Part shown: one piece after another, positions 1 through 64,000 of the stretch
Position numbering within the stretch: the stretch's first letter is position 1
Layout of the letters: every line of letters begins with the position of its first letter
Origin: Victivallales bacterium
Lineage (GTDB): Bacteria > Verrucomicrobiota > Lentisphaeria > Victivallales > UBA1829
Assembly: GCA_045612485.1 (NCBI GenBank)
Contig: JAZKZE010000115.1
Location: 3,524-67,523 of the forward strand
Direction: 5' to 3'
Length of the DNA: 64,000 nt
Made by a program: the position numbers and the translations under genes
Notes under the pieces: generated by a model
The model's input: the letters and a program-made list of their open reading frames with translations, nothing else
Databases searched by the model: none
What the model was told of the DNA's origin: nothing

Positions 1-164
1 CTCTTTTTTCAAATATTTTTTCCGGAAATATGTTTGTAAAAAGCAATAAAAGGTATATAGTAAACCTCATATTTATTTCAGAGATGATTTCAGAAAAATA
101 AAAGCGGTCAGAAAAAGATTTTTCTGCGGAATACTTTTGAGATCACCTCTCCGGAGAGGATAAA

Positions 165-1538
165 ATGAGTACGGATAAAAAATATGAGATGGATATGTGC
201 CATGGACCGCTGTTCAGCAAGGTGCTGCATTTTTCCGTCCCGCTGATCCTTTCCAATCTTGCCGCATTGCTTTTTACTGCCGCTGATCTGGTAATTCTGG
301 GGCAGTTTACCACTTCTGATGATATGGCGGCAGTGGGTGCCTCCTGCGGTTTTATTGTCCTGATGCTCAATCTTTTCTGGGGGATCGCCGCCGGAGTGAA
401 TGTGCTTGCCGCCCGTTATACCGGGGCGAAAGATCCGGAAAAGGTATCGAAAACAGTCCATACGTCCATTGCAGTTGCGGCTGTGGGCGGAATCATTATG
501 GGGATCATAAGTTATCTTCTTACCGATCCCATTCTGCGTATTATGGCAACGCCGGAAAAGATTATGGACAAGGCAAGACTCTATTTGCAGATCTCCTGTA
601 CGGGTGTGCCTTTCATGATCCTTTACAGTTTCGGCAGTTCCATCATCCGGGCGGTGGGGGATACAAAAAGACCGCTCATTTATATGATCATATCCGGGAT
701 AGCCAATGTGCTTCTCAATCTTTTCTTCATCCTTGTGCTGAAAATGGATGTTGCCGGGGTTGCCATAGCCACCCAGGCGGCACATTTTATTTCTGCATTT
801 CTGGTTCTGCGGGCTTTGGTGAAGTCGGAGGAAGATTATAAACTTGTCTGGAAAAAGATCCGTATTGACTGGAAGAGTTTCAAGGAGATGATGCAGATCG
901 GTATTCCTGCCGGATTTCAGGGTTCCATGTTTTCCATATCCAATATGGGAATACAATCCACGATCAATACTTTCGGCCCTGACGCCATTGCCGGGAATAC
1001 CGCTGCCAATAATCTGGAAGGACTGGTTTATGCTGTATGTTATTCCTTCTATTTTGCCGCCATAAGTTTTGCCGGACAGAATCATGGCGGAAAACAGTAT
1101 AAAAGGATCATAAAAAGCATATTTATCTGCATGCTGTATTCTGCAGTGGGGACCGTTCTTCTGGGATGGGCTTTTATTTTTTTCGGAAAAGAACTTCTTG
1201 CCATATACACCCCGGATCCGGAAGCGGTGAAATGGGGATTCATCCGCGTGAAAATGATTTTTGCTCTTTATATCATGTGCGGCATCATGGATGTTATATC
1301 CGGTGCCCTGAGGGGATTGGGACATTCTCTGAAGCCTGCCATCGTGATCGTTTTCTGGGTCTGTATATTCCGTATAATATGGATCTTTACGGTATTTCCC
1401 CTCAAGCCCACTCTGGAAACGCTTTTGCTGGTGTATCCTGTATCCTGGATCATGGTATGTCTGTTCAACGGGGTGATGCTTTATATCGTATGCCGTAAAA
1501 TGCTGGTGAATGCAAGCAAACGGCTGTTTGACAAATAG
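165..1538 (+). CDS. MATE family efflux transporter (paralog 1 of 3)
   Basis: 457-aa highly hydrophobic multi-TM ORF typical of MatE transporters. GGAGAGG lies upstream of the ATG. Its N-terminus ([19 protein letters not shown]) is shared with the next two genes. Confidence 0.9.
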   Translation: MSTDKKYEMDMCHGPLFSKVLHFSVPLILSNLAALLFTAADLVILGQFTTSDDMAAVGASCGFIVLMLNLFWGIAAGVNVLAARYTGAKDPEKVSKTVHTSIAVAAVGGIIMGIISYLLTDPILRIMATPEKIMDKARLYLQISCTGVPFMILYSFGSSIIRAVGDTKRPLIYMIISGIANVLLNLFFILVLKMDVAGVAIATQAAHFISAFLVLRALVKSEEDYKLVWKKIRIDWKSFKEMMQIGIPAGFQGSMFSISNMGIQSTINTFGPDAIAGNTAANNLEGLVYAVCYSFYFAAISFAGQNHGGKQYKRIIKSIFICMLYSAVGTVLLGWAFIFFGKELLAIYTPDPEAVKWGFIRVKMIFALYIMCGIMDVISGALRGLGHSLKPAIVIVFWVCIFRIIWIFTVFPLKPTLETLLLVYPVSWIMVCLFNGVMLYIVCRKMLVNASKRLFDK

Positions 1539-1553
1539 CGGGTGGAAATAAAA

Positions 1554-2927
1554 ATGAGTACAGAAAAAAAATATGCAATGGATATGTGTCATGGACCGCT
1601 TTTCAGCAAGGTATTGCGTTATTCACTTCCGCTGATCCTTTCCAATCTTGCCGCATTGCTGTTTCATGCTACCGACCTTGTTGTACTGGGGCAGTTCACC
1701 ACTTCCGACGATATGGCGGCAGTGGGGGCTACCAGCGGATTTATCCTTCTTATGCTCAATCTTTTCTGGGGCGTTTCCACGGGAGTAAATGTACTGACCG
1801 CCCGTTATACCGGAGCGAATGATCCGGAAAATGTATCAAAAACCGTCCATACTGCTATTGTCGTTGCGGCTCTTGGCGGGATCATTATGGGGGGGATAAG
1901 TTATCTTCTTACCGATCCCATTCTGCATCTCATGGCAACACCGGAAAAGATCATGGACAAGGCAAGACTGTATATGCGTCTTTCCTGTGCCGGGGTGCCC
2001 TTTATTATTTTTTACAGTTTCGGAAGTGCTGTCGTCCGGGCAGTGGGGGATACAAAACGGCCGCTTATCTATATGATCGTTTCCGGTATCATCAATGTTT
2101 TTCTCAATCTCTTTTTCATCCTTGTTCTGAAAATGGATGTTGCCGGAGTTGCCATAGCCACCCAGGTGGCTCATTTGATTTCCGCCTTTCTTATTTTGCG
2201 GGCATTGATAAGATCCAATGAGTCATATAAACTTGTCTGGAGAAAGATCTGTATTGACTGGAAGAGTCTGAAGGAGATGCTGCAAATCGGTATTCCTGCC
2301 GGGGTGCAGGGGTCTATGTTCACCATTGCCAATATGGCGATACAGGCTACCATCAATACATTCGGACCTGCCGCCATTGCCGGAAGTACCGCCGCTGTCA
2401 GTCTGGAAGGAACTGTCCATACGGTTTGCGCCACATTCTACCTTACAAGTATAAGTTTTGCAGGACAGAATCACGGCGGTAAAAAATATAAAAGGATCGT
2501 AAAAAGCATCTTTATATGTGCCGTCTGCTCTGCGGTGGGGATCGCGGTAATGGGATGGACTTTCATCCTTTTCGGTAAACAGCTTCTTGGCGTATATAAT
2601 CCGGATCCGGAGGTCATCCAATGGGGATTCATCCGTGTAAAAATGGTACTTTCCCTTTACTTCCTCTGCGGTGTCATGGATGTTATTTCCGGGGCGTTGA
2701 GAGGTTTGGGACACTCTTTGAAGCCCGCCATAGTCATCGTATTCGGTGTTTGCGTGTTCCGTATGATCTGGATCTTTACTGTATTCCGGCATGATCCTAC
2801 ACTGGAAACGCTTTTTATCGTTTATCCGGTATCATGGATTTTGATTTGCCTTATCAATGGTACAATGCTTTATGTTGTATGCCGTAAAATGCTGAAAAAT
2901 GCAAGCAGACGGTTGTTTGACAAATAA
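1554..2927 (+). CDS. MATE family efflux transporter (paralog 2 of 3)
   Basis: The ORF opens at GTG 1542, but ATG 1554 ([19 protein letters not shown]) aligns with the paralog 1 start. By eye it is very similar to paralog 1 along its whole length. Confidence 0.9.
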   Translation: MSTEKKYAMDMCHGPLFSKVLRYSLPLILSNLAALLFHATDLVVLGQFTTSDDMAAVGATSGFILLMLNLFWGVSTGVNVLTARYTGANDPENVSKTVHTAIVVAALGGIIMGGISYLLTDPILHLMATPEKIMDKARLYMRLSCAGVPFIIFYSFGSAVVRAVGDTKRPLIYMIVSGIINVFLNLFFILVLKMDVAGVAIATQVAHLISAFLILRALIRSNESYKLVWRKICIDWKSLKEMLQIGIPAGVQGSMFTIANMAIQATINTFGPAAIAGSTAAVSLEGTVHTVCATFYLTSISFAGQNHGGKKYKRIVKSIFICAVCSAVGIAVMGWTFILFGKQLLGVYNPDPEVIQWGFIRVKMVLSLYFLCGVMDVISGALRGLGHSLKPAIVIVFGVCVFRMIWIFTVFRHDPTLETLFIVYPVSWILICLINGTMLYVVCRKMLKNASRRLFDK

Positions 2928-2944
2928 ATAGGAAAGGAATGAAA

Positions 2945-4336
2945 ATGAGTAACGGAAAAAGGTACAAGATGGATATGTGTCACGGACCGCTTTTCAGCAA
3001 GATCGTCCGTCTTGCAGTACCTCTGGCAATGGCAAATGCTCTTGCTTTGATGTTTCATGCGGCAGACTTGATGGTGCTGGGGCATTTTGCCTCTTCCGAC
3101 GCTATGGCGGCAGTGGGGGCGGCTCCCTCTTTTACCACTTTGATGCTCAATCTTTTCTGGGGGATCGGTTCCGGGGTGAATGTACTTGTTGCCCGTTATA
3201 CCGGGGCAAAGGATAAACTGCATCTGGAAAAAACCATCCATACGGCGATCACCGTTGCCATTGCCGGCGGGATCATCCTTGCTGTTGGCGGCTGTTTTAT
3301 CACGAAGCCTGTTTTGCGTTTTATGGAAGTTCCTGACGTGATTTTTGATAAAGCCTGTCTTTATCTGTGGATCTGGTGTCTGGGGTCGCCTTTTATGATC
3401 CTTTACAGTTTCGGCAGTGCCATCCTCCGGGCGATCGGGGATACAAAGAGGCCGCTTATCTATATGATCATTGCCGGAGTGACCAATGTATTATTGAATC
3501 TCTTTTTTGTTACTGTATGTAAAATGGATGTTGCCGGAGTTGCCATTGCCACAAAGATCTCCAATGCGGTTTCCGCCATTCTTGTACTTATCGCCCTTAC
3601 CCGCAGTAAGGAAGATTATCAACTCATTTGGAAAAAACTCACATTCTACTGGCCCGTATTCAAAGAGATGTTGCGTATCGGTATTCCGGCAGGGATACAG
3701 GGGGCGTTGTTCTCTCTTTCCAATATGATCATTCAGGGGACCATCAACTCTTTCGGTCCTGCTGCCATTGCCGGAAGTACGGCGGGATTGAGTCTGGAAG
3801 GGATCGTTCATGCCGGAGCGACGGCTTTTGCATTGGCGGCAATGAGTTTTGTGGGACAGAATCACGGGGGCAGACAGTATAAGAGGATTATGAAAAGTAT
3901 TTATATATGTCTGGGGTGTTCCTGCGGGGTGATGATCGCAGGCGGCGGTATCATTCTGGCATTCCATACCCAATTTCTTTCCATTTTCAATCCTGATCCG
4001 GAAGTGATCAGATGGGGGTCGATCCGGCTTTTCTGTCAGTTGTCTTTCTATCCTCTGCTTGCTGTAATGGAGGTGCAGAATTCTTCTCTGCGGGGACTTG
4101 GGTACTCATTCTGGCCTATGGTCATTACTCTTATGGGGGCATGTGTTTTCCGGGTGATTTGGGTATTTACCATCTTCCCCCATTACAAAACTATGGAAAA
4201 TCTGATGATCTCCTATCCGGTTTCCTGGACTCTCATCTGTCTGGTCAACGGAGCATTGCTTATCTGTATCTGCCGCAGGATGCTTATACGGGCAAGCAAA
4301 CGGCAGTTTGATTTACTGACAGTAAAGAAAAGTTGA
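2945..4336 (+). CDS. MATE family efflux transporter (paralog 3 of 3, more diverged)
   Basis: Multi-TM ORF. ATG 2939 or 2945 could be the start; 2945 ([19 protein letters not shown]) matches the paralog N-termini and sits about 6 nt after AGGAAAGGA. Confidence 0.88.
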
Positions 4337-4349
4337 AGAAGTCTGTTTT

Positions 4350-4631
4350 ATGAAAAAAGAAGAAAATATCCCCTGCCGGGAAAATTGCGGAGCGTGTTGT
4401 ATAGCTCCTTCCATATCTTCCCCCATACCCGGAATGCCTCATGGTAAAAAGGCAGGGGAAAAGTGTATCCATCTGGATGAAAATATGCGCTGCCGGATCT
4501 TTCACGATCCTGCCAGACCGAAGGTATGCGGTTCTCTGAAACCTTCTGCGGAAATGTGCGGAAAATCCCGTCAGGAGGCAATGGATTTCCTTGCGGAACT
4601 GGAAAGACTCACAGCTCCGCAGGAAAAGTAA
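4350..4631 (+). CDS. YkgJ-family cysteine-cluster (CxxCxxCC) protein
   Basis: 93 aa with a CRENCGACC motif plus downstream Cys residues (CIHLD, CRIF, CGS), characteristic of the YkgJ/UPF0153 zinc- or iron-chelating family. Confidence 0.75.
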
Positions 4632-4639
4632 GAAGGATA

Positions 4640-5392
4640 TCAGTGGAAATTCATTCCGCCATTGATGTCAAGACATGCTCCAGTCATGTAATTGCCGCCT
4701 TCACCGGAAAGATAGACCGCTGCAAGTCCCACATCTTTGACTTTGCCCAGTCCCAGGGGAACATTGGATGCCAGATGTGCCACACCTTCTTCTCCGTGGG
4801 TCTGGAAAAGCAGTTCTGTTTCCACGATCCCCGGAACGATGGCATTGCAGGTGATATTGTAAGGTGCCCCTGTACGGGCAATGGTACGGGTGAAGGAGAG
4901 TATGCCTCCTTTGGTTGCCGCATAGTGGCAGTGACCGTAAAGTGCGCCGCGGTGGGCTACCATACTGCTTATATTGATAATACGGCCGTATTTCTGATCC
5001 CGCATCATCTCCATTGCTTTTTTGGTACAGAGGAAAAGACTTTTGAGATTGGTCTTGATGATGAAATCCCAGTCATCTTCGCTGGTTTCAAAAATATCCT
5101 GTGCTTTGGTGGTACCGGCATTGTTTACAAGAATATCCAGTCTGCCGTATTTTTCTTTGATGAAGTCAAAAAGTTTTTTCACATCTTCCGTTTCGGAAAC
5201 ATCCGCACCGAAGGCGACAGCTTTGCCGTTATTGCTGATGATCTCATCGACCACACGATCGGCTTCTTGTTTACCGGAACGGTAATTGACAATGACCTCA
5301 GCTCTGGCTTTTGCCAGTTCCAGTGCTATTCCTTTTCCCAGGCCCCGGGAGGCTCCCGTTACGAGAGCGATTTTTCCTGTAAGTGAATCCAT
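4640..5392 (-). CDS. SDR family oxidoreductase, FabG-like 3-oxoacyl reductase
   Basis: TGASRGLGKG Rossmann motif, NNAG, and a catalytic Ser with YAATK (YxxxK); 250 aa. Confidence 0.9.
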   Translation of the reverse strand: MDSLTGKIALVTGASRGLGKGIALELAKARAEVIVNYRSGKQEADRVVDEIISNNGKAVAFGADVSETEDVKKLFDFIKEKYGRLDILVNNAGTTKAQDIFETSEDDWDFIIKTNLKSLFLCTKKAMEMMRDQKYGRIINISSMVAHRGALYGHCHYAATKGGILSFTRTIARTGAPYNITCNAIVPGIVETELLFQTHGEEGVAHLASNVPLGLGKVKDVGLAAVYLSGEGGNYMTGACLDINGGMNFH

Positions 5393-5705
5393 AAATCATA
5401 ACCTCCATATTCTGATTGTTCTTTACTATAGTTCTGAAAGGAAATTTTTTCAAGCCCCGGTATGGAAAAAGCTGTATTGCTGTTCCATAAAACGGAGCAA
5501 TATATTTGTCATTGCCTGTACTGCTTCCGGAACAGGCGGATCCATTGCGGTAATATAAAATTTTCTGTTTTCCAAACAGGGAAAAACTCCTGTGATCATA
5601 GTATTATCCGGAACAATATGGAAATATAATAAAAATGTATTTGCTTTTTTTGAAAAATGTGCTATTTTTCCCTTATCTTACAAGTACAAGAAAGGAGTTC
5701 TGTTT

Positions 5706-5906
5706 ATGAAAAAGATGTTTTTATTTGCTGTTTCTTTGTGTTTGCTGCTGGTTTTTTCTGTTGCCTGCCACCACAGACCGCATCACAGAAAACCCCCGGT
5801 TCCCCCGCGTCACGGAGTACGGCCAGCACCTCCCCTGCATCATAAGGCAGTTCCAGCACCTCCCCGGCATACCGGAAAAGCCAAATATTATGGGGCGAAG
5901 CGGTAA
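5706..5906 (+). CDS. small His/Pro/Arg-rich putative lipoprotein
   Basis: AGGAG lies 9 nt upstream of ATG 5706. The signal peptide MKKMFLFAVSLCLLLVFSVAC has a lipobox-like Cys. The mature part is HHRPHHRKPPVPPRHGVRPAPPLHHKAVPAPPRH. Confidence 0.55.
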   Translation: MKKMFLFAVSLCLLLVFSVACHHRPHHRKPPVPPRHGVRPAPPLHHKAVPAPPRHTGKAKYYGAKR

Positions 5907-5964
5907 GAAAAAACTTTTTTCCTGAAAAAAAAAGAAAAAAAAGTTTGAAAAAAGAAAAAAATGC

Positions 5965-5993
5965 TTGACTATTGGTTATGCAAGATATATATT
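5965..5993 (+). promoter_or_regulatory. sigma70-type promoter (TTGACT-17-TATATT) with an upstream A-tract region
   Basis: TTGACT at 5965-5970, a 17-nt spacer, TATATT at 5988-5993. Preceded by long A-runs (5921-5960) and about 90 nt upstream of ATG 6085. Confidence 0.6.
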
Positions 5994-6084
5994 ACACCAG
6001 ATTAAGGCATTGTAAAATGATTGCAATTGAAAAATAACTGTACAGTTTACTTTGTGTAACGTACGAAAAAGAAAGGAATTTATC

Positions 6085-6333
6085 ATGTGTGACAAAAAAG
6101 AAATCTATGCAGACGGTATCGGTCAGATCCACTTCGCAGGAGGCATGGTTCGCTATGACTTCGTTTCTCTTCAGCCCGAAGAAGACGGCAAAGCTCCCAC
6201 CCCCAAAGCCAATGTCCGTATCGTAATGCCTCCCCAGGGCTTCCTTGCTGCTTACAACAGCATGCAGCAGCTTATCGACAAACTTCTTGAAGCCGGTGTT
6301 CTTCAGAAGAATGACGCTGCCAAGAAAAAATAA
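6085..6333 (+). CDS. small cytoplasmic protein of unknown function (possibly DUF3467-like)
   Basis: 82 aa with GAAAGGA as SD. Codon choice is extreme (6 GAC/0 GAT, 3 TTC/0 TTT, 5 ATC/0 ATT, all Leu = CTT), unlike neighbouring genes. Flanked by a near-consensus promoter and a strong terminator. The family guess rests only on the pattern Y-A-x-G...F..DF...P...V-R-I-V-M-P. Confidence 0.8.
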   Translation: MCDKKEIYADGIGQIHFAGGMVRYDFVSLQPEEDGKAPTPKANVRIVMPPQGFLAAYNSMQQLIDKLLEAGVLQKNDAAKKK

Positions 6334-6358
6334 GCGTAAGTTTTATTTTACGGAAAAA

Positions 6359-6403
6359 GGGGCTGTTGCAAAACCTCAAAAAAGGTGAGCAACAGCCTTT
6401 TTT
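6359..6403 (+). terminator. rho-independent terminator
   Basis: GGCTGTTGC (6361-6369) pairs with GCAACAGCC (6389-6397), followed by T6. Confidence 0.8.
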
Positions 6404-6495
6404 ATTGTTTGAGCTGAATATTGGAGGTATAACAGGTCATAACAGGGGAGAATTATACCTTGTTTTATAAATACACAAGGCTATTTATTCCATTG

Positions 6496-6808
6496 CTCAA
6501 ACATTGTGTTTGAGGGAACTGGATTTTTGATCGTTTATAAAAAAAGTTGGAATTGTTTTTATCGTGACGATAAAAGCAATTCCGTCAAAAGTTTTTGGAA
6601 GATGGGGAGCGGGGAAGAGAACCTTTTTTCAAAAAGGTGTCTTCCCCGCAAAACATTTTTGCAACAGCCCCTTTTTTTTCTGCTTTGCACGGCTTGATAA
6701 AAATGGGTAGCAGAAAATGTGATTTTCTGCCCTTCGGCTCCCTTGGAGCCTTGTTAAGTCCCGCGCTGCGTACCATTCAAAAAGGGCGTATTGCAAAAAA
6801 AAATGCAA
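6496..6808. other. non-coding tract containing seven consecutive distinct hairpins
   Basis: Hairpins read directly from the sequence: 6496-6514 (8 bp), 6549-6582 (16 bp), 6610-6648, 6648-6662, 6710-6730 (9 bp), 6736-6750, 6791-6808. There is no convincing ORF. Confidence 0.6.
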
Positions 6809-6831
6809 CACACCCTTTTCTATCCGTACTT

Positions 6832-7263
6832 TTAATATTCCTTCATGGCGTCAGCCGAAAAAATTGCTTTTCTATCTCCGGGGATCTCTGAGGCAAAAGA
6901 GATGCCACTTCCGGAACATTTGAGCGGGGTATCGGCAAGGATGAATCTACTCTGGGCAAGATCATTGAGGAAGGTGATACATTCTTTGTAGGATTCCCTG
7001 ATCTTTTCCGGAACATTATTACCGGGACCGCGTTTGTATAATTCATATTCTGCAATGCGTAAGGTCCATTCTGTAATGAGGGGATTATCCGTAAGGGGGA
7101 CATTGTAGCGGATGCAGGCATAATTATTTACAAAACTTTCTGCTCTGGCAATGATCTCGTCAAGGAGTTTTATAAGGTTTTCGCCTGTTTTTCCGGAAAG
7201 ATTTTCCAGAACAGGACGTGTAAGACGGTTTTCCAGATCTTGCTTCTGAATATAATTTCCCAT
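6832..7263 (-). CDS. Mu gp36-like protein (DUF1320 family)
   Basis: 143 aa. The pattern Y..QDL......L..L...(30 aa)...ARAESFVNNYACIRYNVPL....L.EWTLRIAEYELYKR is typical of the DUF1320/Mu gp36 family. Confidence 0.8.
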   Translation of the reverse strand: MGNYIQKQDLENRLTRPVLENLSGKTGENLIKLLDEIIARAESFVNNYACIRYNVPLTDNPLITEWTLRIAEYELYKRGPGNNVPEKIRESYKECITFLNDLAQSRFILADTPLKCSGSGISFASEIPGDRKAIFSADAMKEY

Positions 7264-7342
7264 GGTTTCCTTTCTTTAGTATGCAATATAAGAAAAATCT
7301 CTCCGGACCGGGGTGGAATGTCCGGAGAGGAAAGGTGAAGAC

Positions 7343-8260
7343 TTACTCTTTGCTTCCGCCCTGATAGATCAGATGGGGGAAGGCGGTGAAGGAGGCGCCT
7401 CTGGCATTGGTGCCGTAAATGTATTCTTTATTCTTGAATACATTTTCATCCCCTTCTGAATCCAGACGGATGAGAGAAGGCATTTTCCGCTGCTGGATAA
7501 AGACAGGTTTGAGAACTCCGTCTGTTGCGGCAAGATACCAGTTATCCTCGTATTCGCCGGAAAGTTCGGGAAGTACCAGAAGTTCCGCGCTTCCGTTCCA
7601 GGGATTATCCGTTGCGGCAACCCCGGAAACATTTCCCTCATTGACTGTATGAAGAGTAAGACGGTCTTTCAGAATACTGAAAGCTGTTTCTTCATTTTTG
7701 GGACCGACAATAAGAAGATTAGGGATGATCCCCAGGTTTCTGCCGGAATGACCTTTATAATTCATCATGGTCATACGGGCGGAGGCGTAGGCAGAGGCGG
7801 AAAGAGGGGCGGAGGACTGATTGCAGATCACATTTTCCCCGTAAAGACGGCTGGAAGAGAAAAATTTCAGATCGTCCGCCCAGACCTGGTTGCTTACCAG
7901 AGCTTCCACGGCAAGATCGTGCCATAATCTTGCCGCATGGCAGCCCATCTGTGCAATGAGGGTGGAATAGATCCCGTACTGATCGTCTTCAATGTCATTT
8001 CCGGGAACGGCAATGGTTTCTTCAAAATCCCGGTTGAGGACTTCCAGTTTCCTGGTGGCGAGATCTTTGATGACTCTTTCGCCGATCCATTCTCTCATGC
8101 CGCCGAACTGTTCCAGGAAGGGGTAAACGTTGGAGGCACTTCCGGAGGGGATCACAGAACAGAATTTCTGCCAGGAAGCCGGGACTTTTTCCAGCCCCTG
8201 AAGAAAACTTGTGTTGAAGCCCTGAAAAAGTACATCCATGGTTTTACGGTTGATATCCAT
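7343..8260 (-). CDS. Mu-like major head subunit (gpT family)
   Basis: 305 aa. The N-terminus MDINRKTMDVLFQGFNTSFLQG...YPFLEQFGGMREWIGERV is characteristic of gpT-type capsid proteins. Confidence 0.9.
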   Translation of the reverse strand: MDINRKTMDVLFQGFNTSFLQGLEKVPASWQKFCSVIPSGSASNVYPFLEQFGGMREWIGERVIKDLATRKLEVLNRDFEETIAVPGNDIEDDQYGIYSTLIAQMGCHAARLWHDLAVEALVSNQVWADDLKFFSSSRLYGENVICNQSSAPLSASAYASARMTMMNYKGHSGRNLGIIPNLLIVGPKNEETAFSILKDRLTLHTVNEGNVSGVAATDNPWNGSAELLVLPELSGEYEDNWYLAATDGVLKPVFIQQRKMPSLIRLDSEGDENVFKNKEYIYGTNARGASFTAFPHLIYQGGSKE

Positions 8261-8314
8261 ATTTTATCCTTTCTTTTTTATGATTCTGTATGGAGAGTAA
8301 GTGTGTGTCTGATT

Positions 8315-8740
8315 TTATGCTCCGGCAAGGACAAGATTGCCCACTTCCACAATGAGAAGTCCGTCGGAATCGATCTCCCGGAGAACGCCTGCGGGGATTC
8401 TGTTTGTGCCGCCGTTTTTGCCAACGGTGTGGTCATCCACCACATAAACGATGTGATTGATGTCCTGTTCGCCAAGTTTTTCTCCTTCCGTACCGTTATC
8501 GTACTTGAACATTCCGGATTTGATAATGATCCTGCCGTCTGCGGCAAATCCTTCGGCTCTGCCGAGAACGATAAGTCCGGGGGAGTCGGAGGCATTCTGT
8601 GCCATTCCGGTAAGGGGATCTACGGCGGCGATAGCTCCGGTGAAAATTGTGCTGCCTGTTTTGATTTTTCTGATCCTGCGGAACTTCTGGGAGTGACAGA
8701 GAATCTCCGGGGTGTTTCTGTTTGCAGTAAGTGCTGCCAT
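8315..8740 (-). CDS. small phage head-associated protein (position of a decoration/DUF2190-like protein)
   Basis: Start taken at the internal ATG 8740 (MAALTANRN...), preceded by a GGAAAGG-like SD. It lies between the gpI and gpT genes. Function is inferred from position only. Confidence 0.55.
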   Translation of the reverse strand: MAALTANRNTPEILCHSQKFRRIRKIKTGSTIFTGAIAAVDPLTGMAQNASDSPGLIVLGRAEGFAADGRIIIKSGMFKYDNGTEGEKLGEQDINHIVYVVDDHTVGKNGGTNRIPAGVLREIDSDGLLIVEVGNLVLAGA

Positions 8741-8846
8741 GATTTTTTCCTTTCCAGCAGAGTGATGATCTGCTTTTTTCTTGTTGAAAGACAGAATATT
8801 TCTGTCTTTATGTTTTTGGTCAGAGAATTTTTTTGAGAATTGCTTT

Positions 8847-9737
8847 TTAATTTTTATTTTCTGTAAGTCCCAGCATGGAAAAAATCTCTTTTTCCAATGC
8901 GGAGGGAGAAGGCTTTTCTTCCGGTAAACGGGCCTGATCGGTATAGAGATTATCCGGAACGATCCGGGGGGCAGTTTGACACCAGAGATCAAAAAGGGCC
9001 GGATTTTCCTTCAGAAGAGTGTTTGCCCAGCAACGCATATTTTCAGTAAGGATCCCCCGGGAGAATGCTATTTGCAGTTTTTCATTTCTTACGATCTCTT
9101 CCGCCCGGGAAAGCAGTTTATTTGCATCCGCAAAATTTTTTATTCTGTGTGTTCTGAAAAATGTTTCTTTTTCCCTGTCGCCGGAAGTATCGGTACTGCC
9201 GGTCAAATCACTTGCCGCAAGCGGCGGAATATTATGCAGTGCCGGATGATTGGTCAATGCCACAGAATGGATCCCTGTGACATTTCCGGATCCGTTGGAA
9301 AAATACAATACCGGGGAATAATAGCGGTATTTTCCGCTGAGAATGAGTTCTTCCGCTTCTTTGGTCCAGTATTTGACAAGCCCTGCAAGACCTTCTTCAC
9401 TTTTTCGCAGCTCTTTGATCCAGCCCGCCGCCGGTGCCTTTGTTCCGCTGATGCTCTGATGTTCAAAATCAATAACAAGATCTTTGCCCCGGTTATGGAA
9501 TTCGTCTATGATGGTATCGGCATCTTCCGGAGAAAAAAAGAATTCTCCCTCATCGCCATCTTTGGTATAAGAATTTTTTCCATACTTCAAGAGAAGGATT
9601 TCTTCCGGAAGGGTACGGTTATTGGTATCGCTTACCGGGGAAGGAGGGGTGTTTTCTTTCCTTTTCTGTGAGATCGTTTCCGTAAAAGAGACGGGAATGA
9701 CAGTGGCATGGAAATATGCCATGGAATCCATTTGCAT
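8847..9737 (-). CDS. Mu-like prophage protein I (head protease/scaffold)
   Basis: Start at ATG 9737 (MQMDSMAYF...) after AAGGAAAG. Contains VIDFEHQS and AGWIKEL...YYSPV motifs typical of the Mu gpI family. Confidence 0.85.
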   Translation of the reverse strand: MQMDSMAYFHATVIPVSFTETISQKRKENTPPSPVSDTNNRTLPEEILLLKYGKNSYTKDGDEGEFFFSPEDADTIIDEFHNRGKDLVIDFEHQSISGTKAPAAGWIKELRKSEEGLAGLVKYWTKEAEELILSGKYRYYSPVLYFSNGSGNVTGIHSVALTNHPALHNIPPLAASDLTGSTDTSGDREKETFFRTHRIKNFADANKLLSRAEEIVRNEKLQIAFSRGILTENMRCWANTLLKENPALFDLWCQTAPRIVPDNLYTDQARLPEEKPSPSALEKEIFSMLGLTENKN

Positions 9738-9753
9738 TTTACTTTCCTTTTTT

Positions 9754-11094
9754 TTATGGGTTGTTTTTGTCAGTTGCCTGTTTTTCAAGGCGGATATTGA
9801 AGGCTTTTTCGATCCATTCGGGAGAGATGGCAAAATTGCTTTCAGAAAGCAGTTTGATGATCTGTGCTTTTTCCAGAAGATTTTCCGGAGAGGAAAAATC
9901 CAGGATGAAACGGTATTCACCGTCAGTACCGTAACAGTATTTTTCCAGAGGACGGAGCAATTGATTGTTGATTGTTTCCATCAGGGCGCGGCAATCTGCT
10001 TCCAGAATATCATGTCTTACATTTTCCTGGATCTGACCTTTGCTGAAGCCTCCGGAAACGGAACTGGAGGCAGTCTGTCCCAGAATGAGAAGGGTGTAAA
10101 GTTTATCTATGTAGTCCAGAAAAGTCTGGTACTCGCCGGAAGCGCTTATACCGGGAGAGAGAGTCTGGATCTGGGATTCTCCTGTAACGACTCCGGAACC
10201 GTCGGAAGAGATCCTGTTCAAGGCTGCAAGAATATTTTTTCTTGTATCCTCATTTTCAAAGTCCTGCTGATTGATCTTTGCAATGAGGAAGGGAACACCG
10301 AATTTTTCCAGAAATCTTGCCCTGTCTCTTAATGCATAATGTTTGAAAAAGTACAGCCACAGAAGGGGACGGAGCAAGCCGCCGCTGCCGCAGGGACCGG
10401 ACTTGAGCTTGTGGTAATGGAGAATAAACTGATGGGGATGATACTGGTAAAGGGGCCGGATCTGACCGCTATATGTACGCAATGCCGGATTGCCTGCGGC
10501 ATCAAAAAGAAAATTTTCCTGACAGATGCTTTTAAATCCTTTTATGGAAGAACCTCCTTCCTCCCATTCAATGACGGCTCCGGCACAGCCGAAAGCAAGG
10601 CTTTCCATAAGATGACGGAGCAAAAAATTTATGTTGGCTTTTTCCAGAATGGAGGAAAGCATACTGATTTTTTCCGGATCACGTCCGGCGATCTGCCAGT
10701 CACAGGCACATACAGCAAGTATTCTTGTTTGCAGATGAGCCGCAATGACCGGTTCATTTTCCAGTATGGCTCTGTAAAGGAAGGCCTGATCATAAAGAAA
10801 ACCGCTGTCCGCCTCTGTTGTTGCGGATCTGATGCGTGATGCGGAGATCTTTCCTGAAGGAGCAGGAACGGTAGAACAGAGTAATTCCTGAAAGTCTCTG
10901 CTTGAGTTACCGGACGGGATGGAACTGAGTCTGCTTTTGTGATTTTTTTCTGCCGGGGACGGACTGTATCTGATACAGTTTTCCGGCAAAGAAATTTTAC
11001 TGTCAGAAAGAGTTTTGGTTTTACGGAAAGAAAATGGCTGAAAGAAGGACGCTGTCATTTTCCCGGCAAAAAGGTGAAAGTGATTTTTTTTCAT
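9754..11094 (-). CDS. phage portal protein, Mu gp29-like (DUF935)
   Basis: Start at ATG 11094, 7 nt after AGGAG. Conserved blocks: IAAHLQTR, GCAGAVIEWEE, LLRPLLWLYFFKHYALRDRARFLEKFGVPF. Confidence 0.88.
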   Translation of the reverse strand: MKKNHFHLFAGKMTASFFQPFSFRKTKTLSDSKISLPENCIRYSPSPAEKNHKSRLSSIPSGNSSRDFQELLCSTVPAPSGKISASRIRSATTEADSGFLYDQAFLYRAILENEPVIAAHLQTRILAVCACDWQIAGRDPEKISMLSSILEKANINFLLRHLMESLAFGCAGAVIEWEEGGSSIKGFKSICQENFLFDAAGNPALRTYSGQIRPLYQYHPHQFILHYHKLKSGPCGSGGLLRPLLWLYFFKHYALRDRARFLEKFGVPFLIAKINQQDFENEDTRKNILAALNRISSDGSGVVTGESQIQTLSPGISASGEYQTFLDYIDKLYTLLILGQTASSSVSGGFSKGQIQENVRHDILEADCRALMETINNQLLRPLEKYCYGTDGEYRFILDFSSPENLLEKAQIIKLLSESNFAISPEWIEKAFNIRLEKQATDKNNP

Positions 11095-11267
11095 ATTCAG
11101 GGATCTCCTTTGGTTTGATCTCTGGTAAGGAGTATGCGTCAAACAAAAGGAGAAAAAAAGTAAAATTGGAGAATAAAAATTTACTCTCCGGAAAATGGTT
11201 CTGCTGATGGAAAAAACATGACAGGAAGGTTTTTTTATGAAAAAAAAGGGGGTTTTTTGCACTAAAA

Positions 11268-11300
11268 CAGAAATATTTCAGAAATATTTCAGAAATATTC
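11268..11300. repeat. 3 x 11-bp tandem repeat (CAGAAATATTT), each unit with an AAATATTT palindrome
   Basis: Units at 11268-11278, 11279-11289 and 11290-11300 (last base C). The array abuts the -35 box of the promoter below. Confidence 0.9.
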
Positions 11301-11329
11301 TTGCAATTCATCATAGAGGAGGCTATAAT
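11301..11329 (+). promoter_or_regulatory. sigma70-type promoter (TTGCAA-17-TATAAT) for the TolC-like operon
   Basis: TTGCAA at 11301-11306, a 17-nt spacer, consensus TATAAT at 11324-11329; about 60 nt upstream of the ORF start. Confidence 0.65.
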
Positions 11330-11389
11330 AAATTAATGTAATATTTTAACAAAGCCGCTGATTTTTGTCAGTGGTGTGAATAAAGGTTA

Positions 11390-13159
11390 ATGGACAGGAG
11401 TATTTCAATGCGGAGAATTGCAGTTTCAGGTATAGTTGCAACGGCACTTTTGCTTGCTTTTTGTGTGACGGCATGTAAATCTATGGAATCTTATACGGCG
11501 GATCGTGCCGAACGGTCAGTTCTGGATACGAAAAAAGCAAGGAATATGGAGTTGCTTGACGGAAGAGTATATAATCTGGAACAGTGTATAAGTTATGCTT
11601 TGAAACACAATCTGCAAGTCCGTCTGCATGAACTGGATGTGAAAATCGCCAAAGAAAATAAGATGGCAGAGGTCATGGGGATGCTTCCTGAACTCAATTT
11701 CAATGAAAATTTCAGTGCCAGAAGCAATACTCCTGCTTCAGGAAGTGAAAAGATCCATGAGGACGGCGAAACCTACGGGAACAGTACAAGTGAAGAACGT
11801 CAGGTCAATTACTTCAATATCGACCTTGTATTCAGCGTTCTGGATATGGGATTGAGCTACTGGAATACGGAAATAGCACACAATAAAATGCTTCTGCATA
11901 AACAGCGTGCAGCCCGTATGAGTCAGAATATCCAGCTGGATGTTGTGAAGGCATACTTCAAAGTTGCCGCTGCGCAGCGTGCAAAAAATAAAACAGAAAA
12001 ACTTCTTGCTGAAACAAGGAAGAAAGCAGATGATATCCGCAAACTTTCCCTGACCGGTAAAATGGATCCCATCATGGCATTCAATGTCCTGCGGAAATTT
12101 ACCGCTATGGAAAAACAGCTGACCAATTATGTTAGAGTATATGAAAATGCTTGTACGGAACTGCGTACACTTATGGGACTTTATCCCAGCCCCATGATCA
12201 ATGTTGATGAAAGCTGCCTGGATAATCTGAAGGCATTGGAACTTTTTTCCGCTCTTGACCGTATGGAAAAGACTGTGGGGGCGGATGGAACAGAATATCT
12301 CCACAGAGATGGTGCAGTATGGAGAGATGATTCCGCACTTCCGGATGTGAGATTTACTCCTGTTGAACTTATGGAACAGATCGCTCTTCTCCAGCGTCCT
12401 GAAATGTATGAAAGCGACCTTCAGCAGATGATCAATGTGATCGAATGCCGCAAGGTCATTCTGATGATGTTCCCCAATGTGAAACTTTATACGGAATGGG
12501 CAAACAGTTCCAATAAATATCTCTATCACCAGAGCTGGCTTGAGCTTGGTGTGCGTGCCGCATATAATCTTCTCCTGCTCCCCCATCATATTGCCAAATA
12601 TACGGCATACAGCAAGCAGACGGAAGTATCTGCAATGCGCCGTTATGCAAAATCTGTGGCAGTGATGGCACAGGTGCGTCTGGGACATGCCAATTTGCTT
12701 TCCGCGCAGGAGATCTACAAAAAAGATGTTCAGATCAGCAGGGATTATAAACTGCATCTTGCCAATGCCTCCAAAGTTCTCAAATCCGGTGCCGGTAAAT
12801 ATAAAGGCATGGATCTGGAATACATGCGTCTGGAAACACTTAAAGCAGAGATCGATTCCATCCTTTCTCTCGGAAACTGCTATGTGGCGTACTACCGTCT
12901 GCTCAATGCCATGGGGATAAACAGTGCAGATTACCGTACTTTGGATTCTCTCTGGGAAGAACTTTCCGATACAGCAAGAAAAGCGGCTTCTTCCATGAAA
13001 AAGGCCCGTCAGGAGTATAAAGCGGAACGGGTGGAACAGTTCCGTCAGGAATTGGAAAAACAGGCTGCCGCTGAAAGAAAACAGGCCGAAGAAGCAGACA
13101 GAGCTTTGCGTGAGAAGATCAATCGTGAAATCGACGCAAAACTGGGTAAACGTAAATAA
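11390..13159 (+). CDS. TolC-like outer-membrane efflux-family lipoprotein with a C-terminal charged coiled-coil tail
   Basis: Lipobox LLAFCVTAC. An alternative start is ATG 11408, after AGGAG. OEP/TolC-type repeat pattern (LEQCISYALKHNLQV..., LDVVKAYFKVAAAQRA...). The last ~70 aa are K/E/R/A-rich (EKQAAAERKQAEEADRALREK). Confidence 0.85.
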   Translation: MDRSISMRRIAVSGIVATALLLAFCVTACKSMESYTADRAERSVLDTKKARNMELLDGRVYNLEQCISYALKHNLQVRLHELDVKIAKENKMAEVMGMLPELNFNENFSARSNTPASGSEKIHEDGETYGNSTSEERQVNYFNIDLVFSVLDMGLSYWNTEIAHNKMLLHKQRAARMSQNIQLDVVKAYFKVAAAQRAKNKTEKLLAETRKKADDIRKLSLTGKMDPIMAFNVLRKFTAMEKQLTNYVRVYENACTELRTLMGLYPSPMINVDESCLDNLKALELFSALDRMEKTVGADGTEYLHRDGAVWRDDSALPDVRFTPVELMEQIALLQRPEMYESDLQQMINVIECRKVILMMFPNVKLYTEWANSSNKYLYHQSWLELGVRAAYNLLLLPHHIAKYTAYSKQTEVSAMRRYAKSVAVMAQVRLGHANLLSAQEIYKKDVQISRDYKLHLANASKVLKSGAGKYKGMDLEYMRLETLKAEIDSILSLGNCYVAYYRLLNAMGINSADYRTLDSLWEELSDTARKAASSMKKARQEYKAERVEQFRQELEKQAAAERKQAEEADRALREKINREIDAKLGKRK

Positions 13160-13225
13160 GAGCAATGTTTCGGGTTATAACTAAAGATTAAGAAATATAT
13201 TCAGGAATACAGGACGGAGGAAGGA

Positions 13226-15394
13226 ATGCAGAAGTTGAAAGTTTCCATCATATTTACTCTGGCAGCCGCCGGCGGGATCGCCATGAGTGTTGCCGGCTGC
13301 CGCACGGAAGAATCTTACCGTGAGGAAAGAAAAGAGAAGGCTGTTGCCGTTTACAGGGATGTCAAAGCCAAAGAGTATCACAAAGGGATGACTCTTACTC
13401 TTGATGATTGTATCAGTTTTGCGTTGCGGAACAATATGAGTGTCAAGGTGGCAAATATGGAACGGGATGTCGCTGAAAGAATGAGAACGGCAGATATTCT
13501 GGGAATGCTTCCTGATATTACCATATCCGATAATTTTGCAGGAAGAAGCAATTCTCCCGGTTCAGGCAGTAAAGCTGTTGTAGGGGATGGAGCCACTTAC
13601 GGTTACAGCCGCAGCAGTGAAAAACGGGTCAATAACTTTAATATTGATTTTGCATTCAGTCTTCTGGATTGCGGACTTGCCTTCTTCAATGCACAGCAGA
13701 GTCATGACCGTATGCTTTTGCAGGAAAAAGCCGCAGAACGTATCAAACAGAATATTGTACTGGATACAGCAAAAGCCTATTTCCGTGTAGCGGTTGCCCA
13801 GAGAGCTGCCAAGTTGACAGAAGATCTGCTCAAGGAGTGCAAAGACCGTTATGAACTTATCCGGAAATTGCGCAAGGATAACAAGATCGATCCCTATCTT
13901 GCAACAGAAGAGATCAATAAGTTCCTTGCCATGGAATACCGTTTGAGAAATTATATCAGAACCAATGCCACTGCCCAGATCGAACTGAGAACTCTTATGG
14001 GGGTATATCCCGGGGAAGAGCTGAAAGTGGATGATTCTGTTCTGGATAATCTCCCCCAGATGGATATTCCGGATATTTCTCTTCTGGAACAGATCGCTGT
14101 TCTGAAAAGACCTGAACTTTATGAAACAGACATGCAGAAACACATCAACATCATCGAGTGCCGCAAAACCCTCCTTATGATGTTGCCCAATGTACGTCTT
14201 TACGGGGATTTTATTAACAACAGCAACTCCTTCCTGATGCATCAGTCCTGGTGGGAACTTGCGGTGCGTGCCGCATACAATGTACTGAAAACCCCCCAGT
14301 ATATCTACCGTTACAGAGCCTTCAATGAACAGGCATCTCTGGAAGAGTTGCGTTCTTTCGTCCAGGCGATCGCTGTTATGTCCCAGGTGCGTATGGCGGC
14401 TTCCGACATCATTGCCTGCCGTGACCGTTATGACATCAATGTGCGTGATGATGAGATCTATACCAAACACCTGGCAAAGACCGCAAAAGCCAAAGTCGTC
14501 AATATGAAAAAACTGGAATTGGAACATTTGAGAATGGTTGCAGCAGAAACCCGTATTGAGAAACTCATCTCCATGGGGGCCTGTCATATTGCCAATTACC
14601 GTCTGCTCAATGCGCTGGGTATCGACTCTACAGACAGCAAGACCATCGGTTCCATCAAAAGTCAGCTTGATCTTGCCAAAGTGAGAGCTGAAAAACAGCT
14701 TGCTGCCGCAGAAAGAGATTTCCAGGCAAAACTCAATGCCCTTGAAGAGGCGCGTATCGCCCGTATGCTTTTTGATGATGCTTCTGCCTACTACAAGGAT
14801 AAAAAATATGTTGAAGCTGCTGAGTATCTTAAACGTGCGGCAAAGAGAGGAAATGCAGAAGCCTGGTTCTGTCTCGGAAAACTTTACTGGAACGGCAACG
14901 GCGTGAAGAAGGATTATATGAGAGCCGTCCGCTGTTTCGTAAGATCTGCCGATCTGGGGAAAAAGGAAGCACAATTGCTTGCCGGCTGGACCTATTACAA
15001 GGGCGGGCCTGTGAAACAGGATCTTGCCATTGCAAAGAAATATTACCGTATGGCGGCAGACAATGCTGAAGAAAGAGCATTTTACTGGCTGGGTGTAGTC
15101 AGTTACGACATGAAAGATTACAAGGATGCCATGTACTATTTCAAATATGCCGCCAGAGGCGGGGATGTGGGATCTATGGTCTGGGTCGGTACGCTTTACC
15201 GTAACGGACTTGGTGAAAAAGTGGATTACGACAAAGCCGTTTTCTGGTATGAACGTGCAGCGAAAAAGAATAATGTGGATGCGATGAACTGTCTGTATAT
15301 GATGTATGCGGGTGGTTATGGCATCAAAGCTGATGAAAAGAAAGCAGATGAATGGCTGAAGAAATATGAAGCTGCCACTGCTGCCAGATATTGA
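13226..15394 (+). CDS. TolC-like outer-membrane lipoprotein fused to C-terminal Sel1-type repeats
   Basis: Lipobox MSVAGC. The N-terminal ~500 aa are paralogous to the previous gene. The C-terminal ~200 aa carry about 5 Sel1-like repeats (AEAWFCLGKLYWNGNGVKKDYMRAVRCF..., DAMNCLYMMYAGGYGIKADEKKADEWLKK). Confidence 0.85.
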   Translation: MQKLKVSIIFTLAAAGGIAMSVAGCRTEESYREERKEKAVAVYRDVKAKEYHKGMTLTLDDCISFALRNNMSVKVANMERDVAERMRTADILGMLPDITISDNFAGRSNSPGSGSKAVVGDGATYGYSRSSEKRVNNFNIDFAFSLLDCGLAFFNAQQSHDRMLLQEKAAERIKQNIVLDTAKAYFRVAVAQRAAKLTEDLLKECKDRYELIRKLRKDNKIDPYLATEEINKFLAMEYRLRNYIRTNATAQIELRTLMGVYPGEELKVDDSVLDNLPQMDIPDISLLEQIAVLKRPELYETDMQKHINIIECRKTLLMMLPNVRLYGDFINNSNSFLMHQSWWELAVRAAYNVLKTPQYIYRYRAFNEQASLEELRSFVQAIAVMSQVRMAASDIIACRDRYDINVRDDEIYTKHLAKTAKAKVVNMKKLELEHLRMVAAETRIEKLISMGACHIANYRLLNALGIDSTDSKTIGSIKSQLDLAKVRAEKQLAAAERDFQAKLNALEEARIARMLFDDASAYYKDKKYVEAAEYLKRAAKRGNAEAWFCLGKLYWNGNGVKKDYMRAVRCFVRSADLGKKEAQLLAGWTYYKGGPVKQDLAIAKKYYRMAADNAEERAFYWLGVVSYDMKDYKDAMYYFKYAARGGDVGSMVWVGTLYRNGLGEKVDYDKAVFWYERAAKKNNVDAMNCLYMMYAGGYGIKADEKKADEWLKKYEAATAARY

Positions 15395-15444
15395 TTCAAT
15401 AGCTGTATAAGCATGTAAAGAAAAAACTTTATCTTTTCAGTCAT

Positions 15445-15478
15445 GCCGGACAGAGTTGTTCTGTCCGGCTTTTATTTT
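15445..15478 (+). terminator. rho-independent terminator
   Basis: GCCGGACAGA pairs with TCTGTCCGGC (10-bp stem, 5-nt loop), followed by TTTTATTTT. Confidence 0.8.
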
Positions 15479-15492
15479 CAGATGGATTACTT

Positions 15493-17739
15493 ATGAAGAT
15501 TCCAACAGCACAGGTTCTTGTCAATCTTTCACTGGACAGATGTTTTGATTACCGTATTCCGGAACATCTGTCGGAAAAGGTGAAAGTAGGCATGAAAGTA
15601 ATGGTACCTTTCGGCAGGGGGAATTCCCGGCGGGAAGCGTATGTGGTTGCTTTGCGTGTGCTGGATATCCCGGATGAAAAAAGAAGTGTGTATAAGGATA
15701 TTTCCGGGATCTGTGTAAATTTTCCCGCATTGTCCGATCAGATGGTGAAACTTTCCGAATGGATGGCAGATTATTATTGCTGTGCAAGGGAAGTGGCGGT
15801 GCGTTCTCTTCTTCCGGGAGCTGTCCGTAATGGAAAGATCAAAGAAAAGACAAAGAAGGTCTATTTTCTTTCGGATACGGCAAAAGCTCTTGCCTTTATA
15901 GAGGAAAATCCCCGGGCAAAAGGAAAGATCGCCGTGATCCGGTCTTTGCTGAGAAGAAGCGGAACGGATAAGGATTTTATTCTTTATGATGCGAAAGTTA
16001 CTGCTGCTGTTTTAGAGGAGCTTGTAAAACTTTCGCTGGTAAGTTACGACGAAGTAGCTGTTGAACGGCAGTTTGCCAATGATAAAGTCATCCGTTCCAA
16101 ACCCCATGCACCCACAGAGGAGCAGGCGAAGGCATTGCAGATCATTACGGAAAAGATGGATTGTATCAAGGCGGAGGAACCTCATACAGTCCTGCTCCAC
16201 GGGGTGACGGCTTCCGGGAAAACGGAAGTCTATCTTCAGGCGATCTCTCATGCTGTGGAAGCGGGGAAGGAAGCTATTGTACTTGTGCCGGAAATTTCTC
16301 TTACGCCACAAACGGTGGAACGGTTCCGTTCCCGTTTCGGGGATATGGTCAGTGTCCTTCACAGCGGGCTTACGGATGTGGAAAGGTACGAGGAGTGGAT
16401 GAAGGTCCATGCCAGGAAAGTAAAGATCGCAGTAGGGGCAAGATCGGCATTGTTTGCTCCTTTCCGTCAACTGGGGTTGATCATTGTGGATGAAGAGCAT
16501 GATTCCTCTTATAAACAATCGGAAGCTCCCCGGTATAATGCAAGGGATGTGGCTGTTGTCCGGGGAAAATTTGAAAAGTGTGTGGTGATCCTGGGATCGG
16601 CTACGCCTTCACTGGAATCGTATAAAAATGCCCTTGACGGGAAATATACGCTTTGTGAGATGAAGAAAAGGACGGACGCCAATATCGTTCTCCCTGAGGT
16701 CAAGATCATTGATATGCGTCTGGAGGCGGATGATGAAGGGAAAAAGCCGGTTTTTTCCAAATTTCTTATTGATGCAGTTCATAAAAGGATCGCCATGGGG
16801 GAGCAGAGTATCCTCTTTTTCAATTTGCGGGGGTATGCAAGAAAGCTGGTCTGTACTGCCTGCGGGGCATATCAGGCGGAGTGTCCGGAGTGTTCGGTAG
16901 CTTATACCTATCACAAACGGGCGGGGGTATTGCGTTGTCCCCGGTGTGCGGCAACTTTACTTGCACCGGAAAAATGTCCGGAATGCGGTTCATCTGAATT
17001 GAAATATATTGGAGTGGGGACGGAAAAAATCGAAAACATTTCTTTTGATGTGTTCAAAGGGGCAAGGATCTCCCGTATGGATTCGGATGTGATGACTACC
17101 GCCCGTAAATATGAGGAAACATTAAGCAAATTCCGCCGCGGCGAAACGGATATTCTTGTAGGCACGCAGATGATCGCCAAGGGGCTTCACTTCCCCAATG
17201 TGACCCTTGTGGGGCTTATCAATGCGGATATCGGATTGAATATGCCGGACTTCCGTGCCTTTGAGCGTGGTTTTCAGTTGATCACCCAGGTGGCTGGGCG
17301 TGCCGGACGGGGGGAGGTGCCGGGGGAGGTGCTTGTACAGACAACTTTGCCCTTCAATCCGGCAGTATGCTGTGCAGCCAATCATGATTTTAAAAGTTTT
17401 TATGATGAGGAGATCCTGATAAGAGAAGAGTTGCAGTATCCCCCCTTTGGTCATTTGATGGCGGTACATTTCAACGGGGAAGATCCGTCAAAAGTGATGG
17501 AGGAAGCGTTGCTTCTTATGGAAAAAGTTCTTCCTTATAAAGAGGAGGCTACTTTATATGAGGAACCCCGCTGCGCCCATTTTGAAAGGATGAAAGGAAA
17601 GTACCGGTTTATTGCGGTATTCCGTTCCGGAAATCTGGCACCTTTACGCAGGGCGTTGCGTAAAGAGATTTTTCAGGCAAATTACCACAGGAAAAAGATG
17701 GAAGTATATGTGGATGTGGATGCCATATCTCTTTTGTGA
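15493..17739 (+). CDS. priA: primosomal protein N' (replication restart helicase PriA)
   Basis: 748 aa. Walker A GVTASGKTEVY, DEEH box IIVDEEHD, and a Cys-rich zinc-binding insert (CTACGAYQAECPEC...CPRC...CPEC). Confidence 0.95.
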   Translation: MKIPTAQVLVNLSLDRCFDYRIPEHLSEKVKVGMKVMVPFGRGNSRREAYVVALRVLDIPDEKRSVYKDISGICVNFPALSDQMVKLSEWMADYYCCAREVAVRSLLPGAVRNGKIKEKTKKVYFLSDTAKALAFIEENPRAKGKIAVIRSLLRRSGTDKDFILYDAKVTAAVLEELVKLSLVSYDEVAVERQFANDKVIRSKPHAPTEEQAKALQIITEKMDCIKAEEPHTVLLHGVTASGKTEVYLQAISHAVEAGKEAIVLVPEISLTPQTVERFRSRFGDMVSVLHSGLTDVERYEEWMKVHARKVKIAVGARSALFAPFRQLGLIIVDEEHDSSYKQSEAPRYNARDVAVVRGKFEKCVVILGSATPSLESYKNALDGKYTLCEMKKRTDANIVLPEVKIIDMRLEADDEGKKPVFSKFLIDAVHKRIAMGEQSILFFNLRGYARKLVCTACGAYQAECPECSVAYTYHKRAGVLRCPRCAATLLAPEKCPECGSSELKYIGVGTEKIENISFDVFKGARISRMDSDVMTTARKYEETLSKFRRGETDILVGTQMIAKGLHFPNVTLVGLINADIGLNMPDFRAFERGFQLITQVAGRAGRGEVPGEVLVQTTLPFNPAVCCAANHDFKSFYDEEILIREELQYPPFGHLMAVHFNGEDPSKVMEEALLLMEKVLPYKEEATLYEEPRCAHFERMKGKYRFIAVFRSGNLAPLRRALRKEIFQANYHRKKMEVYVDVDAISLL

Positions 17740-18046
17740 TATGTGATTGAGTATCTGTTTATCTGTCAATTTGTCTATCTCTTTTCACAGTTATCTCATG
17801 ATTTATGAGTTTACCGGGAAGAAAGATTTGTTTGTGTTTTTCTCACCCTCATTTCCCTGACTTTTTCATTGTTCCGGGCCGTCTGGAAAGGTAAGGAGTT
17901 TTTTTACATTATAAGACGATTTTCTGCGGTACAGTTTTTCTCCACTGTGCGTTGGTTGGCAACCGCTCCGCCCGGCAGATGTGATTTTTTTGCCCAGAAG
18001 TTTTTTATAATCTTGCATAAAATAATACACATACAATAAAAGATGC

Positions 18047-18075
18047 TTGACAAATGAAGCATGATAGTGTATACT
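18047..18075 (+). promoter_or_regulatory. consensus-like sigma70 promoter (TTGACA-17-TATACT)
   Basis: TTGACA at 18047-18052, a 17-nt spacer, TATACT at 18070-18075. It shares the context AAAGATGCTTGAC with the 5965 promoter and lies about 290 nt upstream of the next start codon. Confidence 0.55.
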
Positions 18076-18371
18076 ATAAAGGATCATATTTTTCAGGTAT
18101 AAGGAAAGTTTGTAAAGGTGTGCCATATAACCTGTAATTATTTTTCACTGGATTTATTCTTTTTTTTGTTCAATCAGAGAATATATCCGGAAAATCAGAC
18201 AATACAAAAATCTTGAATAATGTTTTTTTTATTGTACTTTATAAAAAGGAACAATCGGTTGTATTCTTTATTTTCCGTTCAGAAAAAGAAAGACAGAAAA
18301 ATAAGAATTACGGACAATAAAAATAAAAATGCTTTTTTGAATATTAACAGATAAAAGAGATGTAAAAAATT

Positions 18372-19550
18372 ATGAAAACATGGAAACATCCCCTTGTACT
18401 TACTGCACTTTTTTGTGCCATGCTGCTTTCAGCTGCCCCGAAAATGCAGGAAAAGCTGATTTTTCCGGAAAAGATCTATGCCGTACCGGGTATTGAAAGC
18501 AATATTTATTATGAAAATATTTTCCATACCCACAATCCTGCCAATTACTCTTTTGAATTTCTGTGTAAAAAAGGGAATAATGGAGAGAAAAGATGGTACT
18601 ATACGCCCAGGAAAGGGGATGAAGGTACTTATGACGTTACTTTGCGTGTCTGGGATGATGATGGCGTGGTAGCGGAAGCAAAAAGCCAATTGATCGTCAC
18701 ACCTGCTGATGCGGGTAAGGATAAAGAATTTTCCCTTATGATCGTAGGGTGCAGCGGCATTGCCATGTATAATGCCTACCCCACCCATGTGTATAATCTT
18801 TTCCGGCAACCCGGAAATCCCAAATTAACGATGGTCGGGGAAACCGGACCGGGGTGGCCCGATAAGATCGGCGAAATCCGGCACGAGGGGTACGGCGGAT
18901 GGAGTTTTCTTACTTTTACCACCAGCGGCCGTATCCGTGGGAAATCACCTAATATGCGGGAAAATCCCTTCTGGAATTTCCAGACGAAAAGTCTGGATTT
19001 TGCGGCATATTTCAAAAAGAATAATGGAGGAAAAGCTCCGGATATCATTACAGTCACTCTTGGCGGAAATGATACATTCAGCGGAAAGGATGATACCATT
19101 GAAAAAATTATTTCCGGTGTGAAACAGAGAGCCGTTACTTTTTTCTCAGCTCTGCGGAAAGCTGCCCCCAATGCAAGGATCGCCATTGTCATGCCCTATT
19201 ATATTGCCGCCTCCCAGGATGCTTTCGGGTACAATTACGGTACTGCCGGGAACAGATGGCAGTTTAAGAAGAATTACAGGGCTTATATGCTGATGATGCT
19301 TGCTCTTGCAAAGGAAAGAAAGGATCTGAAACTGGATGTTGTTCTTACCAGCGGTGCAACGGATAATGAAAATAACGTTACGATCCATAAAATTGCCCCC
19401 AATGCCCGTAATAAGGCAGTGAAGATCAAACGTATCGGCAATGCTCTCCACCCCCTTCCTGCCGGGTATCAGCAGAGTGCGGATGTTTTCTATTGCTGGG
19501 TGAAATATATATATCATCAGCAGAAGGCAGAAAAACTCCCCGGAAAATAA
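18372..19550 (+). CDS. secreted SGNH/GDSL-like hydrolase-fold protein (paralog 1)
   Basis: Signal peptide. Block III LGGNDTF and block V-like GNALHPLPAGY are present, but block I reads IVGCSG instead of GDS. Confidence 0.8.
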   Translation: MKTWKHPLVLTALFCAMLLSAAPKMQEKLIFPEKIYAVPGIESNIYYENIFHTHNPANYSFEFLCKKGNNGEKRWYYTPRKGDEGTYDVTLRVWDDDGVVAEAKSQLIVTPADAGKDKEFSLMIVGCSGIAMYNAYPTHVYNLFRQPGNPKLTMVGETGPGWPDKIGEIRHEGYGGWSFLTFTTSGRIRGKSPNMRENPFWNFQTKSLDFAAYFKKNNGGKAPDIITVTLGGNDTFSGKDDTIEKIISGVKQRAVTFFSALRKAAPNARIAIVMPYYIAASQDAFGYNYGTAGNRWQFKKNYRAYMLMMLALAKERKDLKLDVVLTSGATDNENNVTIHKIAPNARNKAVKIKRIGNALHPLPAGYQQSADVFYCWVKYIYHQQKAEKLPGK

Positions 19551-19606
19551 GGGTTCGGAATAAAAACAATTTATATAAACAATAAACAACTGAAGGAGAA
19601 AAATTC

Positions 19607-20788
19607 ATGAAAACATTGAAACTCACCATGACACTTGCTGCACTTTTCTGTGCGGTGCTGCTTTTTGCAGCACCGAAAATGCAGGATAAACTGATTTTGC
19701 CGGAAAAGATCTACGCAGTACCGGGCATTGAAACCAATATTTACTATGCCAACATTTTCCGTACCATCAATCCTGCCAACTATTCCTTTGAATTCCTGTG
19801 CAAAAAGGGCAATAACGATGCCAAGAGATGGCACTTTACTCCGAAAAAAGGTGAAGAAGGTACTTATGATGTTACCTTGCGTGTCTGGGATGATGATGGT
19901 GTGGTTGCAGAAGCCAAAAGCCAGTTGATCGTTACCCCTGCGGATGCAGGAAAAGATAAAAATCTTTCCATTATGATCGTGGGGTCTTCCTGTATTTCCA
20001 TGTTCCACGCATACCCCACTCATATTTACAATCTCTTTAAAACCCCCGGTAATCCCAAACTTACCATGATCGGTGAAAACGGCCCCGGCTGGCCCGATAA
20101 AATCGGTGAGATCCGTCATGAAGGTTACGGAGGATGGAGTTATCAGACCTTTATCACCAAGGGACGTGTCCGTGGTAAAAGTGCCAATATGAGAGAAAGT
20201 CCCTTCTGGAATTTCAAGACAAAAAGTCTGGATTTTGCTGAATATTTCAAGAAAAATACCAATGGCAAAGCTCCTGATCTTGTGACGGTTTCCCTTGGCG
20301 GAAATGATATGTTCCGCGCTCAGGATGCCACCATGAAAGAACACGTTGCCGGTGTGAGAAAGAATATGATCACATTCTTTACCGCCCTGCGTAAAGCAGC
20401 TCCCGATGCGAAAGTTGCCATCGTTCTTATTGATTATGCTGCCACCTCCCAGGATGCCTTCGGTTACAACTACGGCAGCACCCAGACCAGATGGCAGTTC
20501 AAGAAAAATTATGCCGCCTTTATCAAAATGGTACAGGCTCTGGTGAAAGAAAAACCTGAACTCAAACTGGAACTGGTGCTTCTTAATGGTGCCGTGGATA
20601 ATGAAAACAATGGTCACATCTACAGAATGAATGCCAATGCCAGAAATAAAGCAACGAAAGTTCTTTTCCAGGCAAATGCCCTGCATCCCAAGCCCCATGG
20701 TTATCAGCAGGGTGCAGATGCCTTCTACTGCTGGATGAAGTATATGCTTCACAGAGATGAACAGGCAGCAAAAGCTGTAAAGAAATGA
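19607..20788 (+). CDS. secreted SGNH/GDSL-like hydrolase-fold protein (paralog 2)
   Basis: Very similar to the previous gene, with long identical stretches such as TYDVTLRVWDDDGVVAEAKSQLIVTPADAGKDK. Contains LGGNDMF, ANALHPKPHGY, and IVGSSC at block I. Confidence 0.8.
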   Translation: MKTLKLTMTLAALFCAVLLFAAPKMQDKLILPEKIYAVPGIETNIYYANIFRTINPANYSFEFLCKKGNNDAKRWHFTPKKGEEGTYDVTLRVWDDDGVVAEAKSQLIVTPADAGKDKNLSIMIVGSSCISMFHAYPTHIYNLFKTPGNPKLTMIGENGPGWPDKIGEIRHEGYGGWSYQTFITKGRVRGKSANMRESPFWNFKTKSLDFAEYFKKNTNGKAPDLVTVSLGGNDMFRAQDATMKEHVAGVRKNMITFFTALRKAAPDAKVAIVLIDYAATSQDAFGYNYGSTQTRWQFKKNYAAFIKMVQALVKEKPELKLELVLLNGAVDNENNGHIYRMNANARNKATKVLFQANALHPKPHGYQQGADAFYCWMKYMLHRDEQAAKAVKK

Positions 20789-20827
20789 GAAATACACAGT
20801 TTCCGGAAATCTTCATGGTTTCCGGAA

Positions 20828-20963
20828 ACGTCGCATAATATACATTATGTGACAGAGAAAGGCTTTTTTTCCGTTGCAAAATAAAAAAAAAGCAGATATG
20901 TGAAGTATAAAACAGATTTAATAGAAATTCAAAGGAGGTAACATAATGTATATTATGCGACGT
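20828..20963. promoter_or_regulatory. perfect 23-bp inverted repeat flanking a 90-bp spacer that holds the SD; the right arm covers the start codons
   Basis: The left arm 20828-20850 (ACGTCGCATAATATACATTATGT) is the exact reverse complement of 20941-20963. GGAGG sits at 20934-20938, and the candidate ATGs at 20946 and 20955 lie inside the right arm. Confidence 0.9.
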
Positions 20964-21728
20964 CAAAAATTTACACTTATTGAATTGTTGGTTGTCATAG
21001 CTATTATTGCCATCCTTGCCGGGATGCTTCTTCCGGCATTGACCAAAGCAAGATCCAAAGCATTTTCCACCGCCTGTAAAAATCAGTTGAAGCAGTGCGG
21101 GCTTTATATGCATATGTATGCGAATGATTTTAAAGGCTGGGTTCCGGCTAATGCCCGTGGCTACGACTACGAAACCGGATATCTGGACACTCTTGCCCCC
21201 TATATCGGGTGGACTCCGGATACTATTAAGAAATCTTCTATGACAGGGAATAATGAAAGGGCAATCAGTATTCTCTCCAAATTCAAAACTTTTTCCTGTC
21301 CCACCATGCCGCTGCCCAAATATCTCATTTCCTATGCTGAGCTGCAGCATTATACTTACGGGGTGTTTTCCTGTCCCCGTACAGCAAGTTATTCTTACTA
21401 CGAACTGAAATGGCCTGAGGTAAACAGTAAAGCACATTGGAAGATCGAACTTATGAAGATCAATAATACACCTCCCCATATGGCAGATACTATTTCCCAT
21501 GTTAAATCTTATGAAAGAGAGGGCGCGACGGTGGCAGGCATATTCCAGGCGCCTTCTTTTCAGGTCAATAGCCAGGGCGATGTCGGGTATATCGGGATGC
21601 GCCATGACGGGGAAGCCAATACCCTGCGTATCGATATGGCTGTAAAAAGTTACAAAGGAAGACAGATTTTTACGGCTCCGCGTGTTTTGCGTTACAGATC
21701 CGGTAACGGTACGATTATTGATAAATGA
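20946..21728 (+). CDS. prepilin-type N-terminal cleavage/methylation domain protein (DUF1559-like pseudopilin-like protein)
   Basis: N-terminus [35 protein letters not shown], with a C-terminal degenerate H-x9-DG-like block ([17 protein letters not shown]). Confidence 0.85.
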
Positions 21729-21775
21729 TCGATTTTCTTACTCATAAATACAAGATTTTTAATTAAGGAAAAAAG

Positions 21776-24700
21776 ATGAAAAAAAGTTTGTATAGTTACT
21801 TTGCTCTTGCAGCAGCCTTTTTTGCGGGCTTTTCTGCTGTCGCGGCAGAAAAGGGCAATCTTGTGGCAGATCCCGCTTCTGCTGTCAAAAATACATGGAA
21901 AAAATATCCTGTTGCAGGTAAAGATTTCTGGATGCTCCTTGACCCCAGATGGCTGGAACTCAAGGGCGTTTCCCATGAAGAATTTGTACAGAAGTCCGGA
22001 ACAGGATTCGTCCAACAGACTGTCTCCGGAGAAAATGTGACAAATCTGCGTGTTCTTACCATCGGGGAAATCACCTCCTATGATGCAAGAAACAGAAGAA
22101 GAAAAGCAACCATAGAGGTCATTCCCGAAGAAAAGGATATGCTGGTGACCGATCCCCAGTACCTCAATGACGGAAGTGTCAGAAATTACTGTGTTTTTTC
22201 CGGTAATGTTCTGGATATGACAAGACGCTATGCCATTCATAAAAACACACTGAAATTCAAAAGTGATTTCGCCATTGCACGCCTTGCCATCAATCATGGT
22301 GTCGGCAAAGACAACCGTATCAGCAAACTTTTGTGCAACGGTAAAGAAGTACAGATCCCTGCTGATAAAAATACTTTTGATGTGAAGATCACTCCGGCAG
22401 CAAAGGAATTTGAACTTACTGTCTATTCCTCCCCCCTGAAATATCAGGCAAAGGAATTGAATGTGCCTTATGAAGAAAGATTGAAAAAGGCTCCCTTCTG
22501 GCTGACCAATATGTTCCGTGCCAATTACGGTAACATTTTCGGAACCGATGTCTGCAATTTCGATCAGGAAAGTTTTGCTTCTGTCAGAAAAAAATACGGG
22601 GAAAACTTTATCGGCTACTGGCTGCCGGAATGGGATCACAACTATATCCTTGCTGTATCCCGCCCCAATCTTCCCTATTACAAAACCATTCAGAACTTTA
22701 TCAAAGTACCCTGCAATAAAGAGGATTTTGTTAAAGGCGTCCTGAAATTCTGCTGGGATTCCCATAAACCGCTTTTCGGCAAAGATCTTCTGGGTATGAG
22801 CGGTCAGGTGCTTTTCATGCATCACGCCTGTGACTGGGGAAGCACCGTTTCCGGTCTGGAAATCACCCAGGAAAAAACCGAACTTGCCGGAAGGATCTCT
22901 TTTATGTTTACCAGAGGTGCTTCCAGACAGTTTGATAAACCCATGTATATTTATCAGGCATACTATGGCGGTTCCCAGTCTCCCAGCAGTACTTTGCGCG
23001 GTTACAACAGAAGAATAGACTGGGGAGTGGCTCCCTCCCTCACCATGCGTAACTTCATGGCAAGTTACTATATGGGTAACAACTATCTTGACTTTGAAGC
23101 ACAGCCCTACGGGATGGTTCTTCAGGAAAAAAATGGAAATCATACTCTTACCGGCAACGGTAAAGTCATGAAAGAATTTTATGAGTGGACTGCCTCCGAC
23201 AAAGGAAAACGCGGGGAAAGTTATACCCCCATCCTTCTCCTTGCCGACAGAAAACACGGCTATGATATGTGGTACAGAATTGCTCCCAGAGGCTGGGACA
23301 ATTTCTATAACATCTATCCTCTGACTGATGCCAATTTCTTTATGGAATATGTGATGCAGGTCATCAGCCCCCGCTATGATTACAACAAGTTTGACAACCC
23401 CAAATACAGCCCAAATCTGCACAACTCCACAGTAGGGGATATTTTTGACCTCTATCTTGCCAACCCCCTTGTAAACGGGGAAGTGCGTCTGGATCAGTTG
23501 AAAAAATATCCGGTGGTAGCCCTTGTTGATAACATCACCTATACAGAAAAACTTGCCAATACCCTGAAACAGTATGTTGCAGAGGGGGGAACTCTTCTTC
23601 TTACCACCGGGCAGACCGCTCCCTTTGAAGAAGATAAAGATTTCCTCGGCGTGACTATCGGAAAAGATACAAAGAAGGAAGACGGACTTTTTGTCAATCC
23701 TCTCACCCTTCTTCCCGGTACGGAAACTGTTATGGCAACAAGCAGAAAGACTCCCCTTGCCACAAAGAAAAAATACGGCAATGGTCATGTGATCCTGCTT
23801 GCCTCCCCCTACATGAAGAAAACTGGTGACTTGACAAAAGTGCCCCAGCAGCTTGTAAAACTTTTTGAAAAGATCCAGAGCGAACTTCTGCCGGTAAAAG
23901 TGGAAGGCGATTGCCAGTACCTTTTCAATATCATGCCTGACGGTACATGGAAAGTTATCCTTATCAATAACAGGGGTATTGTGAAACTTCCCACAGAATC
24001 CTTTGAAAAGCATTTCAAGGAATATACCGCCAAAGTCACCCTTACCGTTCCTGCCGGAGTCACCATAAAGGAATTGCGTAAAAATACCGTTCCTGTTGTG
24101 AAAAAGGGTAAAGAATTCGATCAATATACTTTCAATATCGCTCCTGCTGATATTTATGTAGTGGATATGAAAGGGATCAAATTCGGTAAGACCGTCAAAA
24201 AAGGTCCTGCAAAATTCAACAGAGTGAAGAATTATAAATTCCAGCCCTATACCCCCAAAAAGGTCAATGACGGTTATAAACCCCGTCCTGCCGCAACTCT
24301 CGCCGCCATGGGAAAAAATATGGTTGCCGCTCCTGCTGTTGTTGCCTCATGGAAAGGGGAAGGGATGAAAGAGGTCACCGGTAAAGGGTATGAATTGAAA
24401 TTCCACAATGTGGAAGTAAAAGACGGCATTGCCAGATACAATACCAAACGTTCCTGGGCTACTTTGAACGTTCAGCTCAAACATTCTCTGCCGGCAGTAA
24501 GCTATGAGCTTGTTGTCAAACCTGCTCCCATTGAACAATGGAAGAACGTTTACGGCAGACATGTGAGAGGCGGAGTTCTTTATCCCCACCGCAACCTTAT
24601 GCTGGAATATTATCACGGCAGATGGACACTTCTTCTCTTTGAAAGGCTCATCTATGACCGTGTGATGGGCCCGAAAGCCGCTGCGGAGTGGACACACCTC

Positions 24701-24958
24701 TGTGTAACATTGGAAAAAAACATTGCCAGACTGTTTGTCAATGGCAAAGAGGTGAAACGTGCCGCCGGCCCGATCAAGTCCATAAATGAATTCAGGCCAA
24801 AAACTCCTGTAAGCAAGCTCGGACTCAATCTTGGTTCTCTTGCCCATACCTGGCCCATTCCCTATTCTTTCCAGGGGGAAATCAAAGAGTTTACCATTCA
24901 TGGTAAAGCACTTTCTCCGGAAGAGGTCGCACAGAGAGCTGCGACGGTAAAGAAATAA
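21776..24958 (+). CDS. large secreted protein with a C-terminal LamG/concanavalin-like domain
   Basis: 1060 aa with a signal peptide (AAAFFAGFSAVAAE). The C-terminal ~200 aa end in the LamG-type signature FQGEIKEFTIHGKALSPEEV. The N-terminal ~800 aa are unassigned. Confidence 0.8.
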   Translation: MKKSLYSYFALAAAFFAGFSAVAAEKGNLVADPASAVKNTWKKYPVAGKDFWMLLDPRWLELKGVSHEEFVQKSGTGFVQQTVSGENVTNLRVLTIGEITSYDARNRRRKATIEVIPEEKDMLVTDPQYLNDGSVRNYCVFSGNVLDMTRRYAIHKNTLKFKSDFAIARLAINHGVGKDNRISKLLCNGKEVQIPADKNTFDVKITPAAKEFELTVYSSPLKYQAKELNVPYEERLKKAPFWLTNMFRANYGNIFGTDVCNFDQESFASVRKKYGENFIGYWLPEWDHNYILAVSRPNLPYYKTIQNFIKVPCNKEDFVKGVLKFCWDSHKPLFGKDLLGMSGQVLFMHHACDWGSTVSGLEITQEKTELAGRISFMFTRGASRQFDKPMYIYQAYYGGSQSPSSTLRGYNRRIDWGVAPSLTMRNFMASYYMGNNYLDFEAQPYGMVLQEKNGNHTLTGNGKVMKEFYEWTASDKGKRGESYTPILLLADRKHGYDMWYRIAPRGWDNFYNIYPLTDANFFMEYVMQVISPRYDYNKFDNPKYSPNLHNSTVGDIFDLYLANPLVNGEVRLDQLKKYPVVALVDNITYTEKLANTLKQYVAEGGTLLLTTGQTAPFEEDKDFLGVTIGKDTKKEDGLFVNPLTLLPGTETVMATSRKTPLATKKKYGNGHVILLASPYMKKTGDLTKVPQQLVKLFEKIQSELLPVKVEGDCQYLFNIMPDGTWKVILINNRGIVKLPTESFEKHFKEYTAKVTLTVPAGVTIKELRKNTVPVVKKGKEFDQYTFNIAPADIYVVDMKGIKFGKTVKKGPAKFNRVKNYKFQPYTPKKVNDGYKPRPAATLAAMGKNMVAAPAVVASWKGEGMKEVTGKGYELKFHNVEVKDGIARYNTKRSWATLNVQLKHSLPAVSYELVVKPAPIEQWKNVYGRHVRGGVLYPHRNLMLEYYHGRWTLLLFERLIYDRVMGPKAAAEWTHLCVTLEKNIARLFVNGKEVKRAAGPIKSINEFRPKTPVSKLGLNLGSLAHTWPIPYSFQGEIKEFTIHGKALSPEEVAQRAATVKK

Positions 24959-24981
24959 TATCCGTTTGAAATAAACTTCCG

Positions 24982-25021
24982 GGGCTGCTGCAATATTTCT
25001 TACGGCAGCCCTGTTTCTTTT
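24982..25021 (+). terminator. probable rho-independent terminator
   Basis: GGGCTGC pairs with GCAGCCC (16-nt loop), followed by TGTTTCTTTTT. Confidence 0.5.
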
Positions 25022-25103
25022 TAAATGGGAAACATCAGTAATACTTTATAAAGTCCTGATACTGTTTATGATACCACCACCGTATTTTCTTTAATCCCAT
25101 GAT

Positions 25104-25145
25104 AAAAAAGAACCATTGCCGCCCTGTTGGGAACGGCAATGGTTC
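25104..25145 (-). terminator. rho-independent terminator (minus strand)
   Basis: GAACCATTGCCG pairs with CGGCAATGGTTC (12-bp stem), followed on the minus strand by T6. Confidence 0.75.
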
Positions 25146-25166
25146 TGTATTTATATGGAAAGAAGA

Positions 25167-26396
25167 TTATTCGATCTCAAAGGTGAATTCGTTGCGTGCA
25201 TCTGTCTTCCATGCAAGATGTCTTGTGGAAGGGGAGCTGTAAAAGAGGGGGGAGAATGTGGTAGCCTTGACCGTTTTTCTGTCCGGCATGAATTCCAGCA
25301 GCCGCAACCAGCCGTCGCCGCCGTTGCCGCTGAATCCGCCGCCGATGGCCTGGGTATTGAAAACCAGCTGGGCGACCGTTTTACCGGAATCATTTTTATC
25401 TGTGGAAAAGCCCACACTTGCTTCCCAGTTATTGGTTTTGCAGACATGACCGCAAACCACAAGGCGGATGTTTTTTGCAGGTTTCACAAGTTTCTGGAAG
25501 ATGGCTTCTCCGGCATTGCCGCCTTTCTTTGATGCCGGATCTTTTTTGGAAATGGCATAATTTTCTTTCAGGATGCGTTTGCCGTTGGCATACATATAAG
25601 AGTGGGTGAGAACGATCCCGATATGATTTTCAAAACAGGGGAGATCTGCTATTTTCTTTGCCCATGCCAGATCGCTGTCTGTGGGGGCAAACTGCAAAGT
25701 GATGACCAGAAATTTCCGGTTGTCAGGATGGGGGGCGGTAAATTCATAAGCGGAATTTTCCAATGTTTTCATCCCGAAAGCATTGGAGTTGCATTCAAAA
25801 AGCTGACGCCTTGTCAGAGGATTGCGGGAGGTGGGGAAATAGGTGGAAAAATGAGTCCTCCTGTTTTCTGAACTGTGTATGCCGTAATCGTGATTGCCGG
25901 TACAGAGAATATAGGGTACTTCCCCGTCCAGGCGTTTCAGAATACGGGAAACTGCCTGCCATTGTTCATCTGCCACAAGGTCGGTTTTTCTGCCGCTTTT
26001 CAGGTAGAAATCGCGCTTGGCAACTCTTCCGGTATCATTGAAATATACAAGGTCTCCGGTAAAAAGCACCTGTTGTATTTTCATTTCATCCCTGCGGCGG
26101 ACGATCCAGGCAAGCATCATATCCAGAATACCCTGATTTTCGATCTGTTTGATATAGGTCTGGATATCCGGAACAACGACCATCGACCAGGACTGTGGAT
26201 CAGTCAGTGCCGGAGCCCCTCTCTGGGCAGCAGGAACACTTTTTGCGGCAGGTGCTGCGGGTGTTTTTGTTTCTGTTTTGGTTTGTTGTACATTTATTTC
26301 TGTTTTTCCTGCGGGAGCTTTTGTTTCTGTTTTTGCCTGGGCATAAATTGTTACTGCCGCAAGGAGAAGGACTGCGGGAAGAATGAGCTTTTTCAT
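25167..26396 (-). CDS. secreted calcineurin-like metallophosphoesterase
   Basis: Signal peptide, a KTETK-rich linker, then MPE motifs VVVPDIQ, FTGDLV, CTGNHD, VLTHS and VVCGHV. Confidence 0.85.
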   Translation of the reverse strand: MKKLILPAVLLLAAVTIYAQAKTETKAPAGKTEINVQQTKTETKTPAAPAAKSVPAAQRGAPALTDPQSWSMVVVPDIQTYIKQIENQGILDMMLAWIVRRRDEMKIQQVLFTGDLVYFNDTGRVAKRDFYLKSGRKTDLVADEQWQAVSRILKRLDGEVPYILCTGNHDYGIHSSENRRTHFSTYFPTSRNPLTRRQLFECNSNAFGMKTLENSAYEFTAPHPDNRKFLVITLQFAPTDSDLAWAKKIADLPCFENHIGIVLTHSYMYANGKRILKENYAISKKDPASKKGGNAGEAIFQKLVKPAKNIRLVVCGHVCKTNNWEASVGFSTDKNDSGKTVAQLVFNTQAIGGGFSGNGGDGWLRLLEFMPDRKTVKATTFSPLFYSSPSTRHLAWKTDARNEFTFEIE

Positions 26397-26509
26397 AAAG
26401 CAACTCCGTTTTTCTGTTTATTTTGTAATGGGACGATAAAACAATATACGGAAAAATGTACTATGGATATAAAGATTTGTCAAGCGGTAAAAGGCTTCTA
26501 TACCGGTTT

Positions 26510-28426
26510 TTACCTCTCTTTTTCCTTTAAGGCTTCTTCCGCCATCATAAGAGAAAGCAATAGATAGGAATGATCTTTTCTGGTACTGTAATGTTCCTGA
26601 AGGAGTATTTTTATTCCATTTTCATCAAAAAATCCCCTTTTGACCAGATTGCCCTGTAAAAGAGTTTTTTCTGCCGTTTCTTTCCATTCTTTCCGCAGAA
26701 ATGCTGCAACAGGTACACCGAATCCCCGTTTTTTTCTCCGGGCAAGCCCCCGGGGCATAAGGTCGGAAAAAGCATCACACAATATTCTTTTCCGTACGCC
26801 GCCTTTCTCTTTAAATGAATAGGGCAGCTTCATGGCAAAATCCACAACATCATTTTGCAGGAAAGGCGATCTCACATCCAGAAAGGCATTGGTACTTGCC
26901 TGTTCCATTTTTACCAGACAGTCATTGGCAAGATAGTTGGCAAAATCGAATTCCGAACACCATTCATTTCTTTCCCGGCTTGTTCCCTGTGTGAGAAGTC
27001 CGAAACGGTCAAAGTTTTCCAGTGTGGGAAGAAGTTGTGCTTCCTTGAGAAGCCTGCCTTCGATTCTCTTTTTGTCTTCTTCTTTTACATGGGTTATCAT
27101 GGAAAAATATCTCTCTTTTCCGCTCATACGCATGGCATGTAAAAAACGTTTTGCTCTTGCCGGAAGTCCTCTTTCGGAACTTTCCGGAAGAAGGGAAAGG
27201 AGGAGGAGGGCAAATTTATCCCGCAGGAGGGATGGGAGAAGATCGCAGCAATAAAGATAACGCATGGCAAGATAACGTTCATATCCGCCGAAAAGTTCAT
27301 CGGCACCGTCACCGCAGAAGGCAATGGAAATATTCTTTTCCTTTGCAAAGGAGCATAACAGACTGGTAGGCAGAAGAGAGGCATCGGCGTAGGGGGAGCC
27401 GTGATCTTCAGCAAGTTGGAGCAGTAGGGGCAGTGTATCTGCTCCTACCGGGGAAACAAAATGTTCCATTTTGCCGGAAGCAAGATTTTTTATATGATCG
27501 AAATTGATTGCCGCCTGTTCTCTTTCATCGTAAATGGCTTCATCAAAGCCCATGGAAAATGCTTTCAGATTCCCTTTACAAAGTTTTGCACAGATCCCGC
27601 CTATGATACAGGAATCCACTCCGCCGGAAAGGAAAATACCTTTTTCCGCTTCCTTTGGTACACAGGAAAGATGTTTTTCCACAGATTTGAACAATAATTC
27701 CCGTAAACGATGACACGCTTCAGAATAGGAAAAATTTTCTTTAACGGAAAAGTCTGCCTTCCAGTATTTTTTTGTAACGGAAAAACACCGGTCGGCAAAG
27801 GAAATCTCTGCAAAACTTCCCGAAGATAGTTTCCGTACATTCCGGTATATGGTGCCTTCCGGGACATATTGCAGGGAAAGAAAATCCCACAAAGATTGTT
27901 CTTCAAGGTTGCCGGGAAAGGAACCATGTTTTTTCAATGCTCCCATACTTCCTGCAAAAACGGTCACTTCCGGCGTACAGAAATAGAAAAGTGCCTTGCT
28001 GCCCAGTCGGTCACGGACAAGATAGAGTTTCTTCTTTTTCCTGTCAAAAAGGGCTATGGCAAAACTTCCGGAAAGTTTCTCCCACATTTTTATGCCGTAT
28101 TCATGGAAAAGACGGGCAAGAAGTTCTTCATCACTGCTGCCGGATAATGTGATACCTCTGGTTGTGAGTAATTCTGCAAGTTCTTTTTTATTCAGTAGGT
28201 AGCCGTCAAGAAGAATGGTATAGGGCAATTCTTCCGGCAGCATATTTTTTCTTCCCGGGGGAAAGAGAAAGGAGGCATGGTCGTTTTCATTTGCAGCAAT
28301 GTATGGCGGAAAGGAAGGAAATGAAGCCTTTTGCAGTAAAGAAGCCATTTCCTGCAAACAGAATTTATCTTTTTCCATTTGCCCGGCTGTAATACAACTA
28401 TGAACGATCCCGGCAAGAAAACTCAT
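26510..28426 (-). CDS. asparagine synthetase B-like PP-loop ATPase with a degenerate glutaminase domain
   Basis: 638 aa with the PP-loop FLSGGVDSC. The N-terminus is MSFLAGIV where AsnB has MCGIAG (Cys2 to Ser). The NGEIYN region reads DGYLLN. Its ATG overlaps the upstream stop (ATGA). Confidence 0.85.
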   Translation of the reverse strand: MSFLAGIVHSCITAGQMEKDKFCLQEMASLLQKASFPSFPPYIAANENDHASFLFPPGRKNMLPEELPYTILLDGYLLNKKELAELLTTRGITLSGSSDEELLARLFHEYGIKMWEKLSGSFAIALFDRKKKKLYLVRDRLGSKALFYFCTPEVTVFAGSMGALKKHGSFPGNLEEQSLWDFLSLQYVPEGTIYRNVRKLSSGSFAEISFADRCFSVTKKYWKADFSVKENFSYSEACHRLRELLFKSVEKHLSCVPKEAEKGIFLSGGVDSCIIGGICAKLCKGNLKAFSMGFDEAIYDEREQAAINFDHIKNLASGKMEHFVSPVGADTLPLLLQLAEDHGSPYADASLLPTSLLCSFAKEKNISIAFCGDGADELFGGYERYLAMRYLYCCDLLPSLLRDKFALLLLSLLPESSERGLPARAKRFLHAMRMSGKERYFSMITHVKEEDKKRIEGRLLKEAQLLPTLENFDRFGLLTQGTSRERNEWCSEFDFANYLANDCLVKMEQASTNAFLDVRSPFLQNDVVDFAMKLPYSFKEKGGVRKRILCDAFSDLMPRGLARRKKRGFGVPVAAFLRKEWKETAEKTLLQGNLVKRGFFDENGIKILLQEHYSTRKDHSYLLLSLMMAEEALKEKER

Positions 28427-29337
28427 GGTCTTTTTTCCTCCTGTGCCTTATGGGGGATATGCTTTTCCCCTGCACATTTTTTCCTCCATAAACGTACCTT
28501 TTCCTCTACAGAAAATACAAAACAATTTTTCAGAAATGTATCCAGAACGATTTTTACGGCAAGGGGGGAGGGGTGAACAAGATCTTCTTTGTAAAAACGG
28601 TAATCCCGCAAAGAATCATTGACGATCTCATAGGCGGGAAAGTAGGAAATATTTTCTTTTTCAGGCAGAAGTTCTTCAATGGCACTGCGCAATTTTGCCT
28701 TGCCTGCACTGTTTAAAAGTGGTTCGCCCGGGTAATGCCGTACCGGGGAAAGGGTAAAAACGATCTTGCCTTCCTTATTGCATTTACGGATATTTGTCAC
28801 GATCCTTTCACAGCTTTCTTTACATTCCGTAAAAGAGAGCAGTCTTCTTTCAAAGGTATCCGGCGGCATTTTGTGACAGTTTGCCGCGATTTTCCCTGTT
28901 TCCCTGATTTCATAGACTACCGCAGAGGATAAGGTGATAAAGATCCCGTCCGCTTTTTCCAGTGCCGAATGAAAATCTTCCATGATGCTGTTGGCGTTTT
29001 GCACTGCGGTTTTTCTGTCGGTACAGGAAAACTTTCCATGATGAAAGTAGGAGTGGTATTTATTTTCATGGAAGAAAAATTCTTCTTCCGTATAAAAATG
29101 ATTTTCTACGATCCTTTCCAGAGAATCCGCAATGGAAACTGGGTTATACAATATCCCGTTGGGGTTTTCCCGGATCTGCAATCCGGTACCGGCAAGAAGC
29201 AGTGTCATTTCTTCTGCAAAACAGGAACCCACGGAAACAAAGGAACATTTTTCATCCCACTTTTTATATTTCCATCTGAAGGGGACTTCCTGAAAACAGC
29301 AATGCAGCTCATCTGTAAAACAATACTCTTTTTTCAT
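28423..29337 (-). CDS. GSCFA family protein
   Basis: 304 aa with the eponymous N-terminal motif VSVGSCFAEEM. There is a 4-nt overlap with both neighbouring genes. Confidence 0.85.
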   Translation of the reverse strand: MKKEYCFTDELHCCFQEVPFRWKYKKWDEKCSFVSVGSCFAEEMTLLLAGTGLQIRENPNGILYNPVSIADSLERIVENHFYTEEEFFFHENKYHSYFHHGKFSCTDRKTAVQNANSIMEDFHSALEKADGIFITLSSAVVYEIRETGKIAANCHKMPPDTFERRLLSFTECKESCERIVTNIRKCNKEGKIVFTLSPVRHYPGEPLLNSAGKAKLRSAIEELLPEKENISYFPAYEIVNDSLRDYRFYKEDLVHPSPLAVKIVLDTFLKNCFVFSVEEKVRLWRKKCAGEKHIPHKAQEEKRP

Positions 29338-31589
29338 ACGTAAAAACCTCCTGTTTCCCGGCAGAGCCGTTCTTTCAGAAGTGTGAATCTGGGTTCTTTT
29401 ACGGTATTTCTGACCGCCATGGAAAGAGCCTTTTTGGAACCAACAAGGATCATAAGTTTCTTTGCCCTTGTCATACCTGTATAAAGAAGATTTCTCTGAA
29501 GCATCACAAAATGACTTGTGAGAACCGGCATAACGACCGCCGGAAATTCGCTCCCCTGGGATTTGTGTACGGTAATGGCATAAGCGTGGGTAAGTTCCTC
29601 TGCCTCCGGGAAAGCATAGTTGATGTTCTGGGAATCAAAGGCAACGGTAAAAGTTTTTTCATCATGCCGTATGGAAGTGATCCTGCCCATATCGCCATTG
29701 AAGACTCCCTTATCATAATTATTGGTGATCTGCATAACTTTATCCCCCAGCTTGAAAAGCCGTTCCCCGTGCCGGAAGGCAAGAGTGCTTTTATTGAGTT
29801 TTTCCTGTAAGGCGGTATTCATGGAAAGAGTTCCGCAGACCCCTTTATTCATGGGGGTGAGGATCTGTATATCGTTGACCGGATCAAAACCGAATCTTTC
29901 CGGGATCCGTTCTGTAACAAGCCGCAGTATGACATCACAGGCCTCCTCCGGTTCCTCTTTGGGGATCCAGTAAAAATCGGAAAGAACGTTTTGACCGGAA
30001 GGGGGGGATTGTGTGATACATTCCGGAATAAGTCCGGCATTGACTTCATGGGCGGCAACAATGATCCTGCTGCCTTCCCCCTGACGGAAGATCTTTGTAA
30101 GTCTTGTCACAGGGATCGAATTGGAAGAGATAAGATCATTAAGGATATTGCCCGGTCCCACACTGGGGAGCTGGTCGCAGTCCCCCACAAGAACCACAGA
30201 AGCCCCTTGGGGAATGGCACGGAAAAAAGCGGTGGCAAGAGGGAGATCCAGCATGGAAGTTTCGTCCAGAATGAAGAGATCGAAGGGAAGGGGATTTTTT
30301 CTTCCGTGTACAAATTTTCTTTCGGCGGCATTCCATTTGAGAAGGCGGTGCAGAGTATAACTTGTCATATTGGTCGTCTCACTCATTCTTTTTGCCGCCC
30401 TGCCGGTAGGGGCTGCAAGAGCAATACGCAATTTGGCAAGGGTGGCTTTGCGGACGATTTCTGCCACTACGGTAGTTTTCCCCACACCGGGGCCCCCGGT
30501 AATGATACATAACGGGGAATTTTCCACCATTTTTACGGCGGAAAGCTGTTCATCGCTGAATTTGGAACCCTGAAGAAAGGGGATACTTTTCAGACGGGTG
30601 CCCCAGTAACGGGGAAAGGAGAGCAGGGAGGAGATCAGACGGGGGAGTTCCTGTTCACAGCGGAGCATGGCGGGATCGTAGATCATTTCCCCCTGTTCTC
30701 TGCTTGGATCCCGTAGTGCTTTCCCTTCTTCCACAGCAAGACGCAGAGCTTTTGAAGCATCCTCTTCCTCTATTCCCAGAAGTTCCGCAACGGTTTTGAG
30801 AAATTCGGAAGAAGGCATACAAACGTGTCCCGCAAGGCGGATCTGCTCCAGCGTATATTTTACTCCGGCAACAAGTCTTTTCTCATCTTTTTTGCCGATC
30901 CCGGCTTTTTCTGCGATCCTGTCTGCAAGGATAAAACCTATCCCCTCCACCTGAGAAGCAAGAAGATAGGGATCTGTTTGAAGGATCTCTGCGGAACGGT
31001 CGCCGTACAGAGAATAGATTTTGGTAAAATAGGCAGGACTTATTCCCAGAGACTGCATATAAATCTGCAAGGTTCTGCGGTCTTTATTTTCATCCCAGGC
31101 TTTTTTTATGGCAGTGATCCGTTTTTTCCCCAGTCCCGGGATTTCTTTGAGGCGGCAGGAGGCATTGTCCAGAATGTGCAGAGTTTCTCTGCCGAAATGA
31201 TCCACGATAAGTTTTGCATATTTTTCCCCCACACCTTTGATGACGCCGGAGGAGAGATATTTTATGATTCCTTCCGGTGTGGAGGGCAATGTACTTTCAA
31301 AATGGGTGACTTTCAATCGTCTCCCATACTCTTTATGGACTTCCCATTTGCCTTTTACAGAAAGACTCTGTCCACTGTGGATGGAATTCAGCGGGCCGCA
31401 GATACAGTGTCTTTCCCCCTGAAGATCCCGCAAATAGAGAATGGCAAATGTGCCGTCGGCAGATTCATAAATGACTTTTTCCACATCACCCTGCAAAATG
31501 TGTTCCGTAAGAGTGCCGGATCCCTGATCCTGCTGCACTTCTCCGGAATGGAAAAGATCATCGTTTTTCTGGGGAAAAGCCTGTGTCAT
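29334..31589 (-). CDS. recD2: ATP-dependent RecD2-like SF1 DNA helicase
   Basis: 751 aa. Walker A GGPGVGKTT, ILDETSMLD, VLVGDCDQLPSVGPG, AITVHKSQGSEF, and an N-terminal OB/HhH-type region. Confidence 0.92.
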   Translation of the reverse strand: MTQAFPQKNDDLFHSGEVQQDQGSGTLTEHILQGDVEKVIYESADGTFAILYLRDLQGERHCICGPLNSIHSGQSLSVKGKWEVHKEYGRRLKVTHFESTLPSTPEGIIKYLSSGVIKGVGEKYAKLIVDHFGRETLHILDNASCRLKEIPGLGKKRITAIKKAWDENKDRRTLQIYMQSLGISPAYFTKIYSLYGDRSAEILQTDPYLLASQVEGIGFILADRIAEKAGIGKKDEKRLVAGVKYTLEQIRLAGHVCMPSSEFLKTVAELLGIEEEDASKALRLAVEEGKALRDPSREQGEMIYDPAMLRCEQELPRLISSLLSFPRYWGTRLKSIPFLQGSKFSDEQLSAVKMVENSPLCIITGGPGVGKTTVVAEIVRKATLAKLRIALAAPTGRAAKRMSETTNMTSYTLHRLLKWNAAERKFVHGRKNPLPFDLFILDETSMLDLPLATAFFRAIPQGASVVLVGDCDQLPSVGPGNILNDLISSNSIPVTRLTKIFRQGEGSRIIVAAHEVNAGLIPECITQSPPSGQNVLSDFYWIPKEEPEEACDVILRLVTERIPERFGFDPVNDIQILTPMNKGVCGTLSMNTALQEKLNKSTLAFRHGERLFKLGDKVMQITNNYDKGVFNGDMGRITSIRHDEKTFTVAFDSQNINYAFPEAEELTHAYAITVHKSQGSEFPAVVMPVLTSHFVMLQRNLLYTGMTRAKKLMILVGSKKALSMAVRNTVKEPRFTLLKERLCRETGGFYV

Positions 31590-31645
31590 AAGATAAAAAA
31601 AGAAGAACAGACCTTCTGTAAAAAGAAGATCTGTCCTGTAATGGA

Positions 31646-32767
31646 TCAGTGATGGGAGAATACCCGTTCAGGAGCGTGACGCAGTGCCACACCAAGTTCA
31701 TTGGCACGTTTTACCACATCGGCGTCTTTCAGAGAACCGGAGGGTGCCACGATGGCTTTGATCCCGGCTTTTGCGGCAGTTTCCACGGCATCGTAGAAGG
31801 GGAAGAATCCGTCACTGGACATTACTGCCCCTTCCAGAGAGTTTTCCCCGGTATATTTCTGACGGAATTTTTCAATAGCCTGTTCCACAGCACCCACGCG
31901 GTCCTGTTCACCGGTACCCACAGCAAGGGTCTGACCGTTTTTCACGATGACTACGCCATTGGAACGCACGCTGATATTGATATACCATGCGGCAAGAAGG
32001 TCTGCCATTTCCGCTTCTGTGGGAACGACGGTGGAAGTATGGGCACCGCAAGCCTTGTTTTCACCGGAGGCGGGAGGAAGATCTTCAGCGGAACGCACAT
32101 TGGTGAGAAGGGGGGCGGCAATGACGAGAGAACCGTCGCAGAGGATCTTCATGGTATTGGCGTCTCCTTCGGGATCGTCACCCACATAACGGGGGATGGA
32201 GGCAATGTCGCCGCACTGGAGGATACGGATCTGCTTGTTGAGCTTGTAGGTTTCCTGATCGTTGAAGATTGCAAGAGCTTCTTCTTCAAAATCGGGGGCT
32301 ACCACACATTCGCAGAAGGTACTCATGATCTCTTTTGCGGTTTCAGCATCCACTTTCACGTTGAAAGCGATCACGCTTCCGAAAGCGGCACGGGCATCGC
32401 AGTCTCTGGCTTTTTTGTAAACATCCACAAGACTCTCCCCTTTACGCATGACGGAAGCTCCGCTGGGGTTGACGTGTTTCATTACGGCGCAGGCGGGTTC
32501 GTCAAAATATTTCACGATATTGAGGGCTCCGGAAATATCTTCCAGATTGGTCTGGGAGAGACCGTTTTTCCCGCTTTTGAGAGTTTTCATATTGGCGATA
32601 GCCCCTTTGGAACCTTCGGGGATATAGAAAGCCGCAGGCTGGTGGGGGTTGGTACCGTAACGCAGGTCATCTGCCTTGATGAATTTTTTCCCGCCGATGA
32701 TGATCTCGGAGGCAAAATCTCCGGTATTTTTGGTAAGATACGCATTTCTGCCCAATTTTTCAGCCAT
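31646..32767 (-). CDS. purH: AICAR transformylase-domain protein (PurH lacking the IMP cyclohydrolase/MGS-like domain)
   Basis: 373 aa. LRYGTNPHQPAAFY appears only ~35 aa from the N-terminus. MKHVNPSGASV is present, and the C-terminal end ...ERVFSHH matches the PurH C-terminus. Confidence 0.85.
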   Translation of the reverse strand: MAEKLGRNAYLTKNTGDFASEIIIGGKKFIKADDLRYGTNPHQPAAFYIPEGSKGAIANMKTLKSGKNGLSQTNLEDISGALNIVKYFDEPACAVMKHVNPSGASVMRKGESLVDVYKKARDCDARAAFGSVIAFNVKVDAETAKEIMSTFCECVVAPDFEEEALAIFNDQETYKLNKQIRILQCGDIASIPRYVGDDPEGDANTMKILCDGSLVIAAPLLTNVRSAEDLPPASGENKACGAHTSTVVPTEAEMADLLAAWYINISVRSNGVVIVKNGQTLAVGTGEQDRVGAVEQAIEKFRQKYTGENSLEGAVMSSDGFFPFYDAVETAAKAGIKAIVAPSGSLKDADVVKRANELGVALRHAPERVFSHH

Positions 32768-32960
32768 TTTTACGACTCCTTTTTTGATTTTATGCTTTTT
32801 TATGTTAAATTATGTTTTCTGAAGAAACAGAACTTCACCATACAATTTACATTCCCTGTGGCATATTGGCAAATTGTTTGAGTGAAAAAGATGAAAAAAA
32901 CTGTGAAAAATGCCCTGCTTCATAATAAAACAAGGGCTTTTGAGAAAGGTGAGGCATATT

Positions 32961-33608
32961 TTGAAAGGATATTTTATCACATTTGAAGGCGCGGAAGGCT
33001 GTGGAAAAAGTACCCAGATCCGTTTGCTGGGGGAGGCTTTGGAAAAAGCCGGAAGAGAGGTGACAGTATCCCGTTCCCCGGGAGGAACTGTTGTGGCGGA
33101 AAAGATCCGCAGTATCCTTAAAGAGGTGACGCCCGGGGAAGATCTGGAACCGGAAACCGAATTATTACTTTTCGGAGCCTGTCACAGTCAGATGACCGCA
33201 AATCTCATCAAACCTGTTCTGGATAAAGGAGGCATCCTTTTAAGCGACCGGTTCTATGATTCCACCATTGCTTATCAGGGATATGCCAGAAATCTGGGCG
33301 TGGAGAGTGTGAAATGGATCAATCATTATGCCTGCCGGAACCTGAAGCCGGATCTTACCATCCTTCTGGATATGGATCCGGAAGAGGGAATAAAACGTGC
33401 GGCAGAACGGGCTGGGACAAAAGAAAATCTTGCCAATGACCGGTTCGATTCGGAAAAACTTTCCTTCCATCATGCCGTACGCAATGCCTTTCTCCGCCTT
33501 GCGGAAGAAGAACCGGAACGGTTTGCTGTTATACCGGCAAATGCCTCAATCGAAGAAGTTCATAACCGTATCCTGGAGGCGGTCCATGTACACCTGGGCA
33601 TACTTTGA
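32961..33608 (+). CDS. tmk: thymidylate kinase
   Basis: P-loop ITFEGAEGCGKSTQ and the DRFYDSTIAYQG motif. The likely start is TTG 32961, 6 nt after AAGGTGAGG; the ORF also opens at ATG 32910, which has no SD. Confidence 0.9.
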   Translation: MKGYFITFEGAEGCGKSTQIRLLGEALEKAGREVTVSRSPGGTVVAEKIRSILKEVTPGEDLEPETELLLFGACHSQMTANLIKPVLDKGGILLSDRFYDSTIAYQGYARNLGVESVKWINHYACRNLKPDLTILLDMDPEEGIKRAAERAGTKENLANDRFDSEKLSFHHAVRNAFLRLAEEEPERFAVIPANASIEEVHNRILEAVHVHLGIL

Positions 33609-34659
33609 AGAACGTTTTCCCATGGTGATCCACGCTCTGAAAAGGGCGGCGGAAGCGGGGACTCTCGCTCATGCGTATCTGATTGTCAGTACCAATCCTG
33701 ATTACAGAACGCAATTTCCTCTTCTCCTCTCCTGTCTTGCGGTCTGCGGGAACCGTAATGAGGATGGTTCCCCCTGCTGTAAATGTGAAAACTGTACAAA
33801 GATCCTTAATGGATTATATCCGGATTTCCATACCCTTGCCCCTACCTCCAAAGCAAGGGAGATCGTGATCGGCAAGGATACGGATGATATTGATACTTTA
33901 CGGTGGTTTGAAGCCCAGTTCCATTTAAGTGCCTCCACTTCCTGCGGCTGGAAATTAGGGGTGATACAGGAAGCCGATACTATGAATGAATCCGCCCAGA
34001 ATGCTTTCCTTAAAACATTGGAAGAGCCCCCGGGAAAATGTTTCTTCCTGCTGACGACAGCAAGGGCTTCCCGGCTTCTGCCTACCATCCGTTCCCGCTG
34101 TCAGATCCTGTATCTTACAGATAACTGCTGTGAATATGATTTTCCCCGCTGCGGGGATGTGCCGGGACTTCTTGCCAAACTTGTGGAACCTGTGGAAAAA
34201 GAAAAAAGTCTGATGGCAGCCTCTGATACTGCCAATGCCCTTATTGCCATAGCTTCTGCCTTGTATCAGGCGGCGGAAAAAGAGGCGGAAGAGGAGTGGA
34301 ACCCCCGTCTGGAACAGGCAAAAGAACTGGAAAATGCCGGATTGAAACTTCTGGAAAAACGTCTGGAAGGGGCGACCGGAAGCAAATACAGGAAAAACCG
34401 GGAGCAGTTTATGAGTCTTATCCATTCCTGGTGTGCAGTCCTTGCTCTGAAGGCAACCGGGATCCCGCCGGAGATCCTGCCGGATAAAACTCTTGCGGAA
34501 AGTATGGGGGATCTCCCGGAAAAGATCGGTGAAAAACGTTCTTTTAAAATACTGGATCATGCCGGTGAACTGCTTGCCGGATTGCGGACAAATGTAAATG
34601 ATGAACTTGCATTGCGGGTATTCTGCCTGAATGCGGCAGTAAAGACGAGGGATTTGTGA
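33586..34659 (+). CDS. holB: DNA polymerase III delta' subunit
   Basis: ATG 33586 lies 7 nt after GGAGG and overlaps the tmk 3' end by 23 nt. Motifs: LAHAYLI, the Cys cluster CCKCENC, and EADTMNESAQNAFLKTLEEPP. Confidence 0.85.
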   Translation: MYTWAYFEERFPMVIHALKRAAEAGTLAHAYLIVSTNPDYRTQFPLLLSCLAVCGNRNEDGSPCCKCENCTKILNGLYPDFHTLAPTSKAREIVIGKDTDDIDTLRWFEAQFHLSASTSCGWKLGVIQEADTMNESAQNAFLKTLEEPPGKCFFLLTTARASRLLPTIRSRCQILYLTDNCCEYDFPRCGDVPGLLAKLVEPVEKEKSLMAASDTANALIAIASALYQAAEKEAEEEWNPRLEQAKELENAGLKLLEKRLEGATGSKYRKNREQFMSLIHSWCAVLALKATGIPPEILPDKTLAESMGDLPEKIGEKRSFKILDHAGELLAGLRTNVNDELALRVFCLNAAVKTRDL

Positions 34660-34660
34660 G

Positions 34661-35839
34661 ATGAAAGAGATCCGAAAAGTAAGTATTATCGGCGGTTGCG
34701 GTCATGTGGGGATCCCTCTGGGACTTGCCCTTGCCGACCGCGGGTTTACTGTCACCCTTCTGGATGTGAATGAGAAGGCTGTGAGTCTTCTGAAAGAAGG
34801 GAAACTGCCCTTTATCGAGGAAGGGGCGGAAGTCCTGCTGCGTAAATATATAAACAAAACTCTTTTTGTTACCATGGATCCCTCCTGCCTCAAAGAACAG
34901 CACTGCGTTATTTTTGTTACTGGAACTCCTGTGGATGAACATCTCAATGCAAAAGTCCATGCGGTTCTGGATGTGGTGAAAGAGTATCTTCCTTTTCTTT
35001 CGGAAGAACAGCTCATCGTTTTACGCAGCACCCTTTACCCCGGAACGGTGCGGATCGTGGAAAATATGCTTTTACGCAATAATTTCAAGTGCAAACTTGC
35101 CTTCTGCCCGGAACGGATATTGCAGGGAAAGGGGATCAAAGAAATTTTTGAACTGCCCCAGCTGGTTTCCGGCTGTTCGGAAGAGGCGGAAAAAGAGGCT
35201 TCGATCCTTTTCGGGAAAGTTGCGAAAAAGATCATTCTTCTTTCTCCGGAAGAGGCGGAACTTGCCAAGATCATGACCAACTCCTGGCGGTATCTGGAAT
35301 TTGCCATTGCCAATCAGTTCTATATGATCGCGGAGGAACACGGGGTGGATTTTTACAAGGTCTATAATGCCATGACGGATGATTACCCCAGAGCCAGACA
35401 CTTTCCCCGGCCGGGACTTGCCGCAGGACCCTGTCTTTTCAAGGATACCATGCAGCTTGCCTCCTACCATGACAACGGCTTTTTCCTGGGACACAGTGCC
35501 ATGCTGGTCAATGAGGGATTGCCCAATCTTCTTGTTGCCCAGCTTGCCAAAAAAATGGGCGGGAGTCTGAAAAATAAAAAGATCGCGATCCTGGGGATGA
35601 CTTTCAAGGCAAATAATGATGATACAAGGGAATCTCTTTCCTTCAAGATCAAAAAACTTCTGGAACAGAAAATGGCGTTTGTTCTGCCTTCTGATCCCTA
35701 TCTCAAAGATACCCTGCCACTGGAAAAGGCGTTGGAAGAGGCGGAAGGGATCATTATCGGAACTCCCCACAATGCGTATAAAGATCTTTCTCTGAAAGTT
35801 CCCTTTGCCGATTGCTGGGGGATCATCTGTAAAGAGTGA
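34661..35839 (+). CDS. UDP-glucose/GDP-mannose dehydrogenase family nucleotide-sugar dehydrogenase
   Basis: N-terminal Rossmann motif IIGGCGHVGIPLG, FCPERILQGKG, and the catalytic-region CLFKD. Confidence 0.9.
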   Translation: MKEIRKVSIIGGCGHVGIPLGLALADRGFTVTLLDVNEKAVSLLKEGKLPFIEEGAEVLLRKYINKTLFVTMDPSCLKEQHCVIFVTGTPVDEHLNAKVHAVLDVVKEYLPFLSEEQLIVLRSTLYPGTVRIVENMLLRNNFKCKLAFCPERILQGKGIKEIFELPQLVSGCSEEAEKEASILFGKVAKKIILLSPEEAELAKIMTNSWRYLEFAIANQFYMIAEEHGVDFYKVYNAMTDDYPRARHFPRPGLAAGPCLFKDTMQLASYHDNGFFLGHSAMLVNEGLPNLLVAQLAKKMGGSLKNKKIAILGMTFKANNDDTRESLSFKIKKLLEQKMAFVLPSDPYLKDTLPLEKALEEAEGIIIGTPHNAYKDLSLKVPFADCWGIICKE

Positions 35840-36030
35840 CAGCCCTTACAGAAAATAAAAAACGCCGGAAAAATACCACTGTATGAAAAACGGGGCTTGT
35901 ATTTTTATTAAACTATGGTAATTTAAAGAATATTGTTTCCGGGGGTTTCTGCTGAGAAGGGCATCTCGCAAGAACCGGGCGTATTGATTATAAATCTATT
36001 ACTGCTCCAGGGTGAGCGGAACGGGGTGCC

Positions 36031-37170
36031 ATGAGCGATCATATTCTGCAATTTCAAAACATTACCAAGCGTTTCGGCAGTCAGACTGTCCTTGACGATG
36101 TGTCACTTAATGTGGGAACCGGGGAGATCTTTTCCCTTTTAGGACCCAGCGGCTGCGGTAAAACCACCTTATTGCGTATCTGCGGCGGGTTTGATTATCC
36201 CGATGCAGGCAGAGTCATCCTTGACGGAAAGGATATTACGGAACTGCCTCCCAACAAACGGGAGATCCGTACGGTATTTCAGAACTATGCACTTTTTCCC
36301 CATATGACGGTCTGGGATAATGTGGCTTTCGGTCTGAAAATCGCCGGAGTGGATAAGCATACCATGATGCGGGAAGTGGGCAAATACATTGAAATGGTAC
36401 AGTTGAGCGGCCATGAAGGGAAAAAGCCCGGTCAGTTGAGCGGCGGTCAGCGTCAGCGTGTCGCCATTGCCCGCGCCCTTGTGAACAAACCCAAGATCCT
36501 TCTTCTGGATGAACCTCTTGCCGCACTTGACCTGAAACTGCGTCAGCGGATGCTTATTGAACTGGATACCATCCATGATGAAGTGGGGATCACCTTCCTT
36601 TTTGTTACCCATGACCAGCAGGAGGCGATGAGTATCAGCGATCACATTGCGGTCATGCATAACGGCAATGTGGAACAGATCGGTACTCCCGTGGAACTTT
36701 ATGAAGCACCGAAAAACAGTTTTATTGCCGCCTTTATCGGGGATACCAACTTCTTCGACGGGATCGTGGAAAAGGTGGATGGAGATTACTGTACGCTTAT
36801 GATCAAGGATTTCCCTGCTCTGAGTGTGTATAATGACAAAAAACTCAAACGGGGGGATAAGGTCAATTTGAGTATCCGTCCGGAAAAATTTATGATCTCT
36901 GCCACAAAACCGGAGATCACAGATGCCCACACCAACATCCTTCAGGGGAAAGTGGAGGAGGTCATCTATCTGGGAGCGCATACCCGTTACTGGGTAAGGG
37001 TACAGGATTGGCGTATTTCCGTGGTCAAACAGCACTTCAGTTATGCCCTGGATGAGAAAAAGATCCGCTGGGATGATGAAGTATGGCTGAAATTTGAAGG
37101 AGATAATGCCTATATGCTTGAACGGTACACGGAAGAAGATGAGAATCTTCTTGCTCTTCCGGACGTATGA
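36031..37170 (+). CDS. potA: spermidine/putrescine ABC transporter ATP-binding protein
   Basis: Walker A GPSGCGKTT, signature LSGGQRQRVAIARAL, Walker B ILLLDEPL, and a PotA-type C-terminal regulatory domain. Confidence 0.9.
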   Translation: MSDHILQFQNITKRFGSQTVLDDVSLNVGTGEIFSLLGPSGCGKTTLLRICGGFDYPDAGRVILDGKDITELPPNKREIRTVFQNYALFPHMTVWDNVAFGLKIAGVDKHTMMREVGKYIEMVQLSGHEGKKPGQLSGGQRQRVAIARALVNKPKILLLDEPLAALDLKLRQRMLIELDTIHDEVGITFLFVTHDQQEAMSISDHIAVMHNGNVEQIGTPVELYEAPKNSFIAAFIGDTNFFDGIVEKVDGDYCTLMIKDFPALSVYNDKKLKRGDKVNLSIRPEKFMISATKPEITDAHTNILQGKVEEVIYLGAHTRYWVRVQDWRISVVKQHFSYALDEKKIRWDDEVWLKFEGDNAYMLERYTEEDENLLALPDV

Positions 37171-37194
37171 TCTTCCGTAAAGAGGGAGTGTTCC

Positions 37195-38079
37195 ATGAAA
37201 AGGTTCAGAAATCATGTATTGATAACCATGCCGTCTTTTCTCTGGCTGGTCATCTTCTATGCTTTACCGGTCTTCATCGTTTTTCTTCTTGCCTTCAAAC
37301 CTGTTGACCCTTACGGGGGGATCGGGGACGGCTGGACGCTGACTACATTGCGGAATCTTTCCAACCCCAGTTATCCTGCTATTATCTGGAGGACTGTCTG
37401 GCTGGGAGTCGTTTCCACAGCGGTAAGTATCATTATTGCCATTCCCATAGCCTATCATCTGGCGAAAATGAGTTCAAAACTGCGTAATATCGTCCTTATG
37501 CTTATTATTGTACCTTTCTGGACAAACTTTCTCATCCGTATTTTTGCGTGGAAGGTTTTTCTCAATCCGGAGGGCTTTTTCCGCAGAAGTCTGGTGTATA
37601 TCGGGCTTATTCCGGAAGAAACCATGCTTCTTTACAACCAGTGGGCGGTTCTTGCAGTAATGATCTATACCTATCTGCCCTATGCCATCCTGCCCATCTA
37701 TGCTGCGGCGGAAAAGTTTGATTTTGCTTTGCTGGATGCGGCAAAAGATCTGGGGGCAGGTTCTTTCCAGGCTTTCCGGAAAGTGTTTCTCCCGTCTATT
37801 TCCAAGAGTATCGGGGTGGCGGTGATGGTGGTATTGATCCCTGCACTGGGGGCATATCTTATTCCGGATCTGGTGGGGGGACCCACAAGTGAAATGATTG
37901 GCGACAAGATCGCTCAGAGTGTATTTACAGAACGGAATCTGCCTCATGCAAGTGCATTGTCTGCCATTCTGATGATTGCAGTATTCCTGCCGCTTCTTCT
38001 GATGATGTTTTTCAGAAGAGTATGTAATAACATCAATCCGGAAGCGGAGAAAACAGCTCGTATCGGGGTGAAAAAATGA
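37195..38079 (+). CDS. potB: polyamine ABC transporter permease
   Basis: Six-TM permease with the EAA-type loop LDAAKDLGAGSFQAFRKVFLP. Confidence 0.88.
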   Translation: MKRFRNHVLITMPSFLWLVIFYALPVFIVFLLAFKPVDPYGGIGDGWTLTTLRNLSNPSYPAIIWRTVWLGVVSTAVSIIIAIPIAYHLAKMSSKLRNIVLMLIIVPFWTNFLIRIFAWKVFLNPEGFFRRSLVYIGLIPEETMLLYNQWAVLAVMIYTYLPYAILPIYAAAEKFDFALLDAAKDLGAGSFQAFRKVFLPSISKSIGVAVMVVLIPALGAYLIPDLVGGPTSEMIGDKIAQSVFTERNLPHASALSAILMIAVFLPLLLMMFFRRVCNNINPEAEKTARIGVKK

Positions 38080-38885
38080 GAAAATGCAACCGTTCCAGCC
38101 GTTTTCCCATGATCGTGACCATTATCACGCTCATTTTCCTGTATGCACCTCTTGTGGTGGTATCCATTGCTTCTTTCAATAACAGTAAATACGGCGGGGC
38201 GTGGAGAGGTTTTTCCTTCCGCTGGTATGAAAAACTTTTTACCGATACCGCTATCTGGGAAGCATTGGTCAATACACTTGTTGTGGCTCTTATTGCCACA
38301 TTTTTCTCCACCCTTCTGGGGACACTTGCCGCCCTTGCCCTGTATAAGGGGAAAGGAAAATTACAGGTCTTTCATTATGCTCTTGTCTATTCGCCGCTTG
38401 TGGTGCCGGATATTCTCATGGGGATCAGTCTGCTGCTTCTCTTTGTTACTACCATCGGTATCGGTGCAAAGATCGGTCTTTCCCTTGAACTGGGGATGAC
38501 TACCATCATTATTGCCCATGTAACATTCTGTTTAAGTTATGTGACTATGGTGGTGCTGGGGCGTCTTCAGGATTTTGACCATTCCCTTATTGAGGCCGCC
38601 CAGGATCTGGGAGCCAATGCCCTTCAGATCTTTTTCAAGGTTACGCTTCCCATTATTGCCCCTGCCATTATTGCCGGTGCTTTGTTTGCTTTCACCCTTT
38701 CCATTGATGACTTTGTTATCACTTTCTTTGTGAAGGGGGCGGGAGATACCACTCTACCCATTTATATCCAAAGTGCTATGCGGCGGGGTACACCCGCTGT
38801 TATCAACGCCTTGTCTGTGGTCTTTCTGATCCTGACATTTATTTTAGTATTCACAAGTCAAAAACTGCTGGAGAAAAAGAAATGA
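38076..38885 (+). CDS. potC: polyamine ABC transporter permease
   Basis: Overlaps the potB stop by 4 nt. EAA-type loop IEAAQDLGANALQIFFKVTLP. Confidence 0.88.
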   Translation: MRKCNRSSRFPMIVTIITLIFLYAPLVVVSIASFNNSKYGGAWRGFSFRWYEKLFTDTAIWEALVNTLVVALIATFFSTLLGTLAALALYKGKGKLQVFHYALVYSPLVVPDILMGISLLLLFVTTIGIGAKIGLSLELGMTTIIIAHVTFCLSYVTMVVLGRLQDFDHSLIEAAQDLGANALQIFFKVTLPIIAPAIIAGALFAFTLSIDDFVITFFVKGAGDTTLPIYIQSAMRRGTPAVINALSVVFLILTFILVFTSQKLLEKKK

Positions 38886-39916
38886 AAAAACTCTTTTCCG
38901 CCGTCGTTCTCGCCCTTGCCGCTGTGTTGCTTTCTTCCTGCGGCAAACCCAAAGAAGTGCTTACCATTTACAACTGGGGGGATTATATTTCTCCGGAAGT
39001 GGTGAAAAAGTTTGAAAAAGAATTCAACTGCAAAGTGAAACTGGATGTATTTGACTCCAATGAAGCCATGTATGCCAAGCTGAAAGCCGGGGCAAAGGGA
39101 TATGATATCGTTGTACCTTCCTCCTACATGGCGGAACTGATGCAGAAACAGAATATGCTTGCAGCACTGGATCACAAACTTCTCCCCAATGTGACAAAGT
39201 ATGTGGATAAGAGTTATACCAAACTTTCTCTGGATAAGGAACTCAAATATACAGTCCCTTATTTTGCCAGTTTTACCGGTATCGGGTACAATACAAAGAA
39301 GGTAAAAGATTTTAAACCTACCTGGCACATGTTTGAAAGAGCAGACCTCAAAGGCCGCTGCTCCCTGCTCAACGATCTGCGTGAAGTCATCGGTATCGGA
39401 CTTCTTATGACTGGACACGACATGAATTCCACCAATCAGAAAGATCTGGATGACGCTGTCAAACAGGTTCTTGTCTGGAAGAAAAATATTGCCAAATTTG
39501 AAGTGGATGATGCCAAACGCGCCCTTGCCGCCGGTGAATTTGTGATGATCCAGACTTACAGCGGGGATATGCTTCAGGTTTCTTCTGAAAATAAAGACAT
39601 TGCCTTTGTTATCCCCAAAGAAGGTTCCTCTTTCACCTTTGATACCTTTGCCATCCTCAAAGATGCCCCCAATGCGGCTCTTGCCCACAAATTCATCAAC
39701 TTTATCTACCGGCCCGACATCTGTGCGGCAAACATGAATGAGATCATGTATGTAACTCCCCACACGGAAGCGGTAAAACTGGTGAATGAAGATCTCCGCA
39801 AGAATCCTGCGTTCCTTATTCCTGAAGATGTAAGAGCCAAATGCCAGCCCCAGAAAGATCTTGGTGCTGAAAACAGTAAATATGTGAAAGCATGGGAACT
39901 TATCCGTCAGAAATAA
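38882..39916 (+). CDS. potD: polyamine ABC transporter substrate-binding lipoprotein
   Basis: Lipobox LLSSCGK. PotD/PotF-like sequence (YNWGDYISPEVVKKFEKEF...) with a 4-nt overlap with potC. Confidence 0.88.
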   Translation: MKKLFSAVVLALAAVLLSSCGKPKEVLTIYNWGDYISPEVVKKFEKEFNCKVKLDVFDSNEAMYAKLKAGAKGYDIVVPSSYMAELMQKQNMLAALDHKLLPNVTKYVDKSYTKLSLDKELKYTVPYFASFTGIGYNTKKVKDFKPTWHMFERADLKGRCSLLNDLREVIGIGLLMTGHDMNSTNQKDLDDAVKQVLVWKKNIAKFEVDDAKRALAAGEFVMIQTYSGDMLQVSSENKDIAFVIPKEGSSFTFDTFAILKDAPNAALAHKFINFIYRPDICAANMNEIMYVTPHTEAVKLVNEDLRKNPAFLIPEDVRAKCQPQKDLGAENSKYVKAWELIRQK

Positions 39917-39940
39917 GATTTTCCATTCTGTAATACCATA

Positions 39941-39984
39941 AAAAATCCCGGTCGGTTTTTCAATGTGCCGACCGGGATTTTTTT
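39941..39984. terminator. bidirectional rho-independent terminator between convergent genes
   Basis: A5, then TCCCGGTCGG pairing with CCGACCGGGA, then T7. Confidence 0.8.
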
Positions 39985-40010
39985 ATCTTTTTCTGTTGCT
40001 GAAAGGAAAC

Positions 40011-41975
40011 TTATTCCTCAAAAACCAAAAGGGAGTAACCGTCAAATCTGGGAACAGTCACCTGGCAGTAGCCTTCTTTGATCTCAAAGGGAAGTTCCTT
40101 TTGTGCGGGGGCAAGATAGACTTTGCTGATCTTTTTCCCGTCTGTTTTCAGAGAGATTTTTGCATCAAGAACGGTGATGCGGTCTTCGGCAATGATGGCA
40201 TTGCAGCGTTTTTCCGGGCAGTAGGCAAGAAGATGTACCATACGGTAAGAATCTTTCTGCTGAACGAATGCTCTGGAGAAACTGGGCATATTTTCTGTTT
40301 TCAGAAGAGGTGCCGGATGCAGTTCTTCCATGATATTGCGTATGATATTGCGCAGTTCTCTGGGGGCTTTTGCTCCGTACCCGGCAAAAATATTTCCGGA
40401 AATGTAAACGACTTTCCCTTTCTGTACGATGAAAGGATCTTCTGTAGGTCCTTCAGGCGGCAGATAGAAATTTCCTCTCAAACCGTCCCATTCGCCGTTG
40501 ACATAGGTTTTTACGCAATACATTTGAATATTTGCTCCTTCAGAAACTTCCACCTGTGCGCCGGAAGCGTAAAGAGAGAGGAACATATCGGGCAGATCCT
40601 TTGCAAATTTTCCGGCAGGAGCAAAATAGAGGGGATCATAGGGGATGTTGCCCACATATTTTACGGGCCAGTCTTTCACGGGGAAATCTTTTCCGTCTTT
40701 CAGCATAGTGGAGGAGCCGGAAGCAATGACGGAACCGCCTTTGGCAATATGTTTTTCCAGTTTTTCCACCATGGAGGGAGTGAATACTGCATTATCAGGG
40801 ATGACGAGAAGTGCGTATTTATCCCAGGAAACAAAGTCGGTTACAAGATCAAACTGTACTTTCAGCTCATCCAGCATTCTTACGGCTGCGGCAACGGAAC
40901 CAAGAGGTGTTGCCGGGTAATAGTGGCGGTCATAACGGGGATAGACGATCGCCACATCGGTTTCATTTTCTGCGTGCAGACTCCATTTGTCATACTGCCG
41001 GACATTGTCATATACTTCCCGGATACGGTCGAATACAGGAAGATCCAGATCTCCTCTGGGGTGATAGTGTCCTCCGATATCCGGTCTCTGACCGTTTGCC
41101 ACACCGTAGAACATATCATATTCCAGAGCTTCTGCTGTCCGCAGACCTCCGAAATCGCCCCAGGCATTGAATCTGCCTGTCATATTGAGAACGCTTTTAT
41201 CTTTTCCTGCAATGGTACGCATATAGTGGGAGCAGGTGGGAAGGCAGTCATAACCCCAGCCGCCGGTGGGCAGACATTCACATTCCAGATGACTTTCCAG
41301 ATCGGTAACTTCTTCAAAGGGACGTCCGTTGAAGAAGAAAAGGGAATCGGGTTTAACTTTCCGGATCTCTTCTGTAAGCATACGGCACATCCTGTCGCAG
41401 GAAAAATGGCTGAAAGCCCTGACCTGATCCCGGTCGTTCCAGTCATAACCTTTTTCCTTCATCTCTGCAACGCACTGGGGACATACACAGTCGGAAGCTC
41501 CCAGACAGTCAAAGAAAAAACCGTCAAAATCATAGTTTTGAGCCAATTCCACCGCCATATCCCGCAAATGACCGCCGAAACGGTTGTAGCATACCTGATG
41601 ATAGAAGGGATTTCTCTTGTTTTTTTCCCGGATGGCGGGATCCATGGGAACATCGCTCCACTGGGGATTGGCAAGAGTTTCCTCTTCGCTCAAGTGTCCG
41701 TTGAAATAAAGGCTCAAACGGATCCCTTTGCGTTTGCAGGAGTCGCAGAGTTTTCCGATAAGGTCATAAGTAAGAGAGGGGTGGCGTTTACCGATTTTTG
41801 TATTATAATAGGCATTGCCCTGATTACAGCGGGCATGGAATGTAAGGAAATCCACACCGCAGGATTTCACCTGATCGGTAAAGGCTTCCACATCGAAATT
41901 TTTGCCCACATCCGGATTGGTTGCCAGGGTGTGGAAATCGTAAAAAAGCGCATAATCAAATTTTGCCATAATCAT
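40011..41975 (-). CDS. putative glycoside hydrolase-like TIM-barrel protein (GHL6/GH42-like)
   Basis: 654 aa with no signal peptide. The N-terminal FLTFHARCNQGNAYYNTKIGKRHP block and a GH42-trimerisation-like middle region were recognised from memory only. Confidence 0.65.
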   Translation of the reverse strand: MIMAKFDYALFYDFHTLATNPDVGKNFDVEAFTDQVKSCGVDFLTFHARCNQGNAYYNTKIGKRHPSLTYDLIGKLCDSCKRKGIRLSLYFNGHLSEEETLANPQWSDVPMDPAIREKNKRNPFYHQVCYNRFGGHLRDMAVELAQNYDFDGFFFDCLGASDCVCPQCVAEMKEKGYDWNDRDQVRAFSHFSCDRMCRMLTEEIRKVKPDSLFFFNGRPFEEVTDLESHLECECLPTGGWGYDCLPTCSHYMRTIAGKDKSVLNMTGRFNAWGDFGGLRTAEALEYDMFYGVANGQRPDIGGHYHPRGDLDLPVFDRIREVYDNVRQYDKWSLHAENETDVAIVYPRYDRHYYPATPLGSVAAAVRMLDELKVQFDLVTDFVSWDKYALLVIPDNAVFTPSMVEKLEKHIAKGGSVIASGSSTMLKDGKDFPVKDWPVKYVGNIPYDPLYFAPAGKFAKDLPDMFLSLYASGAQVEVSEGANIQMYCVKTYVNGEWDGLRGNFYLPPEGPTEDPFIVQKGKVVYISGNIFAGYGAKAPRELRNIIRNIMEELHPAPLLKTENMPSFSRAFVQQKDSYRMVHLLAYCPEKRCNAIIAEDRITVLDAKISLKTDGKKISKVYLAPAQKELPFEIKEGYCQVTVPRFDGYSLLVFEE

Positions 41976-42132
41976 TTCCTTTTTTGCTGGTTGATTTTTT
42001 ATGGTTCAGCTAATATAATGCACGAAATTTTCTTTACAAGCAACTTATGCTTTTTTATAAAGAAAAACTTGAAATTTTCAATAGGGAAAATATATTAAAA
42101 TGATGATATATCCAGAGAAGAGGTGCTTTTAT

Positions 42133-43263
42133 ATGCGGATCATGTTTGTTATAACTCAATTATCTCCGGCGGGAGCGGAAAAGATCGTTTCTGTTCTTGC
42201 CTGTTCTTATCAGGCACAGGCAGAAGAGTGTCTTGTTCTTTCTCTTATGCCGCCGCCGGAAAAAGGCTTTACTTCTGTTGTGGAAAAACTGGAAAAGTCC
42301 GGTGTCAAGGTACGTTTCCTTTATGGAAAAAGTTCTCCTGCAAGTTTTCTTCCGCTTATTTTTAAGATCCGTAAGGCTGTAAAAGAGTTTGTTCCTGATG
42401 TGATCCATGCCCATTTGATCCACCCTTCCTTATTGTGCCGTTTTGCCTGTCTGTTTAATAAAATACCTCTTGTGAATACTGTACATATTGCCGAAAGACG
42501 GAAAGGGAAAAAGTTATTCTTTCTTATGGATCAACTTACTGCATTCCGGTGTGATGTCTATACTGCCGTATCGGAGGCGGCAGGACGTTTTCAGGAGGAA
42601 AAATGCCACTTCAGGAATGGAAGACTTCTTGTTCTTCCCAATGGTTCTGATGCGGTCATTCCGGCAGATGCTTCTATTGTGGAAAAGATGAAACAGGAAT
42701 GGAATTTAGCCTCCTGTGATTTTATTGCCGGAGCTGCTGGCAGACTGGATTATCAGAAAGGGTATGATCTATTTCTGGAAAGTATTCCTTTGATTGCTGA
42801 AAAACTTCCGCAGGATAAAAAGTATGGTTTTCTTTTTATGGGGGAAGGTCCATACGGGGAACTTTTACGGAAAAAGGCGGAGGAACTGAATAAAAAATAT
42901 AAAAATATCCGTATCGTTTTTCCCGGATTCCGGAAAGATGCTTCTTCCCTTCTTGTGATGCTGGATCTTTTTCTTATGCCGTCCCGGTATGAGGGATATG
43001 GATTGGCGTTGGCGGAGGCGTTTTCATTGGGAATACCTGCTTTAAGTTCAAAGGCGGATTCCCTGCCGGAGGTATGTGAACATTTTTCCGGACATTTTCT
43101 TTATTGCGATCCGGAGAATGCTGAAGAAACTTCTGAAAAGTTTTTACAGGCAATGAGGCTTACCGGATTTGAAGGTAAAATCATCTGTTCCTGTGAGGAA
43201 ATGTGCAATAATTACATGAAATTATATAAGAGTTTAACAGAAAAAGGAGGCAGAAATGTATAA
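42133..43263 (+). CDS. glycosyltransferase family 4 (GT-B)
   Basis: Start at MRIMFVITQLSPAGAEK. C-terminal E-x7-E region SRYEGYGLALAEAFSLGIPALSS. Confidence 0.88.
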   Translation: MRIMFVITQLSPAGAEKIVSVLACSYQAQAEECLVLSLMPPPEKGFTSVVEKLEKSGVKVRFLYGKSSPASFLPLIFKIRKAVKEFVPDVIHAHLIHPSLLCRFACLFNKIPLVNTVHIAERRKGKKLFFLMDQLTAFRCDVYTAVSEAAGRFQEEKCHFRNGRLLVLPNGSDAVIPADASIVEKMKQEWNLASCDFIAGAAGRLDYQKGYDLFLESIPLIAEKLPQDKKYGFLFMGEGPYGELLRKKAEELNKKYKNIRIVFPGFRKDASSLLVMLDLFLMPSRYEGYGLALAEAFSLGIPALSSKADSLPEVCEHFSGHFLYCDPENAEETSEKFLQAMRLTGFEGKIICSCEEMCNNYMKLYKSLTEKGGRNV

Positions 43264-44353
43264 AAGTGAACTGGATACCCCTTCTCTTATTCTTGATTGG
43301 GAACTTTTTGAAAGAAATCTTATTCTCATGCGGGATTTTGCCGCCTCCCGCAATAAAAAACTGCGGCCCCACGCTAAAACACATAAATGCCCGCAGATCG
43401 CCAAGATCCAGCTGGAAACCGGCAACTGTGCCGGGATCTGTGCTGCCAAACTATCTGAAGCGGAAGCTCTTGCCAATGCCGGGATCAATGATATTCTTAT
43501 TACTTCCCCTGTGTCCGCTCCCTGGAAGATAAAGAAACTGGGCTTGCTGAATAAAAAAATCTCTTCCTTGAAAGTTGTTGCCGACAGCCGGGAACAGCTT
43601 GAACTTCTGGCAAAGGAGGGTTCCGCAGAAAATCCCCTGCACATCCTTATTGATGTGGATCCGGAAATGGGAAGAACGGGGGTTTCTTATGAAGAAGCAC
43701 CGGCATTGGGACGTTTTGCCGCCTCTTTCCCCACACTTGTCCTTGACGGTGTGCAGTGTTATGCAGGCCACCTTCAGCATATCGTTTCTTATGAAGAGCG
43801 GTCAAAAGAATGTACCCGCCTTATGAAAAAAGGTGCGGAAGTATTCCATATCCTGAAAAAAGAGTTTCCTTCCTGCGTGATCTATACAGGCGGCGGAACC
43901 GGTACTTCCCCTGCGGATGTATTGATTGACGAGCTTACCGATATCCAGGTGGGATCGTACTGTATGATGGATTCAGAATATCTTGCTGTGGAACATGGGG
44001 GGCCTTTCTATTTTCCGGCATTAAAGATTTTGACAAGTGTGATTTCCGCCCATAAAAGCGGGGAAGCCACCCTTGATGCGGGAACCAAGTCCATTTATGT
44101 GACACCGGGCGCACCGCCGCAAGTGATCCGGGAGGGAAAAATCTGTAATAAATTTACCTATTCCTGGGATTACGGAGATGAACACGGTCACTTGTTTTTT
44201 CCGGAAAACATCAAATTATCTGCCGGGGATGTTCTGGAAATGACCGTTTCCCATTGTGACCCCACTATCAACCTTTTTGATAAACTTTATATTGTAAAAG
44301 GTAATGAAGTTGTGGATTGCTTTGATATTGCTTTAAGAGGCTGCAACCGGTAA
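43256..44353 (+). CDS. DSD1-family PLP enzyme (D-threonine aldolase/D-serine dehydratase-like, alanine racemase N-fold)
   Basis: PLP-lysine block LRPHAKTHKCPQIA and a C-terminal VSHCDPTINL. Overlaps the GT4 stop by 8 nt. Confidence 0.85.
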   Translation: MYKSELDTPSLILDWELFERNLILMRDFAASRNKKLRPHAKTHKCPQIAKIQLETGNCAGICAAKLSEAEALANAGINDILITSPVSAPWKIKKLGLLNKKISSLKVVADSREQLELLAKEGSAENPLHILIDVDPEMGRTGVSYEEAPALGRFAASFPTLVLDGVQCYAGHLQHIVSYEERSKECTRLMKKGAEVFHILKKEFPSCVIYTGGGTGTSPADVLIDELTDIQVGSYCMMDSEYLAVEHGGPFYFPALKILTSVISAHKSGEATLDAGTKSIYVTPGAPPQVIREGKICNKFTYSWDYGDEHGHLFFPENIKLSAGDVLEMTVSHCDPTINLFDKLYIVKGNEVVDCFDIALRGCNR

Positions 44354-44369
44354 AAAAAAACGGGGAAAA

Positions 44370-44408
44370 GTGGCTGTAAAACCTATAGATTTTTTCAGCC
44401 ACCTTTTA
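44370..44408 (+). terminator. possible terminator hairpin
   Basis: GTGGCTG pairs with CAGCCAC (19-nt loop), followed by CTTTTA. Confidence 0.45.
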
Positions 44409-44450
44409 CTCCGCATTTTCTGTAAAACTTTGATATATTTTTCTGTATTA

Positions 44451-44597
44451 TCATTCTCTGAACAGCATGATTGCCAGTAAAATAAAAATTACTCCGACAA
44501 TAGCTCCATAGCCGGTAAAAAGCAATATAACGCCCATTACAAGAAATAATAAGGCTTTGGCTTTTGATGGTAAGCCCATAAGAGGATTATTGTCCAT
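44451..44597 (-). CDS. 48-aa small membrane protein (below the ORF-track cutoff)
   Basis: Hand-translated: MDNNPLMGLPSKAKALLFLVMGVILLFTGYGAIVGVIFILLAIMLFRE. Its ATG lies 1 nt after the upstream stop (TGAaATG). Confidence 0.45.
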   Translation of the reverse strand: MDNNPLMGLPSKAKALLFLVMGVILLFTGYGAIVGVIFILLAIMLFRE

Positions 44598-44598
44598 T

Positions 44599-44796
44599 TC
44601 AGTATCCCCGTTGCAGCATTTCTCTTATTGCTTCATCGTCTTTTACTTTGAGTTTCAACATTTTCAGAGCATTGACGTCATGATTGCGTGCCAGACGGAT
44701 CAATTCAGAATTACTTTTCTTGGAATAGATTTTATAAGTACCTTCCGGAATACCCAGACGCATAAAAGAATTGCCTAAATCTTCCCAGAACCCCAT
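44599..44796 (-). CDS. 65-aa hypothetical protein
   Basis: GGAGG lies 6 nt upstream of the ATG. MGFWEDLGNSFMRLGIPEGTYKIY... has no recognisable family. Confidence 0.55.
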   Translation of the reverse strand: MGFWEDLGNSFMRLGIPEGTYKIYSKKSNSELIRLARNHDVNALKMLKLKVKDDEAIREMLQRGY

Positions 44797-44811
44797 GACA
44801 GACCTCCATTT

Positions 44812-44997
44812 TTAAAGATTGGGAATATTTTTCTTTGCTTTGTTCATCGCATTGCTTAATTTCTGGCAATCTTTGCAAATGGAATTGTGATTGTCACTCT
44901 TTGTGACATTGTGGTAAAACTCAGACAGGGCTTTTTCTCTTCCGCAGGAAGAGCATCTTTTCTTGGTGGGGGCTGGCATTTTTTTGTTCCTTTTCAT
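44812..44997 (-). CDS. small zinc-ribbon-like protein (CxxC...CxxC)
   Basis: Contains CSSCGREKALSEFYHNVTKSDNHNSICKDCQ. The start is ATG 44997, or more likely ATG 44979 after AAGGA. Confidence 0.5.
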   Translation of the reverse strand: MKRNKKMPAPTKKRCSSCGREKALSEFYHNVTKSDNHNSICKDCQKLSNAMNKAKKNIPNL

Positions 44998-45531
44998 GAA
45001 TGGTTGATATTTTTCCGCTGTAAATCAGCAAGAAAAGGAACAAAAACCGGAACGTCCCTTATATCATGTTCCGGGCTCCGCCAAGAGCCTGCCTTCTGAA
45101 TACGAAAGAACGTCCGGAAAGATGTGAAGACACAATCCTACCGGATACATTTCTGCATTTCAGAAGGCAAATATAGTTTTTCATTTGGCGGATTCGGAAC
45201 ATATTTGCTGAAATATAACGGTTTTCAATTAGCCACTGCCATTTCTGACAGCACTGAAAATATATCACGGATTCTATAAAATACAAATTAAAAATATGTT
45301 ATTAAATAAAAAAATACGGCTGTTTCTTAAAATAATAATGAACCTGTGCATCAAATTTCCTGTATAAAAATATATCAATAGCAGTCCCGCAGGGATGCCG
45401 GAACCCCGGGCTTGGCACTCACGCTCCGCCGGGGCTTTTGATATATCCGGTACAAATGAATAAAAGCTGCTTTACAGATTATTTTTACCGGAACCCGATT
45501 CTCTTATGAGATATTTGAGAGCTCCGGACAG

Positions 45532-45567
45532 AAAAAAACGGGGCCGCTGCACTTTTGCAACAGCCCC
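45532..45567 (-). terminator. rho-independent terminator (minus strand)
   Basis: On the minus strand, GGGGCTGTTGC-AAAA-GTGCAGCGGCCCC is followed by T7. Confidence 0.8.
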
Positions 45568-45591
45568 ATTATCTTCTATATATAAAACTCT

Positions 45592-47481
45592 TTACTTCTG
45601 TCTGGTAAAGACTGTAAGATCCTGCTGAACTTTGATCAGGTCTTTACCGTATTCTTTATAGAAGGGCTTTACGTCAGGTAGTTCCCTGTCATCGGTGTCT
45701 GTAATTACCTGTGCCGCAACGGAATGGGCATCCAGCGGGATCAGGGATTTATATTTTGTCCCTGCAAAAAATACTCTGTCCCAGTCTGCAATAAGGGAAT
45801 ATCTGCGTACGGGTTTTTCCGGGGAAAGAAGATCAAAACCGCAGGAATAATCGCTGGAAGGATTGCTTACCCCGAAGAATTTTGCAAGAATGGGAACAAT
45901 ATCCATGTGACTGCTCATTTTGTCATAGGTTCCGGGGGTGATACCGGGATAATACAGAATGAAAGTAGTCTTTGTCTGCTCATTATTGAAGGCGGAAGAG
46001 TGACCCAGACGGCCCTTTTCATAATATTCCTCCCCGTGGTCGCCGGCAACAACTACAATGGTGTTTTTCAGAAGATCCTTCTTCTCCAGAAGATCAAAAA
46101 CCTGTCCCAGACACATATCCAGATGCCGTGCGGAATTGGCGGCCCTGCGGAAAATGGCAGGGGCATCTTTGGCAGTTGTCTGTACGATATTGAAGGATTC
46201 CAGATAATCTTTATAGAGTGTTGCCTCTTCCGGGAACGCATAGGGGTGGTGGGTGGATTCAAAGAACATGAAACGCATAAAGGGTTTTCCTGTGGAGGCA
46301 GCTTCTTCAATCGACTGGAGAAGAAGTTTCAGATTTCTCTGATCCCGTTCAAAGGTGGCGCCTTTGGAATCACTGTGGAGCTTGTCGGAAGGAACGGCAA
46401 AAAAGATGGTCTGATCAAATTCCGGATAGGAAAATTTACTGGAGGTGATACAATGGAAACTGTAATCATCTTCCTTCAGCCAATCAATGAAAAGAGGTCC
46501 TTTTCTTGCGGCAAGGAAGGAGTGCCAGTAGGAGCCGGGGATACTGTAGAACATGGAGAACATCCCCTGTCTTGTTACATTGCCACCGGAAAAATGGTTT
46601 TTGAATGTGATCCCTTTTGCGGCAAATTTTGCCGTTTGGGGCATGATCTCTTCTGAATAAAGTCTTGCTGCCCAGGATTCACAGGCAAGCCATACGATAT
46701 TGTATTTTTTATTTTTGCTCTGATCCCTTTTGATAGGGTTCTGCGGATAGTTTCCGATATGGTTTTTGGAGGCAAGTTTCAATATAACAGCTTCTCTTGA
46801 AGGCTTCTTTACTCCCAGGGATTTAAAGAAACTTCCCGCTGTGGCAGGGATGAAAAAGGGAATACTTTTGGATGCCATAAGGGGGGCGGGATTCATGGTG
46901 TAATGAGAGTAGGCATAGGAAAGAATACTTGTTGCAAGGAGAAGGCCGCATACAACAGGGGGGATGATATAATAGAAGGGGGATTTGATTTTCAGGAAGG
47001 AAAGTTTTTCAAAGCGGAAGAAACTGAAAATAAGTCCCGCATGGAAAAGAACAAGAAGGAGTAATCCTGCTGCAAGGGAGAAAATCTCATAGGGACTCAA
47101 ACCCATTCCTTCAAAGCCGCCGGGAGTGGTGAAAATATTCAGCACATGGAAATTGAAGTGGTAGCCGTACCGGAAATACAATCCAGCATCGGAAAGCAGG
47201 AAAAGGTGCATGGGAAATACTGTAATAAACATAATGATTCCGGTGATCCAGGCTCTTTTTGTCCATGAAATCATTTTCCGTGTGAAAAATATGCTTCCTG
47301 CGGAAAGCAGTATGGAAGGCAGAAGTTCCAGAAAGGGATAGACAAAAATGGAAGGGATCAGAACAAGAAGCGTGGGAAGGGAGAAGTCGGATTGTTTCAG
47401 AAGAAAAAGCAGGGAGCTTGCAATATAAAGAACGAACACAGTGAGAAAGTAGGAAGGAAGAAAAGCAAAATCTTTTTTCAT
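45592..47481 (-). CDS. YejM/LapC-like inner-membrane protein with a periplasmic sulfatase-family domain
   Basis: 629 aa. Five or six N-terminal TM helices, then a sulfatase-type domain (YNIVWLACESW..., GGNVTRQGMFSMFYSIPGSY, VVVAGDHGEEY). Confidence 0.85.
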   Translation of the reverse strand: MKKDFAFLPSYFLTVFVLYIASSLLFLLKQSDFSLPTLLVLIPSIFVYPFLELLPSILLSAGSIFFTRKMISWTKRAWITGIIMFITVFPMHLFLLSDAGLYFRYGYHFNFHVLNIFTTPGGFEGMGLSPYEIFSLAAGLLLLVLFHAGLIFSFFRFEKLSFLKIKSPFYYIIPPVVCGLLLATSILSYAYSHYTMNPAPLMASKSIPFFIPATAGSFFKSLGVKKPSREAVILKLASKNHIGNYPQNPIKRDQSKNKKYNIVWLACESWAARLYSEEIMPQTAKFAAKGITFKNHFSGGNVTRQGMFSMFYSIPGSYWHSFLAARKGPLFIDWLKEDDYSFHCITSSKFSYPEFDQTIFFAVPSDKLHSDSKGATFERDQRNLKLLLQSIEEAASTGKPFMRFMFFESTHHPYAFPEEATLYKDYLESFNIVQTTAKDAPAIFRRAANSARHLDMCLGQVFDLLEKKDLLKNTIVVVAGDHGEEYYEKGRLGHSSAFNNEQTKTTFILYYPGITPGTYDKMSSHMDIVPILAKFFGVSNPSSDYSCGFDLLSPEKPVRRYSLIADWDRVFFAGTKYKSLIPLDAHSVAAQVITDTDDRELPDVKPFYKEYGKDLIKVQQDLTVFTRQK

Positions 47482-47736
47482 AATTTACCTTTTTTTGATG
47501 AAAGTTCATGTTTAAAATATCCGCACATTAATCTACTTGTATTTATGCGTTAATTCAAGTTCGGAAAAACATTTTTTTTATGGATTTGTGCTTATTGATG
47601 ATTTTTTGTTTATCAATCAACTCTTTATTTTTCAATCGCATATCCGGCGGGAAAAGTACTTGCATTTTTCTTTTTCCCTGCTATATTTAGAGAAACCGGA
47701 CGTTTGCAATATATAAATAAAAAGGGGGATTTATTT

Positions 47737-49065
47737 ATGACTGTCACACTTCTTGTTACTGTTATTGCCGCAATCATTATCATTACTGCTGTATGGAAGA
47801 TACATCCTCTTCCTGTTCTGCTTCTTGGTGGATTCCTTTTCGGGGTCTGCAATGATTACGGATTCCTGGAAACTCTCAACCTTATTTCCGCCGGATTCGG
47901 CAATACCATAAAAAGCATTGGTCTTGTGATCATCGCCGGGACGGTCATCGGGGTATTTATGGAACAGCGGGGGGCTTTGAAAGTTATTGCACAAAAGATC
48001 ATAAAACTTACCGGGGAAAAACATACTCCTCTTGCCATGAGTATTATCGGGTATGTGGTTTCCATCTGTATTTTCTGTGATTCCGCCTTTATCATTCTTA
48101 TCGGATTATGGAAAAAGATCGGAAAAATGGCATTTCTTCCCCTTGCTGTGGGGGCGACAGCATTGAGTATGGGATTATTTGCCTCTCATTGTTTTATTCC
48201 CCCCACACCGGGACCTCTTGCTGCAATGTCCATACTTGGAGCTGATTTCGGTCAGGTGCTTCTTTTTGGTTCCATTGCCGCTCTTGCAGCAACTGCTGCC
48301 GGATACTTTTACTCCCTTTATGCCGGAAAGGATGAAGTATTGGAAGAGGGGGAATTATCTGCAGAAAAAACGGAAAAGGAGATCTCTTTCCAATACCATT
48401 GGAGTATAGCATTTCTTCCCATTGTGATCCCGCTTGTCCTTATCGGAGCAAACTCTTTTACAGGGATATTCAAAGAAAGTTTGCCGCCTGTTTTCGTTAA
48501 ATTCATGGCTTGTGCCGGACACCCGGTCACAGCCCTGACTGTCGGGGCATTTTTTGCTGTTTTTCTTATCGGAAAATGTAAAAAGAAAGAATTTTCTGTG
48601 GAAGGACTTATGGGAAAAGCCGTACTGGATGCTGCCAATATTCTTGTCATTACGGCTGCCGGAGGAGCCTTCGGCGAGGTCTTGAAAAAGGTGGATTTTG
48701 CCTCCTTTCTTCCGGAAAAGATCGGAAATATGGGGGTACTTGCCCTGCTTTTCCCCCTTGTTTTTGCTTCTGTACTGAAAATAGCACAAGGCTCCTCCAC
48801 ACTTGCCATTCTTACAGCGGCAAGTGTAACTGCCCCCATGCTGGAAACTCTGGGATTGAGTTCCCCTGTTATGCGGGCATTGGCATGTTGTGCAGTATGC
48901 TGCGGCGGGATGATCGTTTCCCATACCAATGACAGTTTCTTCTGGGTGGTGACACGATTTTCCGGTATGAGTGTGCGGCAGGGGTTGAAATTACAGACAT
49001 TGGGAACGCTTGTTTCCGGTACAGCAGCGGCAGCAGTGATCCTGCTTCTGGCATTTGTCCTGTAA
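47737..49065 (+). CDS. GntP-family permease
   Basis: ATG 47737 lies 8 nt after AAAGGGGGA; the ORF-track start at 47704 is a TTG. Multi-TM protein with GntP-like blocks (GLVIIAGTVIGVFMEQRGA, SHTNDSFFWVV). Confidence 0.88.
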   Translation: MTVTLLVTVIAAIIIITAVWKIHPLPVLLLGGFLFGVCNDYGFLETLNLISAGFGNTIKSIGLVIIAGTVIGVFMEQRGALKVIAQKIIKLTGEKHTPLAMSIIGYVVSICIFCDSAFIILIGLWKKIGKMAFLPLAVGATALSMGLFASHCFIPPTPGPLAAMSILGADFGQVLLFGSIAALAATAAGYFYSLYAGKDEVLEEGELSAEKTEKEISFQYHWSIAFLPIVIPLVLIGANSFTGIFKESLPPVFVKFMACAGHPVTALTVGAFFAVFLIGKCKKKEFSVEGLMGKAVLDAANILVITAAGGAFGEVLKKVDFASFLPEKIGNMGVLALLFPLVFASVLKIAQGSSTLAILTAASVTAPMLETLGLSSPVMRALACCAVCCGGMIVSHTNDSFFWVVTRFSGMSVRQGLKLQTLGTLVSGTAAAAVILLLAFVL

Positions 49066-49081
49066 AAAATCGGAGTGAAAT

Positions 49082-49891
49082 ATGGCGACCGAAGAAAAAA
49101 ATATCCTTTATATTTTTAATGGCGATTGTGCTTTTGAGGCATGGAAAAAGAGCGTGGACGCGGAAGGCGGAAATTTTCTTGTCTGGCGGGAAAATTATCT
49201 GGAAGGACCGCTCCCGGCAAATGTTTCTCTGGAAGAATTTGAAAAGAACCGGGCGGCATTGATCCATACCTGGGTTCCGGAATATTCCTGTGAAAGATTG
49301 TATAATTACCTTCTTTCCATGGATAAAAAACTTCTTTCTCTTACGGAAAAAGATGTCGTGGTACTGTATTTTGACTGCTGTATGTATGATATCGTGATGC
49401 TTTGCCGGATATTTTCCCTTTTACGGGGGACAAAAGCAGAGGTGCGTTTATTCTGTGAAGATGCGGTTTTGGGCATGGAAAAAGAACTTTATCAAAGGGA
49501 TATTGCTTCATTAAGGAAACTTTCTCTGGAAGATATTTCTTTATATGCTTCTGCGTGGGATGCCATTTTACATGGGACGGAAGCGGTGGAAAAATTCAAT
49601 CTTTCGGCAAAGGCGGAAAAAGAACCTTTGCTCAGAGAAGCATTGCTCCGTTACGGGGAAGATCATCCTTCTGACGGGAGTATGGGAAAAAGTGAAAGAC
49701 GGCTCTGTTCCATTATCAAAAGCGGTATTCAGGAATTTTCCGCTGTTTTTAACAGTTTCAATGCACAGGAGAAACATCCTTTTATGGGGGACAGTATGTG
49801 TATGCGTATTCTGGATGCTCTTGCAGAGGCGGGAAAACTTGAAAAAACGGTAAAAGGGAGCAGTATCTTTTATCGGCTTGCTGATGCCTGA
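49082..49891 (+). CDS. DUF1835/DUF3658-like protein
   Basis: 269 aa. The N-terminal LYIFNGDCAFEAWKKS pattern and a C-terminal winged-helix-like MGDSMCMRILDALAEAGKL suggest the family, recalled from memory. Confidence 0.55.
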   Translation: MATEEKNILYIFNGDCAFEAWKKSVDAEGGNFLVWRENYLEGPLPANVSLEEFEKNRAALIHTWVPEYSCERLYNYLLSMDKKLLSLTEKDVVVLYFDCCMYDIVMLCRIFSLLRGTKAEVRLFCEDAVLGMEKELYQRDIASLRKLSLEDISLYASAWDAILHGTEAVEKFNLSAKAEKEPLLREALLRYGEDHPSDGSMGKSERRLCSIIKSGIQEFSAVFNSFNAQEKHPFMGDSMCMRILDALAEAGKLEKTVKGSSIFYRLADA

Positions 49892-49915
49892 ATAAAAAAA
49901 ATGCAGGAATAATAT

Positions 49916-50533
49916 ATGAATCATAAAACCATGTGTATTATACTCAGGAAGATCCCTTTCCGGGAAAAAAGCCTTATTGTGAATACCTTCACAAAAGATT
50001 GCGGCAGGATCGACCTTATGTTGAAAGGTTCCAGAAGTATTTCTGCAAAATCTTTTCCCTCTGCGGAATTATTCCGTGTGTTTTCCCTGGAATTTATACA
50101 GAAAGAGAATACAGGAAATTCTTCAGATATTTTTAATGCAAAAGTTATGGAATATGCGGCAAATTTTGATGAAATAGCTTTCCGTACACAAAATTATCTT
50201 TCCATGTGTGAGTATGCTTCCTTTCTCCTGAAACATACGGCTCCTTTTCTTGTCCTTCCGGAAACTTTTGATTCTCTTCTTGTGCTGCTGGAACGGATGA
50301 CCCGGAAAGAGGATTGCTCTTTTGATATGACCGCTTCCAAACTTGTTTTTCTTGAAGAGTCCGGGCTTCTTCCGGAAGATGCGGGAAAAAGTGTGGAAAA
50401 CAATGCTTTGCTTCAGGAGATCCTTGCTTATGCTCTGGACAGCAGCAGGGAGAAACCCCTTATGACTCCCCAATATGAAAAAAGACTTACGGAATGGGTG
50501 AAGGCTCTCTGCCGGTATCACGGACTGGTATAA
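49916..50533 (+). CDS. recO: probable DNA repair protein RecO
   Basis: 205 aa. The N-terminal OB-like pattern CIILRKIPFREKSLIVNTFTKDCGRIDLMLKGSR is typical of RecO. No zinc-finger Cys pair is present. Confidence 0.6.
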   Translation: MNHKTMCIILRKIPFREKSLIVNTFTKDCGRIDLMLKGSRSISAKSFPSAELFRVFSLEFIQKENTGNSSDIFNAKVMEYAANFDEIAFRTQNYLSMCEYASFLLKHTAPFLVLPETFDSLLVLLERMTRKEDCSFDMTASKLVFLEESGLLPEDAGKSVENNALLQEILAYALDSSREKPLMTPQYEKRLTEWVKALCRYHGLV

Positions 50534-50537
50534 GATT

Positions 50538-51608
50538 TTAATAAAAGACCCATTCCAGATATTCCTGGGTTTCTTCCTTTGCTCCGGAGATCTCCAATGC
50601 TCCGAAAGAAGCGGTCAGACGTTTGGAAGGACGGCGGCTTCCCGGGGCAGGTTCAATAACTACCGTATAATAATCACTCCCCCGCCAGGACATTTTCTGC
50701 TGCAATTTTGCCGGAAGTCCCACATCCAGTTCATCGGACATTTTGATGCGTTTTTTCCGTAATTTTTCCCTTGCCTCCAGTACAGAAGAAAGCTCATCAT
50801 CCTCCAGATCCGCCAGAAGCCGTATCATTTCAGGGGAGGCGGAAAAGAAACTTGGCGTACCATTGAGAACAACTGTCCCCTCCGGCGGGATCAATCTTAC
50901 ACTGGTAAGTCTTCCTGATTTATCCGGCGGGATAAGGGAGGTGAAATCTTTGATGTAATAGAGTTCCTCCCTGTACTGCATAGCTCCGTTACGGGGCAGG
51001 GGATTCATATTTTCCGATTCATAATCCTCTTTTTCCATTCCTTCCGCAGAATCTGTCCCTACTGCCGCCGAGGTTGTGGGGGTATCGTTGCTGTCGGTAT
51101 AATCGGCAATTCTGGCAATAATATCATTGACCATATCCACAATATCCTGTTCCGTATCCGGATCAGACGCAAAATTCCGCAGGGAATTCCTGTACTGGGA
51201 TGAGGAAAGGTCCCAACCGGAAATTGCATCATAGACCATTACATTTACCTTGTCCCCGTAATAATCCACTTCGTGGATCACTCCATCCTGAAGGAATCTT
51301 TCATAATCCATTTCCTCATAATCCACTTCCCCCAGAACTTCCTGCGTCCGGTTCTGATCCCTGTCCGCGGCGATAAGGAAACTTACCCGGTTCATGACCC
51401 CTTCATTGATATAAAAAGACTTCTGGATACTTACATGTGCCGCCATATCCATTGTACTTACAAGCGTCATTCCGGCAACAGCCGCCGCTAGCATCCCCCC
51501 GAGAAAAACAAGACAAAGCACCGCAACAAGGGCAGAACCTTTTTCCGCGGAGTATTTTCTCCTGTTCCGTAGAAGTTTCCGGATATTTTTTCTGTAAAAA
51601 AGCATCAT
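50538..51608 (-). CDS. gspK: T2SS minor pseudopilin GspK-like
   Basis: EKGSALVAVLCLVFLGGMLAAAV N-terminal segment, 356 aa, last gene of the pseudopilin block. Confidence 0.65.
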   Translation of the reverse strand: MMLFYRKNIRKLLRNRRKYSAEKGSALVAVLCLVFLGGMLAAAVAGMTLVSTMDMAAHVSIQKSFYINEGVMNRVSFLIAADRDQNRTQEVLGEVDYEEMDYERFLQDGVIHEVDYYGDKVNVMVYDAISGWDLSSSQYRNSLRNFASDPDTEQDIVDMVNDIIARIADYTDSNDTPTTSAAVGTDSAEGMEKEDYESENMNPLPRNGAMQYREELYYIKDFTSLIPPDKSGRLTSVRLIPPEGTVVLNGTPSFFSASPEMIRLLADLEDDELSSVLEAREKLRKKRIKMSDELDVGLPAKLQQKMSWRGSDYYTVVIEPAPGSRRPSKRLTASFGALEISGAKEETQEYLEWVFY

Positions 51609-51626
51609 GCAAAAACTTTTCCTGTG

Positions 51627-52301
51627 TTATAATGATGGCATCCTGCGATACCCCAGTGTACTGTATTTGCTTGTTCCCGCCGCACGGCGCAACCACTGTT
51701 CTTTTCTGCCGTTTTTCCATGTGACTGTCATCTGTACTGCCAGCGGGATCGCCTCATGTTCTTCTTCATCCCACTCTTCCAGGAATTCCATACCTTCATC
51801 CTGTTCCTCATTTTTTTCTGCATAAAGGAAACTTACGCTTTCCACATTGTTGCATAGGACTTCTTTTGTCGTCTGGAAAGTGCCTTCCTCCTCCCAGGGG
51901 AGAAAGGGGTAGGGCGTATATTCTGCAATGAGTTCCTCATTTTCCACATATAATTTAATAAAGATGATCCCTCCCTTATCTCCTGCATGACTTCTCCGCA
52001 GAGCGGTAAAGAGCATGGAATCACTTTTCCCCTCAAAAACAAATTTCTGTTTGTTATTGTCTTCTTCGTCCTTCCATTTGAAAGGGATCATATTGCGGAA
52101 ATAGTTATCCGCAATACGGTCGATCGCCTGTGCAGACTTCAGGAACGCTGTTACTCTTCCTGTTCTTGCCCAGGTATTGTAAAAACTCATGGAGGCAGTC
52201 CCTATGATGAGGGCAACAAAGATCATTACCGCCATGGCGGCGATCATTTCCACAAGCGTGAAAAATCTTTTTTCTGCAAACGTTTTTTTATCAGTTTTCA
52301 T
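51627..52301 (-). CDS. gspJ: T2SS minor pseudopilin (GspJ-like)
   Basis: Prepilin motif RFFTLVEMIAAMAVMIFVALI. Assigned by size and position. Confidence 0.6.
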   Translation of the reverse strand: MKTDKKTFAEKRFFTLVEMIAAMAVMIFVALIIGTASMSFYNTWARTGRVTAFLKSAQAIDRIADNYFRNMIPFKWKDEEDNNKQKFVFEGKSDSMLFTALRRSHAGDKGGIIFIKLYVENEELIAEYTPYPFLPWEEEGTFQTTKEVLCNNVESVSFLYAEKNEEQDEGMEFLEEWDEEEHEAIPLAVQMTVTWKNGRKEQWLRRAAGTSKYSTLGYRRMPSL

Positions 52302-52710
52302 CGAAAGAACTTTCTGAATCGTAACTCAAACGGTCGATCCTCAAGGTATCCACAACTTCATTTTCCGGCAGTTTGCGTAATTGCAGAGTCAGACATTTCA
52401 ACGGGACCTGCCCCATAAGGTCACTCAACTCTTCCGGAAGATCCTCCACATCCTCTATGCTTACATCCACCTGATGGTCCCTGTAGGGAAAAATAAATTC
52501 CGGAATATCCGGCGGATCATCCCCCTGCATGAGATAATATTCCGCCGCCTGGGAAAGAATGTGCATCCTCTCCCATTTTTCATAACTTTTACTCAATCTT
52601 TTCTGGGACTGGGTCATCAGTTCCAGGATCCCTGTAAGACTGATGGCAAGGATGGCAAGGGCGATCACTACCTCTATCAGAGTAAAAATATTTTTTTTGA
52701 AAATTTTCAT
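52291..52710 (-). CDS. gspI: T2SS minor pseudopilin (GspI-like)
   Basis: Prepilin motif NIFTLIEVVIALAILAISL, 139 aa. Confidence 0.6.
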   Translation of the reverse strand: MKIFKKNIFTLIEVVIALAILAISLTGILELMTQSQKRLSKSYEKWERMHILSQAAEYYLMQGDDPPDIPEFIFPYRDHQVDVSIEDVEDLPEELSDLMGQVPLKCLTLQLRKLPENEVVDTLRIDRLSYDSESSFDEN

Positions 52711-53327
52711 TCCTCCTCCTTTACCGTGATCAGCAGTCCTGTAAGGGGGGATATATCGTAAGTAAGAGAAAGGGCTTTACATTCCAGTTTGAATCTGCGG
52801 ATGCCGGATGCCCCTCCGTCGGGAAAGAACCGGAAAACTTCATACATATTATCTTCCGGAGCGTCCTCCGCTGCAAAATTTTCTTCATTGATCTGTGTAT
52901 TTTCCGGCAGCTTCCATTTTATGACAGAAGGCGGATCCGGCATAGGTTCATCTTCATCGGTAAGCTCCTGCCTTTTTCTTTCCTCTGCGGCAAGCTCTTC
53001 CTCCGTAAGACTTCTTTTTGTGATGAATTCTTTTGTTACAGGGGAAAAACATACAATGATATCCTCACCGTGTTCCTGTGCCTGGAATCTTGCCCTTGCA
53101 CAGAATGTTTCAAAGCCCGTGGACGCTCTTTCCAGCTGTCTTGCCGCAGAATCCCCTCTGAAGGCGGCAACAGCGAACCCCAGGGATATCACGATAATGG
53201 CAAGAACGACCACCAGTTCAATAAGTGTAAACTTTTTCCGTACAGAACATGCGGCAGCTCTTTTCCCGGGAAAGGAAAACATACTGCGGGAAGGAGAAAA
53301 TTTTTTTCCCTTATCCATAGTATCCAT
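52707..53327 (-). CDS. gspH: T2SS minor pseudopilin (GspH-like)
   Basis: Prepilin motif KKFTLIELVVVLAIIVISL. Lies immediately downstream of gspG. Confidence 0.6.
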   Translation of the reverse strand: MDTMDKGKKFSPSRSMFSFPGKRAAACSVRKKFTLIELVVVLAIIVISLGFAVAAFRGDSAARQLERASTGFETFCARARFQAQEHGEDIIVCFSPVTKEFITKRSLTEEELAAEERKRQELTDEDEPMPDPPSVIKWKLPENTQINEENFAAEDAPEDNMYEVFRFFPDGGASGIRRFKLECKALSLTYDISPLTGLLITVKEEE

Positions 53328-53376
53328 CCTTTCCCCTGTTTTTCCTGTTCAGAAAAAACAGAAATACCGTATTGCA

Positions 53377-53832
53377 TTACTCTTTTTCAGCGGAATTGTC
53401 CCAGCTGGTGATGTCCGCATTTTCCCCGGTACCGCCTGCCTGACCGTCTGCACCATAGCTCATAAGGTCATAGTCACCGTTTTCCCCGGGACAGGTATAG
53501 ACAAAATCATTTCCCCAGGGATCTTTGGGAATACGCTGGATGTAGGGACCATCCCATTTTTCATTCTGTTCGTCTTTATTGACCAGATTTTCCAGAGATT
53601 CCGGGAAACTTCCGATATCCAGTTTATAACCGGTAATGGCATCCTGTAAAAGTTTCAGCTGGGTACGGGCTGCCCCCACATTGGCTTTTTTCACATAACT
53701 TAAATACATGGGGGTGGCAATAGATGCAAGGGTCACCAGAATGATGATGACCACCACAACTTCGATCAGGGTGAAATTCTTTCTCCTGATTGCTTTTTTC
53801 ATTCTTTTCATTTCCTTGACGTTCATTTTCAT
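53377..53832 (-). CDS. gspG: T2SS major pseudopilin GspG
   Basis: KNFTLIEVVVVIIIL plus the G-type signature PKDPWGNDFVYTCPGENGDYDLMSYGADGQAGG. Confidence 0.9.
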   Translation of the reverse strand: MKMNVKEMKRMKKAIRRKNFTLIEVVVVIIILVTLASIATPMYLSYVKKANVGAARTQLKLLQDAITGYKLDIGSFPESLENLVNKDEQNEKWDGPYIQRIPKDPWGNDFVYTCPGENGDYDLMSYGADGQAGGTGENADITSWDNSAEKE

Positions 53833-55046
53833 AAGTTGGGCCCTCCTTGACCTATTGAATTTATTTCCATCATAGCGATAAATATCGATACAACAACGAT
53901 CAGCACGATCACAGCAAGAAAAATGATGACGAAAGGTTCAAAAAGACTCAATAATCTTTTGATCTTCTGTCTGGTATCATTTTCCAGTCTTGCGGCAATA
54001 CCATCCATCATCTCCCCTACAGTACCGGATTCCTCCCCTACACGCAGCATGGGGATCGTTCCCGGAGGAAGATAGGTATTTCCGGAAAGAGCCGCAGAAA
54101 GTTTTTCTCCGCTTTTGAGTTTTTTGTCCACATGGGAAAAGGATGCGGAAATGATGGGGTTGCGGATGATCTTCCCTGCAATACGGACGGTTTTTATGAT
54201 CTCCACATGATTGCCGATAAGAATGGCAAGTGTCCGCAGATAACGGCACATTTCCAGATCGGAGATCAATCTGCCGAATACAGGTATTTTCAGCACAAAG
54301 GAACTTGTTTTATGCTGGAGATTTTCTTTTCCGTAACTTTTTTCCAGAATTTTCCATGTGCCGAAGATAAGAAGCGGTACAAGCCACCACGCATAGGAGG
54401 CAAAGGAACTTACCCCCATGAGAAATTCCATGGAAGGAGGCATACTTCTTCCCATATCATGAAAGATTTTTGCAAACCGGGGGACAAATACGGTAAAAAG
54501 CAGAACGGAAACGATAAGTGTCACCCCCAGAATGGCAAGAGGATAAATGGAACTGGAGACGATAAAATCCTTCAGCTCTTTGGATTCCCCCATGAATTTA
54601 TACAACTGCCGCACAGATTCCGGCAGACAGCCGGATTCCTCTCCGCTTTCAATAAGATTGGCATAGTAGGAGGGGAAAAGATTTCCGTGGGAACGTACCA
54701 GAAAAGAAAAGGTCTTTCCTTCATGCAGACCTCTGCGGAGAGAGTTGACAAAATCCTTCTGTTCCGGTTCCGCCGCACCTTCCGCAATGATCCCCAACGC
54801 CCGTTCCAGAGGAATATAGGCATCCAGAAGGGGGGCAAGCTGGCGGGTGAAATCATACGTATCCACTTTGCTGCGTTTGAGGGAAAAGGAACTGCTTTTT
54901 ATTGAACTTACCTCCCCGTAGGATTCAATAGGGGTCAGATGCCGGGAACGGAGTTTATCCGTTGCTTCCCGCTGGGAATCCGCCTCAATAAGCACTTCTC
55001 TGGGCTTTTCCCCTTTTCCCGCAGCATAAAATTTATATAATCCCAT
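53829..55046 (-). CDS. gspF: T2SS platform protein GspF
   Basis: 405 aa with two GspF/PilC-type repeats and three TM segments. Confidence 0.9.
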   Translation of the reverse strand: MGLYKFYAAGKGEKPREVLIEADSQREATDKLRSRHLTPIESYGEVSSIKSSSFSLKRSKVDTYDFTRQLAPLLDAYIPLERALGIIAEGAAEPEQKDFVNSLRRGLHEGKTFSFLVRSHGNLFPSYYANLIESGEESGCLPESVRQLYKFMGESKELKDFIVSSSIYPLAILGVTLIVSVLLFTVFVPRFAKIFHDMGRSMPPSMEFLMGVSSFASYAWWLVPLLIFGTWKILEKSYGKENLQHKTSSFVLKIPVFGRLISDLEMCRYLRTLAILIGNHVEIIKTVRIAGKIIRNPIISASFSHVDKKLKSGEKLSAALSGNTYLPPGTIPMLRVGEESGTVGEMMDGIAARLENDTRQKIKRLLSLFEPFVIIFLAVIVLIVVVSIFIAMMEINSIGQGGPNL

Positions 55047-55090
55047 CTTATTTCCTTTCCCGGACAGAATCTGTGCAATTCATTTTCCCG

Positions 55091-56701
55091 TTAGAGGTTT
55101 GCTGTAGATCTGTTCAGTTCTTCCTCAGTGGTGATCCCGGCTTTGACTTTAGCGTTTCCGTCCTGTTTCAGCGTGACCATTCCGTATTTTTCCGCAATAC
55201 TCTGCAATTCGGAACTGGAGGCATTTCTGTTGACAGCCTGCCGCAGTTCATCATTCATAAAGAGCAATTCAAAAATACCGCATCTTCCCTTGTAGCCTGT
55301 CCCGTTGCAGCGGCGGCACTTCTGTCCTTCCCCATCCTTGCCTGTCCCGTTGCAGCTTGTACAGATCTTCCGCACAAGCCGCTGGGAAAGCACGCCGAAG
55401 AGAGCAGAGGAAACAAGGAAGTTTTCCACTCCCATATCCACCAGACGGGTGACAGCACCCACAGCATCATTGGTATGCAGCGTACTTAAAACAAGATGTC
55501 CTGTCAGTGCGGCATTAATGGCGATATCAGCGGTTTCCCGGTCACGGATCTCTCCTACAAGGATAATATCCGGGTCCTGGCGGACGATATTGCGCAACCC
55601 CTCGGCAAAGGTCACTCCGATCTTGGGGTTGACCTGACACTGGCACAGCCCTTCTGTTTTATATTCCACAGGGTCTTCAATGGTGATGATCTTTTTTCTT
55701 CTGTCATTAAGGGAGTTGATCACACTGTAGAGAGTGGTGGTTTTTCCGCTTCCTGTGGGCCCTACCACAAGGATCATGCCGTGGGGAATATTGATAAGTT
55801 TATTGAACTGGGAGAGATGTTCGGGAAACATCCCCAGTTCTTTCAGGTCAAAAGAAACCGCCTCATGGTTCAGAAGTCGTAAAACAATACTTTCCCCTGT
55901 GAGAATGGGCAGGGAACTTATACGCATATCCAGTATTTTCCCGTTCAACTGAACATCCGCCCGTCCGTCCTGGGGCAGTCTGCTTTCCGCAATATTGAGC
56001 TTACCGATCAGTTTGATACGGGAAGCTATAGCAGGGAACTGGGCAAGAGGACAGGTCATGATCTCGGTAAGAACCCCATCCACACGGCAGCGGACGGAAA
56101 CGTACTCTTCGCCGGGTTCAATGTGAATATCACTTGCCCCCAGTTCAATGGCACGGGTGAAAATATCATTGACAAGTCTTACGATCCTTGCCTCACCTGC
56201 CATGGTACGCAAAGTATTTTCATCCTCTGCATCCAGGATCGTTGTATCCTCTTCCTCATCTTTGTTCATGATGTTGCTTAACAGCCGTTCCAGAAAGGTA
56301 CGGCGGACAAAGATGAACTCCGCTTTTTTCTGCCATGCTTTTTCCGTCTGGAGAACGATTTCCCCCAGTCTGTAGGGGGAGCATACCAGAAATGTGATGG
56401 TATCTTCATCCCAGAAACAGGGAAGGGCGGGGAAGGCGTTGAAATATTCCATGGGCGCTTCCGGATAAAGTTCCGGAGTGGAAAGGGCGTCCTCCTCTTT
56501 TACTTCCGTACCGAAGGCTTCCGAATAGAATCCGGTAAGTTCCGCTTCAGAGAGAAGTCCGGAACGGATCAGATCTCTATCCCATTCCTCCGCATCCCCC
56601 TCCGGCCTTTTTTTACCGCATTTTGCTTCATAGGGGAGGAGAAATTCTTTCAGAACACTCAATGCCCTGTTATGATCGGTATATTCTGTATTCATACTCA
56701 C
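55091..56701 (-). CDS. gspE: T2SS ATPase GspE
   Basis: Walker A GPTGSGKTT, Walker B ILVGEIRD, His box TGHLVLSTLHTND, and a tetracysteine motif CTSCNGTG...CRRCNGTG. Confidence 0.93.
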   Translation of the reverse strand: MSMNTEYTDHNRALSVLKEFLLPYEAKCGKKRPEGDAEEWDRDLIRSGLLSEAELTGFYSEAFGTEVKEEDALSTPELYPEAPMEYFNAFPALPCFWDEDTITFLVCSPYRLGEIVLQTEKAWQKKAEFIFVRRTFLERLLSNIMNKDEEEDTTILDAEDENTLRTMAGEARIVRLVNDIFTRAIELGASDIHIEPGEEYVSVRCRVDGVLTEIMTCPLAQFPAIASRIKLIGKLNIAESRLPQDGRADVQLNGKILDMRISSLPILTGESIVLRLLNHEAVSFDLKELGMFPEHLSQFNKLINIPHGMILVVGPTGSGKTTTLYSVINSLNDRRKKIITIEDPVEYKTEGLCQCQVNPKIGVTFAEGLRNIVRQDPDIILVGEIRDRETADIAINAALTGHLVLSTLHTNDAVGAVTRLVDMGVENFLVSSALFGVLSQRLVRKICTSCNGTGKDGEGQKCRRCNGTGYKGRCGIFELLFMNDELRQAVNRNASSSELQSIAEKYGMVTLKQDGNAKVKAGITTEEELNRSTANL

Positions 56702-59085
56702 AGCCAGAAATCCTTATCTAAGAAGAGGGAGGGTTTGTTGGGCAGGAATTTTTTGCTTCCGCCATCTTCCGTTCCCAGATTGTCACTGTAATCGTTCAGG
56801 AGATCAATGGCGGAATTATACCGTTTGATCATATCCTGTACGGGGCTCTTTTCATTGATGATATGTCCTGTGATCATTACCAGAACTTCCGAACGTTCCA
56901 CAGAAGCATCCGTATTCCCCACAAGACGGTTGAGGACAGGGATCTGATTGATGATCGGCAGGGAGTCCAGGGAGTCCTTTGTCTTTTCCTGGATAAGTCC
57001 GCCGATGACCATGGTCTGTCCGTTGGCAATGGTCATGGCTGTTTCCACGACACGCTTGTTGAAGGTGGGGGACTGGATATTCATATCAGTACTGTCCACT
57101 TTTTCAGAAAGTTCCTGTTTGACTTCCAGGGAGATGAGTTCTGTACTTGTGATCTGGGGGGTGACGGTAAGGATCACACCCACATCTTCATATTCATAGT
57201 TCTGGAGGATCTGGGTGGAAGAGGTACTGCTTGTTCCCTGGGCTACATAGGGGACTCTCTGCCCCACCTGGATCTTGGCTTCCGTATTGCTGGAAACAAG
57301 AAGCTGGGGACTGGATACCACTTTCAGGGCACTGTTGCCGGCAAGAGCTTTGATGTAACCGAATTTCTGGGAGGGATTCTTGGGATTGGAGATAAGGAAA
57401 CTGAACCCTCTGTCCCCGGAACCGCCTACTGCATTCATATCCGGATTCAGGCTGCTGTAATTTGTTCCGAAAATGGAGTTGGCATCTCCGTGAGTGGTGG
57501 TCATGGACCATTCGATACCGAATTTATTGGAATCCGTAAGGGTAACTTCCACCACCAGTACCTGCAACAGCACCTGGGCGGGAACTACATCCAGTCTGTC
57601 CAGAAGGGACTTGATGGAGGCATAGGTGCGGGGAGTCGTTCTTACGATCATTCTGTTCAGGACTCCGTCTGCAAAAATACGGATGGAGGTGTTGAAAAGA
57701 GAGGAATGCTGGTCTGTTTGCACACTCTGGGATTTGACTACAGAACCTCTTGCTCCGGTTGCCGTGGTATTGGCTGTCAGCCGGGAGGGATTGTAGCGGT
57801 TGTTGGTATTCAGCCGGGGCGCGCTTAAATTTGTTGTACGCTGTCTGCCGGAATTTGTGTCGATGGTAAGGGTGGATCCGGAGGAGTCATAAATCACCGC
57901 CAGTGCCTGGGCAAGCTGTTCCACTTTCCCGTGACGCACCTTATATACAAACACCATTTCCTGATCCAGTGAATCGGAGGAATCCAGCAATTCCACCCAT
58001 TTTTTGATCTCGTTCATGGCCTCTTCCGTTGCCGCAGTCACAGCAAGTACCTGGATACGGTCGATACCGGATACCTGGATGGCTCCCGGTGCTTCTGTAC
58101 GGTCAAGGGTCTGATACACGGTAAAGCCCAGTGTGGGCAGGATCACACGCAGTTCATCTGCAATCTTGCTGGGGAGGATATTCCGGCAGGGAAGCAATGC
58201 CCTTACCCAGGAACTCTTGCTGCGGCTGTCCACCAGTTCAAGGATCTGACGGATCTTGGGAATGTTTTCTGCAATATCGCATACCATAATGGCGTTGGGA
58301 CGTGCCATTTCCACACAGATGGCATCCCGCCGCAGGAAGGGTTTGAGCTGCTGCATGGCTTCCCTGCCTGTGGCAAATTGCAACTGACGGTAATAGATCT
58401 CACCGCCGGCGGGACTGGCAAGAGTGCTGTCCGGCTGCTGGTTGACTTTGCTTTGCAGCATCACCCGCAGAAGAGAACCCTGGGCTTTGGCTGTGGCATT
58501 GGAAAGAAGAAGCAGACTTTCAAAGGTCGCCCACAATTCTTTTCTTGTCATCTTGGAGTTGAGGTTGAGTGTGACCACGCCCCGCAGGTCACTGTCTGCC
58601 ACAAAATTGAAGCCCAGTACATCGGCAAAGGCAGGGATCACATCAAGGATAGGGGCACTGTTGAATACAAGGGAAACATCCAGTACTTCATCGGCATTGA
58701 GCAGAATGAAATCATCGTAAAAACGGGGACCGGAAAGCGAGGGACTTCTCCAGGAGGATTTTTTCCCTGCCGCAACAGCTTTTCTTGTATCTTTTGCAGT
58801 CATGGCTTCCAGCTGTTTGAGTTTTGCCTCATTGAAAGATCTTGTATTGATGGAAACTTTTTCCTGTTCAATCGTTTCTTTGGGGGAAGATACGTGTTTC
58901 TTCTGTTCCTTTTCCAGGAAACGGAAACGGTCTTTTTTTGCTTTCTTTTTTTCCTCTTCCTTTCCGTCCTCACCGGAGGTCTGACAGGAGGAAAGAAGGA
59001 ATGCGGAACCCATAAAGATGCCTGCAACAAGCATCAGAAGCATCTTTTTGCCGGAAATTTTCTTGCTGGAAAAATGTGTTTTCAT
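56698..59085 (-). CDS. gspD: T2SS secretin GspD (lipobox-bearing)
   Basis: 795 aa. LLSSCQ lipobox, N-domains, and a secretin C-domain (GGLIQEKTKDSLDSLPIINQIPVLNRLVG). Confidence 0.92.
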   Translation of the reverse strand: MKTHFSSKKISGKKMLLMLVAGIFMGSAFLLSSCQTSGEDGKEEEKKKAKKDRFRFLEKEQKKHVSSPKETIEQEKVSINTRSFNEAKLKQLEAMTAKDTRKAVAAGKKSSWRSPSLSGPRFYDDFILLNADEVLDVSLVFNSAPILDVIPAFADVLGFNFVADSDLRGVVTLNLNSKMTRKELWATFESLLLLSNATAKAQGSLLRVMLQSKVNQQPDSTLASPAGGEIYYRQLQFATGREAMQQLKPFLRRDAICVEMARPNAIMVCDIAENIPKIRQILELVDSRSKSSWVRALLPCRNILPSKIADELRVILPTLGFTVYQTLDRTEAPGAIQVSGIDRIQVLAVTAATEEAMNEIKKWVELLDSSDSLDQEMVFVYKVRHGKVEQLAQALAVIYDSSGSTLTIDTNSGRQRTTNLSAPRLNTNNRYNPSRLTANTTATGARGSVVKSQSVQTDQHSSLFNTSIRIFADGVLNRMIVRTTPRTYASIKSLLDRLDVVPAQVLLQVLVVEVTLTDSNKFGIEWSMTTTHGDANSIFGTNYSSLNPDMNAVGGSGDRGFSFLISNPKNPSQKFGYIKALAGNSALKVVSSPQLLVSSNTEAKIQVGQRVPYVAQGTSSTSSTQILQNYEYEDVGVILTVTPQITSTELISLEVKQELSEKVDSTDMNIQSPTFNKRVVETAMTIANGQTMVIGGLIQEKTKDSLDSLPIINQIPVLNRLVGNTDASVERSEVLVMITGHIINEKSPVQDMIKRYNSAIDLLNDYSDNLGTEDGGSKKFLPNKPSLFLDKDFWL

Positions 59086-59126
59086 GTTTCGTCCTTCGTA
59101 TATTATTATTTTCTGTTTTTATTCTG

Positions 59127-60092
59127 TTACCTTCTTCTTGCAGGAGTACCGCGTCTGCTGCCGGAATTGTTATTGTTCTGATTCATCATCTGGCGCATCA
59201 TGAAGTTCTGCTGCATCCCCTGCTGCCGGAGTATATTCTGCATCTGCTGCATTCCCTGCTGAAGGATCTGCTGGGGAGTCTGGTTCCTGTTGGTATTTCT
59301 TCTTCCGGATGTAAGACCTTTGGAGGATTCCTGGATCTCCAGTTCCATTTTATCACTGCCTCTTGTAAGGGTGGCAGTGGTACGGGTGACTTCCACAAGA
59401 GTATAGCCGTTGGATAACGTTTCCCCAATACGCACATACTGCCTGTGGTTCTGCGCCGCTGTACTCTGGGATTGATTCATGCCTGTAAACATTCCCGGCA
59501 TCGCGCCCGGAGGAAGCTGGGCTGTATTTCTTCCTGCAAATCTGTTTCTGGAGGAACCGCCTCCGCTTCCGGAAAGGGCAGATCTGCCCTGACTGCCTGC
59601 GGTATTTCCGGAACGGTTCCTTCCGGCATTCACATTTCTCTGCGGCATGTTACCCATGGGCATATTCATATTATTCATGTTGTTCATATTCATCATGCCG
59701 CCCCTTCCCATGCGCCACATTCCGAAAGCATTGGTGCGGTTGTTCTGCTGGACATTATGTTTGATGATCGCACCGGAAACTTTGCCTATGGTGAAAGTTC
59801 CCACAAGAGTCAGAGTAACTCTCTGATTGCCCCGCATGTGGGCATTGGGACTGCGCCCGGAGTAGAAAAGATTGTTTTCTGTGATCTTTTTGATCATTTC
59901 CTCCGTGTTGGGCTGAACCTGTCCTTCCTGTTTATCGGCACGGGCAGTATCCTTTTTTGTCTGTGAGCTTTTTTTCTTTACTTTCAGGTCATCCGAAGCA
60001 TTTTTTGCCATTGTCCTGCGGATATTTTCCACTGTCCCGAAAACAGCCGCCCCGGCAAGGATTACATTGAGTATGATAAGAAACAGTTTCAT
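59127..60092 (-). CDS. GspC/PilP-like T2SS component with a Gly/Met/Asn-rich low-complexity linker
   Basis: N-terminal TM helix, two short beta-rich HR/PilP-like segments (VTLTLVGTFTIGKVSGAII; YVRIGETLSNGYTLVEVTRTTATLTRG), and the linker GRGGMMNMNNMNNMNMPMGNMPQ. Confidence 0.6.
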   Translation of the reverse strand: MKLFLIILNVILAGAAVFGTVENIRRTMAKNASDDLKVKKKSSQTKKDTARADKQEGQVQPNTEEMIKKITENNLFYSGRSPNAHMRGNQRVTLTLVGTFTIGKVSGAIIKHNVQQNNRTNAFGMWRMGRGGMMNMNNMNNMNMPMGNMPQRNVNAGRNRSGNTAGSQGRSALSGSGGGSSRNRFAGRNTAQLPPGAMPGMFTGMNQSQSTAAQNHRQYVRIGETLSNGYTLVEVTRTTATLTRGSDKMELEIQESSKGLTSGRRNTNRNQTPQQILQQGMQQMQNILRQQGMQQNFMMRQMMNQNNNNSGSRRGTPARRR

Positions 60093-60895
60093 TTTGCACC
60101 CCCTGCGGCTTGTTTTGTGTCAAGAGGAGTATTGATTTCTGCCTGTTTTTCAACAGGTTTTCCGGCAACGGATGTCTGCCCTGCCGGAACAGAATTTTTT
60201 TCTGTTTTTACGGGGACTTTCTGAATGAGCTTTTCTTTATTTTTCTGCTGTTTTTCCTGCGGTAAAGTCAGTTTCCCATCGTAGCCGATCACTCTTACTG
60301 CCCCATTGAGCCGCATACGGATCGTTGCGGGGGTATTCTGCAAAAGATTGCCGGACGTGTTGCGGTTGAAACGAAACACTTCCGGACGCAGATCCAGTCT
60401 TCTCCAGTGAAGAGCCGGACGGCTGTTGGAAAGTTTTGCAAGAAATTTGATCAGTACATCATAGGGGGCGGATGCGGAAAGATTATCCACTTCTGCATAG
60501 TACAGCTCGCTGTTGATCCTTGTGATCCTTACAGACCCCAGTGCGCTCAAGGTAAGTTCCAGATCTTTTGCCGCATTCTGAATAGTGTTGCGTAAAACTG
60601 TATCTGCCAGACCGTCCCGTTTTTCGTTCCAGAATGTGACAAGTTTTTTTCTGTATTCTTTTTTCTGTGCATCATATTTATCTGCTTTTAACCGGTTTTC
60701 CCCGACCTGGGCTTTGAGTTTGCGGATGTCCTGTTTCAGTGCTTTGATCTTTTCCTCACCGGGGAACAATGCGGAAAAGCCGCCTGTGAACTGTATAAAC
60801 ATAAACGTCCAGCAGATAATGAGGATACCGCAGCATCCGAGAATCAGTCTGCCCTGTTTTGTCCCTGCAAAGGCTTTGAATTTTTCCATACTCAT
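60089..60895 (-). CDS. GspM/PilO-like bitopic T2SS assembly protein
   Basis: A single TM (LILGCCGILIICWTFMFIQF), then a coiled coil and a ferredoxin-like region. Overlaps both neighbours by 4 nt. Confidence 0.55.
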   Translation of the reverse strand: MSMEKFKAFAGTKQGRLILGCCGILIICWTFMFIQFTGGFSALFPGEEKIKALKQDIRKLKAQVGENRLKADKYDAQKKEYRKKLVTFWNEKRDGLADTVLRNTIQNAAKDLELTLSALGSVRITRINSELYYAEVDNLSASAPYDVLIKFLAKLSNSRPALHWRRLDLRPEVFRFNRNTSGNLLQNTPATIRMRLNGAVRVIGYDGKLTLPQEKQQKNKEKLIQKVPVKTEKNSVPAGQTSVAGKPVEKQAEINTPLDTKQAAGGAK

Positions 60896-62187
60896 TTTCT
60901 GCCCTCTTTATTTTCGTTTTCCCCGGTATTGGTGAGCTTTACCGTGATCATCGTTGCCGCCCCGCCGAAATTTCTCTGCTGGATATTGGCAAGTTTCCAA
61001 TAGGGGAATTTTGTGCGGAATATCTCGGAGATACCGGAATTGGCTTCACTGAACATGGTAAGATCCAATCCGGAATCATTCCAGCGCATACTGGAGATCA
61101 TTACATTGGATGGGAGATGTTCCGTGAGATCATTGAGTTTTGCTACGATATCGTGTTCCCCTGCTTTCAGAAGTCCGGAACGGTATTTTTCCTTTCCTTC
61201 CTTTTCCATACGGCGGATCTTTACTTTCAACTTCCTGTTTTCTTCCTGCAATGCCGCTTTCTCCGCAGCAAGATTCCTGTATTCCACCGCATTGGAGATC
61301 CATTTGCCGGAATAGTTCCAGATCAGGTTTGCCAGAATGATGAAAACCAGAAATATACAAAGTTTCAGCTGGGATTTCAACCGGCTTGGCCGTAATTTGG
61401 CAGGAAGGATATTCAAGCCTGTTTCACTGTTATGAAACTGAGGCGTGATGGCAAATCTTGCACAGAGCAGAAGAGAAGCAAATTCTCCTGTATTGAATTC
61501 ATCCGGAAGACGGAAGGTGGAACGGAAAATCTTTTCCCACTCTTTTGCTGTGCCTGCCGGATCATTGTTTTCTGACGGTGTTGCCACATGCCAGGAACCT
61601 GCTGCAAAATAGTATTTTTCTTCCGTGTCACCGAGATAAAGCGGGGGATCATCCTTCTGTAAGGCAAGGAAAGGATAGAGAAACGCATCCGCTTTTCTGC
61701 CGCATTTCATAAGAAGATCTGTAAAAGGTTCCAGTGCGGGTGCCGGGAAAGTACAGGCATTTACCGTCATCATCCCGTCATCTGTTTTTTCCTGTGCCTC
61801 TCCGGAATCGTCGGTTGAGGTCGTTTGCAAAGAGGCCGCAGGCAGGGTAAATTCCACAAGCATATTTTCTGTATCGGAAAGGATCATTCTTCTGGGCAGT
61901 TCCAGATAAAGCGCATTTCTTACCGCTTTAGCGGGCAGTTGTGCCATTTCTGTACGGAAAAAGAACCCCTGATCCGGAACTGCGGCGAGAATAAGGGGTT
62001 CATCTCTGGAAACGGAAAGATCCCGGAAGAGGTTTTTCCATGCTTCAGGATCATTTTTTTCCTTTACGGAAATACTGCAACTTTTTACAAGTTCATAATC
62101 TGTCTTCCTTTTGCGGAAAACAGCACCCTGTAATTTTTTCCCTCCGGAAAAGATCACTGCAAAGCCTTTGAATTTACCTATATTCAT
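60892..62187 (-). CDS. GspL-like (PilM/PilN-type fusion) T2SS assembly protein
   Basis: A ~270-aa cytoplasmic domain, a TM (LKLCIFLVFIILANLIW), then a coiled-coil plus periplasmic domain. Confidence 0.55.
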   Translation of the reverse strand: MNIGKFKGFAVIFSGGKKLQGAVFRKRKTDYELVKSCSISVKEKNDPEAWKNLFRDLSVSRDEPLILAAVPDQGFFFRTEMAQLPAKAVRNALYLELPRRMILSDTENMLVEFTLPAASLQTTSTDDSGEAQEKTDDGMMTVNACTFPAPALEPFTDLLMKCGRKADAFLYPFLALQKDDPPLYLGDTEEKYYFAAGSWHVATPSENNDPAGTAKEWEKIFRSTFRLPDEFNTGEFASLLLCARFAITPQFHNSETGLNILPAKLRPSRLKSQLKLCIFLVFIILANLIWNYSGKWISNAVEYRNLAAEKAALQEENRKLKVKIRRMEKEGKEKYRSGLLKAGEHDIVAKLNDLTEHLPSNVMISSMRWNDSGLDLTMFSEANSGISEIFRTKFPYWKLANIQQRNFGGAATMITVKLTNTGENENKEGRK

Positions 62188-62268
62188 CTTTCCTGTTTCT
62201 TTCCTTGCTTGTGAGAATATTCCGGAATGACCGGAATATTCCCGTAAATCCCTGCCGTATAAGAGTCT

Positions 62269-63138
62269 TTATTTAACTTTTTTCAGAAGTGTTTCCAGTT
62301 TTTCAGCTGCCGCTTTTTTATCTTTCCGGGTGAGTTCCACATATTCCTGCCACTCTTCAGGGTACTGCTGTTTGGCTTTTCTTGCCAGATCGTTTCTGGA
62401 GAAATCCCGTTTTGCGGGAGGGGCGGGCTTGGCAGCTGCCGTACCGCCGCGGAATCCGCCGAAAGGACTGAAGGAAAACTCATAGCCCTCTTTTTCCAGA
62501 CATTCCCGTATTTTTGCAAAACGTTCCTGACGGGAAAGTCCTTCCAGTTCTTTTTCATATTTTTGGGCTACATACGCCATTTCTTCCGCATTGGCAGGCA
62601 GTTTGATCCCGCTTTTTACAGCAAGATCTCTGAGTTTTGCACGGTTTTCTTCCTCAGATTTTTTGACCGCGGCATATTCCTGCGGGAATTTTTGTGCGAT
62701 CCCGGCTTCCGCTTCGGCACGTTTCTGACCGGGATTGGGCATATTCATCATCCCGCCTCTGTTTCCTCCGAAGGGGCTTCCGCCGAATCCTTCCCGTCCT
62801 CTCATACCTTCTCTGCGGGGCATATTGTTGCGGGAGAACCTGGGACGGGGGGCTTTCAGACCAGCCTTCTGTATGAGAAGCTGCATCTTATTATAAGCTG
62901 CGGGAAGATTTGTTTCCGCAAGTTTTTTTACTTCTTTAAATCCTTCCGGATCTTTTTTTGCCAGTTCCGTCTGAAGTTCCGCCCACTCTTTTTTCATGGA
63001 ATCGTTCATTTCCACCGTACGGGGGGAGCGATTCATTCTTCCCCGGTTTTCACCGGAGGATCTTCTCTGGGCTTCTGCTGTAAAGAATGAAACTGTACTC
63101 AACGAAACTGCCAGTATTGCTGTAATGATTTTTTTCAT
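62269..63138 (-). CDS. secreted basic protein with three internal helical repeats and FGG/RGG spacers; first gene of the T2SS operon
   Basis: Signal peptide (SFFTAEAQ). Repeats lie around KKEWAELQTELAKKDPEGF, QKFPQEYAAVKKSEEE and QQYPEEWQEYVELTRKD. Spacers read FGGSPFGGNRGGMMNMPNPG and SPFGGFRGG. Confidence 0.7.
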   Translation of the reverse strand: MKKIITAILAVSLSTVSFFTAEAQRRSSGENRGRMNRSPRTVEMNDSMKKEWAELQTELAKKDPEGFKEVKKLAETNLPAAYNKMQLLIQKAGLKAPRPRFSRNNMPRREGMRGREGFGGSPFGGNRGGMMNMPNPGQKRAEAEAGIAQKFPQEYAAVKKSEEENRAKLRDLAVKSGIKLPANAEEMAYVAQKYEKELEGLSRQERFAKIRECLEKEGYEFSFSPFGGFRGGTAAAKPAPPAKRDFSRNDLARKAKQQYPEEWQEYVELTRKDKKAAAEKLETLLKKVK

Positions 63139-63276
63139 ATCTGCTCCTTGTTTTTTTCAGGTTACAGTCTTTTATCTGTCTGTATTGTCATGCATGATAC
63201 CCTTATAACGGGGAGACAGACCATTTTATTGTACAGTACTTTGAAAAAAACAGTTTTCCTTTGATAAGATAAAGGA

Positions 63277-63573
63277 TCAGTTTACAGATTTTTCCACATT
63301 CTTTTTGTTTTTCCATATATAGTAATGGGAGAGGGCAGTATCTGTGGCGACCATAAGTACGTCGATAAAGTAAATATACAGTACCCAGCTTATTTTTCCT
63401 CCCGGAACAAATTTGCTGGCGATACCGCAGCAGTAGCCGAACATGATAAGATAAAGGAAAATAAAACTTTTTCCTGCGGGATTTTTCACCCGGATGGTTT
63501 TGATGATCTGGGCAGGCCAGCTTGCTCCGAATACGATAAGCATGATACCTTCAAGAATTTGTGCTGCTTCCAT
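63277..63573 (-). CDS. three-TM PQ-loop/SemiSWEET-like small membrane protein
   Basis: ATG 63573 lies 7 nt after AAAGGAG. The motif SWPAQIIKTIRVKNPAGKS resembles a PQ-loop. 98 aa. Confidence 0.55.
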   Translation of the reverse strand: MEAAQILEGIMLIVFGASWPAQIIKTIRVKNPAGKSFIFLYLIMFGYCCGIASKFVPGGKISWVLYIYFIDVLMVATDTALSHYYIWKNKKNVEKSVN

Positions 63574-63866
63574 TTTTTGACTCCTTTTTGTTTTATGGTT
63601 TTTACCGATACTTAACATAGCACTTTTTCACGAAAATGCAATCTGTAATCCGTACAGGGTAAAGAAAATATGTTTTTCATTTCACAGATATCCCATAATT
63701 TTCAAAAAAACAGGTATTTTTGCAATGTTTGAGCAGGAAAAAATTGATTTTTGAAAAAATTCTTTTGTGAGATTTTTATAATGTTGCCTGTTGTAAGCAA
63801 AATGTTGAATGGGAAATAGATCAAGTTCCGGGAGATATTCTTTCTTTACGGAAAAATTTTTCATCA

Positions 63867-64000
63867 GGGGAATGTTATACAGCCCCAAGGGGGCAAAGGC
63901 ACTGTAAGTGCCGCAGGAACTCAGCCCGGAGGATAGGGGGCTGAAAGTCCCCGTATCCCCGGGTGTAAGTACAAAATAAAAATAAGCTCTGAAAGAGCGT
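63867..64000 (+). ncRNA. unclassified structured-RNA candidate, truncated by the window edge
   Basis: An abrupt GC-rich island after AT-rich DNA. Hairpins at 63898-63912 (loop UGUAA), 63924-63964 (16 bp, loop UGAAA) and 63986-63998 (loop UGAAA). There is no T-run on either strand, so these are not terminators. Strand is uncertain. Confidence 0.35.

Follow-up and report, generated by a model that had tools for sequence, protein, structure and literature searches.

A stand-alone Mu-like phage head module under purifying selection in Victivallales: a candidate component of a dispersed, GTA-like particle system

The window analysed here, a 64-kb stretch of Victivallales DNA, holds at 6832-11094 five intact phage head genes, all on the minus strand and oriented in the same direction. 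A first-pass annotation, made from the sequence alone, had described five uninterrupted open reading frames (ORFs) at this locus, and these proved to be real, with coordinates and families agreeing with Pfam and PHROG matches. The genes and the non-coding regions that border them are as follows:

9754-11094, minus strand: portal (Mu gp29 family), 446 aa; PF06074 (E=1.6e-68, profile positions 3-336 of 336); phrog_113 portal
8847-9737, minus strand: head maturation protease/scaffold (Mu gpI family); PF10123 (E=1.9e-41); phrog_328 head maturation protease
8315-8740, minus strand: 141-aa protein (p141); no Pfam match; phrog_1731 "virion structural protein" (E=3e-17)
7343-8260, minus strand: major capsid protein (Mu gpT family, HK97 fold), 305 aa; PF10124 (E=2.8e-60)
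6832-7263, minus strand: gp36/DUF1320 head-tail adaptor (head completion), 143 aa; PF07030 (E=1.8e-17); phrog_195 head-tail adaptor
11095-11389, no strand assigned: divergent control region of 295 bp between the portal gene and an OEP/TolC-like gene, with promoter-like sites and the portal SD
6334-6831, no strand assigned: non-coding tract of 498 bp downstream of gp36, with several terminator-like hairpins and a repeated motif

The proposed kinship of four of these proteins with Mu gp29/DUF935, protein I, gpT and DUF1320 is borne out by matches to Portal_Mu, Mu-like_Pro, Mu-like_gpT and Phage_Mu_Gp36; the scores for portal, protease, capsid and gp36 (232, 143, 205 and 64 bits) all lie above the respective gathering thresholds (24, 25, 20 and 25). 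The capsid protein also matches PDB entries 8rkc ("Bacteriophage Mu GpT domain-containing protein", E=5e-32) and 9jod (E=4.5e-24). Each of the five genes is preceded by a purine-rich, SD-like motif, as had been claimed; the portal start, an ATG at 11094 with an AAGGAG, is also present in two related loci (L003 and L004). The protease/scaffold comprises 296 aa from an ATG at 9737, within a reading frame that is open to 9920. Loss of catalytic residues would have spoken for decay, but the window protease keeps the invariant His and Ser (Mu I H73 and S129) together with an Asp and an Asn, and the portal keeps 26 of 28 family-conserved positions. Among 73 protease homologues, the His is present in 72 and the Ser in all; their catalytic role is assumed here from the family.

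The p141 gene is missing from the four-gene forms of the module, and a sequence search of its product against the PDB returned nothing significant. Its AlphaFold2 model is all-beta (pLDDT 83.8), and the best Foldseek PDB matches (7kmx_a, probability 0.99; 8hdt_G, 9kzj_I, 9gay_C and 8qsy), with weak E values of 9e-3 or worse, are auxiliary chains in phage capsid reconstructions. This structural support is weak, and p141 is probably a capsid decoration or cement protein.

The upstream region, which the first-pass annotation put at about 290 bp and described as shared divergently with a TolC-like gene, contains a predicted promoter-like site on the minus strand (CTGACA-17-TAAAAT with a TG, 11371-11343) and another on the plus strand (TTGCAA-17-TATAAT, 11301-11329). 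A palindromic 11-bp unit, repeated three times in tandem at 11268-11300, was found only in the present window. We considered a conserved regulatory motif common to the module at large and rejected it: what is shared upstream is a block of ~75 bp, conserved only in the closest subgroup (L002-L004 and L011), and this block overlaps the divergent OEP promoter. The downstream tract is likewise as hairpin-dense as had been described, although somewhat longer than the claimed 470 bp, and includes a terminator-like hairpin at 6731-6709 and a perfect 20-nt inverted repeat (6354-6373 and 6657-6676), of which additional copies are present. It is partly homologous to the equivalent region of L011.

Beyond these regions the flanks are cellular, as expected from the earlier reading: Pfam recovers three MatE genes, an SDR, two OEP genes, PriA and a GDSL protein, and the immediate neighbours of the module are an OEP gene and an unrelated small ORF. 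The GC content and codon usage of the module are host-like. The usual Mu neighbours had been reported missing from the whole 64 kb, and this too stands. Pfam analysis of the ~44 large ORFs detected no terminase, gp30/F, G, tail, lysis, transposase or repressor gene, and none of these was found among window ORFs of at least 50 aa by HMM and phmmer searches with Mu late proteins, 237 ORFs of Lentisphaeria Mu-like prophages, sister-cluster genes and an HMM for the PBSX-type large terminase (TerL). A complete Mu-like (transposable) prophage is thereby rejected, with no A/B transposase, repressor, portal-adjacent small terminase (TerS) or TerL, tail or lysis gene in the 64 kb. The window also contains no tRNA gene and no Rfam family. 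A known anti-phage defence system was rejected as well; neither the five module proteins nor two neighbouring small ORFs match PADLOC-DB models.

This arrangement is not peculiar to one genome. A module of four or five genes, invariably lacking terminase, gp30/F, G and tail genes, is present in the genomes of at least 16 further species of Lentisphaeria/Victivallales and in many metagenome contigs, the hosts being gut and anaerobic-digester Lentisphaeria (Victivallales). The order portal-protease-(p141)-capsid-gp36, without TerL, F or G, holds in all loci whose capsid is at least 59% identical to that of the window (the window itself, L002-L025, L043 and L189, including 16 species-representative genomes); the capsids of this clade are 59-90% identical to the window capsid. 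In a neighbour-joining tree without support values, the module capsids form one clade nested among complete Mu-like prophages of the phylum, to whose capsids they are 36-52% identical. The clade is absent from IMG/VR, where the best capsid relative is only 45% identical. Several complete Mu-like prophages (L042, L044, L045, L048 and L055) also pass directly from portal to protease, and the missing gp30/F is therefore probably an ancestral state. Additional genes of the sister clade (L179 and L180) were considered as missing tail parts and rejected: most have no PHROG function, and neither the 1131-aa and DUF1353 proteins of L179 nor the L180 unknowns have a homologue near any module.

The five genes are under purifying selection. 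Values of dN/dS are about 0.03-0.45 across all five, at dS of 0.25-1.9 and with dS close to saturation in many pairs; antisense pseudo-ORFs, used as a control, gave values of ~1 or more. By gene, the ranges are 0.05-0.28 for the portal, 0.10-0.47 for the protease, 0.06-0.32 for p141, 0.00-0.21 (mostly 0.03-0.14) for the capsid and 0.07-0.39 for gp36. The first-pass annotation had argued that so clean a capsid set was not the product of random decay and might reflect selection for a capsid-like particle; conservation across the clade and purifying selection on all five genes support both suggestions. Within a given genome pair, the module genes and the host genes beside them show dS values of similar magnitude. 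Between L003 and L011, dS is 0.75 for PriA, 0.50 for the capsid and 0.66 for the portal; between L005 and L018, it is 0.15-0.54 for the flanks and 0.35-0.39 for the module; between the window and L003, the capsid value (0.74) is lower than that of PriA (1.40). In the compared pairs, the cassette recurs in orthologous positions and with host-like dS; across the clade, the housekeeping genes that border it differ, and at least five synteny groups can be distinguished.

Some relatives also carry, among cellular genes, a lone PBSX-type TerL of 436-440 aa with an intact Walker A motif. It occurs in four contexts (L182, L186/L187, L188 and L190) and is itself conserved, with dN/dS of 0.08-0.19. A TerL and a module fall in the same MAG in six cases, one established by contig names (ADurb.Bin242, L017 and L182) and five by adjacent NCBI protein accession blocks; these MAGs belong to other subclades with B/C-type modules, rather than to the window's genome or its closest relatives, and binning errors could produce a false co-occurrence. 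On a closed 8.6-Mb chromosome (L179, of the sister lineage) and in a prophage (L042), a TerL of this PBSX type stands in physical linkage with the same lineage of head genes. Percent identities of TerL and capsid also keep step with each other (68 and 69%; 61 and 59-60%; 49-50 and 42-45%). A terminase of the Mu gp28 type was rejected as partner, since the Mu gp28 HMM matched only true prophages and the lone TerLs are PBSX-type. At least one phage-borne TerL (P0166, L183-185) nests within the lone-TerL family, and the lone TerLs may therefore have an origin separate from that of the head module. Searches within 10 kb of every module and every lone TerL recovered no tail, TerS, lysis or regulator gene, so that a tailed GTA would be conjectural.

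We consider it probable, from these comparisons of sequence, that the locus is a domesticated Mu-like head locus belonging to a dispersed, multi-locus GTA-like particle system rather than to a phage. A Mu-like head module would have settled permanently in a Lentisphaeria (Victivallales) lineage and would be passed on there by vertical inheritance. By the functions of their families, its five products would build an HK97-fold procapsid that bears a portal, with gpI as scaffold; the gpI serine protease would then mature the procapsid, p141 would stabilise the capsid, and gp36 would close or adapt the portal vertex. The heads may be filled with DNA, as suggested by the retention of portal and adaptor and by the conservation of a stand-alone PBSX-type TerL elsewhere in relatives. 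A more specific proposal, which we offer tentatively, is that the PVC superphylum harbours a new class of capsid system owned by the host, in which a minimal Mu-derived head and a solitary PBSX-type TerL, scattered on the chromosome and kept throughout a Victivallales lineage, would package host DNA in heads that lack a tail of their own or take one from infecting Mu-like phages.

Other explanations deserve consideration. The head genes are of Mu-like phage origin, and a few relatives carry a split gene (the capsid in L024, the protease in L013, p141 in L002 and the portal in L004) that reflects either assembly error or occasional decay; the locus could accordingly be read as the last piece of a Mu-like prophage, left to neutral decay or by a recent strain-specific deletion. 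This is highly improbable, given that the module is intact in at least 17 genomes at the species level and in numerous metagenome contigs, with dN/dS far below 1 in all five genes, catalytic residues retained, codon usage converged on that of the host and the gene set unchanged through relocation to at least five contexts. The first-pass annotation had allowed for a very recent deletion and for related strains with a full prophage at this site, but no relative has a complete prophage there, and the stand-alone module is common to the species clade, with flank-like divergence. The same annotation had suggested a satellite or GTA-like arrangement relying on functions encoded elsewhere. The GTA-like half gains support from the lone TerL of module-bearing relatives; the satellite half gains none, and a phage satellite (PICI or cf-PICI) was rejected, in that the window has no integrase, replication or regulatory module or sign of mobility, and the modules occupy orthologous positions with dS like that of host flanks.

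Two further possibilities concern what the particles would contain and how they would be completed. The genes may have been exapted for empty, portal-bearing shells, serving as a compartment, as a decoy or interference particle against Mu-like phages, or as a secreted particle, with the lone TerLs as unrelated remnants. Purifying selection fits any particle-forming role equally well, only head genes are conserved together, tail, TerS and lysis genes were absent from every place examined, and the lone-TerL family has phage-borne members as well. We nonetheless regard such DNA-free use as unlikely: portal and gp36, which serve DNA entry and retention and tail attachment and which a closed compartment would not need, are under purifying selection, the module has no cargo-like gene or extension and no PADLOC defence-family match, and an intact, conserved TerL accompanies it in six MAGs. 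Alternatively, chromosomal head genes and a lone TerL might depend on infecting or resident Victivallales Mu-like phages for tails, and perhaps for TerS and lysis, an arrangement akin to that of capsid-forming satellites but with the genes fixed in the chromosome. The gp36 adaptor is kept despite the lack of visible tail genes, and complete Mu-like prophages whose gp36 and head genes are homologous are in circulation within this bacterial order (L030, L037, L039, L040, L044, L045, L050 and L054). But helper dependence of this kind seems quite unlikely, as there is no integrase, replication or excision function, the divergence of the module resembles that of surrounding host genes, which is not how a satellite behaves, the tail genes may simply be encoded at another site in the genome, and a capsid only 36-52% identical to those of the prophages makes compatibility uncertain.

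The favoured reading, a domesticated head locus of a GTA-like system, is best judged against known systems. GTAs characteristically package and transfer random fragments of host DNA that are too small to hold the genes encoding the particle. Like RcGTA, other alphaproteobacterial GTAs, BaGTA, VSH-1 and Dd1, the module consists of chromosomal, phage-derived structural genes that are conserved across a clade, inherited vertically and under purifying selection, as seen in the capsid clade, in dN/dS and in dS relative to the flanks. It shares with them the lack of replication, integration and immunity genes, comprising only five head genes between cellular genes and having no close relative in IMG/VR. 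Components of GTAs can be dispersed, as in the multilocus genome of RcGTA from Rhodobacter capsulatus (PMC5026251), and here module and lone TerL lie on different contigs in relatives. The differences are also considerable: in place of the RcGTA head genes, the module has portal, gpI, gpT and gp36 of Mu-type ancestry, and it belongs to a different phylum, the Lentisphaerota of the PVC group. Whereas the main RcGTA cluster holds terminase, head and tail genes contiguously, the head genes here stand alone, TerL is solitary, and tail, TerS and lysis genes were not found.

Bacteriophage Mu and Mu-like prophages (gp27-gp37; FluMu and JBD30-type) carry homologous portal, protease/scaffold, capsid and gp36 genes in the same order. 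Unlike Mu, the module has no TerS/TerL (gp27/gp28), gp30/F, G, gp37, tail, A/B transposase, lysis or repressor genes; its protease and capsid genes are separated by a decoration-like gene, an arrangement seen in many non-Mu "Mu-like" prophages, and the terminase of its relatives is PBSX-type rather than of Mu's gp28 type. cf-PICIs encode a small set comprising their own portal, protease, capsid and head-tail connectors, and obtain other functions from elsewhere. They are, however, mobile and possess att sites as well as genes for integrase, replication and regulation, all of which the module lacks, and the module diverges like its host. Encapsulins, too, are cellular, host-maintained HK97-fold shell proteins of phage ancestry, but they lack portal, maturation protease, decoration protein and adaptor alike, and their cargo genes adjoin; an encapsulin nanocompartment was rejected here, with all four present (the decoration-like protein among them), an OEP gene and an unrelated small ORF as neighbours, and no evident cargo gene.

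A literature search for GTAs or a domesticated Mu head in Lentisphaerae or Victivallales found nothing relevant. GTAs have been characterised in very few lineages, chiefly Alphaproteobacteria (PMC12946183, PMC11841831), and how to recognise further examples among defective prophages is an acknowledged open problem. The present locus offers a clear comparative-genomic case in which selection keeps phage head genes in another phylum, in bacteria common in human and ruminant guts. It also carries a warning for annotation, in that "Mu-like prophage" labels, and at least one "Caudoviricetes" terminase label, are attached to genes of the host in these genomes. Should the particles package DNA, they would open a new route of gene exchange in the gut microbiome, and a Mu-type head would have been domesticated independently; otherwise they would be a rare bacterial, non-viral use of a portal-bearing capsid. 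The new-class proposal, if true, would mean that GTA-like gene transfer arose independently in gut bacteria that are abundant yet have received little study, with an architecture reduced and dispersed beyond that of any GTA characterised so far.

The first-pass annotation had placed five co-directional, minus-strand head genes of Mu type at 6832-11094, and both the ORF calls and profile matches (Pfam and PHROG) confirm them; the families it proposed (portal gp29, gpI, gpT and gp36/DUF1320) were all matched by Pfam search. The genes are as follows:

6832-7263, minus strand: gp36/DUF1320 adaptor (PF07030, E=1.8e-17)
7343-8260, minus strand: gpT major capsid protein (PF10124, E=2.8e-60)
8315-8740, minus strand: 141-aa protein, here p141 (phrog_1731 'virion structural protein', E=3e-17; no Pfam match)
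8847-9737, ORF open to 9920, minus strand: gpI protease/scaffold (PF10123, E=1.9e-41)
9754-11094, minus strand: gp29-type portal (PF06074, E=1.6e-68, full profile coverage)

An AAGGA-type ribosome-binding motif precedes all five genes of this module. The capsid protein matches solved Mu-type capsid proteins (PDB 8rkc, E=5e-32; 9jod, E=4.5e-24), the protease retains all of the His, Ser, Asp and Asn residues that are invariant in an alignment to its family, and in the portal 26 of the 28 positions conserved in its family are intact. For p141, 15 homologues served to build a confident AlphaFold2 model (pLDDT 83.8) with an all-beta fold. Its best-probability Foldseek matches in the PDB are small auxiliary chains in phage capsid reconstructions (XM1 7kmx_a, probability 0.99; Pam3 8hdt_G; T1 9kzj_I; phiCD508 9gay_C; HFTV1 8qsy), with weak E-values of 9e-3 or worse, and are taken as no more than supportive. 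Given these matches, the position of the gene between those for protease and capsid, and its dispensability in some lineages (it is absent from two subclades of the module), p141 is probably a decoration or cement protein.

The flanks are ordinary cellular genes, as had been claimed: three MatE transporters, an SDR gene and two small ORFs on one side, and two OEP/TolC-like genes (one with Sel1 repeats), PriA and GDSL lipases on the other. Pfam scans assign the remainder of the window to housekeeping or envelope functions, including a type II secretion operon. The reported absence of the usual Mu neighbors also held throughout the 64 kb, where Pfam scans, together with HMM/phmmer searches of all ORFs of at least 50 aa, recovered no terminase, gp30/F, G, tail, lysis, transposase or repressor gene; neither tRNA genes nor Rfam matches were found in the same 64 kb. 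Among the cellular genes, the MatE efflux transporters are three tandem paralogues (165-4336), and the OEP/TolC-like genes are two tandem paralogues (11390-15394), the second of which is extended at its C-terminus by Sel1 repeats. In a distant synteny group (locus L010), too, the module has an OEP gene upstream, which hints at an old linkage between the two. The type II secretion operon (50538-60895, minus strand) comprises a GspC-like gene, secretin D, E, F, G, pseudopilins and a J-like gene.

The nearest database relatives of the capsid are metagenome contigs, at up to 90% identity, and those with a source name are labeled as Lentisphaeria or Victivallaceae MAGs. That related genomes might share the cassette proved correct: relatives whose capsids are 90%, 67% and 65% identical carry the same compact set of portal, protease, an optional protein of ~140 aa, capsid and gp36, amid differing cellular genes, and no terminase or tail genes were found in these neighborhoods. 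In a scan of one genome per GTDB species, with gene labels from iterated HMMs seeded from phage Mu, the module stands alone at every examined locus where capsid identity is 59% or higher (L002-L025 and L043); L011-L025 and L043 alone represent at least 16 species, from yak, sheep, human and digester sources. At least five synteny groups are recognizable, among them group D (L021/L023), several loci that each have flanks of their own, and a four-gene form placed between the genes for FKBP and a metallophosphatase. Where capsid identity is only 36-52%, the Lentisphaeria and Victivallaceae loci are genuine Mu-like prophages, which carry TerL, portal, usually F, protease, p141, capsid and gp36; a neighbor-joining capsid tree without support values places the stand-alone modules in one clade inside these prophages. 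Scans of IMG/VR found no viral capsid more than 45% identical to that of the window. One module gene is split or truncated in each of four relatives (capsid, L024 10001-10918; protease, L013 2051-3148; p141, L002 7276-8348; portal, L004 2482-3822), which may reflect metagenome assembly errors or occasional pseudogenization or loss.

For each of the five genes, pairwise NG86 dN/dS lies within 0.03-0.45 in many pairs (dS 0.25-1.9, often near saturation), which indicates purifying selection; the capsid gene is the most constrained, mostly at 0.03-0.14. Spurious antisense ORFs over the same DNA served as a control, with dN at or above dS. Long ORFs antisense to real genes occur throughout the window (e.g., 7937-8836, plus strand; 11738-13165, minus strand) and are non-coding, since dN is at or above dS across relatives. 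Within genome pairs, module genes and the host genes beside them have dS of similar magnitude: between L003 and L011, 0.75 for PriA and 0.61 for an AMP-binding regulator, with 0.50 for capsid, 0.66 for portal and 1.0 for protease; between L005 and L018, 0.15-0.54 for flanks and 0.35-0.39 for module genes; and between the window and L003, 1.40 for PriA (85% identity) and 0.74 for capsid (90% identity). GC, GC3 and codon usage of the module are indistinguishable from those of 29 host genes, and its codon-usage correlation to the host pool (r=0.89) compares with a mean of 0.81 for individual host genes. The view that the head set is not a product of random decay is therefore borne out by dN/dS, conserved residues and host-like composition. 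Of the observations that would have spoken against the first-pass view, none was made: truncation, loss of catalytic residues, a complete prophage in the same position in a relative, or neutral evolution. Judged from these sequence comparisons, the module is maintained rather than decaying.

Members of the sister clade share 52-54% capsid identity with the module. In one, L179 (= L027; 7995-18623 of OY787460.1, a closed 8.6-Mb Victivallales chromosome), a compact cluster of ~10.6 kb between cellular genes encodes protease, a p141-like protein, capsid, gp36, a 1131-aa protein, a DUF1353 protein (a tail-fiber chaperone by PHROG), small ORFs, TerS and a PBSX-type TerL; no portal gene was detected in the cluster or within 10 kb. 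The cluster resembles a further GTA-like or degenerate element; a second capsid locus (L033) and a second TerL (P0122) lie on this chromosome as well. Elsewhere in the clade, L026 (5176-9340) is rearranged, with the portal gene downstream of the capsid gene, and L180 (= L028; 8519-17415) carries protease, p139 and capsid followed by eight co-directional ORFs, which have no Pfam or PHROG function and one of which is shared with the 1131-aa protein of L179.

With the L179 TerL as query, a large, uniform Lentisphaeria family was recovered (436-441 aa, 54-65% identical), often on contigs of 100-290 kb. Four of five inspected neighborhoods are purely cellular, with TerL solitary: between GH95 and MR_MLE (ADurb.Bin242), between PFK and DcuC, between a ferredoxin and an ABC transporter gene, and after SpoU and PP2C with a cellulase following. 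The fifth (P0166) lies within a real mobile element. There (L183-L185, 10001-21311), downstream of the phage-borne TerL relative lies a giant ORF (~4480-4585 aa) that combines ddrB-ParB, Zeta-toxin-like and helicase domains, and DnaB-primase and methylase genes come ahead, which marks the whole as a phage or large mobile element of Lentisphaeria. In the lone TerLs the Walker A motif GGSRSGKT is intact, and dN/dS is 0.08-0.19. The ADurb.Bin242 MAG contains both the module (MWCA01000053, L017) and a lone TerL (MWCA01000059, L182), and in five further MAGs the TerL and capsid NCBI protein accessions are 12 to 1184 apart in the same submission block, which, from NCBI numbering of WGS proteins, suggests one assembly; this co-occurrence concerns relatives' MAGs rather than the window's own genome, and MAG binning can mislead. 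Across four genomes, TerL identity tracks capsid identity (68 and 69%; 61 and 59-60%; 49-50 and 42-45%). In prophage L042, TerL of this PBSX type adjoins head genes of the same lineage as the module, in the order TerS, TerL, portal, protease, p141, capsid and gp36, which plausibly is the ancestral arrangement. No homologues of the other prophage genes (tail, TerS etc.) were found within 10 kb of any module or lone TerL. The TerL DAH36295.1 (cluster P0133) is labeled 'Caudoviricetes sp.' by NCBI, and members of its 90%-identity cluster come from contigs as long as 242 kb that bear the name Lentisphaeria bacterium; probably virus mining mis-assigned a chromosomal gene here.

Non-coding sequence on either side of the module is also repeat-bearing. 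Upstream of the portal gene, between divergent promoter-like sites, an 11-bp unit (GAAATATTTCT) occurs three times in tandem (11268-11300), making overlapping palindromes (AGAAATATTTCT) that look operator-like; the exact repeat was not found in any fetched locus. The tract downstream of gp36 contains a perfect 20-nt inverted repeat (AAAAAGGGGCTGTTGCAAAA; 6354-6373 and 6657-6676, arms 283 nt apart), with similar copies at 6781-6798 and, at another gene end, 45553-45570 (five matches vs 0.13 expected). Possible readings are a REP-like motif, a terminator motif or a small MITE-like insertion. A 61-bp non-coding stretch (6587-6647, hairpin GGGGAAGA...TCTTCCCC) is 80% identical (E=5e-5) to positions 16264-16321 of L188, an intergenic stretch in a lone-terminase locus of another Lentisphaeria MAG, and may be a shared intergenic repeat.

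In Mu and HK97-type families, proteins such as these are the ones required to build and finish a tailed-phage head. By analogy, the portal would nucleate a procapsid on the gpI scaffold, the procapsid would be matured by proteolysis and the head then decorated, with gp36 closing or adapting the portal vertex. The heads would be filled with DNA, as suggested by a portal and adaptor kept under selection and by the conserved solitary TerL. Membership tests place the module in none of the categories Mu prophage, encapsulin, satellite or known defence system. That it is domesticated and under selection is highly probable; that it is GTA-like and packages DNA is, on its own, evenly balanced. A DNA-free exapted shell is unlikely: a closed compartment would need neither portal nor adaptor, and both are retained under selection. 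Slightly less likely again is that the head module, fixed in the chromosome, obtains its tails from Mu-like phages that infect the cell. A neutral remnant, against which the purifying dN/dS values and conserved residues speak, is very improbable.

Full-text literature searches returned no description of a GTA or domesticated Mu-type head in Lentisphaerae/Victivallales, and a 2026 paper on capsid-mediated DNA mobilization in the gut lists known GTA lineages without Lentisphaerota. The module would work most like the multi-locus GTAs, of which RcGTA is one (PMC5026251). It differs from these in that no tail genes were found within 10 kb of it and any activity is only predicted; in ancestry, with a Mu-type head and PBSX-type terminase; in its host phylum, Lentisphaerota of the PVC group; and in being extremely reduced and dispersed. 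Taken as a whole, the reading of a domesticated, selected, GTA-like DNA-packaging module is somewhat favored, with the five genes as the probable head locus of a GTA-like system that belongs to the host and is spread over several loci.

Follow-up and report, generated by a model that had tools for sequence, protein, structure and literature searches.

Ducts of the TolC family are known from RND, MFS and ABC pumps, with which they pair, and from type 1 secretion. We have analysed a window of 64,000 nt from a Victivallales bacterium (GCA_045612485.1 JAZKZE010000115.1:3524-67523), in which two neighbouring genes on the + strand, A and B (11390-15394), encode lipoproteins that resemble the OMF family (TolC, OprM, CusC) in their OEP domain, their long-helix fold and an N-terminal lipobox like that of OprM and NodT; as in that family, their relatives are linked to HlyD-family adaptors. 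A preliminary description of the locus called the pair orphan, which turned out to be so only locally, the subfamily being usually encoded with two HlyD-like adaptors, an M50-HlyD fusion and a giant DUF4347 protein. A and B differ from other OMFs in being very divergent, with scores of 19–32 bits on the NCBIfam TolC and NodT models, whose cut-offs are 210–225 (26.8 and 31.8 bits for the two proteins on the type 1 secretion TolC model TIGR01844, cut-off 225; 21.2 and 18.9 bits on the NodT/OprM-type model TIGR01845, cut-off 210). Further differences are an extra C-terminal helix and tail throughout the subfamily, with a Sel1 solenoid in B, and cassette partners that comprise M50-HlyD and two adaptors rather than an RND, MFS or HlyB-type ABC transporter.

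The cassettes of these relatives are similar to LapA with LapB/C/E, and to the RTX adhesins, in placing a giant repetitive protein of non-Sec type beside an OMF and HlyD-type adaptors. We take the conserved termini of the giants to resemble the C-terminal secretion signal and the N-terminal retention/processing region of LapA. In contrast to LapA-type systems, the cassettes are without a conserved ABC transporter, RTX/HemolysinCabind repeats were not detected in their giants, two OMF paralogues are present, one of them with a Sel1 tail, and an intramembrane M50 protease replaces the periplasmic protease of LapG type. With respect to type 1 secretion as a whole, OMF-linked HlyD is found in relatives (25 loci) and not in the window, and the cassettes share no conserved ABC transporter of HlyB type.

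A periplasmic helical-repeat module that is joined to, or partnered with, an outer membrane export channel is also a feature of AlgK–AlgE, PelB, BcsC and PgaA; by analogy, a repeat module of this kind is presumably an assembly or docking scaffold. Those channels are, however, monomeric β-barrels for polysaccharide export, with repeats at the N-terminus or on a lipoprotein of their own, whereas B is a predicted TolC-type trimer with a C-terminal tail, at a locus with no polysaccharide synthase. The AlgK NCBIfam model gave B 37.8 bits, as compared with a cut-off of 700. A different likeness is to YbjP of E. coli, a separate small lipoprotein that occupies the equatorial domain of TolC with 3:3 stoichiometry and is proposed to position TolC (eLife 2026, PMC13095208). 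A tail fused to the C-terminus of an OMF would of necessity share this geometry, although YbjP is not a Sel1 protein and the module of B is covalently fused and linked to a giant-protein cassette.

Comparison with RiPP leader-peptide proteases concerns the cassette partner and not the window genes A and B. Like the daptide protease and YydH/LiaK, M50-HlyD matches the NCBIfam daptide intramembrane metalloprotease model (8e-47, residues 38–415), keeps HExxH (15 of 15 proteins) and has a weak PqqD-like match at its N-terminus (E 0.005, below cut-off). It differs in that its score is below the equivalog cut-off (160 versus 300), in its HlyD-like periplasmic fusion, and in going with giant proteins instead of short peptides.

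The A–B operon and its two OMF lipoproteins

The two neighbouring open reading frames of the preliminary description are real: A extends from 11390 to 13159 (589 aa) and B from 13226 to 15394 (722 aa), both on the + strand, as are all the features given below. Translation of A probably begins at Met7 (11408), the start found in orthologues, to give a product of 583 aa, the length also obtained by an independent gene call.

Pfam OEP (PF02321, cut-off 22) recognized A with 60 bits and B with 49.6 bits, and the two paralogues are 39% identical over ~540 aa that span both OEP halves. The internal duplication of OEP is apparent in A, where Pfam gives two stretches, and B aligns with A across both; both β-hairpin motifs (LPxL/V...) are conserved in family alignments. 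The lipobox of A is VTAC (residues 26–29, 11465-11476), whose Cys29 is invariant in 76 of 76 aligned family members, and that of B is VAGC (residues 22–25, 13289-13300), whose Cys25 is invariant in 27 of 27 fusion homologues; the Cys is thus present and invariant in both despite the sub-cut-off TIGR01845 scores. With these OEP scores, this identity and the invariant Cys, the earlier assignment of A and B as paralogous OEP lipoproteins was upheld. When the AlphaFold2 model of A was compared with the PDB by Foldseek, the best 44 matches were all OMFs (among them TOprJ1, TolC, OprM, CusC and MtrE), and the model of B matched CusC and TolC at ~1e-4. The β-hairpin (barrel) segments are unmodelled in the AlphaFold2 monomers of A and B (pLDDT < 50).

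Between the two OEP halves of A, in the equatorial region, lies a 38-aa lineage-specific insertion (12251-12364; pLDDT < 50), which is missing in the L005, L010, L012, L025 and L035 orthologues. The charged helical C-terminal tail of A, ~75 aa long (12932-13156), is one helix in the AlphaFold2 model (residues 515–588, pLDDT 77–88), and its length and end motif are kept across A-clade orthologues. The OMF core of B (residues ~57–470, 13394-14635; Pfam/NCBIfam TolC matches at residues 57–329) can be aligned with A in its entirety and is followed by a long linker helix (residues 471–524, 14636-14797; AlphaFold2 helix H471-524). A related charged coiled coil had been seen at the C-terminus of both proteins. 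A conserved helix of ~35 aa does exist there, but it is common to the entire TolC subfamily and not confined to the pair; elsewhere in the subfamily a variable low-complexity tail comes after it, where B has its Sel1 repeats.

Upstream of A, an 11-nt unit (CAGAAATATTT), read directly from the sequence, is repeated three times in tandem (11268-11300) and forms a candidate operator. The repeats end directly 5' of the −35 element, and their AAATATT-TCAGAAA core is kept in L005 and L017. The σ70-like promoter (TTGCAA, 17-nt spacer, TATAAT; 11301-11329), picked out earlier as near-consensus, comes from a consensus scan that was at chance level overall (10 sites versus 8.6 expected), but its hexamers, spacing and position are conserved in two other genomes with diverged flanks. 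The 66-nt spacer between A and B (13160-13225) carries the ribosome-binding site of B (GGAGGAAGGA). The operon is closed by an intrinsic terminator (15445-15478) with an 11-bp stem, seven G-C pairs and a T-run; it folds at −19.6 kcal/mol (z = −5.5 versus shuffles), in keeping with its earlier description as strong. Promoter, ribosome-binding site and terminator are all conserved, and dN/dS as compared with L005 is ~0.17 for A and ~0.10 for B. What is left at the window locus is an operon of two OMF genes that has a promoter and a terminator of its own and is still under purifying selection (dN/dS 0.10–0.17).

The Sel1 tail of B

Residues 525–722 of B (14798-15391) comprise five Sel1 repeats and a capping helix. 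Pfam Sel1 (PF08238) scored 75.2 bits (cut-off 30.7), so that OEP and Sel1 are both above their Pfam cut-offs, and the AlphaFold2 model has five helix-pair repeats and a cap (residues 528–721, pLDDT ~90), consistent with the previous estimate of about five repeats in ~200 aa. This region matches PDB 6ok3 (E = 1.3e-43), and Foldseek matched it to Sel1-like-repeat proteins with TM-scores (target) of up to 0.6–0.7. The linker helix that precedes it contains the family-wide C-terminal helix and an invariant ARIAR-LF junction motif, R510, I511, A512 and L515 being invariant when fusion homologues were compared.

An origin of the fusion by frameshift or misassembly of two genes is virtually ruled out: the identical 722-aa protein, with unchanged neighbours, is present in two metagenome assemblies that are independent of one another, full-length OMF–Sel1 fusions form at least 37 protein clusters (49–94% identity), and the ARIARxLF junction motif is conserved among these clusters. 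Nothing was found in favour of an artefact. As to the phylogenetic spread of the fusion, all the named clusters are Lentisphaeria. The fusion had been thought uncharacterized, and no description of a TolC–Sel1 fusion was met in the literature searched.

Giant proteins, adaptors and M50-HlyD in relatives

Pfam analysis of 30 further proteins, together with tblastn using cassette seeds, found no MFP, RND, T1SS-type ABC, M50-HlyD or DUF4347 gene in the 64 kb window, which bears out the earlier remark that no adaptor or pump partner lies nearby. A DUF4347/giant gene and/or the HlyD–HlyD–M50-HlyD module is present in 38 of 53 non-redundant subfamily loci; neither is present at the remaining 15, several of which are short contigs. 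Both HlyD266 and HlyD466 are carried by 25 loci. The complete order is A-type OMF, giant DUF4347 protein, B-type OMF–Sel1 fusion, HlyD of ~266 aa, HlyD of ~466 aa and M50-HlyD of ~710 aa, and this envelope system is almost confined to Lentisphaerota among the genomes scanned.

The giants are of β-helix type and range from ~1,300 to > 9,600 aa. Their N-terminal motif, xF(K/R)LE(D/E)R(V/I)LF(D/E)xAA, is strictly conserved, and the extreme C-terminus (...FKDSFDKALDxLLGxDA) is conserved in giants of the B-linked clade; a domain search revealed no HemolysinCabind/RTX repeats and no match to a T1SS-signal family. The short HlyD-like adaptor scores 143 bits with RND_mfp (cut-off 94.9), the second adaptor is likewise HlyD-like, and M50-HlyD combines an M50-type (HExxH) intramembrane metalloprotease with a HlyD-like domain. 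No ABC or other energizing transporter is conserved in the cassettes, ABC genes occurring sporadically, in L028 and L064 only. At L063, an exporter composed of MFP, ABC and ABC-2 permease, with no OMF, is encoded near the M50-HlyD module.

A and B are separated by the giant DUF4347 gene in sister genomes. Outside the window's clade, 14 fusion loci are informative, and in each of them the C-terminus of the giant is immediately upstream of B; the start of B often lies within a few bases of the giant's stop, and the reading frames overlap in L010 and L007. In a neighbour-joining tree, A of the window groups with OMFs upstream of the giant (L010, L012), and B with fusions downstream of it. The order in Victivallis (L023, L026, L035) is a Sel1 protein with a signal peptide, then the OMF, then the giant.

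In the window, as in L005 and L017, the A–B locus has neither the giant gene nor the module; the A and B reading frames are intact in three diverged genomes. The tandem arrangement described earlier came about because the giant gene that lies between A and B in sister genomes is missing from the window. In the MAG GCA_017629515.1 (L005), a sister of 74% identity, the A–B–PriA locus is the same as in the window, and another contig carries HlyD245-HlyD470-M50HlyD734 with no adjoining OMF. Adaptor genes without an OMF of their own, which had been proposed as something to look for elsewhere in the genome, were thus found as this three-gene module, in the sister MAG only. In genome SIG94, B (E7055_07820) is unlinked from the M50-HlyD gene (E7055_06420). 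Judged by gene order in relatives, the orphan state of A–B is derived and local.

Function of A and B

From these sequence comparisons, it is likely that A and B are two OMF lipoproteins of a multi-gene, giant-protein envelope system, now encoded apart from their partners. Gene context makes ducts or anchors for the giant-protein system the best reading of their role, by a mechanism that we infer to be as follows. As trimeric ducts, A and B would dock HlyD-type adaptors whose genes lie elsewhere in the genome, and by way of these ducts the giant protein would either be exported or be kept at the cell surface. The C-terminal helix would exit the equatorial domain on the periplasmic side and, in B, would carry the Sel1 solenoid, at which the adaptors or a periplasmic part of the giant may dock; in Victivallis, a separate periplasmic Sel1 protein may provide the same docking function. 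The earlier proposal that the tails are periplasmic interaction modules fits both OMF topology and the separate signal-peptide Sel1 proteins of Victivallis. Its list of tethering, adaptor recruitment or a non-efflux role can be narrowed to giant-protein export or anchoring because the subfamily is linked to the giant and to the adaptor/protease module, the exact job of the Sel1 tail being conjectural.

A and B could instead be general-purpose OMFs like E. coli TolC, serving several pumps (e.g. MFP–ABC2), with the linkage to giants incidental or just one use. E. coli tolC is itself unlinked from most of its partner genes, the MFP–ABC–ABC-2 permease exporter near the L063 module is without an OMF, and 15 of the 53 loci have no cassette neighbour. 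Nevertheless, the linkage is very strong (38/53 loci; 14/14 for the fusion outside the window's clade), the start of B often abuts the stop of the giant to within a few bases, the two reading frames overlapping in L010 and L007, and specialization is suggested by the Sel1 fusion and by the conservation of the tails; furthermore, A and B fall far under the NCBIfam TolC (T1SS) and NodT cut-offs. We consider a general-purpose role unlikely, while giving it some weight.

Improbable, in our view, is a mainly structural role, in which the charged helices and the Sel1 repeats, bound to peptidoglycan or to a periplasmic scaffold, would tether the outer membrane without transport. In the structures of TolC and OprM, the C-terminus exits the equatorial domain at about the level of the peptidoglycan, and certain Sel1 proteins are known to act at the cell wall. 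The weak NCBIfam similarities to MotX and AlgK that also favour a tether are generic Sel1 matches far below cut-offs. In E. coli, the accessory lipoprotein YbjP is bound by TolC at the equatorial domain (PMC13095208). However, Pfam and NCBIfam found no peptidoglycan-binding domain in A or B, the duct-forming core is under purifying selection, and the co-occurrence of adaptors and a cargo-like giant gene points to protein transport or anchoring.

The lack of giant and module at the window, L005 and L017 loci could suggest that the A–B pair is a decaying and functionless remainder, its cassette having lost the cargo and inner membrane genes, but this is very improbable given that both reading frames are intact in three diverged genomes, that dN/dS versus L005 is 0.10–0.17, that promoter, ribosome-binding site and terminator are conserved, and that the module is still present elsewhere in the sister genome.

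For A and B as OMFs of a giant-protein envelope system, a more detailed scheme can be offered tentatively, although we regard it as rather doubtful that its three steps hold jointly: an undescribed TolC-dependent route for giant β-helical surface proteins that has no dedicated ABC transporter. M50-HlyD would recognize and cleave the invariant N-terminal LE(D/E)RVLF(D/E)xAA leader of the giant, possibly by means of the N-terminal region with the weak PqqD-like match; the two HlyD-like adaptors would bridge to the OMF; and the Sel1-tailed B would grip either the adaptor ring or the end of the giant that lies in the periplasm, leading to surface anchoring. If true, this would be a new secretion or anchoring system of the Lentisphaerota.

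The OMF subfamily is unusual in that all its members are extended at the C-terminus by a further helix and a tail, with a Sel1 solenoid in one lineage; in that its conserved partners are two HlyD-like adaptors and M50-HlyD, with no known energized transporter; and in that it adjoins proteins of thousands of residues whose motifs at the N- and C-termini are invariant. In annotating such genomes, ‘orphan TolC’ genes of this kind can now be linked to specific distant partners. If the giants are exported or anchored as proposed, the system would represent a new way of moving megadalton proteins across the diderm envelope and would provide a handle on surface building in the poorly studied gut Lentisphaeria.

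A tandem pair of outer-membrane factor lipoproteins

The adjacent forward-strand ORFs A (11390..13159, 589 aa) and B (13226..15394, 722 aa) encode lipoproteins that belong to the family of outer-membrane factors (OMFs; TolC/OprM type), and B carries a C-terminal Sel1 tail. The Pfam OEP model matches A at 60 bits and B at 49.6 bits (cut-off 22), and Sel1 matches B at 75.2 bits (cut-off 30.7). A and B are 39% identical across ~540 residues, and their lipobox cysteines (VTAC, Cys29 of A; VAGC, Cys25 of B) are invariant in all aligned homologues, so that both domain assignments of the preliminary description, and its view of the two proteins as paralogous lipoproteins, are upheld. The NCBIfam models for TolC (TIGR01844) and NodT (TIGR01845) match A and B weakly, at 19–32 bits as compared with cut-offs of 210–225, indicating that they are a divergent kind of OMF-family member. 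Aligned orthologues, and an independent prediction of the gene at 583 aa, indicate that A probably starts at Met7 (11408). Between its two OEP halves A has an in-frame 38-aa insertion, ALDRMEKTVGADGTEYLHRDGAVWRDDSALPDVRFTPV (residues 288–325; 12251-12364), which is missing in every compared orthologue and is modelled with low confidence.

A consensus scan placed a consensus-like promoter ahead of the pair (11301-11329, forward strand), as had been proposed. The whole scan performed at chance level (10 sites against 8.6 expected), but both hexamers of this site and their spacing are kept in two other genomes despite diverged flanks. The strong terminator reported to close the pair is likewise well founded (15445-15478, forward strand; −19.6 kcal/mol, z = −5.5). 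Directly 5' of the −35 hexamer lie three tandem copies of CAGAAATATTT (11268-11300). Because their AAATATT-TCAGAAA core is kept in the sister MAG GCA_017629515.1 (locus L005) and in a further genome (L017), these repeats may be an operator. Comparison with L005 gave dN/dS values of ~0.17 for A and ~0.10 for B, with dS near saturation; this purifying selection, together with the conserved regulatory signals, contradicts the idea that the pair is a pseudogene remnant.

Nor is the OEP–Sel1 fusion a frameshift or assembly artefact, the outcome that would have undone the preliminary description. The exact B sequence is present in two independent ENA assemblies, both with A, B and PriA (the next gene) as neighbours. 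Homologues that have both OEP and Sel1 at full length fall into at least 37 clusters (49–94% identity), all the named ones from Lentisphaeria/Lentisphaerae, and the junction ARIARxLF is invariant, as are many core residues.

Among the 30 other proteins of the window, Pfam detected neither an MFP nor an RND or exporter-type ABC protein. What it did recognise are three MatE pumps, the five genes of a Mu-like head module, PriA, GDSL hydrolases, housekeeping proteins and a type II secretion cluster. Similarly, tblastn with seeds from the cassette of related loci (see below) found none of the HlyD-like, M50-HlyD and DUF4347 sequences across the 64 kb, confirming that the pair has no partner gene nearby. 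The MatE (MATE-family efflux) genes are three consecutive paralogues (165-4336; 457–465 aa each). The Mu-like head module (6832-11262, reverse strand) stands alone, lacking both terminase and tail genes, and is made up of gp36-like (6832-7263), major head gpT (7343-8260), protease/scaffold (8847-9920) and portal (9754-11262) genes and a small ORF. L005 keeps this module in the equivalent position, divergent from A, with gpT more conserved than PriA (89% versus 85% protein identity to the window). This speaks for a capsid module that was domesticated, or has been kept for a long time, and against a recent prophage. Beyond the OMF pair lie two neighbouring GDSL-like lipase/acylhydrolase paralogues (18372-20788; 392 and 393 aa), a pseudopilin-like N-methyl/DUF1559 protein (20946-21728) and, after the GDSL pair, a 1060-aa Laminin_G_3 protein (21776-24958). 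The type II secretion cluster (53829-59085, reverse strand), with GspF-like (53829-55046), GspE ATPase (55091-56701) and GspD secretin (56698-59085) genes, probably reaches ~62 kb.

Predicted structures and C-terminal tails

AlphaFold2 monomer models, built from alignments of 76 (A) and 27 (B) sequences, have pLDDT values of 75.1 and 70.8, respectively, with confident long-helix cores in both. The best 44 PDB matches of the A model (Foldseek) are all OMFs: TOprJ1, TolC, OprM, OprN, CusC, MtrE, CmeC and VceC. The B model matches Sel1 proteins first, and CusC and TolC after them. In a PDB sequence search (phmmer), B matched Sel1 and TPR proteins alone (e.g. 6ok3 at 1.3e-43, to the tail) and no OMF, its OMF part having diverged too far for phmmer to detect. 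Two beta-hairpin segments are unmodelled in both monomers (pLDDT <50), which we tentatively attribute to monomer-only prediction, and the models are silent on the barrel and on tail orientation.

The tail of B is a confident solenoid of five Sel1 repeats (residues 528–721, pLDDT ~90), in agreement with the number first estimated, while that of A is predicted to be a single 74-residue helix; the length (~75 aa) and end motif of this tail are conserved in the A clade. Both proteins do carry a charged helix behind the core, as originally described. It is not particular to them: every subfamily member has a conserved helix of ~35 aa there (LKKxLxxERVRAAEELxKAKAEYEA-like), after which comes a variable tail rich in Ala/Lys/Glu/Pro or, in B, the Sel1 repeats.

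Gene neighbourhoods of related OMFs

A scan of GTDB species genomes revealed 51 loci with members of this TolC subfamily. Apart from a single Desulfococcaceae locus and a MAG that carries the label Verrucomicrobia, all come from Lentisphaerota; loci from protein look-ups bring the non-redundant set to 53. In 38 of these 53 the OMF adjoins a gene for a giant DUF4347 protein (1,267 to >9,690 aa), a three-gene module, or both. The term orphan therefore fits the pair at its locus in the window and does not fit the subfamily. The conserved module consists of two HlyD-like adaptors, of ~266 aa (RND_mfp, 143 bits; cut-off 94.9) and ~466 aa, and a ~710-aa fusion in which an M50-type membrane metalloprotease carries a HlyD-like domain at its C-terminal end. 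HExxH is present in 15/15 of the M50-HlyD proteins, which also show a weak N-terminal PqqD-like match (E 0.005) and reach 160 bits (8e-47) against NCBIfam's model of the daptide intramembrane protease, short of its 300-bit equivalog cut-off.

In a neighbour-joining tree of OMF cores, A groups with the OMFs upstream of the giant in L010 and L012, and B joins all the Sel1 fusions, whose genes are found directly downstream of the giant. A and B are orthologous to the two OMFs on either side of giant DUF4347 genes. Outside the window's clade, each of the 14 informative fusion loci has the conserved C-terminus of a giant immediately upstream of B; it is missing only in the window, in L005 (at 74% identity) and in L017 (at 73%). 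Since A and B flank the giant in relatives, we read the tandem pair of the window as A-[giant]-B minus the giant gene. A deeper branch of the family has a further pair of directly adjacent TolC paralogues (~485 and ~497 aa), at L050:438-3412 and L052:9977-12947; they have no Sel1 tail, neighbouring giant or module.

An N-terminal motif, xF(K/R)LE(D/E)R(V/I)LF(D/E)xAA, is invariant in the giants (e.g. L003:141-9944, L010:2013-9893 and L025:11549-19048). It lacks a clear hydrophobic core of the Sec type and is followed by an acidic linker, DUF4347 and a repetitive region. Stored Pfam matches suggest that this region consists of beta-helix/PMP-like repeats; in L003 it is rich in GGxIY-type motifs. 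DUF4347 has near-invariant His (H..G) and Cys (GD..Y(G)C) residues, reminiscent of a Cys/His peptidase dyad, as well as DVAAS..TG..G.W.LE. The extreme C-terminus (...FKDSFDKALDxLLGxDA) is conserved in giants adjoining B-type OMFs. A search with a giant N-terminus returned just 12 matches, unnamed or called 'DUF4347 domain-containing protein'; assignment of an N-terminal 'LEPR-XLL' domain is unsupported, as NCBIfam gave no match on three giant N-termini. P0247, considered as the giant locus of the sister MAG, was rejected because it is a Victivallis vadensis locus. The searchable literature yielded no functional description of TolC–Sel1 fusions, DUF4347 or M50-HlyD proteins.

Sel1 recurs at these loci. 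In Victivallis (L023, L026, L035) a separate ~800-aa Sel1 protein with a signal peptide precedes a single OMF and the giant, and extra Sel1 lipoproteins adjoin B in L012 and L014. This recurrence of a Sel1 module in the cassette, as part of the OMF in one lineage and as a protein of its own in others, supports a functional tie to the cassette OMF. An ABC transporter as the missing energiser was rejected: across all loci, motif searches and tblastn turned up sporadic ABC genes and none conserved. One such gene, for a 601-aa exporter (ABC_membrane and ABC_tran), follows a giant called as 510 + 2292 aa in a V. vadensis MAG (L064:2165-12675); it is not conserved in other cassettes.

The preliminary description had proposed looking elsewhere in the genome for adaptor genes without an OMF of their own. 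The sister genome, whose locus matches the window (Mu-like head genes, A, B, PriA), has exactly such genes: on another contig it keeps HlyD245-HlyD470-M50HlyD734 with no adjoining OMF or giant. A second MAG has an equivalent stand-alone module (L061:5292-9592). The modules of L061 and L063 (L063:7839-12205), each without an OMF or giant beside it, mirror the stand-alone OMF pair of the window. At L063 an OMF-less exporter (MFP, ABC and ABC-2 permease) lies ~600 nt from the module on the other strand. In genome SIG94, B (E7055_07820) and M50-HlyD (E7055_06420) have distant locus tags. Split encoding is common, since the module directly follows the fusion gene in only 7/17 fusion loci.

Possible roles of the pair

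In TolC and OprM both chain ends lie in the periplasmic equatorial domain. From this topology and the gene context, we propose that the OMFs would serve as outer-membrane duct or anchor for export or display of the giant protein. The C-terminal helix would run along or away from the alpha-barrel, and the Sel1 solenoid could dock the adaptors or a periplasmic portion of the giant. With 54 residues (~80 Å) the B helix could reach the adaptor-docking tunnel end, a matter of geometry and not evidence. Structurally, a peripheral element on TolC finds its closest parallel in the lipoprotein YbjP, which sits at the TolC equatorial domain (PMC13095208).

Less probably, A and B may have a general-purpose TolC role, perhaps alongside the one proposed above; the OMF-less MFP-ABC2 exporter near the L063 module favours this. 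A purely structural or peptidoglycan-tethering role is without domain support.

In conclusion, the observation of the preliminary description is confirmed, and its interpretation is partly supported and considerably sharpened. At the level of the system the argument draws on related loci, the window holding the OMF pair alone. On that comparison, the pair would be linked to a system for giant proteins that is uncharacterised and possibly new.

Follow-up and report, generated by a model that had tools for sequence, protein, structure and literature searches.

The dif site is the textbook example of a single-copy sequence with one job, the resolution of chromosome dimers. Both invertible promoters and Xer recombination are familiar subjects, so far treated separately. 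The invertons of Bacteroides (Mpi, Tsr) and Clostridioides difficile (RecV) possess short inverted repeats around a promoter and control operons for surface, secreted or glycan-related functions. Their invertible segments typically measure ~150-350 bp; many loci with related repeats occur per genome, and one recombinase acting in trans may serve many of them. Invertases of the Xer family are also known, such as Xer1 at the vpma locus of Mycoplasma. In Ureaplasma parvum, an Xer-type XerC inverts DNA at short inverted repeats of the mba locus and thereby switches surface-protein genes, while the inversion sites differ from the putative dif, which is bound by another paralogue, CodV (PMC3599477). 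In Acinetobacter, DNA is inverted when located between inversely oriented pdif sites whose 6-bp spacers are identical, as evidenced by PCR and reads (PMC9947245, PMC13141974). Our literature search found no description of promoter invertons in Lentisphaerae or of invertible elements with dif-like sites.

The window analysed here is a 64-kb stretch (64,000 nucleotides) of the genome of a Victivallales bacterium (contig JAZKZE010000115.1). It contains a 136-bp cassette, in which two inverted sites of 28 bp, with their XerD-like arms facing inward, enclose 80 bp of cargo at the start of a pilin-like gene (Table 1). By sequence, the arms appear to be recombination sites of the Xer/dif type, which identifies the likely class of enzyme and explains why no invertase gene is located nearby. 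We consider it probable that a trans-acting tyrosine recombinase of the Xer type flips this promoter/ribosome-binding cassette. A close counterpart is the D module of Acinetobacter, defined as a segment between two inverse 28-bp XerC/XerD-type sites with internal XerD arms and identical 6-bp spacers (PMC13141974); the pair in the window has this site orientation and identical spacers. The pdif modules depend on a host enzyme acting in trans, and the same is proposed here. However, the Acinetobacter modules reside on Rep_3 plasmids, where C and D modules alternate, measure from 0.5 to several kb and carry resistance or toxin-antitoxin genes, whereas the element described here has a chromosomal context and an ORF-free cargo of 80 bp with putative promoter and Shine-Dalgarno (SD) functions only. 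The start codon of the adjoining gene is built into one of its sites, so that inversion would be regulatory, and its central region, TATACA, is that of the presumed chromosomal dif of the phylum.

As in the invertons of gut bacteria, the inverted repeats flank a short intergenic segment directly 5' of a gene, but the repeats of Bacteroides and C. difficile are specific for each system, unrelated to dif and contain no start codon. In contrast to Ureaplasma, the sites themselves resemble dif, the central region included, and the switched unit, which includes coding segments in Mollicutes, is here the 80-bp promoter/SD cassette. The sites share the 11-6-11 architecture of 28 bp and the conserved XerD arm TTATGTTAA with chromosomal dif and with the integrative elements exploiting Xer (IMEX), such as the CTX and TLC phages (PMC3025954). 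IMEX are devoid of a recombinase gene and use the host XerC/XerD, and no recombinase gene accompanies the element studied here either. Their integration produces directly repeated sites, while those in the window are inverted and 108 bp apart; dif exists in one copy and works between sister chromosomes, while the sites described here are paired and occur at 10 or more loci per genome.

Table 1. Positions of the cassette components and of the downstream genes in the window.
Feature	Position	Strand	Remarks
Hairpin of two GTTTCCGGAAA(C) palindromes, 13-bp stem	20799..20829	+	Directly 3' of the stop codon of a GDSL-like gene
Distal 28-bp Xer/dif-type site	20828..20855	+	First 23 nt recur unchanged in the single dif-like sites of other Lentisphaerae
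Distal site, XerC-like arm ACGTCGCATAA	20828-20838	+	
Distal site, central region TATACA	20839-20844	+	
Distal site, XerD-like arm TTATGTGACAG	20845-20855	+	
Candidate invertible cargo, 80 bp	20856..20935	+	Sense strand 47% A; contains the start of the SD
Shine-Dalgarno sequence GGAGG	20934..20938	+	7 nt 5' of ATG 20946; reaches into the proximal XerD-like arm at its outer end
Proximal 28-bp Xer/dif-type site	20936..20963	-	Reads ACGTCGCATAA-TATACA-TTATGTTACCT on the minus strand
Proximal site, XerD-like arm	20936-20946		Plus-strand coordinates
Proximal site, central region TGTATA (plus strand)	20947-20952		
Proximal site, XerC-like arm TTATGCGACGT (plus strand)	20953-20963		
Controlled gene 1, prepilin-type (N_methyl) / DUF1559 pseudopilin-like protein, 260 aa	20946..21728	+	PF07596, PF07963
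Controlled gene 2, 1060 aa, C-terminal LamG / concanavalin-like domain	21776..24958	+	Starts 47 nt past gene 1

The original prediction, made from this sequence alone, had recognized a perfect 23-bp inverted repeat, and 20828-20850 (ACGTCGCATAATATACATTATGT) is indeed the exact reverse complement of 20941-20963. Its placement of the GGAGG motif, of the two candidate ATGs (20946 and 20955) and of an A9 run within the spacer was likewise accurate. With one mismatch allowed, the repeat grows to 26 nt (20828-20853 and 20938-20963) and the gap between the arms is 84 nt. A search with up to 3 mismatches detected just these two copies of the arm in the 64-kb window, compared to 0.00 matches in shuffled sequence; a chance origin of the repeat is thus excluded. 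Both candidate ATGs are located inside the proximal site, in its central region and XerC-like arm, and the encoded peptide reads M-Y-I-M-R-R. The two copies of GTTTCCGGAAA (20799-20809 and 20818-20828) were also correctly positioned in the prediction. The hairpin that they form may serve as a terminator or insulator. The pair is kept in a near-identical assembly (L051) and missing in the orthologous loci L029, L030 and L041, so this hairpin is outside the conserved module. What the prediction did not recognize is the dif-type identity of the arms, the membership of the element in a family and the lack of conservation of the GTTTCCGGAAA hairpin.

The cargo probably also carries the promoter of the operon. 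A -35-like TTGCAA is present at 20874-20879, and the match of the putative promoter elements (TTGCAA, (G)CTTGAAA) to the consensus is weak. The protein encoded by gene 1 has 3840 homologues at E <= 1e-10. Gene 2, whose N-terminus suggests a signal peptide, is presumably co-transcribed with it. The genes found around the element include those for PriA, asparagine synthase, RecD2 and a type II secretion operon; judging from these neighbours, the context is chromosomal, among housekeeping and carbohydrate-enzyme-like genes.

Both sites of the window, as well as all paired sites of related loci, have an 11-6-11 layout, in which a 6-bp central region separates two partially dyad-symmetric arms of 11 bp; the inner half-arms are CATAA and TTATG. 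The Lentisphaerae consensus, ACGTCGCATAA-TATACA-TTATGTTAAGT, matches the dif sequences of Escherichia coli and Bacillus subtilis in 21 of 28 positions each, and its XerD arm in 10 and 9 of 11 positions, respectively (reference sequences from PMC3025954). The exact 23-mer has one copy in each of 13 genome assemblies, among them nine of Lentisphaerae/Victivallales that share an identical 28-mer, one of a Desulfobulbus and one of a Margulisiibacteriota. Judging from sequence and copy number, these single sites are presumably chromosomal dif. GC skew around them was noisy over the flanks of up to 4 kb, and in the complete genome of WC36 the dif-like site is located at ~1.48 of 3.66 Mb. Unlike single-copy chromosomal dif, the window sites are paired and belong to a family with at least 10 loci per genome; by this measure they are dif-like and not the dif locus itself.

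The search for further arm copies revealed that the module is multi-copy, which the first reading had overlooked. This module is located 5' of at least 15 distinct pilin-like (prepilin-type) genes in Lentisphaeria from the ruminant gut (RGIG9525 and RGIG5327, from yak caecum and sheep colon samples, and several ENA assemblies), and most of these genes are followed by genes for large carbohydrate-enzyme-like proteins. The site core, CGCATAA-TATACA-TTATGT, is unchanged in nearly every site, and the two members of 14 of 15 site pairs have the same central region. The sites are spaced 107-109 bp centre to centre, with one exception (113 bp). The cargo is 79-81 bp long in 14 of 15 distinct modules, though its sequence diverges. 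Its polarity is also conserved: starting from the distal side, a T-run and a (G)CTTGAAA box are followed by an A-rich stretch and AAAGGAG, and the SD is preserved as AAAGGAG(G/A)TAAC in 12 of 15 modules. All pilin-like genes of the family take their conserved MRR start from the proximal site.

The orthologous locus L029, whose flanking proteins are 92-96% identical to those of the window, cannot be aligned with it from the upstream stop codon to approximately codon 20, except for the two arm cores. In its spacer, L029 resembles paralogues of the same genome more closely than the orthologous window locus. By this comparison, the region around the inverton is swapped as a patch between close relatives.

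The cassette in the window was assembled in the orientation with the SD facing the pilin-like gene (ON). Locus L012 has an intact pilin gene of 256 aa, from which the SD end of the cargo faces away (OFF). At L026, where contig JAGBXB010000083 ends, both ends of the cargo are joined to one and the same pilin 5' sequence, so that this contig end bears one ON and one OFF junction. As assembled, L012 and the OFF junction of L026 indicate that inversion has happened. The OFF state accounts for 1 of about 17 distinct loci. All ten assemblies that cover three loci are ON (five for the P0083 locus, four for the P0045 locus and one, L051, for the window locus), and no single locus was seen in two orientations across these independent assemblies. 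Exact-pattern scans of metagenome contigs for the left flank with the arm and for the SD with the proximal arm yielded no match, and no contig was retrieved by exact look-ups of the GDSL, pilin (both starts) and LamG proteins of the window. The OFF junctions predicted for the window locus read ...ACATTATGTTACCTCCTTTGAATTTC... and ...GCCTTTCTCTGTCACATAATGTATATT...; the corresponding computed junction sequences are TTTCCGGAAACGTCGCATAATATACATTATGTTACCTCCTTTGAATTTCTAT and GGAAAAAAAGCCTTTCTCTGTCACATAATGTATATTATGCGACGTCAAAAATTTACAC.

No recombinase was detected in the window by Pfam scans of ~45 ORFs, in agreement with the original prediction. In addition, tblastn with XerD and Hin probes gave no hits in the window or in 51 related loci even at E <= 1. 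The lack of tyrosine and serine recombinases in these regions fits an enzyme acting in trans. In the mechanism that we propose, an Xer-family tyrosine recombinase encoded elsewhere in the genome, either the housekeeping XerC/XerD or a paralogue, would bind both sites and synapse them across a loop of ~108 bp. Strand exchange within the identical central regions would then flip the cargo. We infer from the sequence that this exchange would be of the Xer type and reversible and that it would affect expression: after inversion, the gene would retain its ATG and lose the SD and the putative promoter (OFF), while the SD would face a dead-end ORF of 10 codons and the upstream hairpin. Of the two models offered in the original prediction, inversion that removes the SD and the promoter is therefore the better supported one, given the recurrence of the module in a family, the OFF orientation of L012 and the two junctions of L026; its promoter component stays putative. 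The inter-site length of 80 bp is equal to or shorter than the in vitro limit of Cre. For the latter, a loop of 82 bp works and one of 80 bp fails, while FLP accepts 74 bp in vivo (PMC4929723). Phased A-tracts able to aid bending were absent from the cargo, which displayed no peak at 10-11 bp.

It is rather unlikely that the cassette is a fossil, that is, that the dif-like sites are scars of an Xer-mobilized promoter module (a miniature 'dif module'), which was delivered to or exchanged among pilin genes by Xer recombination or gene conversion and is now fixed in the ON state. The ten ON assemblies of three loci, the patch swapping seen at L029 and a loop at the physical limit for tyrosine recombinases are all consistent with such a history, as are L003, with a proximal site only, and L026a, with degenerate sites. 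However, although the distal site is non-coding and the DNA around it has diverged freely, its core is unchanged and its central region identical at ~15 loci, which argues for continuing selection on a compatible pair of sites. The tightly fixed cargo length is hard to account for in a scar, and the OFF states at L012 and L026 indicate that inversion occurred. The latter evidence also speaks against a repression loop without recombination, in which non-catalytic Xer proteins or another dimeric regulator would bind both sites and loop out the ~108-bp promoter segment. Looping between two operators is known from the gal operators of E. coli, and the two identical sites around the promoter/SD region, their fixed spacing of 107-109 bp and the lack of a local recombinase gene would suit this arrangement. 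Nevertheless, we regard it as highly unlikely. The asymmetric central regions are kept identical and inverted, as strand exchange requires, which would be needless for an operator. To our knowledge, the sites resemble a recombination site and no known operator.

The second model of the original prediction, an RNA switch, receives very little credence from us. Here, the 23-bp arm duplex in transcripts started upstream of the distal arm would hide the SD and start codons or would be cut by RNase III. The arms do overlap the SD-proximal region and both ATGs, and the region 20790-20980, for which the prediction had proposed a folding check, gives a very stable fold (-59.4 kcal/mol vs -27.1 in shuffles, z = -8.4). 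However, covariation across 15 modules (0.064) did not differ from that in shuffles (0.061; 154 of 500 shuffles reach the observed score). In 14 of 28 pairs there is no variation, the others are changed on one side or broken, and both sides are changed in two cells only. Positions 24-28 differ systematically between the arms, Rfam gave no match, and the arm sequence is that of a DNA recombination site conserved across phyla. Conservation of the arm sequence without conservation of pairing disfavours an RNA hairpin, so that start-codon occlusion is unsupported as a selected function. With a promoter inside the cargo, the transcript of the gene would lack the distal arm. An RNA switch also fails to explain the OFF orientation of L012; the duplex could arise as a by-product in read-through transcripts. 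We attach hardly any weight to a miniature inverted-repeat transposable element (MITE) inserted upstream of the gene, or to a chance repeat, the latter being dismissed by the shuffled-sequence search. A size of 136 bp, terminal inverted repeats of 23-26 bp and many copies per genome would be in line with a MITE, but there is no target-site duplication around 20828-20963 (left flank ...CGGAA, right flank CAAAA...). Its right 'terminus' would be the conserved MRR coding start of pilin-like genes, and the sequence is the same as in dif-type sites of unrelated phyla.

If the cassette is switched by an Xer-type enzyme, a housekeeping recombination system or a close paralogue would be reusable for gene regulation, and this would be the first candidate phase-variation system in the Lentisphaerae, a poorly studied gut phylum. 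Both inversion and Xer recombination were known before; the new feature would be inverted dif-type pairs at many chromosomal loci, built into gene starts. Inverton searches keyed to an adjacent invertase gene would miss such switches, and the 'dif modules' of Acinetobacter plasmids would gain a chromosomal, regulatory counterpart. For engineering, the 136-bp cassette would offer a natural switch of very small size. The genes under its control point to on/off variation of a glycan-degrading surface machinery in the rumen and hindgut.

A further-reaching idea, which we advance tentatively and regard as doubtful, is that ruminant-gut Lentisphaeria have turned the machinery for chromosome-dimer resolution itself (XerC/XerD at dif-identical sites, perhaps with FtsK) into an engine of phase variation that operates genome-wide and flips 80-bp promoter/RBS cassettes at 10 or more loci per chromosome. 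In that case, each locus would control a pseudopilin-like protein and most would also control a large secreted carbohydrate-enzyme-like protein, and switching could be tied to cell division. With at least 20 dif-like sites per chromosome, free use by the housekeeping enzyme would risk deletions and large inversions. The cell would have to prevent recombination among these copies and between them and the real dif, and how it tolerates them would become a testable question. The local partner site might, for instance, be favoured by the minimal loop length of ~108 bp.

A second architecture was observed in MAG SIG91, where full dif-like site pairs are located 131-132 bp apart around a TATAAT-bearing spacer, in two of three cases upstream of large genes. 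Among more distant orthologues of the operon, the P0009 loci possess no inverton and only a 52-nt intergenic gap, and every P0014 contig breaks at the pilin 5' end, where a different palindrome occurs. Another perfect inverted repeat in the window (6354-6373 and 6657-6676) consists of halves of terminator-like hairpins and is not a switch. Loci L029, L030 and L041 were considered as the OFF state of the window locus because their pilin gene is called differently (271 aa), and rejected, as the polarity of their spacers is ON (scores of 44-75 forward vs 5-21 reversed). The longer call is due to an ATG within the cargo that is in frame and has an AAGGAAG of its own.

The perfect inverted repeat predicted around the start of the pseudopilin-like/LamG operon was confirmed: 20828-20850 and 20941-20963 are exact reverse complements, and the repeat grows to 26 nt with one mismatch (20828-20853/20938-20963). 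It is far from chance; at up to three mismatches these are the only two arm copies in the 64-kb window, and shuffled sequence contained none. The SD sequence (GGAGG, 20934-20938), the ATG codons at 20946 and 20955, the A9 run, and two copies of the palindrome GTTTCCGGAAA (20799-20809 and 20818-20828) occupy the positions ascribed to them in the original prediction. Both genes assumed to be controlled, encoding a DUF1559 pseudopilin-like protein and a 1060-aa LamG protein, were also found.

An exact search for the 23-mer, using one genome per species, retrieved 28 loci in two groups, one with single sites and the other with paired inverted sites. The identical single 28-mer ACGTCGCATAA-TATACA-TTATGTTAAGT occurs in nine Lentisphaerae/Victivallales assemblies; near-identical single sites were present in Lentisphaerae WC36, two 'uncultured bacterium' assemblies, a Desulfobulbus, and a Margulisiibacteriota. 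In architecture and sequence this 28-mer is a putative dif, the 28-bp XerC/XerD site. It equals each of the reference dif sequences of E. coli (GGTGCGCATAA-TGTATA-TTATGTTAAAT) and B. subtilis (PMC3025954) at 21 of 28 positions, and the E. coli XerD arm at 10 of 11. Because the single sites show this likeness, occur once in each assembly, and are conserved between phyla, we take them to be chromosomal dif; GC skew around them was noisy, the flanks being short (up to 4 kb). The arms in the window resemble the paired group, and each is therefore a full 28-bp site. The two sites are separated by 80 bp, with XerD-like arms pointing inward. The SD overlaps the outer end of the proximal XerD-like arm TTATGTTACCT (plus strand: AGGTAACATAA), and the first ATG spans the border of this arm and the central region. 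The XerC-like arm starts with the second ATG and thus encodes M-R-R, with which the prepilin leader begins.

Features of the dif-like element and its flanking genes (window coordinates)
Feature	Position	Remark
Two GDSL-like genes		5' of element
Distal site	20828-20855	
Distal XerC-like arm	20828-20838	
Distal central region	20839-20844	TATACA
Distal XerD-like arm	20845-20855	
Proximal site	20936-20963	opposite orientation
Proximal XerD-like arm	20936-20946	
Proximal central region	20947-20952	
Proximal XerC-like arm	20953-20963	
Prepilin-type/DUF1559 protein gene	20946-21728	3' of element
LamG-domain protein gene (1060 aa)	21776-24958	3' of prepilin-type gene

At least 15 distinct prepilin-type genes carry this module on their 5' side; their products all begin with M(YIM)..., and they come from the ruminant-gut metagenome-derived genomes (MAGs) RGIG9525 (yak caecum) and RGIG5327 (sheep colon) as well as from several ENA assemblies. 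The core CGCATAA-TATACA-TTATGT is also kept where the search pattern had exerted no selection, that is, in the second arm of each locus and in all loci found via proteins. TATACA is the central region of every pair except the degenerate L026a. Site centres lie 107-109 bp apart (113 in one case), and the cargo between the 28-bp sites measures 79-81 bp in 14 of 15 modules. Its polarity is conserved: a distal GTGAAG, a T-run, a (G)CTTGAAA box, an A-rich stretch (39-65% A), and CAAAGGAG(G/A)TAAC. Outside these elements the cargo sequence is divergent, and the narrow length range despite this divergence suggests that loop geometry is constrained.

Downstream of most pilin-like genes, at a distance of 13-65 nt, lie genes for large proteins with signal-peptide-looking N-termini and DUF4838, CBM9, GH2_N, beta-helix or LamG domains. 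The typical controlled unit is therefore a pseudopilin plus a carbohydrate-enzyme-like protein. The window also contains a type II secretion operon (50538-60092, minus strand) encoding secretin GspD, ATPase GspE, GspF, the major pseudopilin GspG, and GspJ-like and GspC-like proteins; this could be the machinery handling the DUF1559 protein family.

We consider it probable that the element controls the pseudopilin-like/LamG operon as a Xer-type inversion switch, one member of a multi-locus family. The predicted DNA inversion drew support from two related loci, but not from the assemblies compared locus by locus. In one of the two, L012, an intact pilin gene (256 aa) is preceded by cargo of reversed polarity, with the GTGATG end next to the gene and the SD end directed at a dead-end ORF of 25 codons. 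By our reasoning, an assembler whose k-mers exceed the 28-bp arm could have produced L012 only from reads in that orientation. The other, contig JAGBXB010000083, runs 76 nt past the inverton, a stretch in which the pilin 5' sequence from the opposite flank reappears as its reverse complement; this contig therefore carries both an ON junction (SD end toward the pilin gene) and an OFF junction. Such an end would be expected if a co-assembly had combined both orientations. Alternatively, it could represent a true divergent gene pair, in which case the cassette would again be a toggle. Against frequent inversion, all ten independent assemblies of three loci were ON, including the window's own locus in a near-identical assembly, and two pattern scans of metagenome contigs gave no matches. 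The 80-bp distance is, moreover, at the limit of what tyrosine recombinases can synapse: in vitro, Cre is active at 82 bp and fails at 80 bp, while FLP is active in vivo at 74 bp (PMC4929723). No phased A-tracts were found in the cargo. The uniformly ON assemblies and the 80-bp distance favour the main rival, namely that the cassettes are Xer-derived yet now essentially static, which we regard as rather unlikely.

Looping-operator and MITE explanations are of minor weight, as is an RNA hairpin. The latter had been proposed as a duplex occluding the start codons, and 20790-20980 would indeed fold strongly as RNA (-59.4 kcal/mol, z = -8.4). Aligning 15 distinct modules showed paired arms in 87% of cells, a consequence of their invariant sequence: 14 of 28 pairs do not vary, and the remainder show one-sided changes or broken pairs. 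Covariation was at shuffle level (0.064 vs 0.061; 154 of 500 shuffles reached 0.064), which speaks against the duplex. Distal and proximal arms differ systematically at positions 24-28, and the element had no match in Rfam. The target of selection is the DNA sequence of the predicted protein-binding site.

As originally noted, the window lacks a recombinase gene: Pfam scans of ~45 ORFs revealed no tyrosine or serine recombinase, and tblastn detected none within any of 51 related loci. This fits a trans-acting enzyme, for which the identity of the sites makes XerC/XerD or a paralogue the candidate. Mu-like phage head genes (Gp36, major head gpT, protease I, portal) lie amid housekeeping genes at 6832-11262 (minus strand), with no transposase or other recombinase found in the window; they may be what remains of a prophage, or a domesticated particle.

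At the orthologous locus L029 (RGIG9525), protein identity to the window is 92% for GDSL, 96% for pilin, and 95% for LamG. Between these close relatives a patch is replaced (window 20700-21060 vs L029 2925-3280), implying that paralogous 5' regions have recombined. Between the GDSL stop codon and roughly pilin codon 20, only the two arm cores can be aligned; the first ~20 pilin codons show many synonymous differences, and the sequences are near-identical beyond. The L029 spacer is closer to other loci of its own genome than to the spacer in the window, and the patch around the element was evidently swapped with paralogues.

The closest match among known systems is the dif modules of Acinetobacter plasmids, in whose terms the element is a 'D module' (XerD arms internal). 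Inverse pdif sites with identical 6-bp spacers were shown to invert the DNA between them (PMC9947245; PMC13141974); excision of these modules is disputed (PMC11705084). They are plasmid-borne gene cassettes, whereas the window element is chromosomal, contains no ORF, and has a gene start inside a site. Among the Xer-type invertases of Mollicutes, Ureaplasma XerC inverts the mba locus at repeats other than the putative dif site (PMC3599477), while the proposed inversion sites considered here are dif-like. Classical invertons share the logic but not the sites. The literature searched, with incomplete coverage, yielded no paper joining dif-like sites with invertible elements and no description of promoter invertons in Lentisphaerae. 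Invertons and dif modules are known kinds; unexpected to a specialist are many inverted dif-type pairs on one chromosome, apparently serving gene control.

MAG SIG91 harbours three full dif-like pairs with sites 131-132 bp apart (L014:4615-4778, L018:771-934, L023:887-1051). Both XerD-like arms are TTATGTTAAGT, and the spacer has a TATAAT box and contains TTGAGTATAAT; the pairs in L018 and L023 sit 5' of large genes (750-1275 aa). These pairs make up another type of dif-flanked cassette, in which the arm has no start codon, and support the view that this phylum has expression signals enclosed by inverted dif-like pairs.

Several variants were observed at related loci. In RGIG9525, the orthologue of locus P0083 (L003:6376 vs L042:2388-2523) retains the proximal site and SD and lacks the distal arm, its region 5' of the proximal site being unrelated; it is presumably locked ON. 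Two independent P0083 assemblies (L044:1 and L045:1) begin at the same base inside the distal arm (TACATTATGT...), and three others pass through it uninterrupted; the shared start may reflect an assembly-graph branch at the inverton. Six independent assemblies of the more distant LamG-operon orthologues P0014 (L035-L040) all break off in the 5' part of the pilin-like gene, L035 in the near-perfect palindrome GAGAGGGGGCGGAAAGCTTTTTTGCAAAAAAGTTTCCGCCCCCTCTC; dif-like sites were absent from these loci.

Four single sites (L005, L019, L020, L024) have a partial second site (e.g. TTAACATAATGTATAATATC) in direct orientation 66-74 bp 3', resembling the pseudo-dif that a very small element integrated by Xer leaves behind. 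At least eight Lentisphaerae/Victivallales assemblies (L002, L005, L007, L015, L019, L020, L024, L028) share a sequence ~100 nt 5' of the single site, comprising a coding 3' end (...NNEH) followed by TTGACAAGTTATTAACA. The gene encodes ~705 aa with a GreA-like C-terminus (ORFs read in L015 and L028). Such conserved synteny at a dif site is unusual.

Another perfect inverted repeat of 20 nt (6354-6373/6657-6676, 283 nt apart) was rejected as a switch, each copy forming part of a local GC-rich hairpin with a T-run after it, as in terminators. The palindrome TTTCCGGAAA (up to one mismatch to GTTTCCGGAAA) occurs 26 times in the window against 2.5 expected, for example at 18-29, 7189-7200, 18461-18472, 20799-20829, 37772-37783, and 44197-44208. 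At several paralogous loci, a CCGG/CGGAA motif is also present within ~10 nt outside the distal arm.
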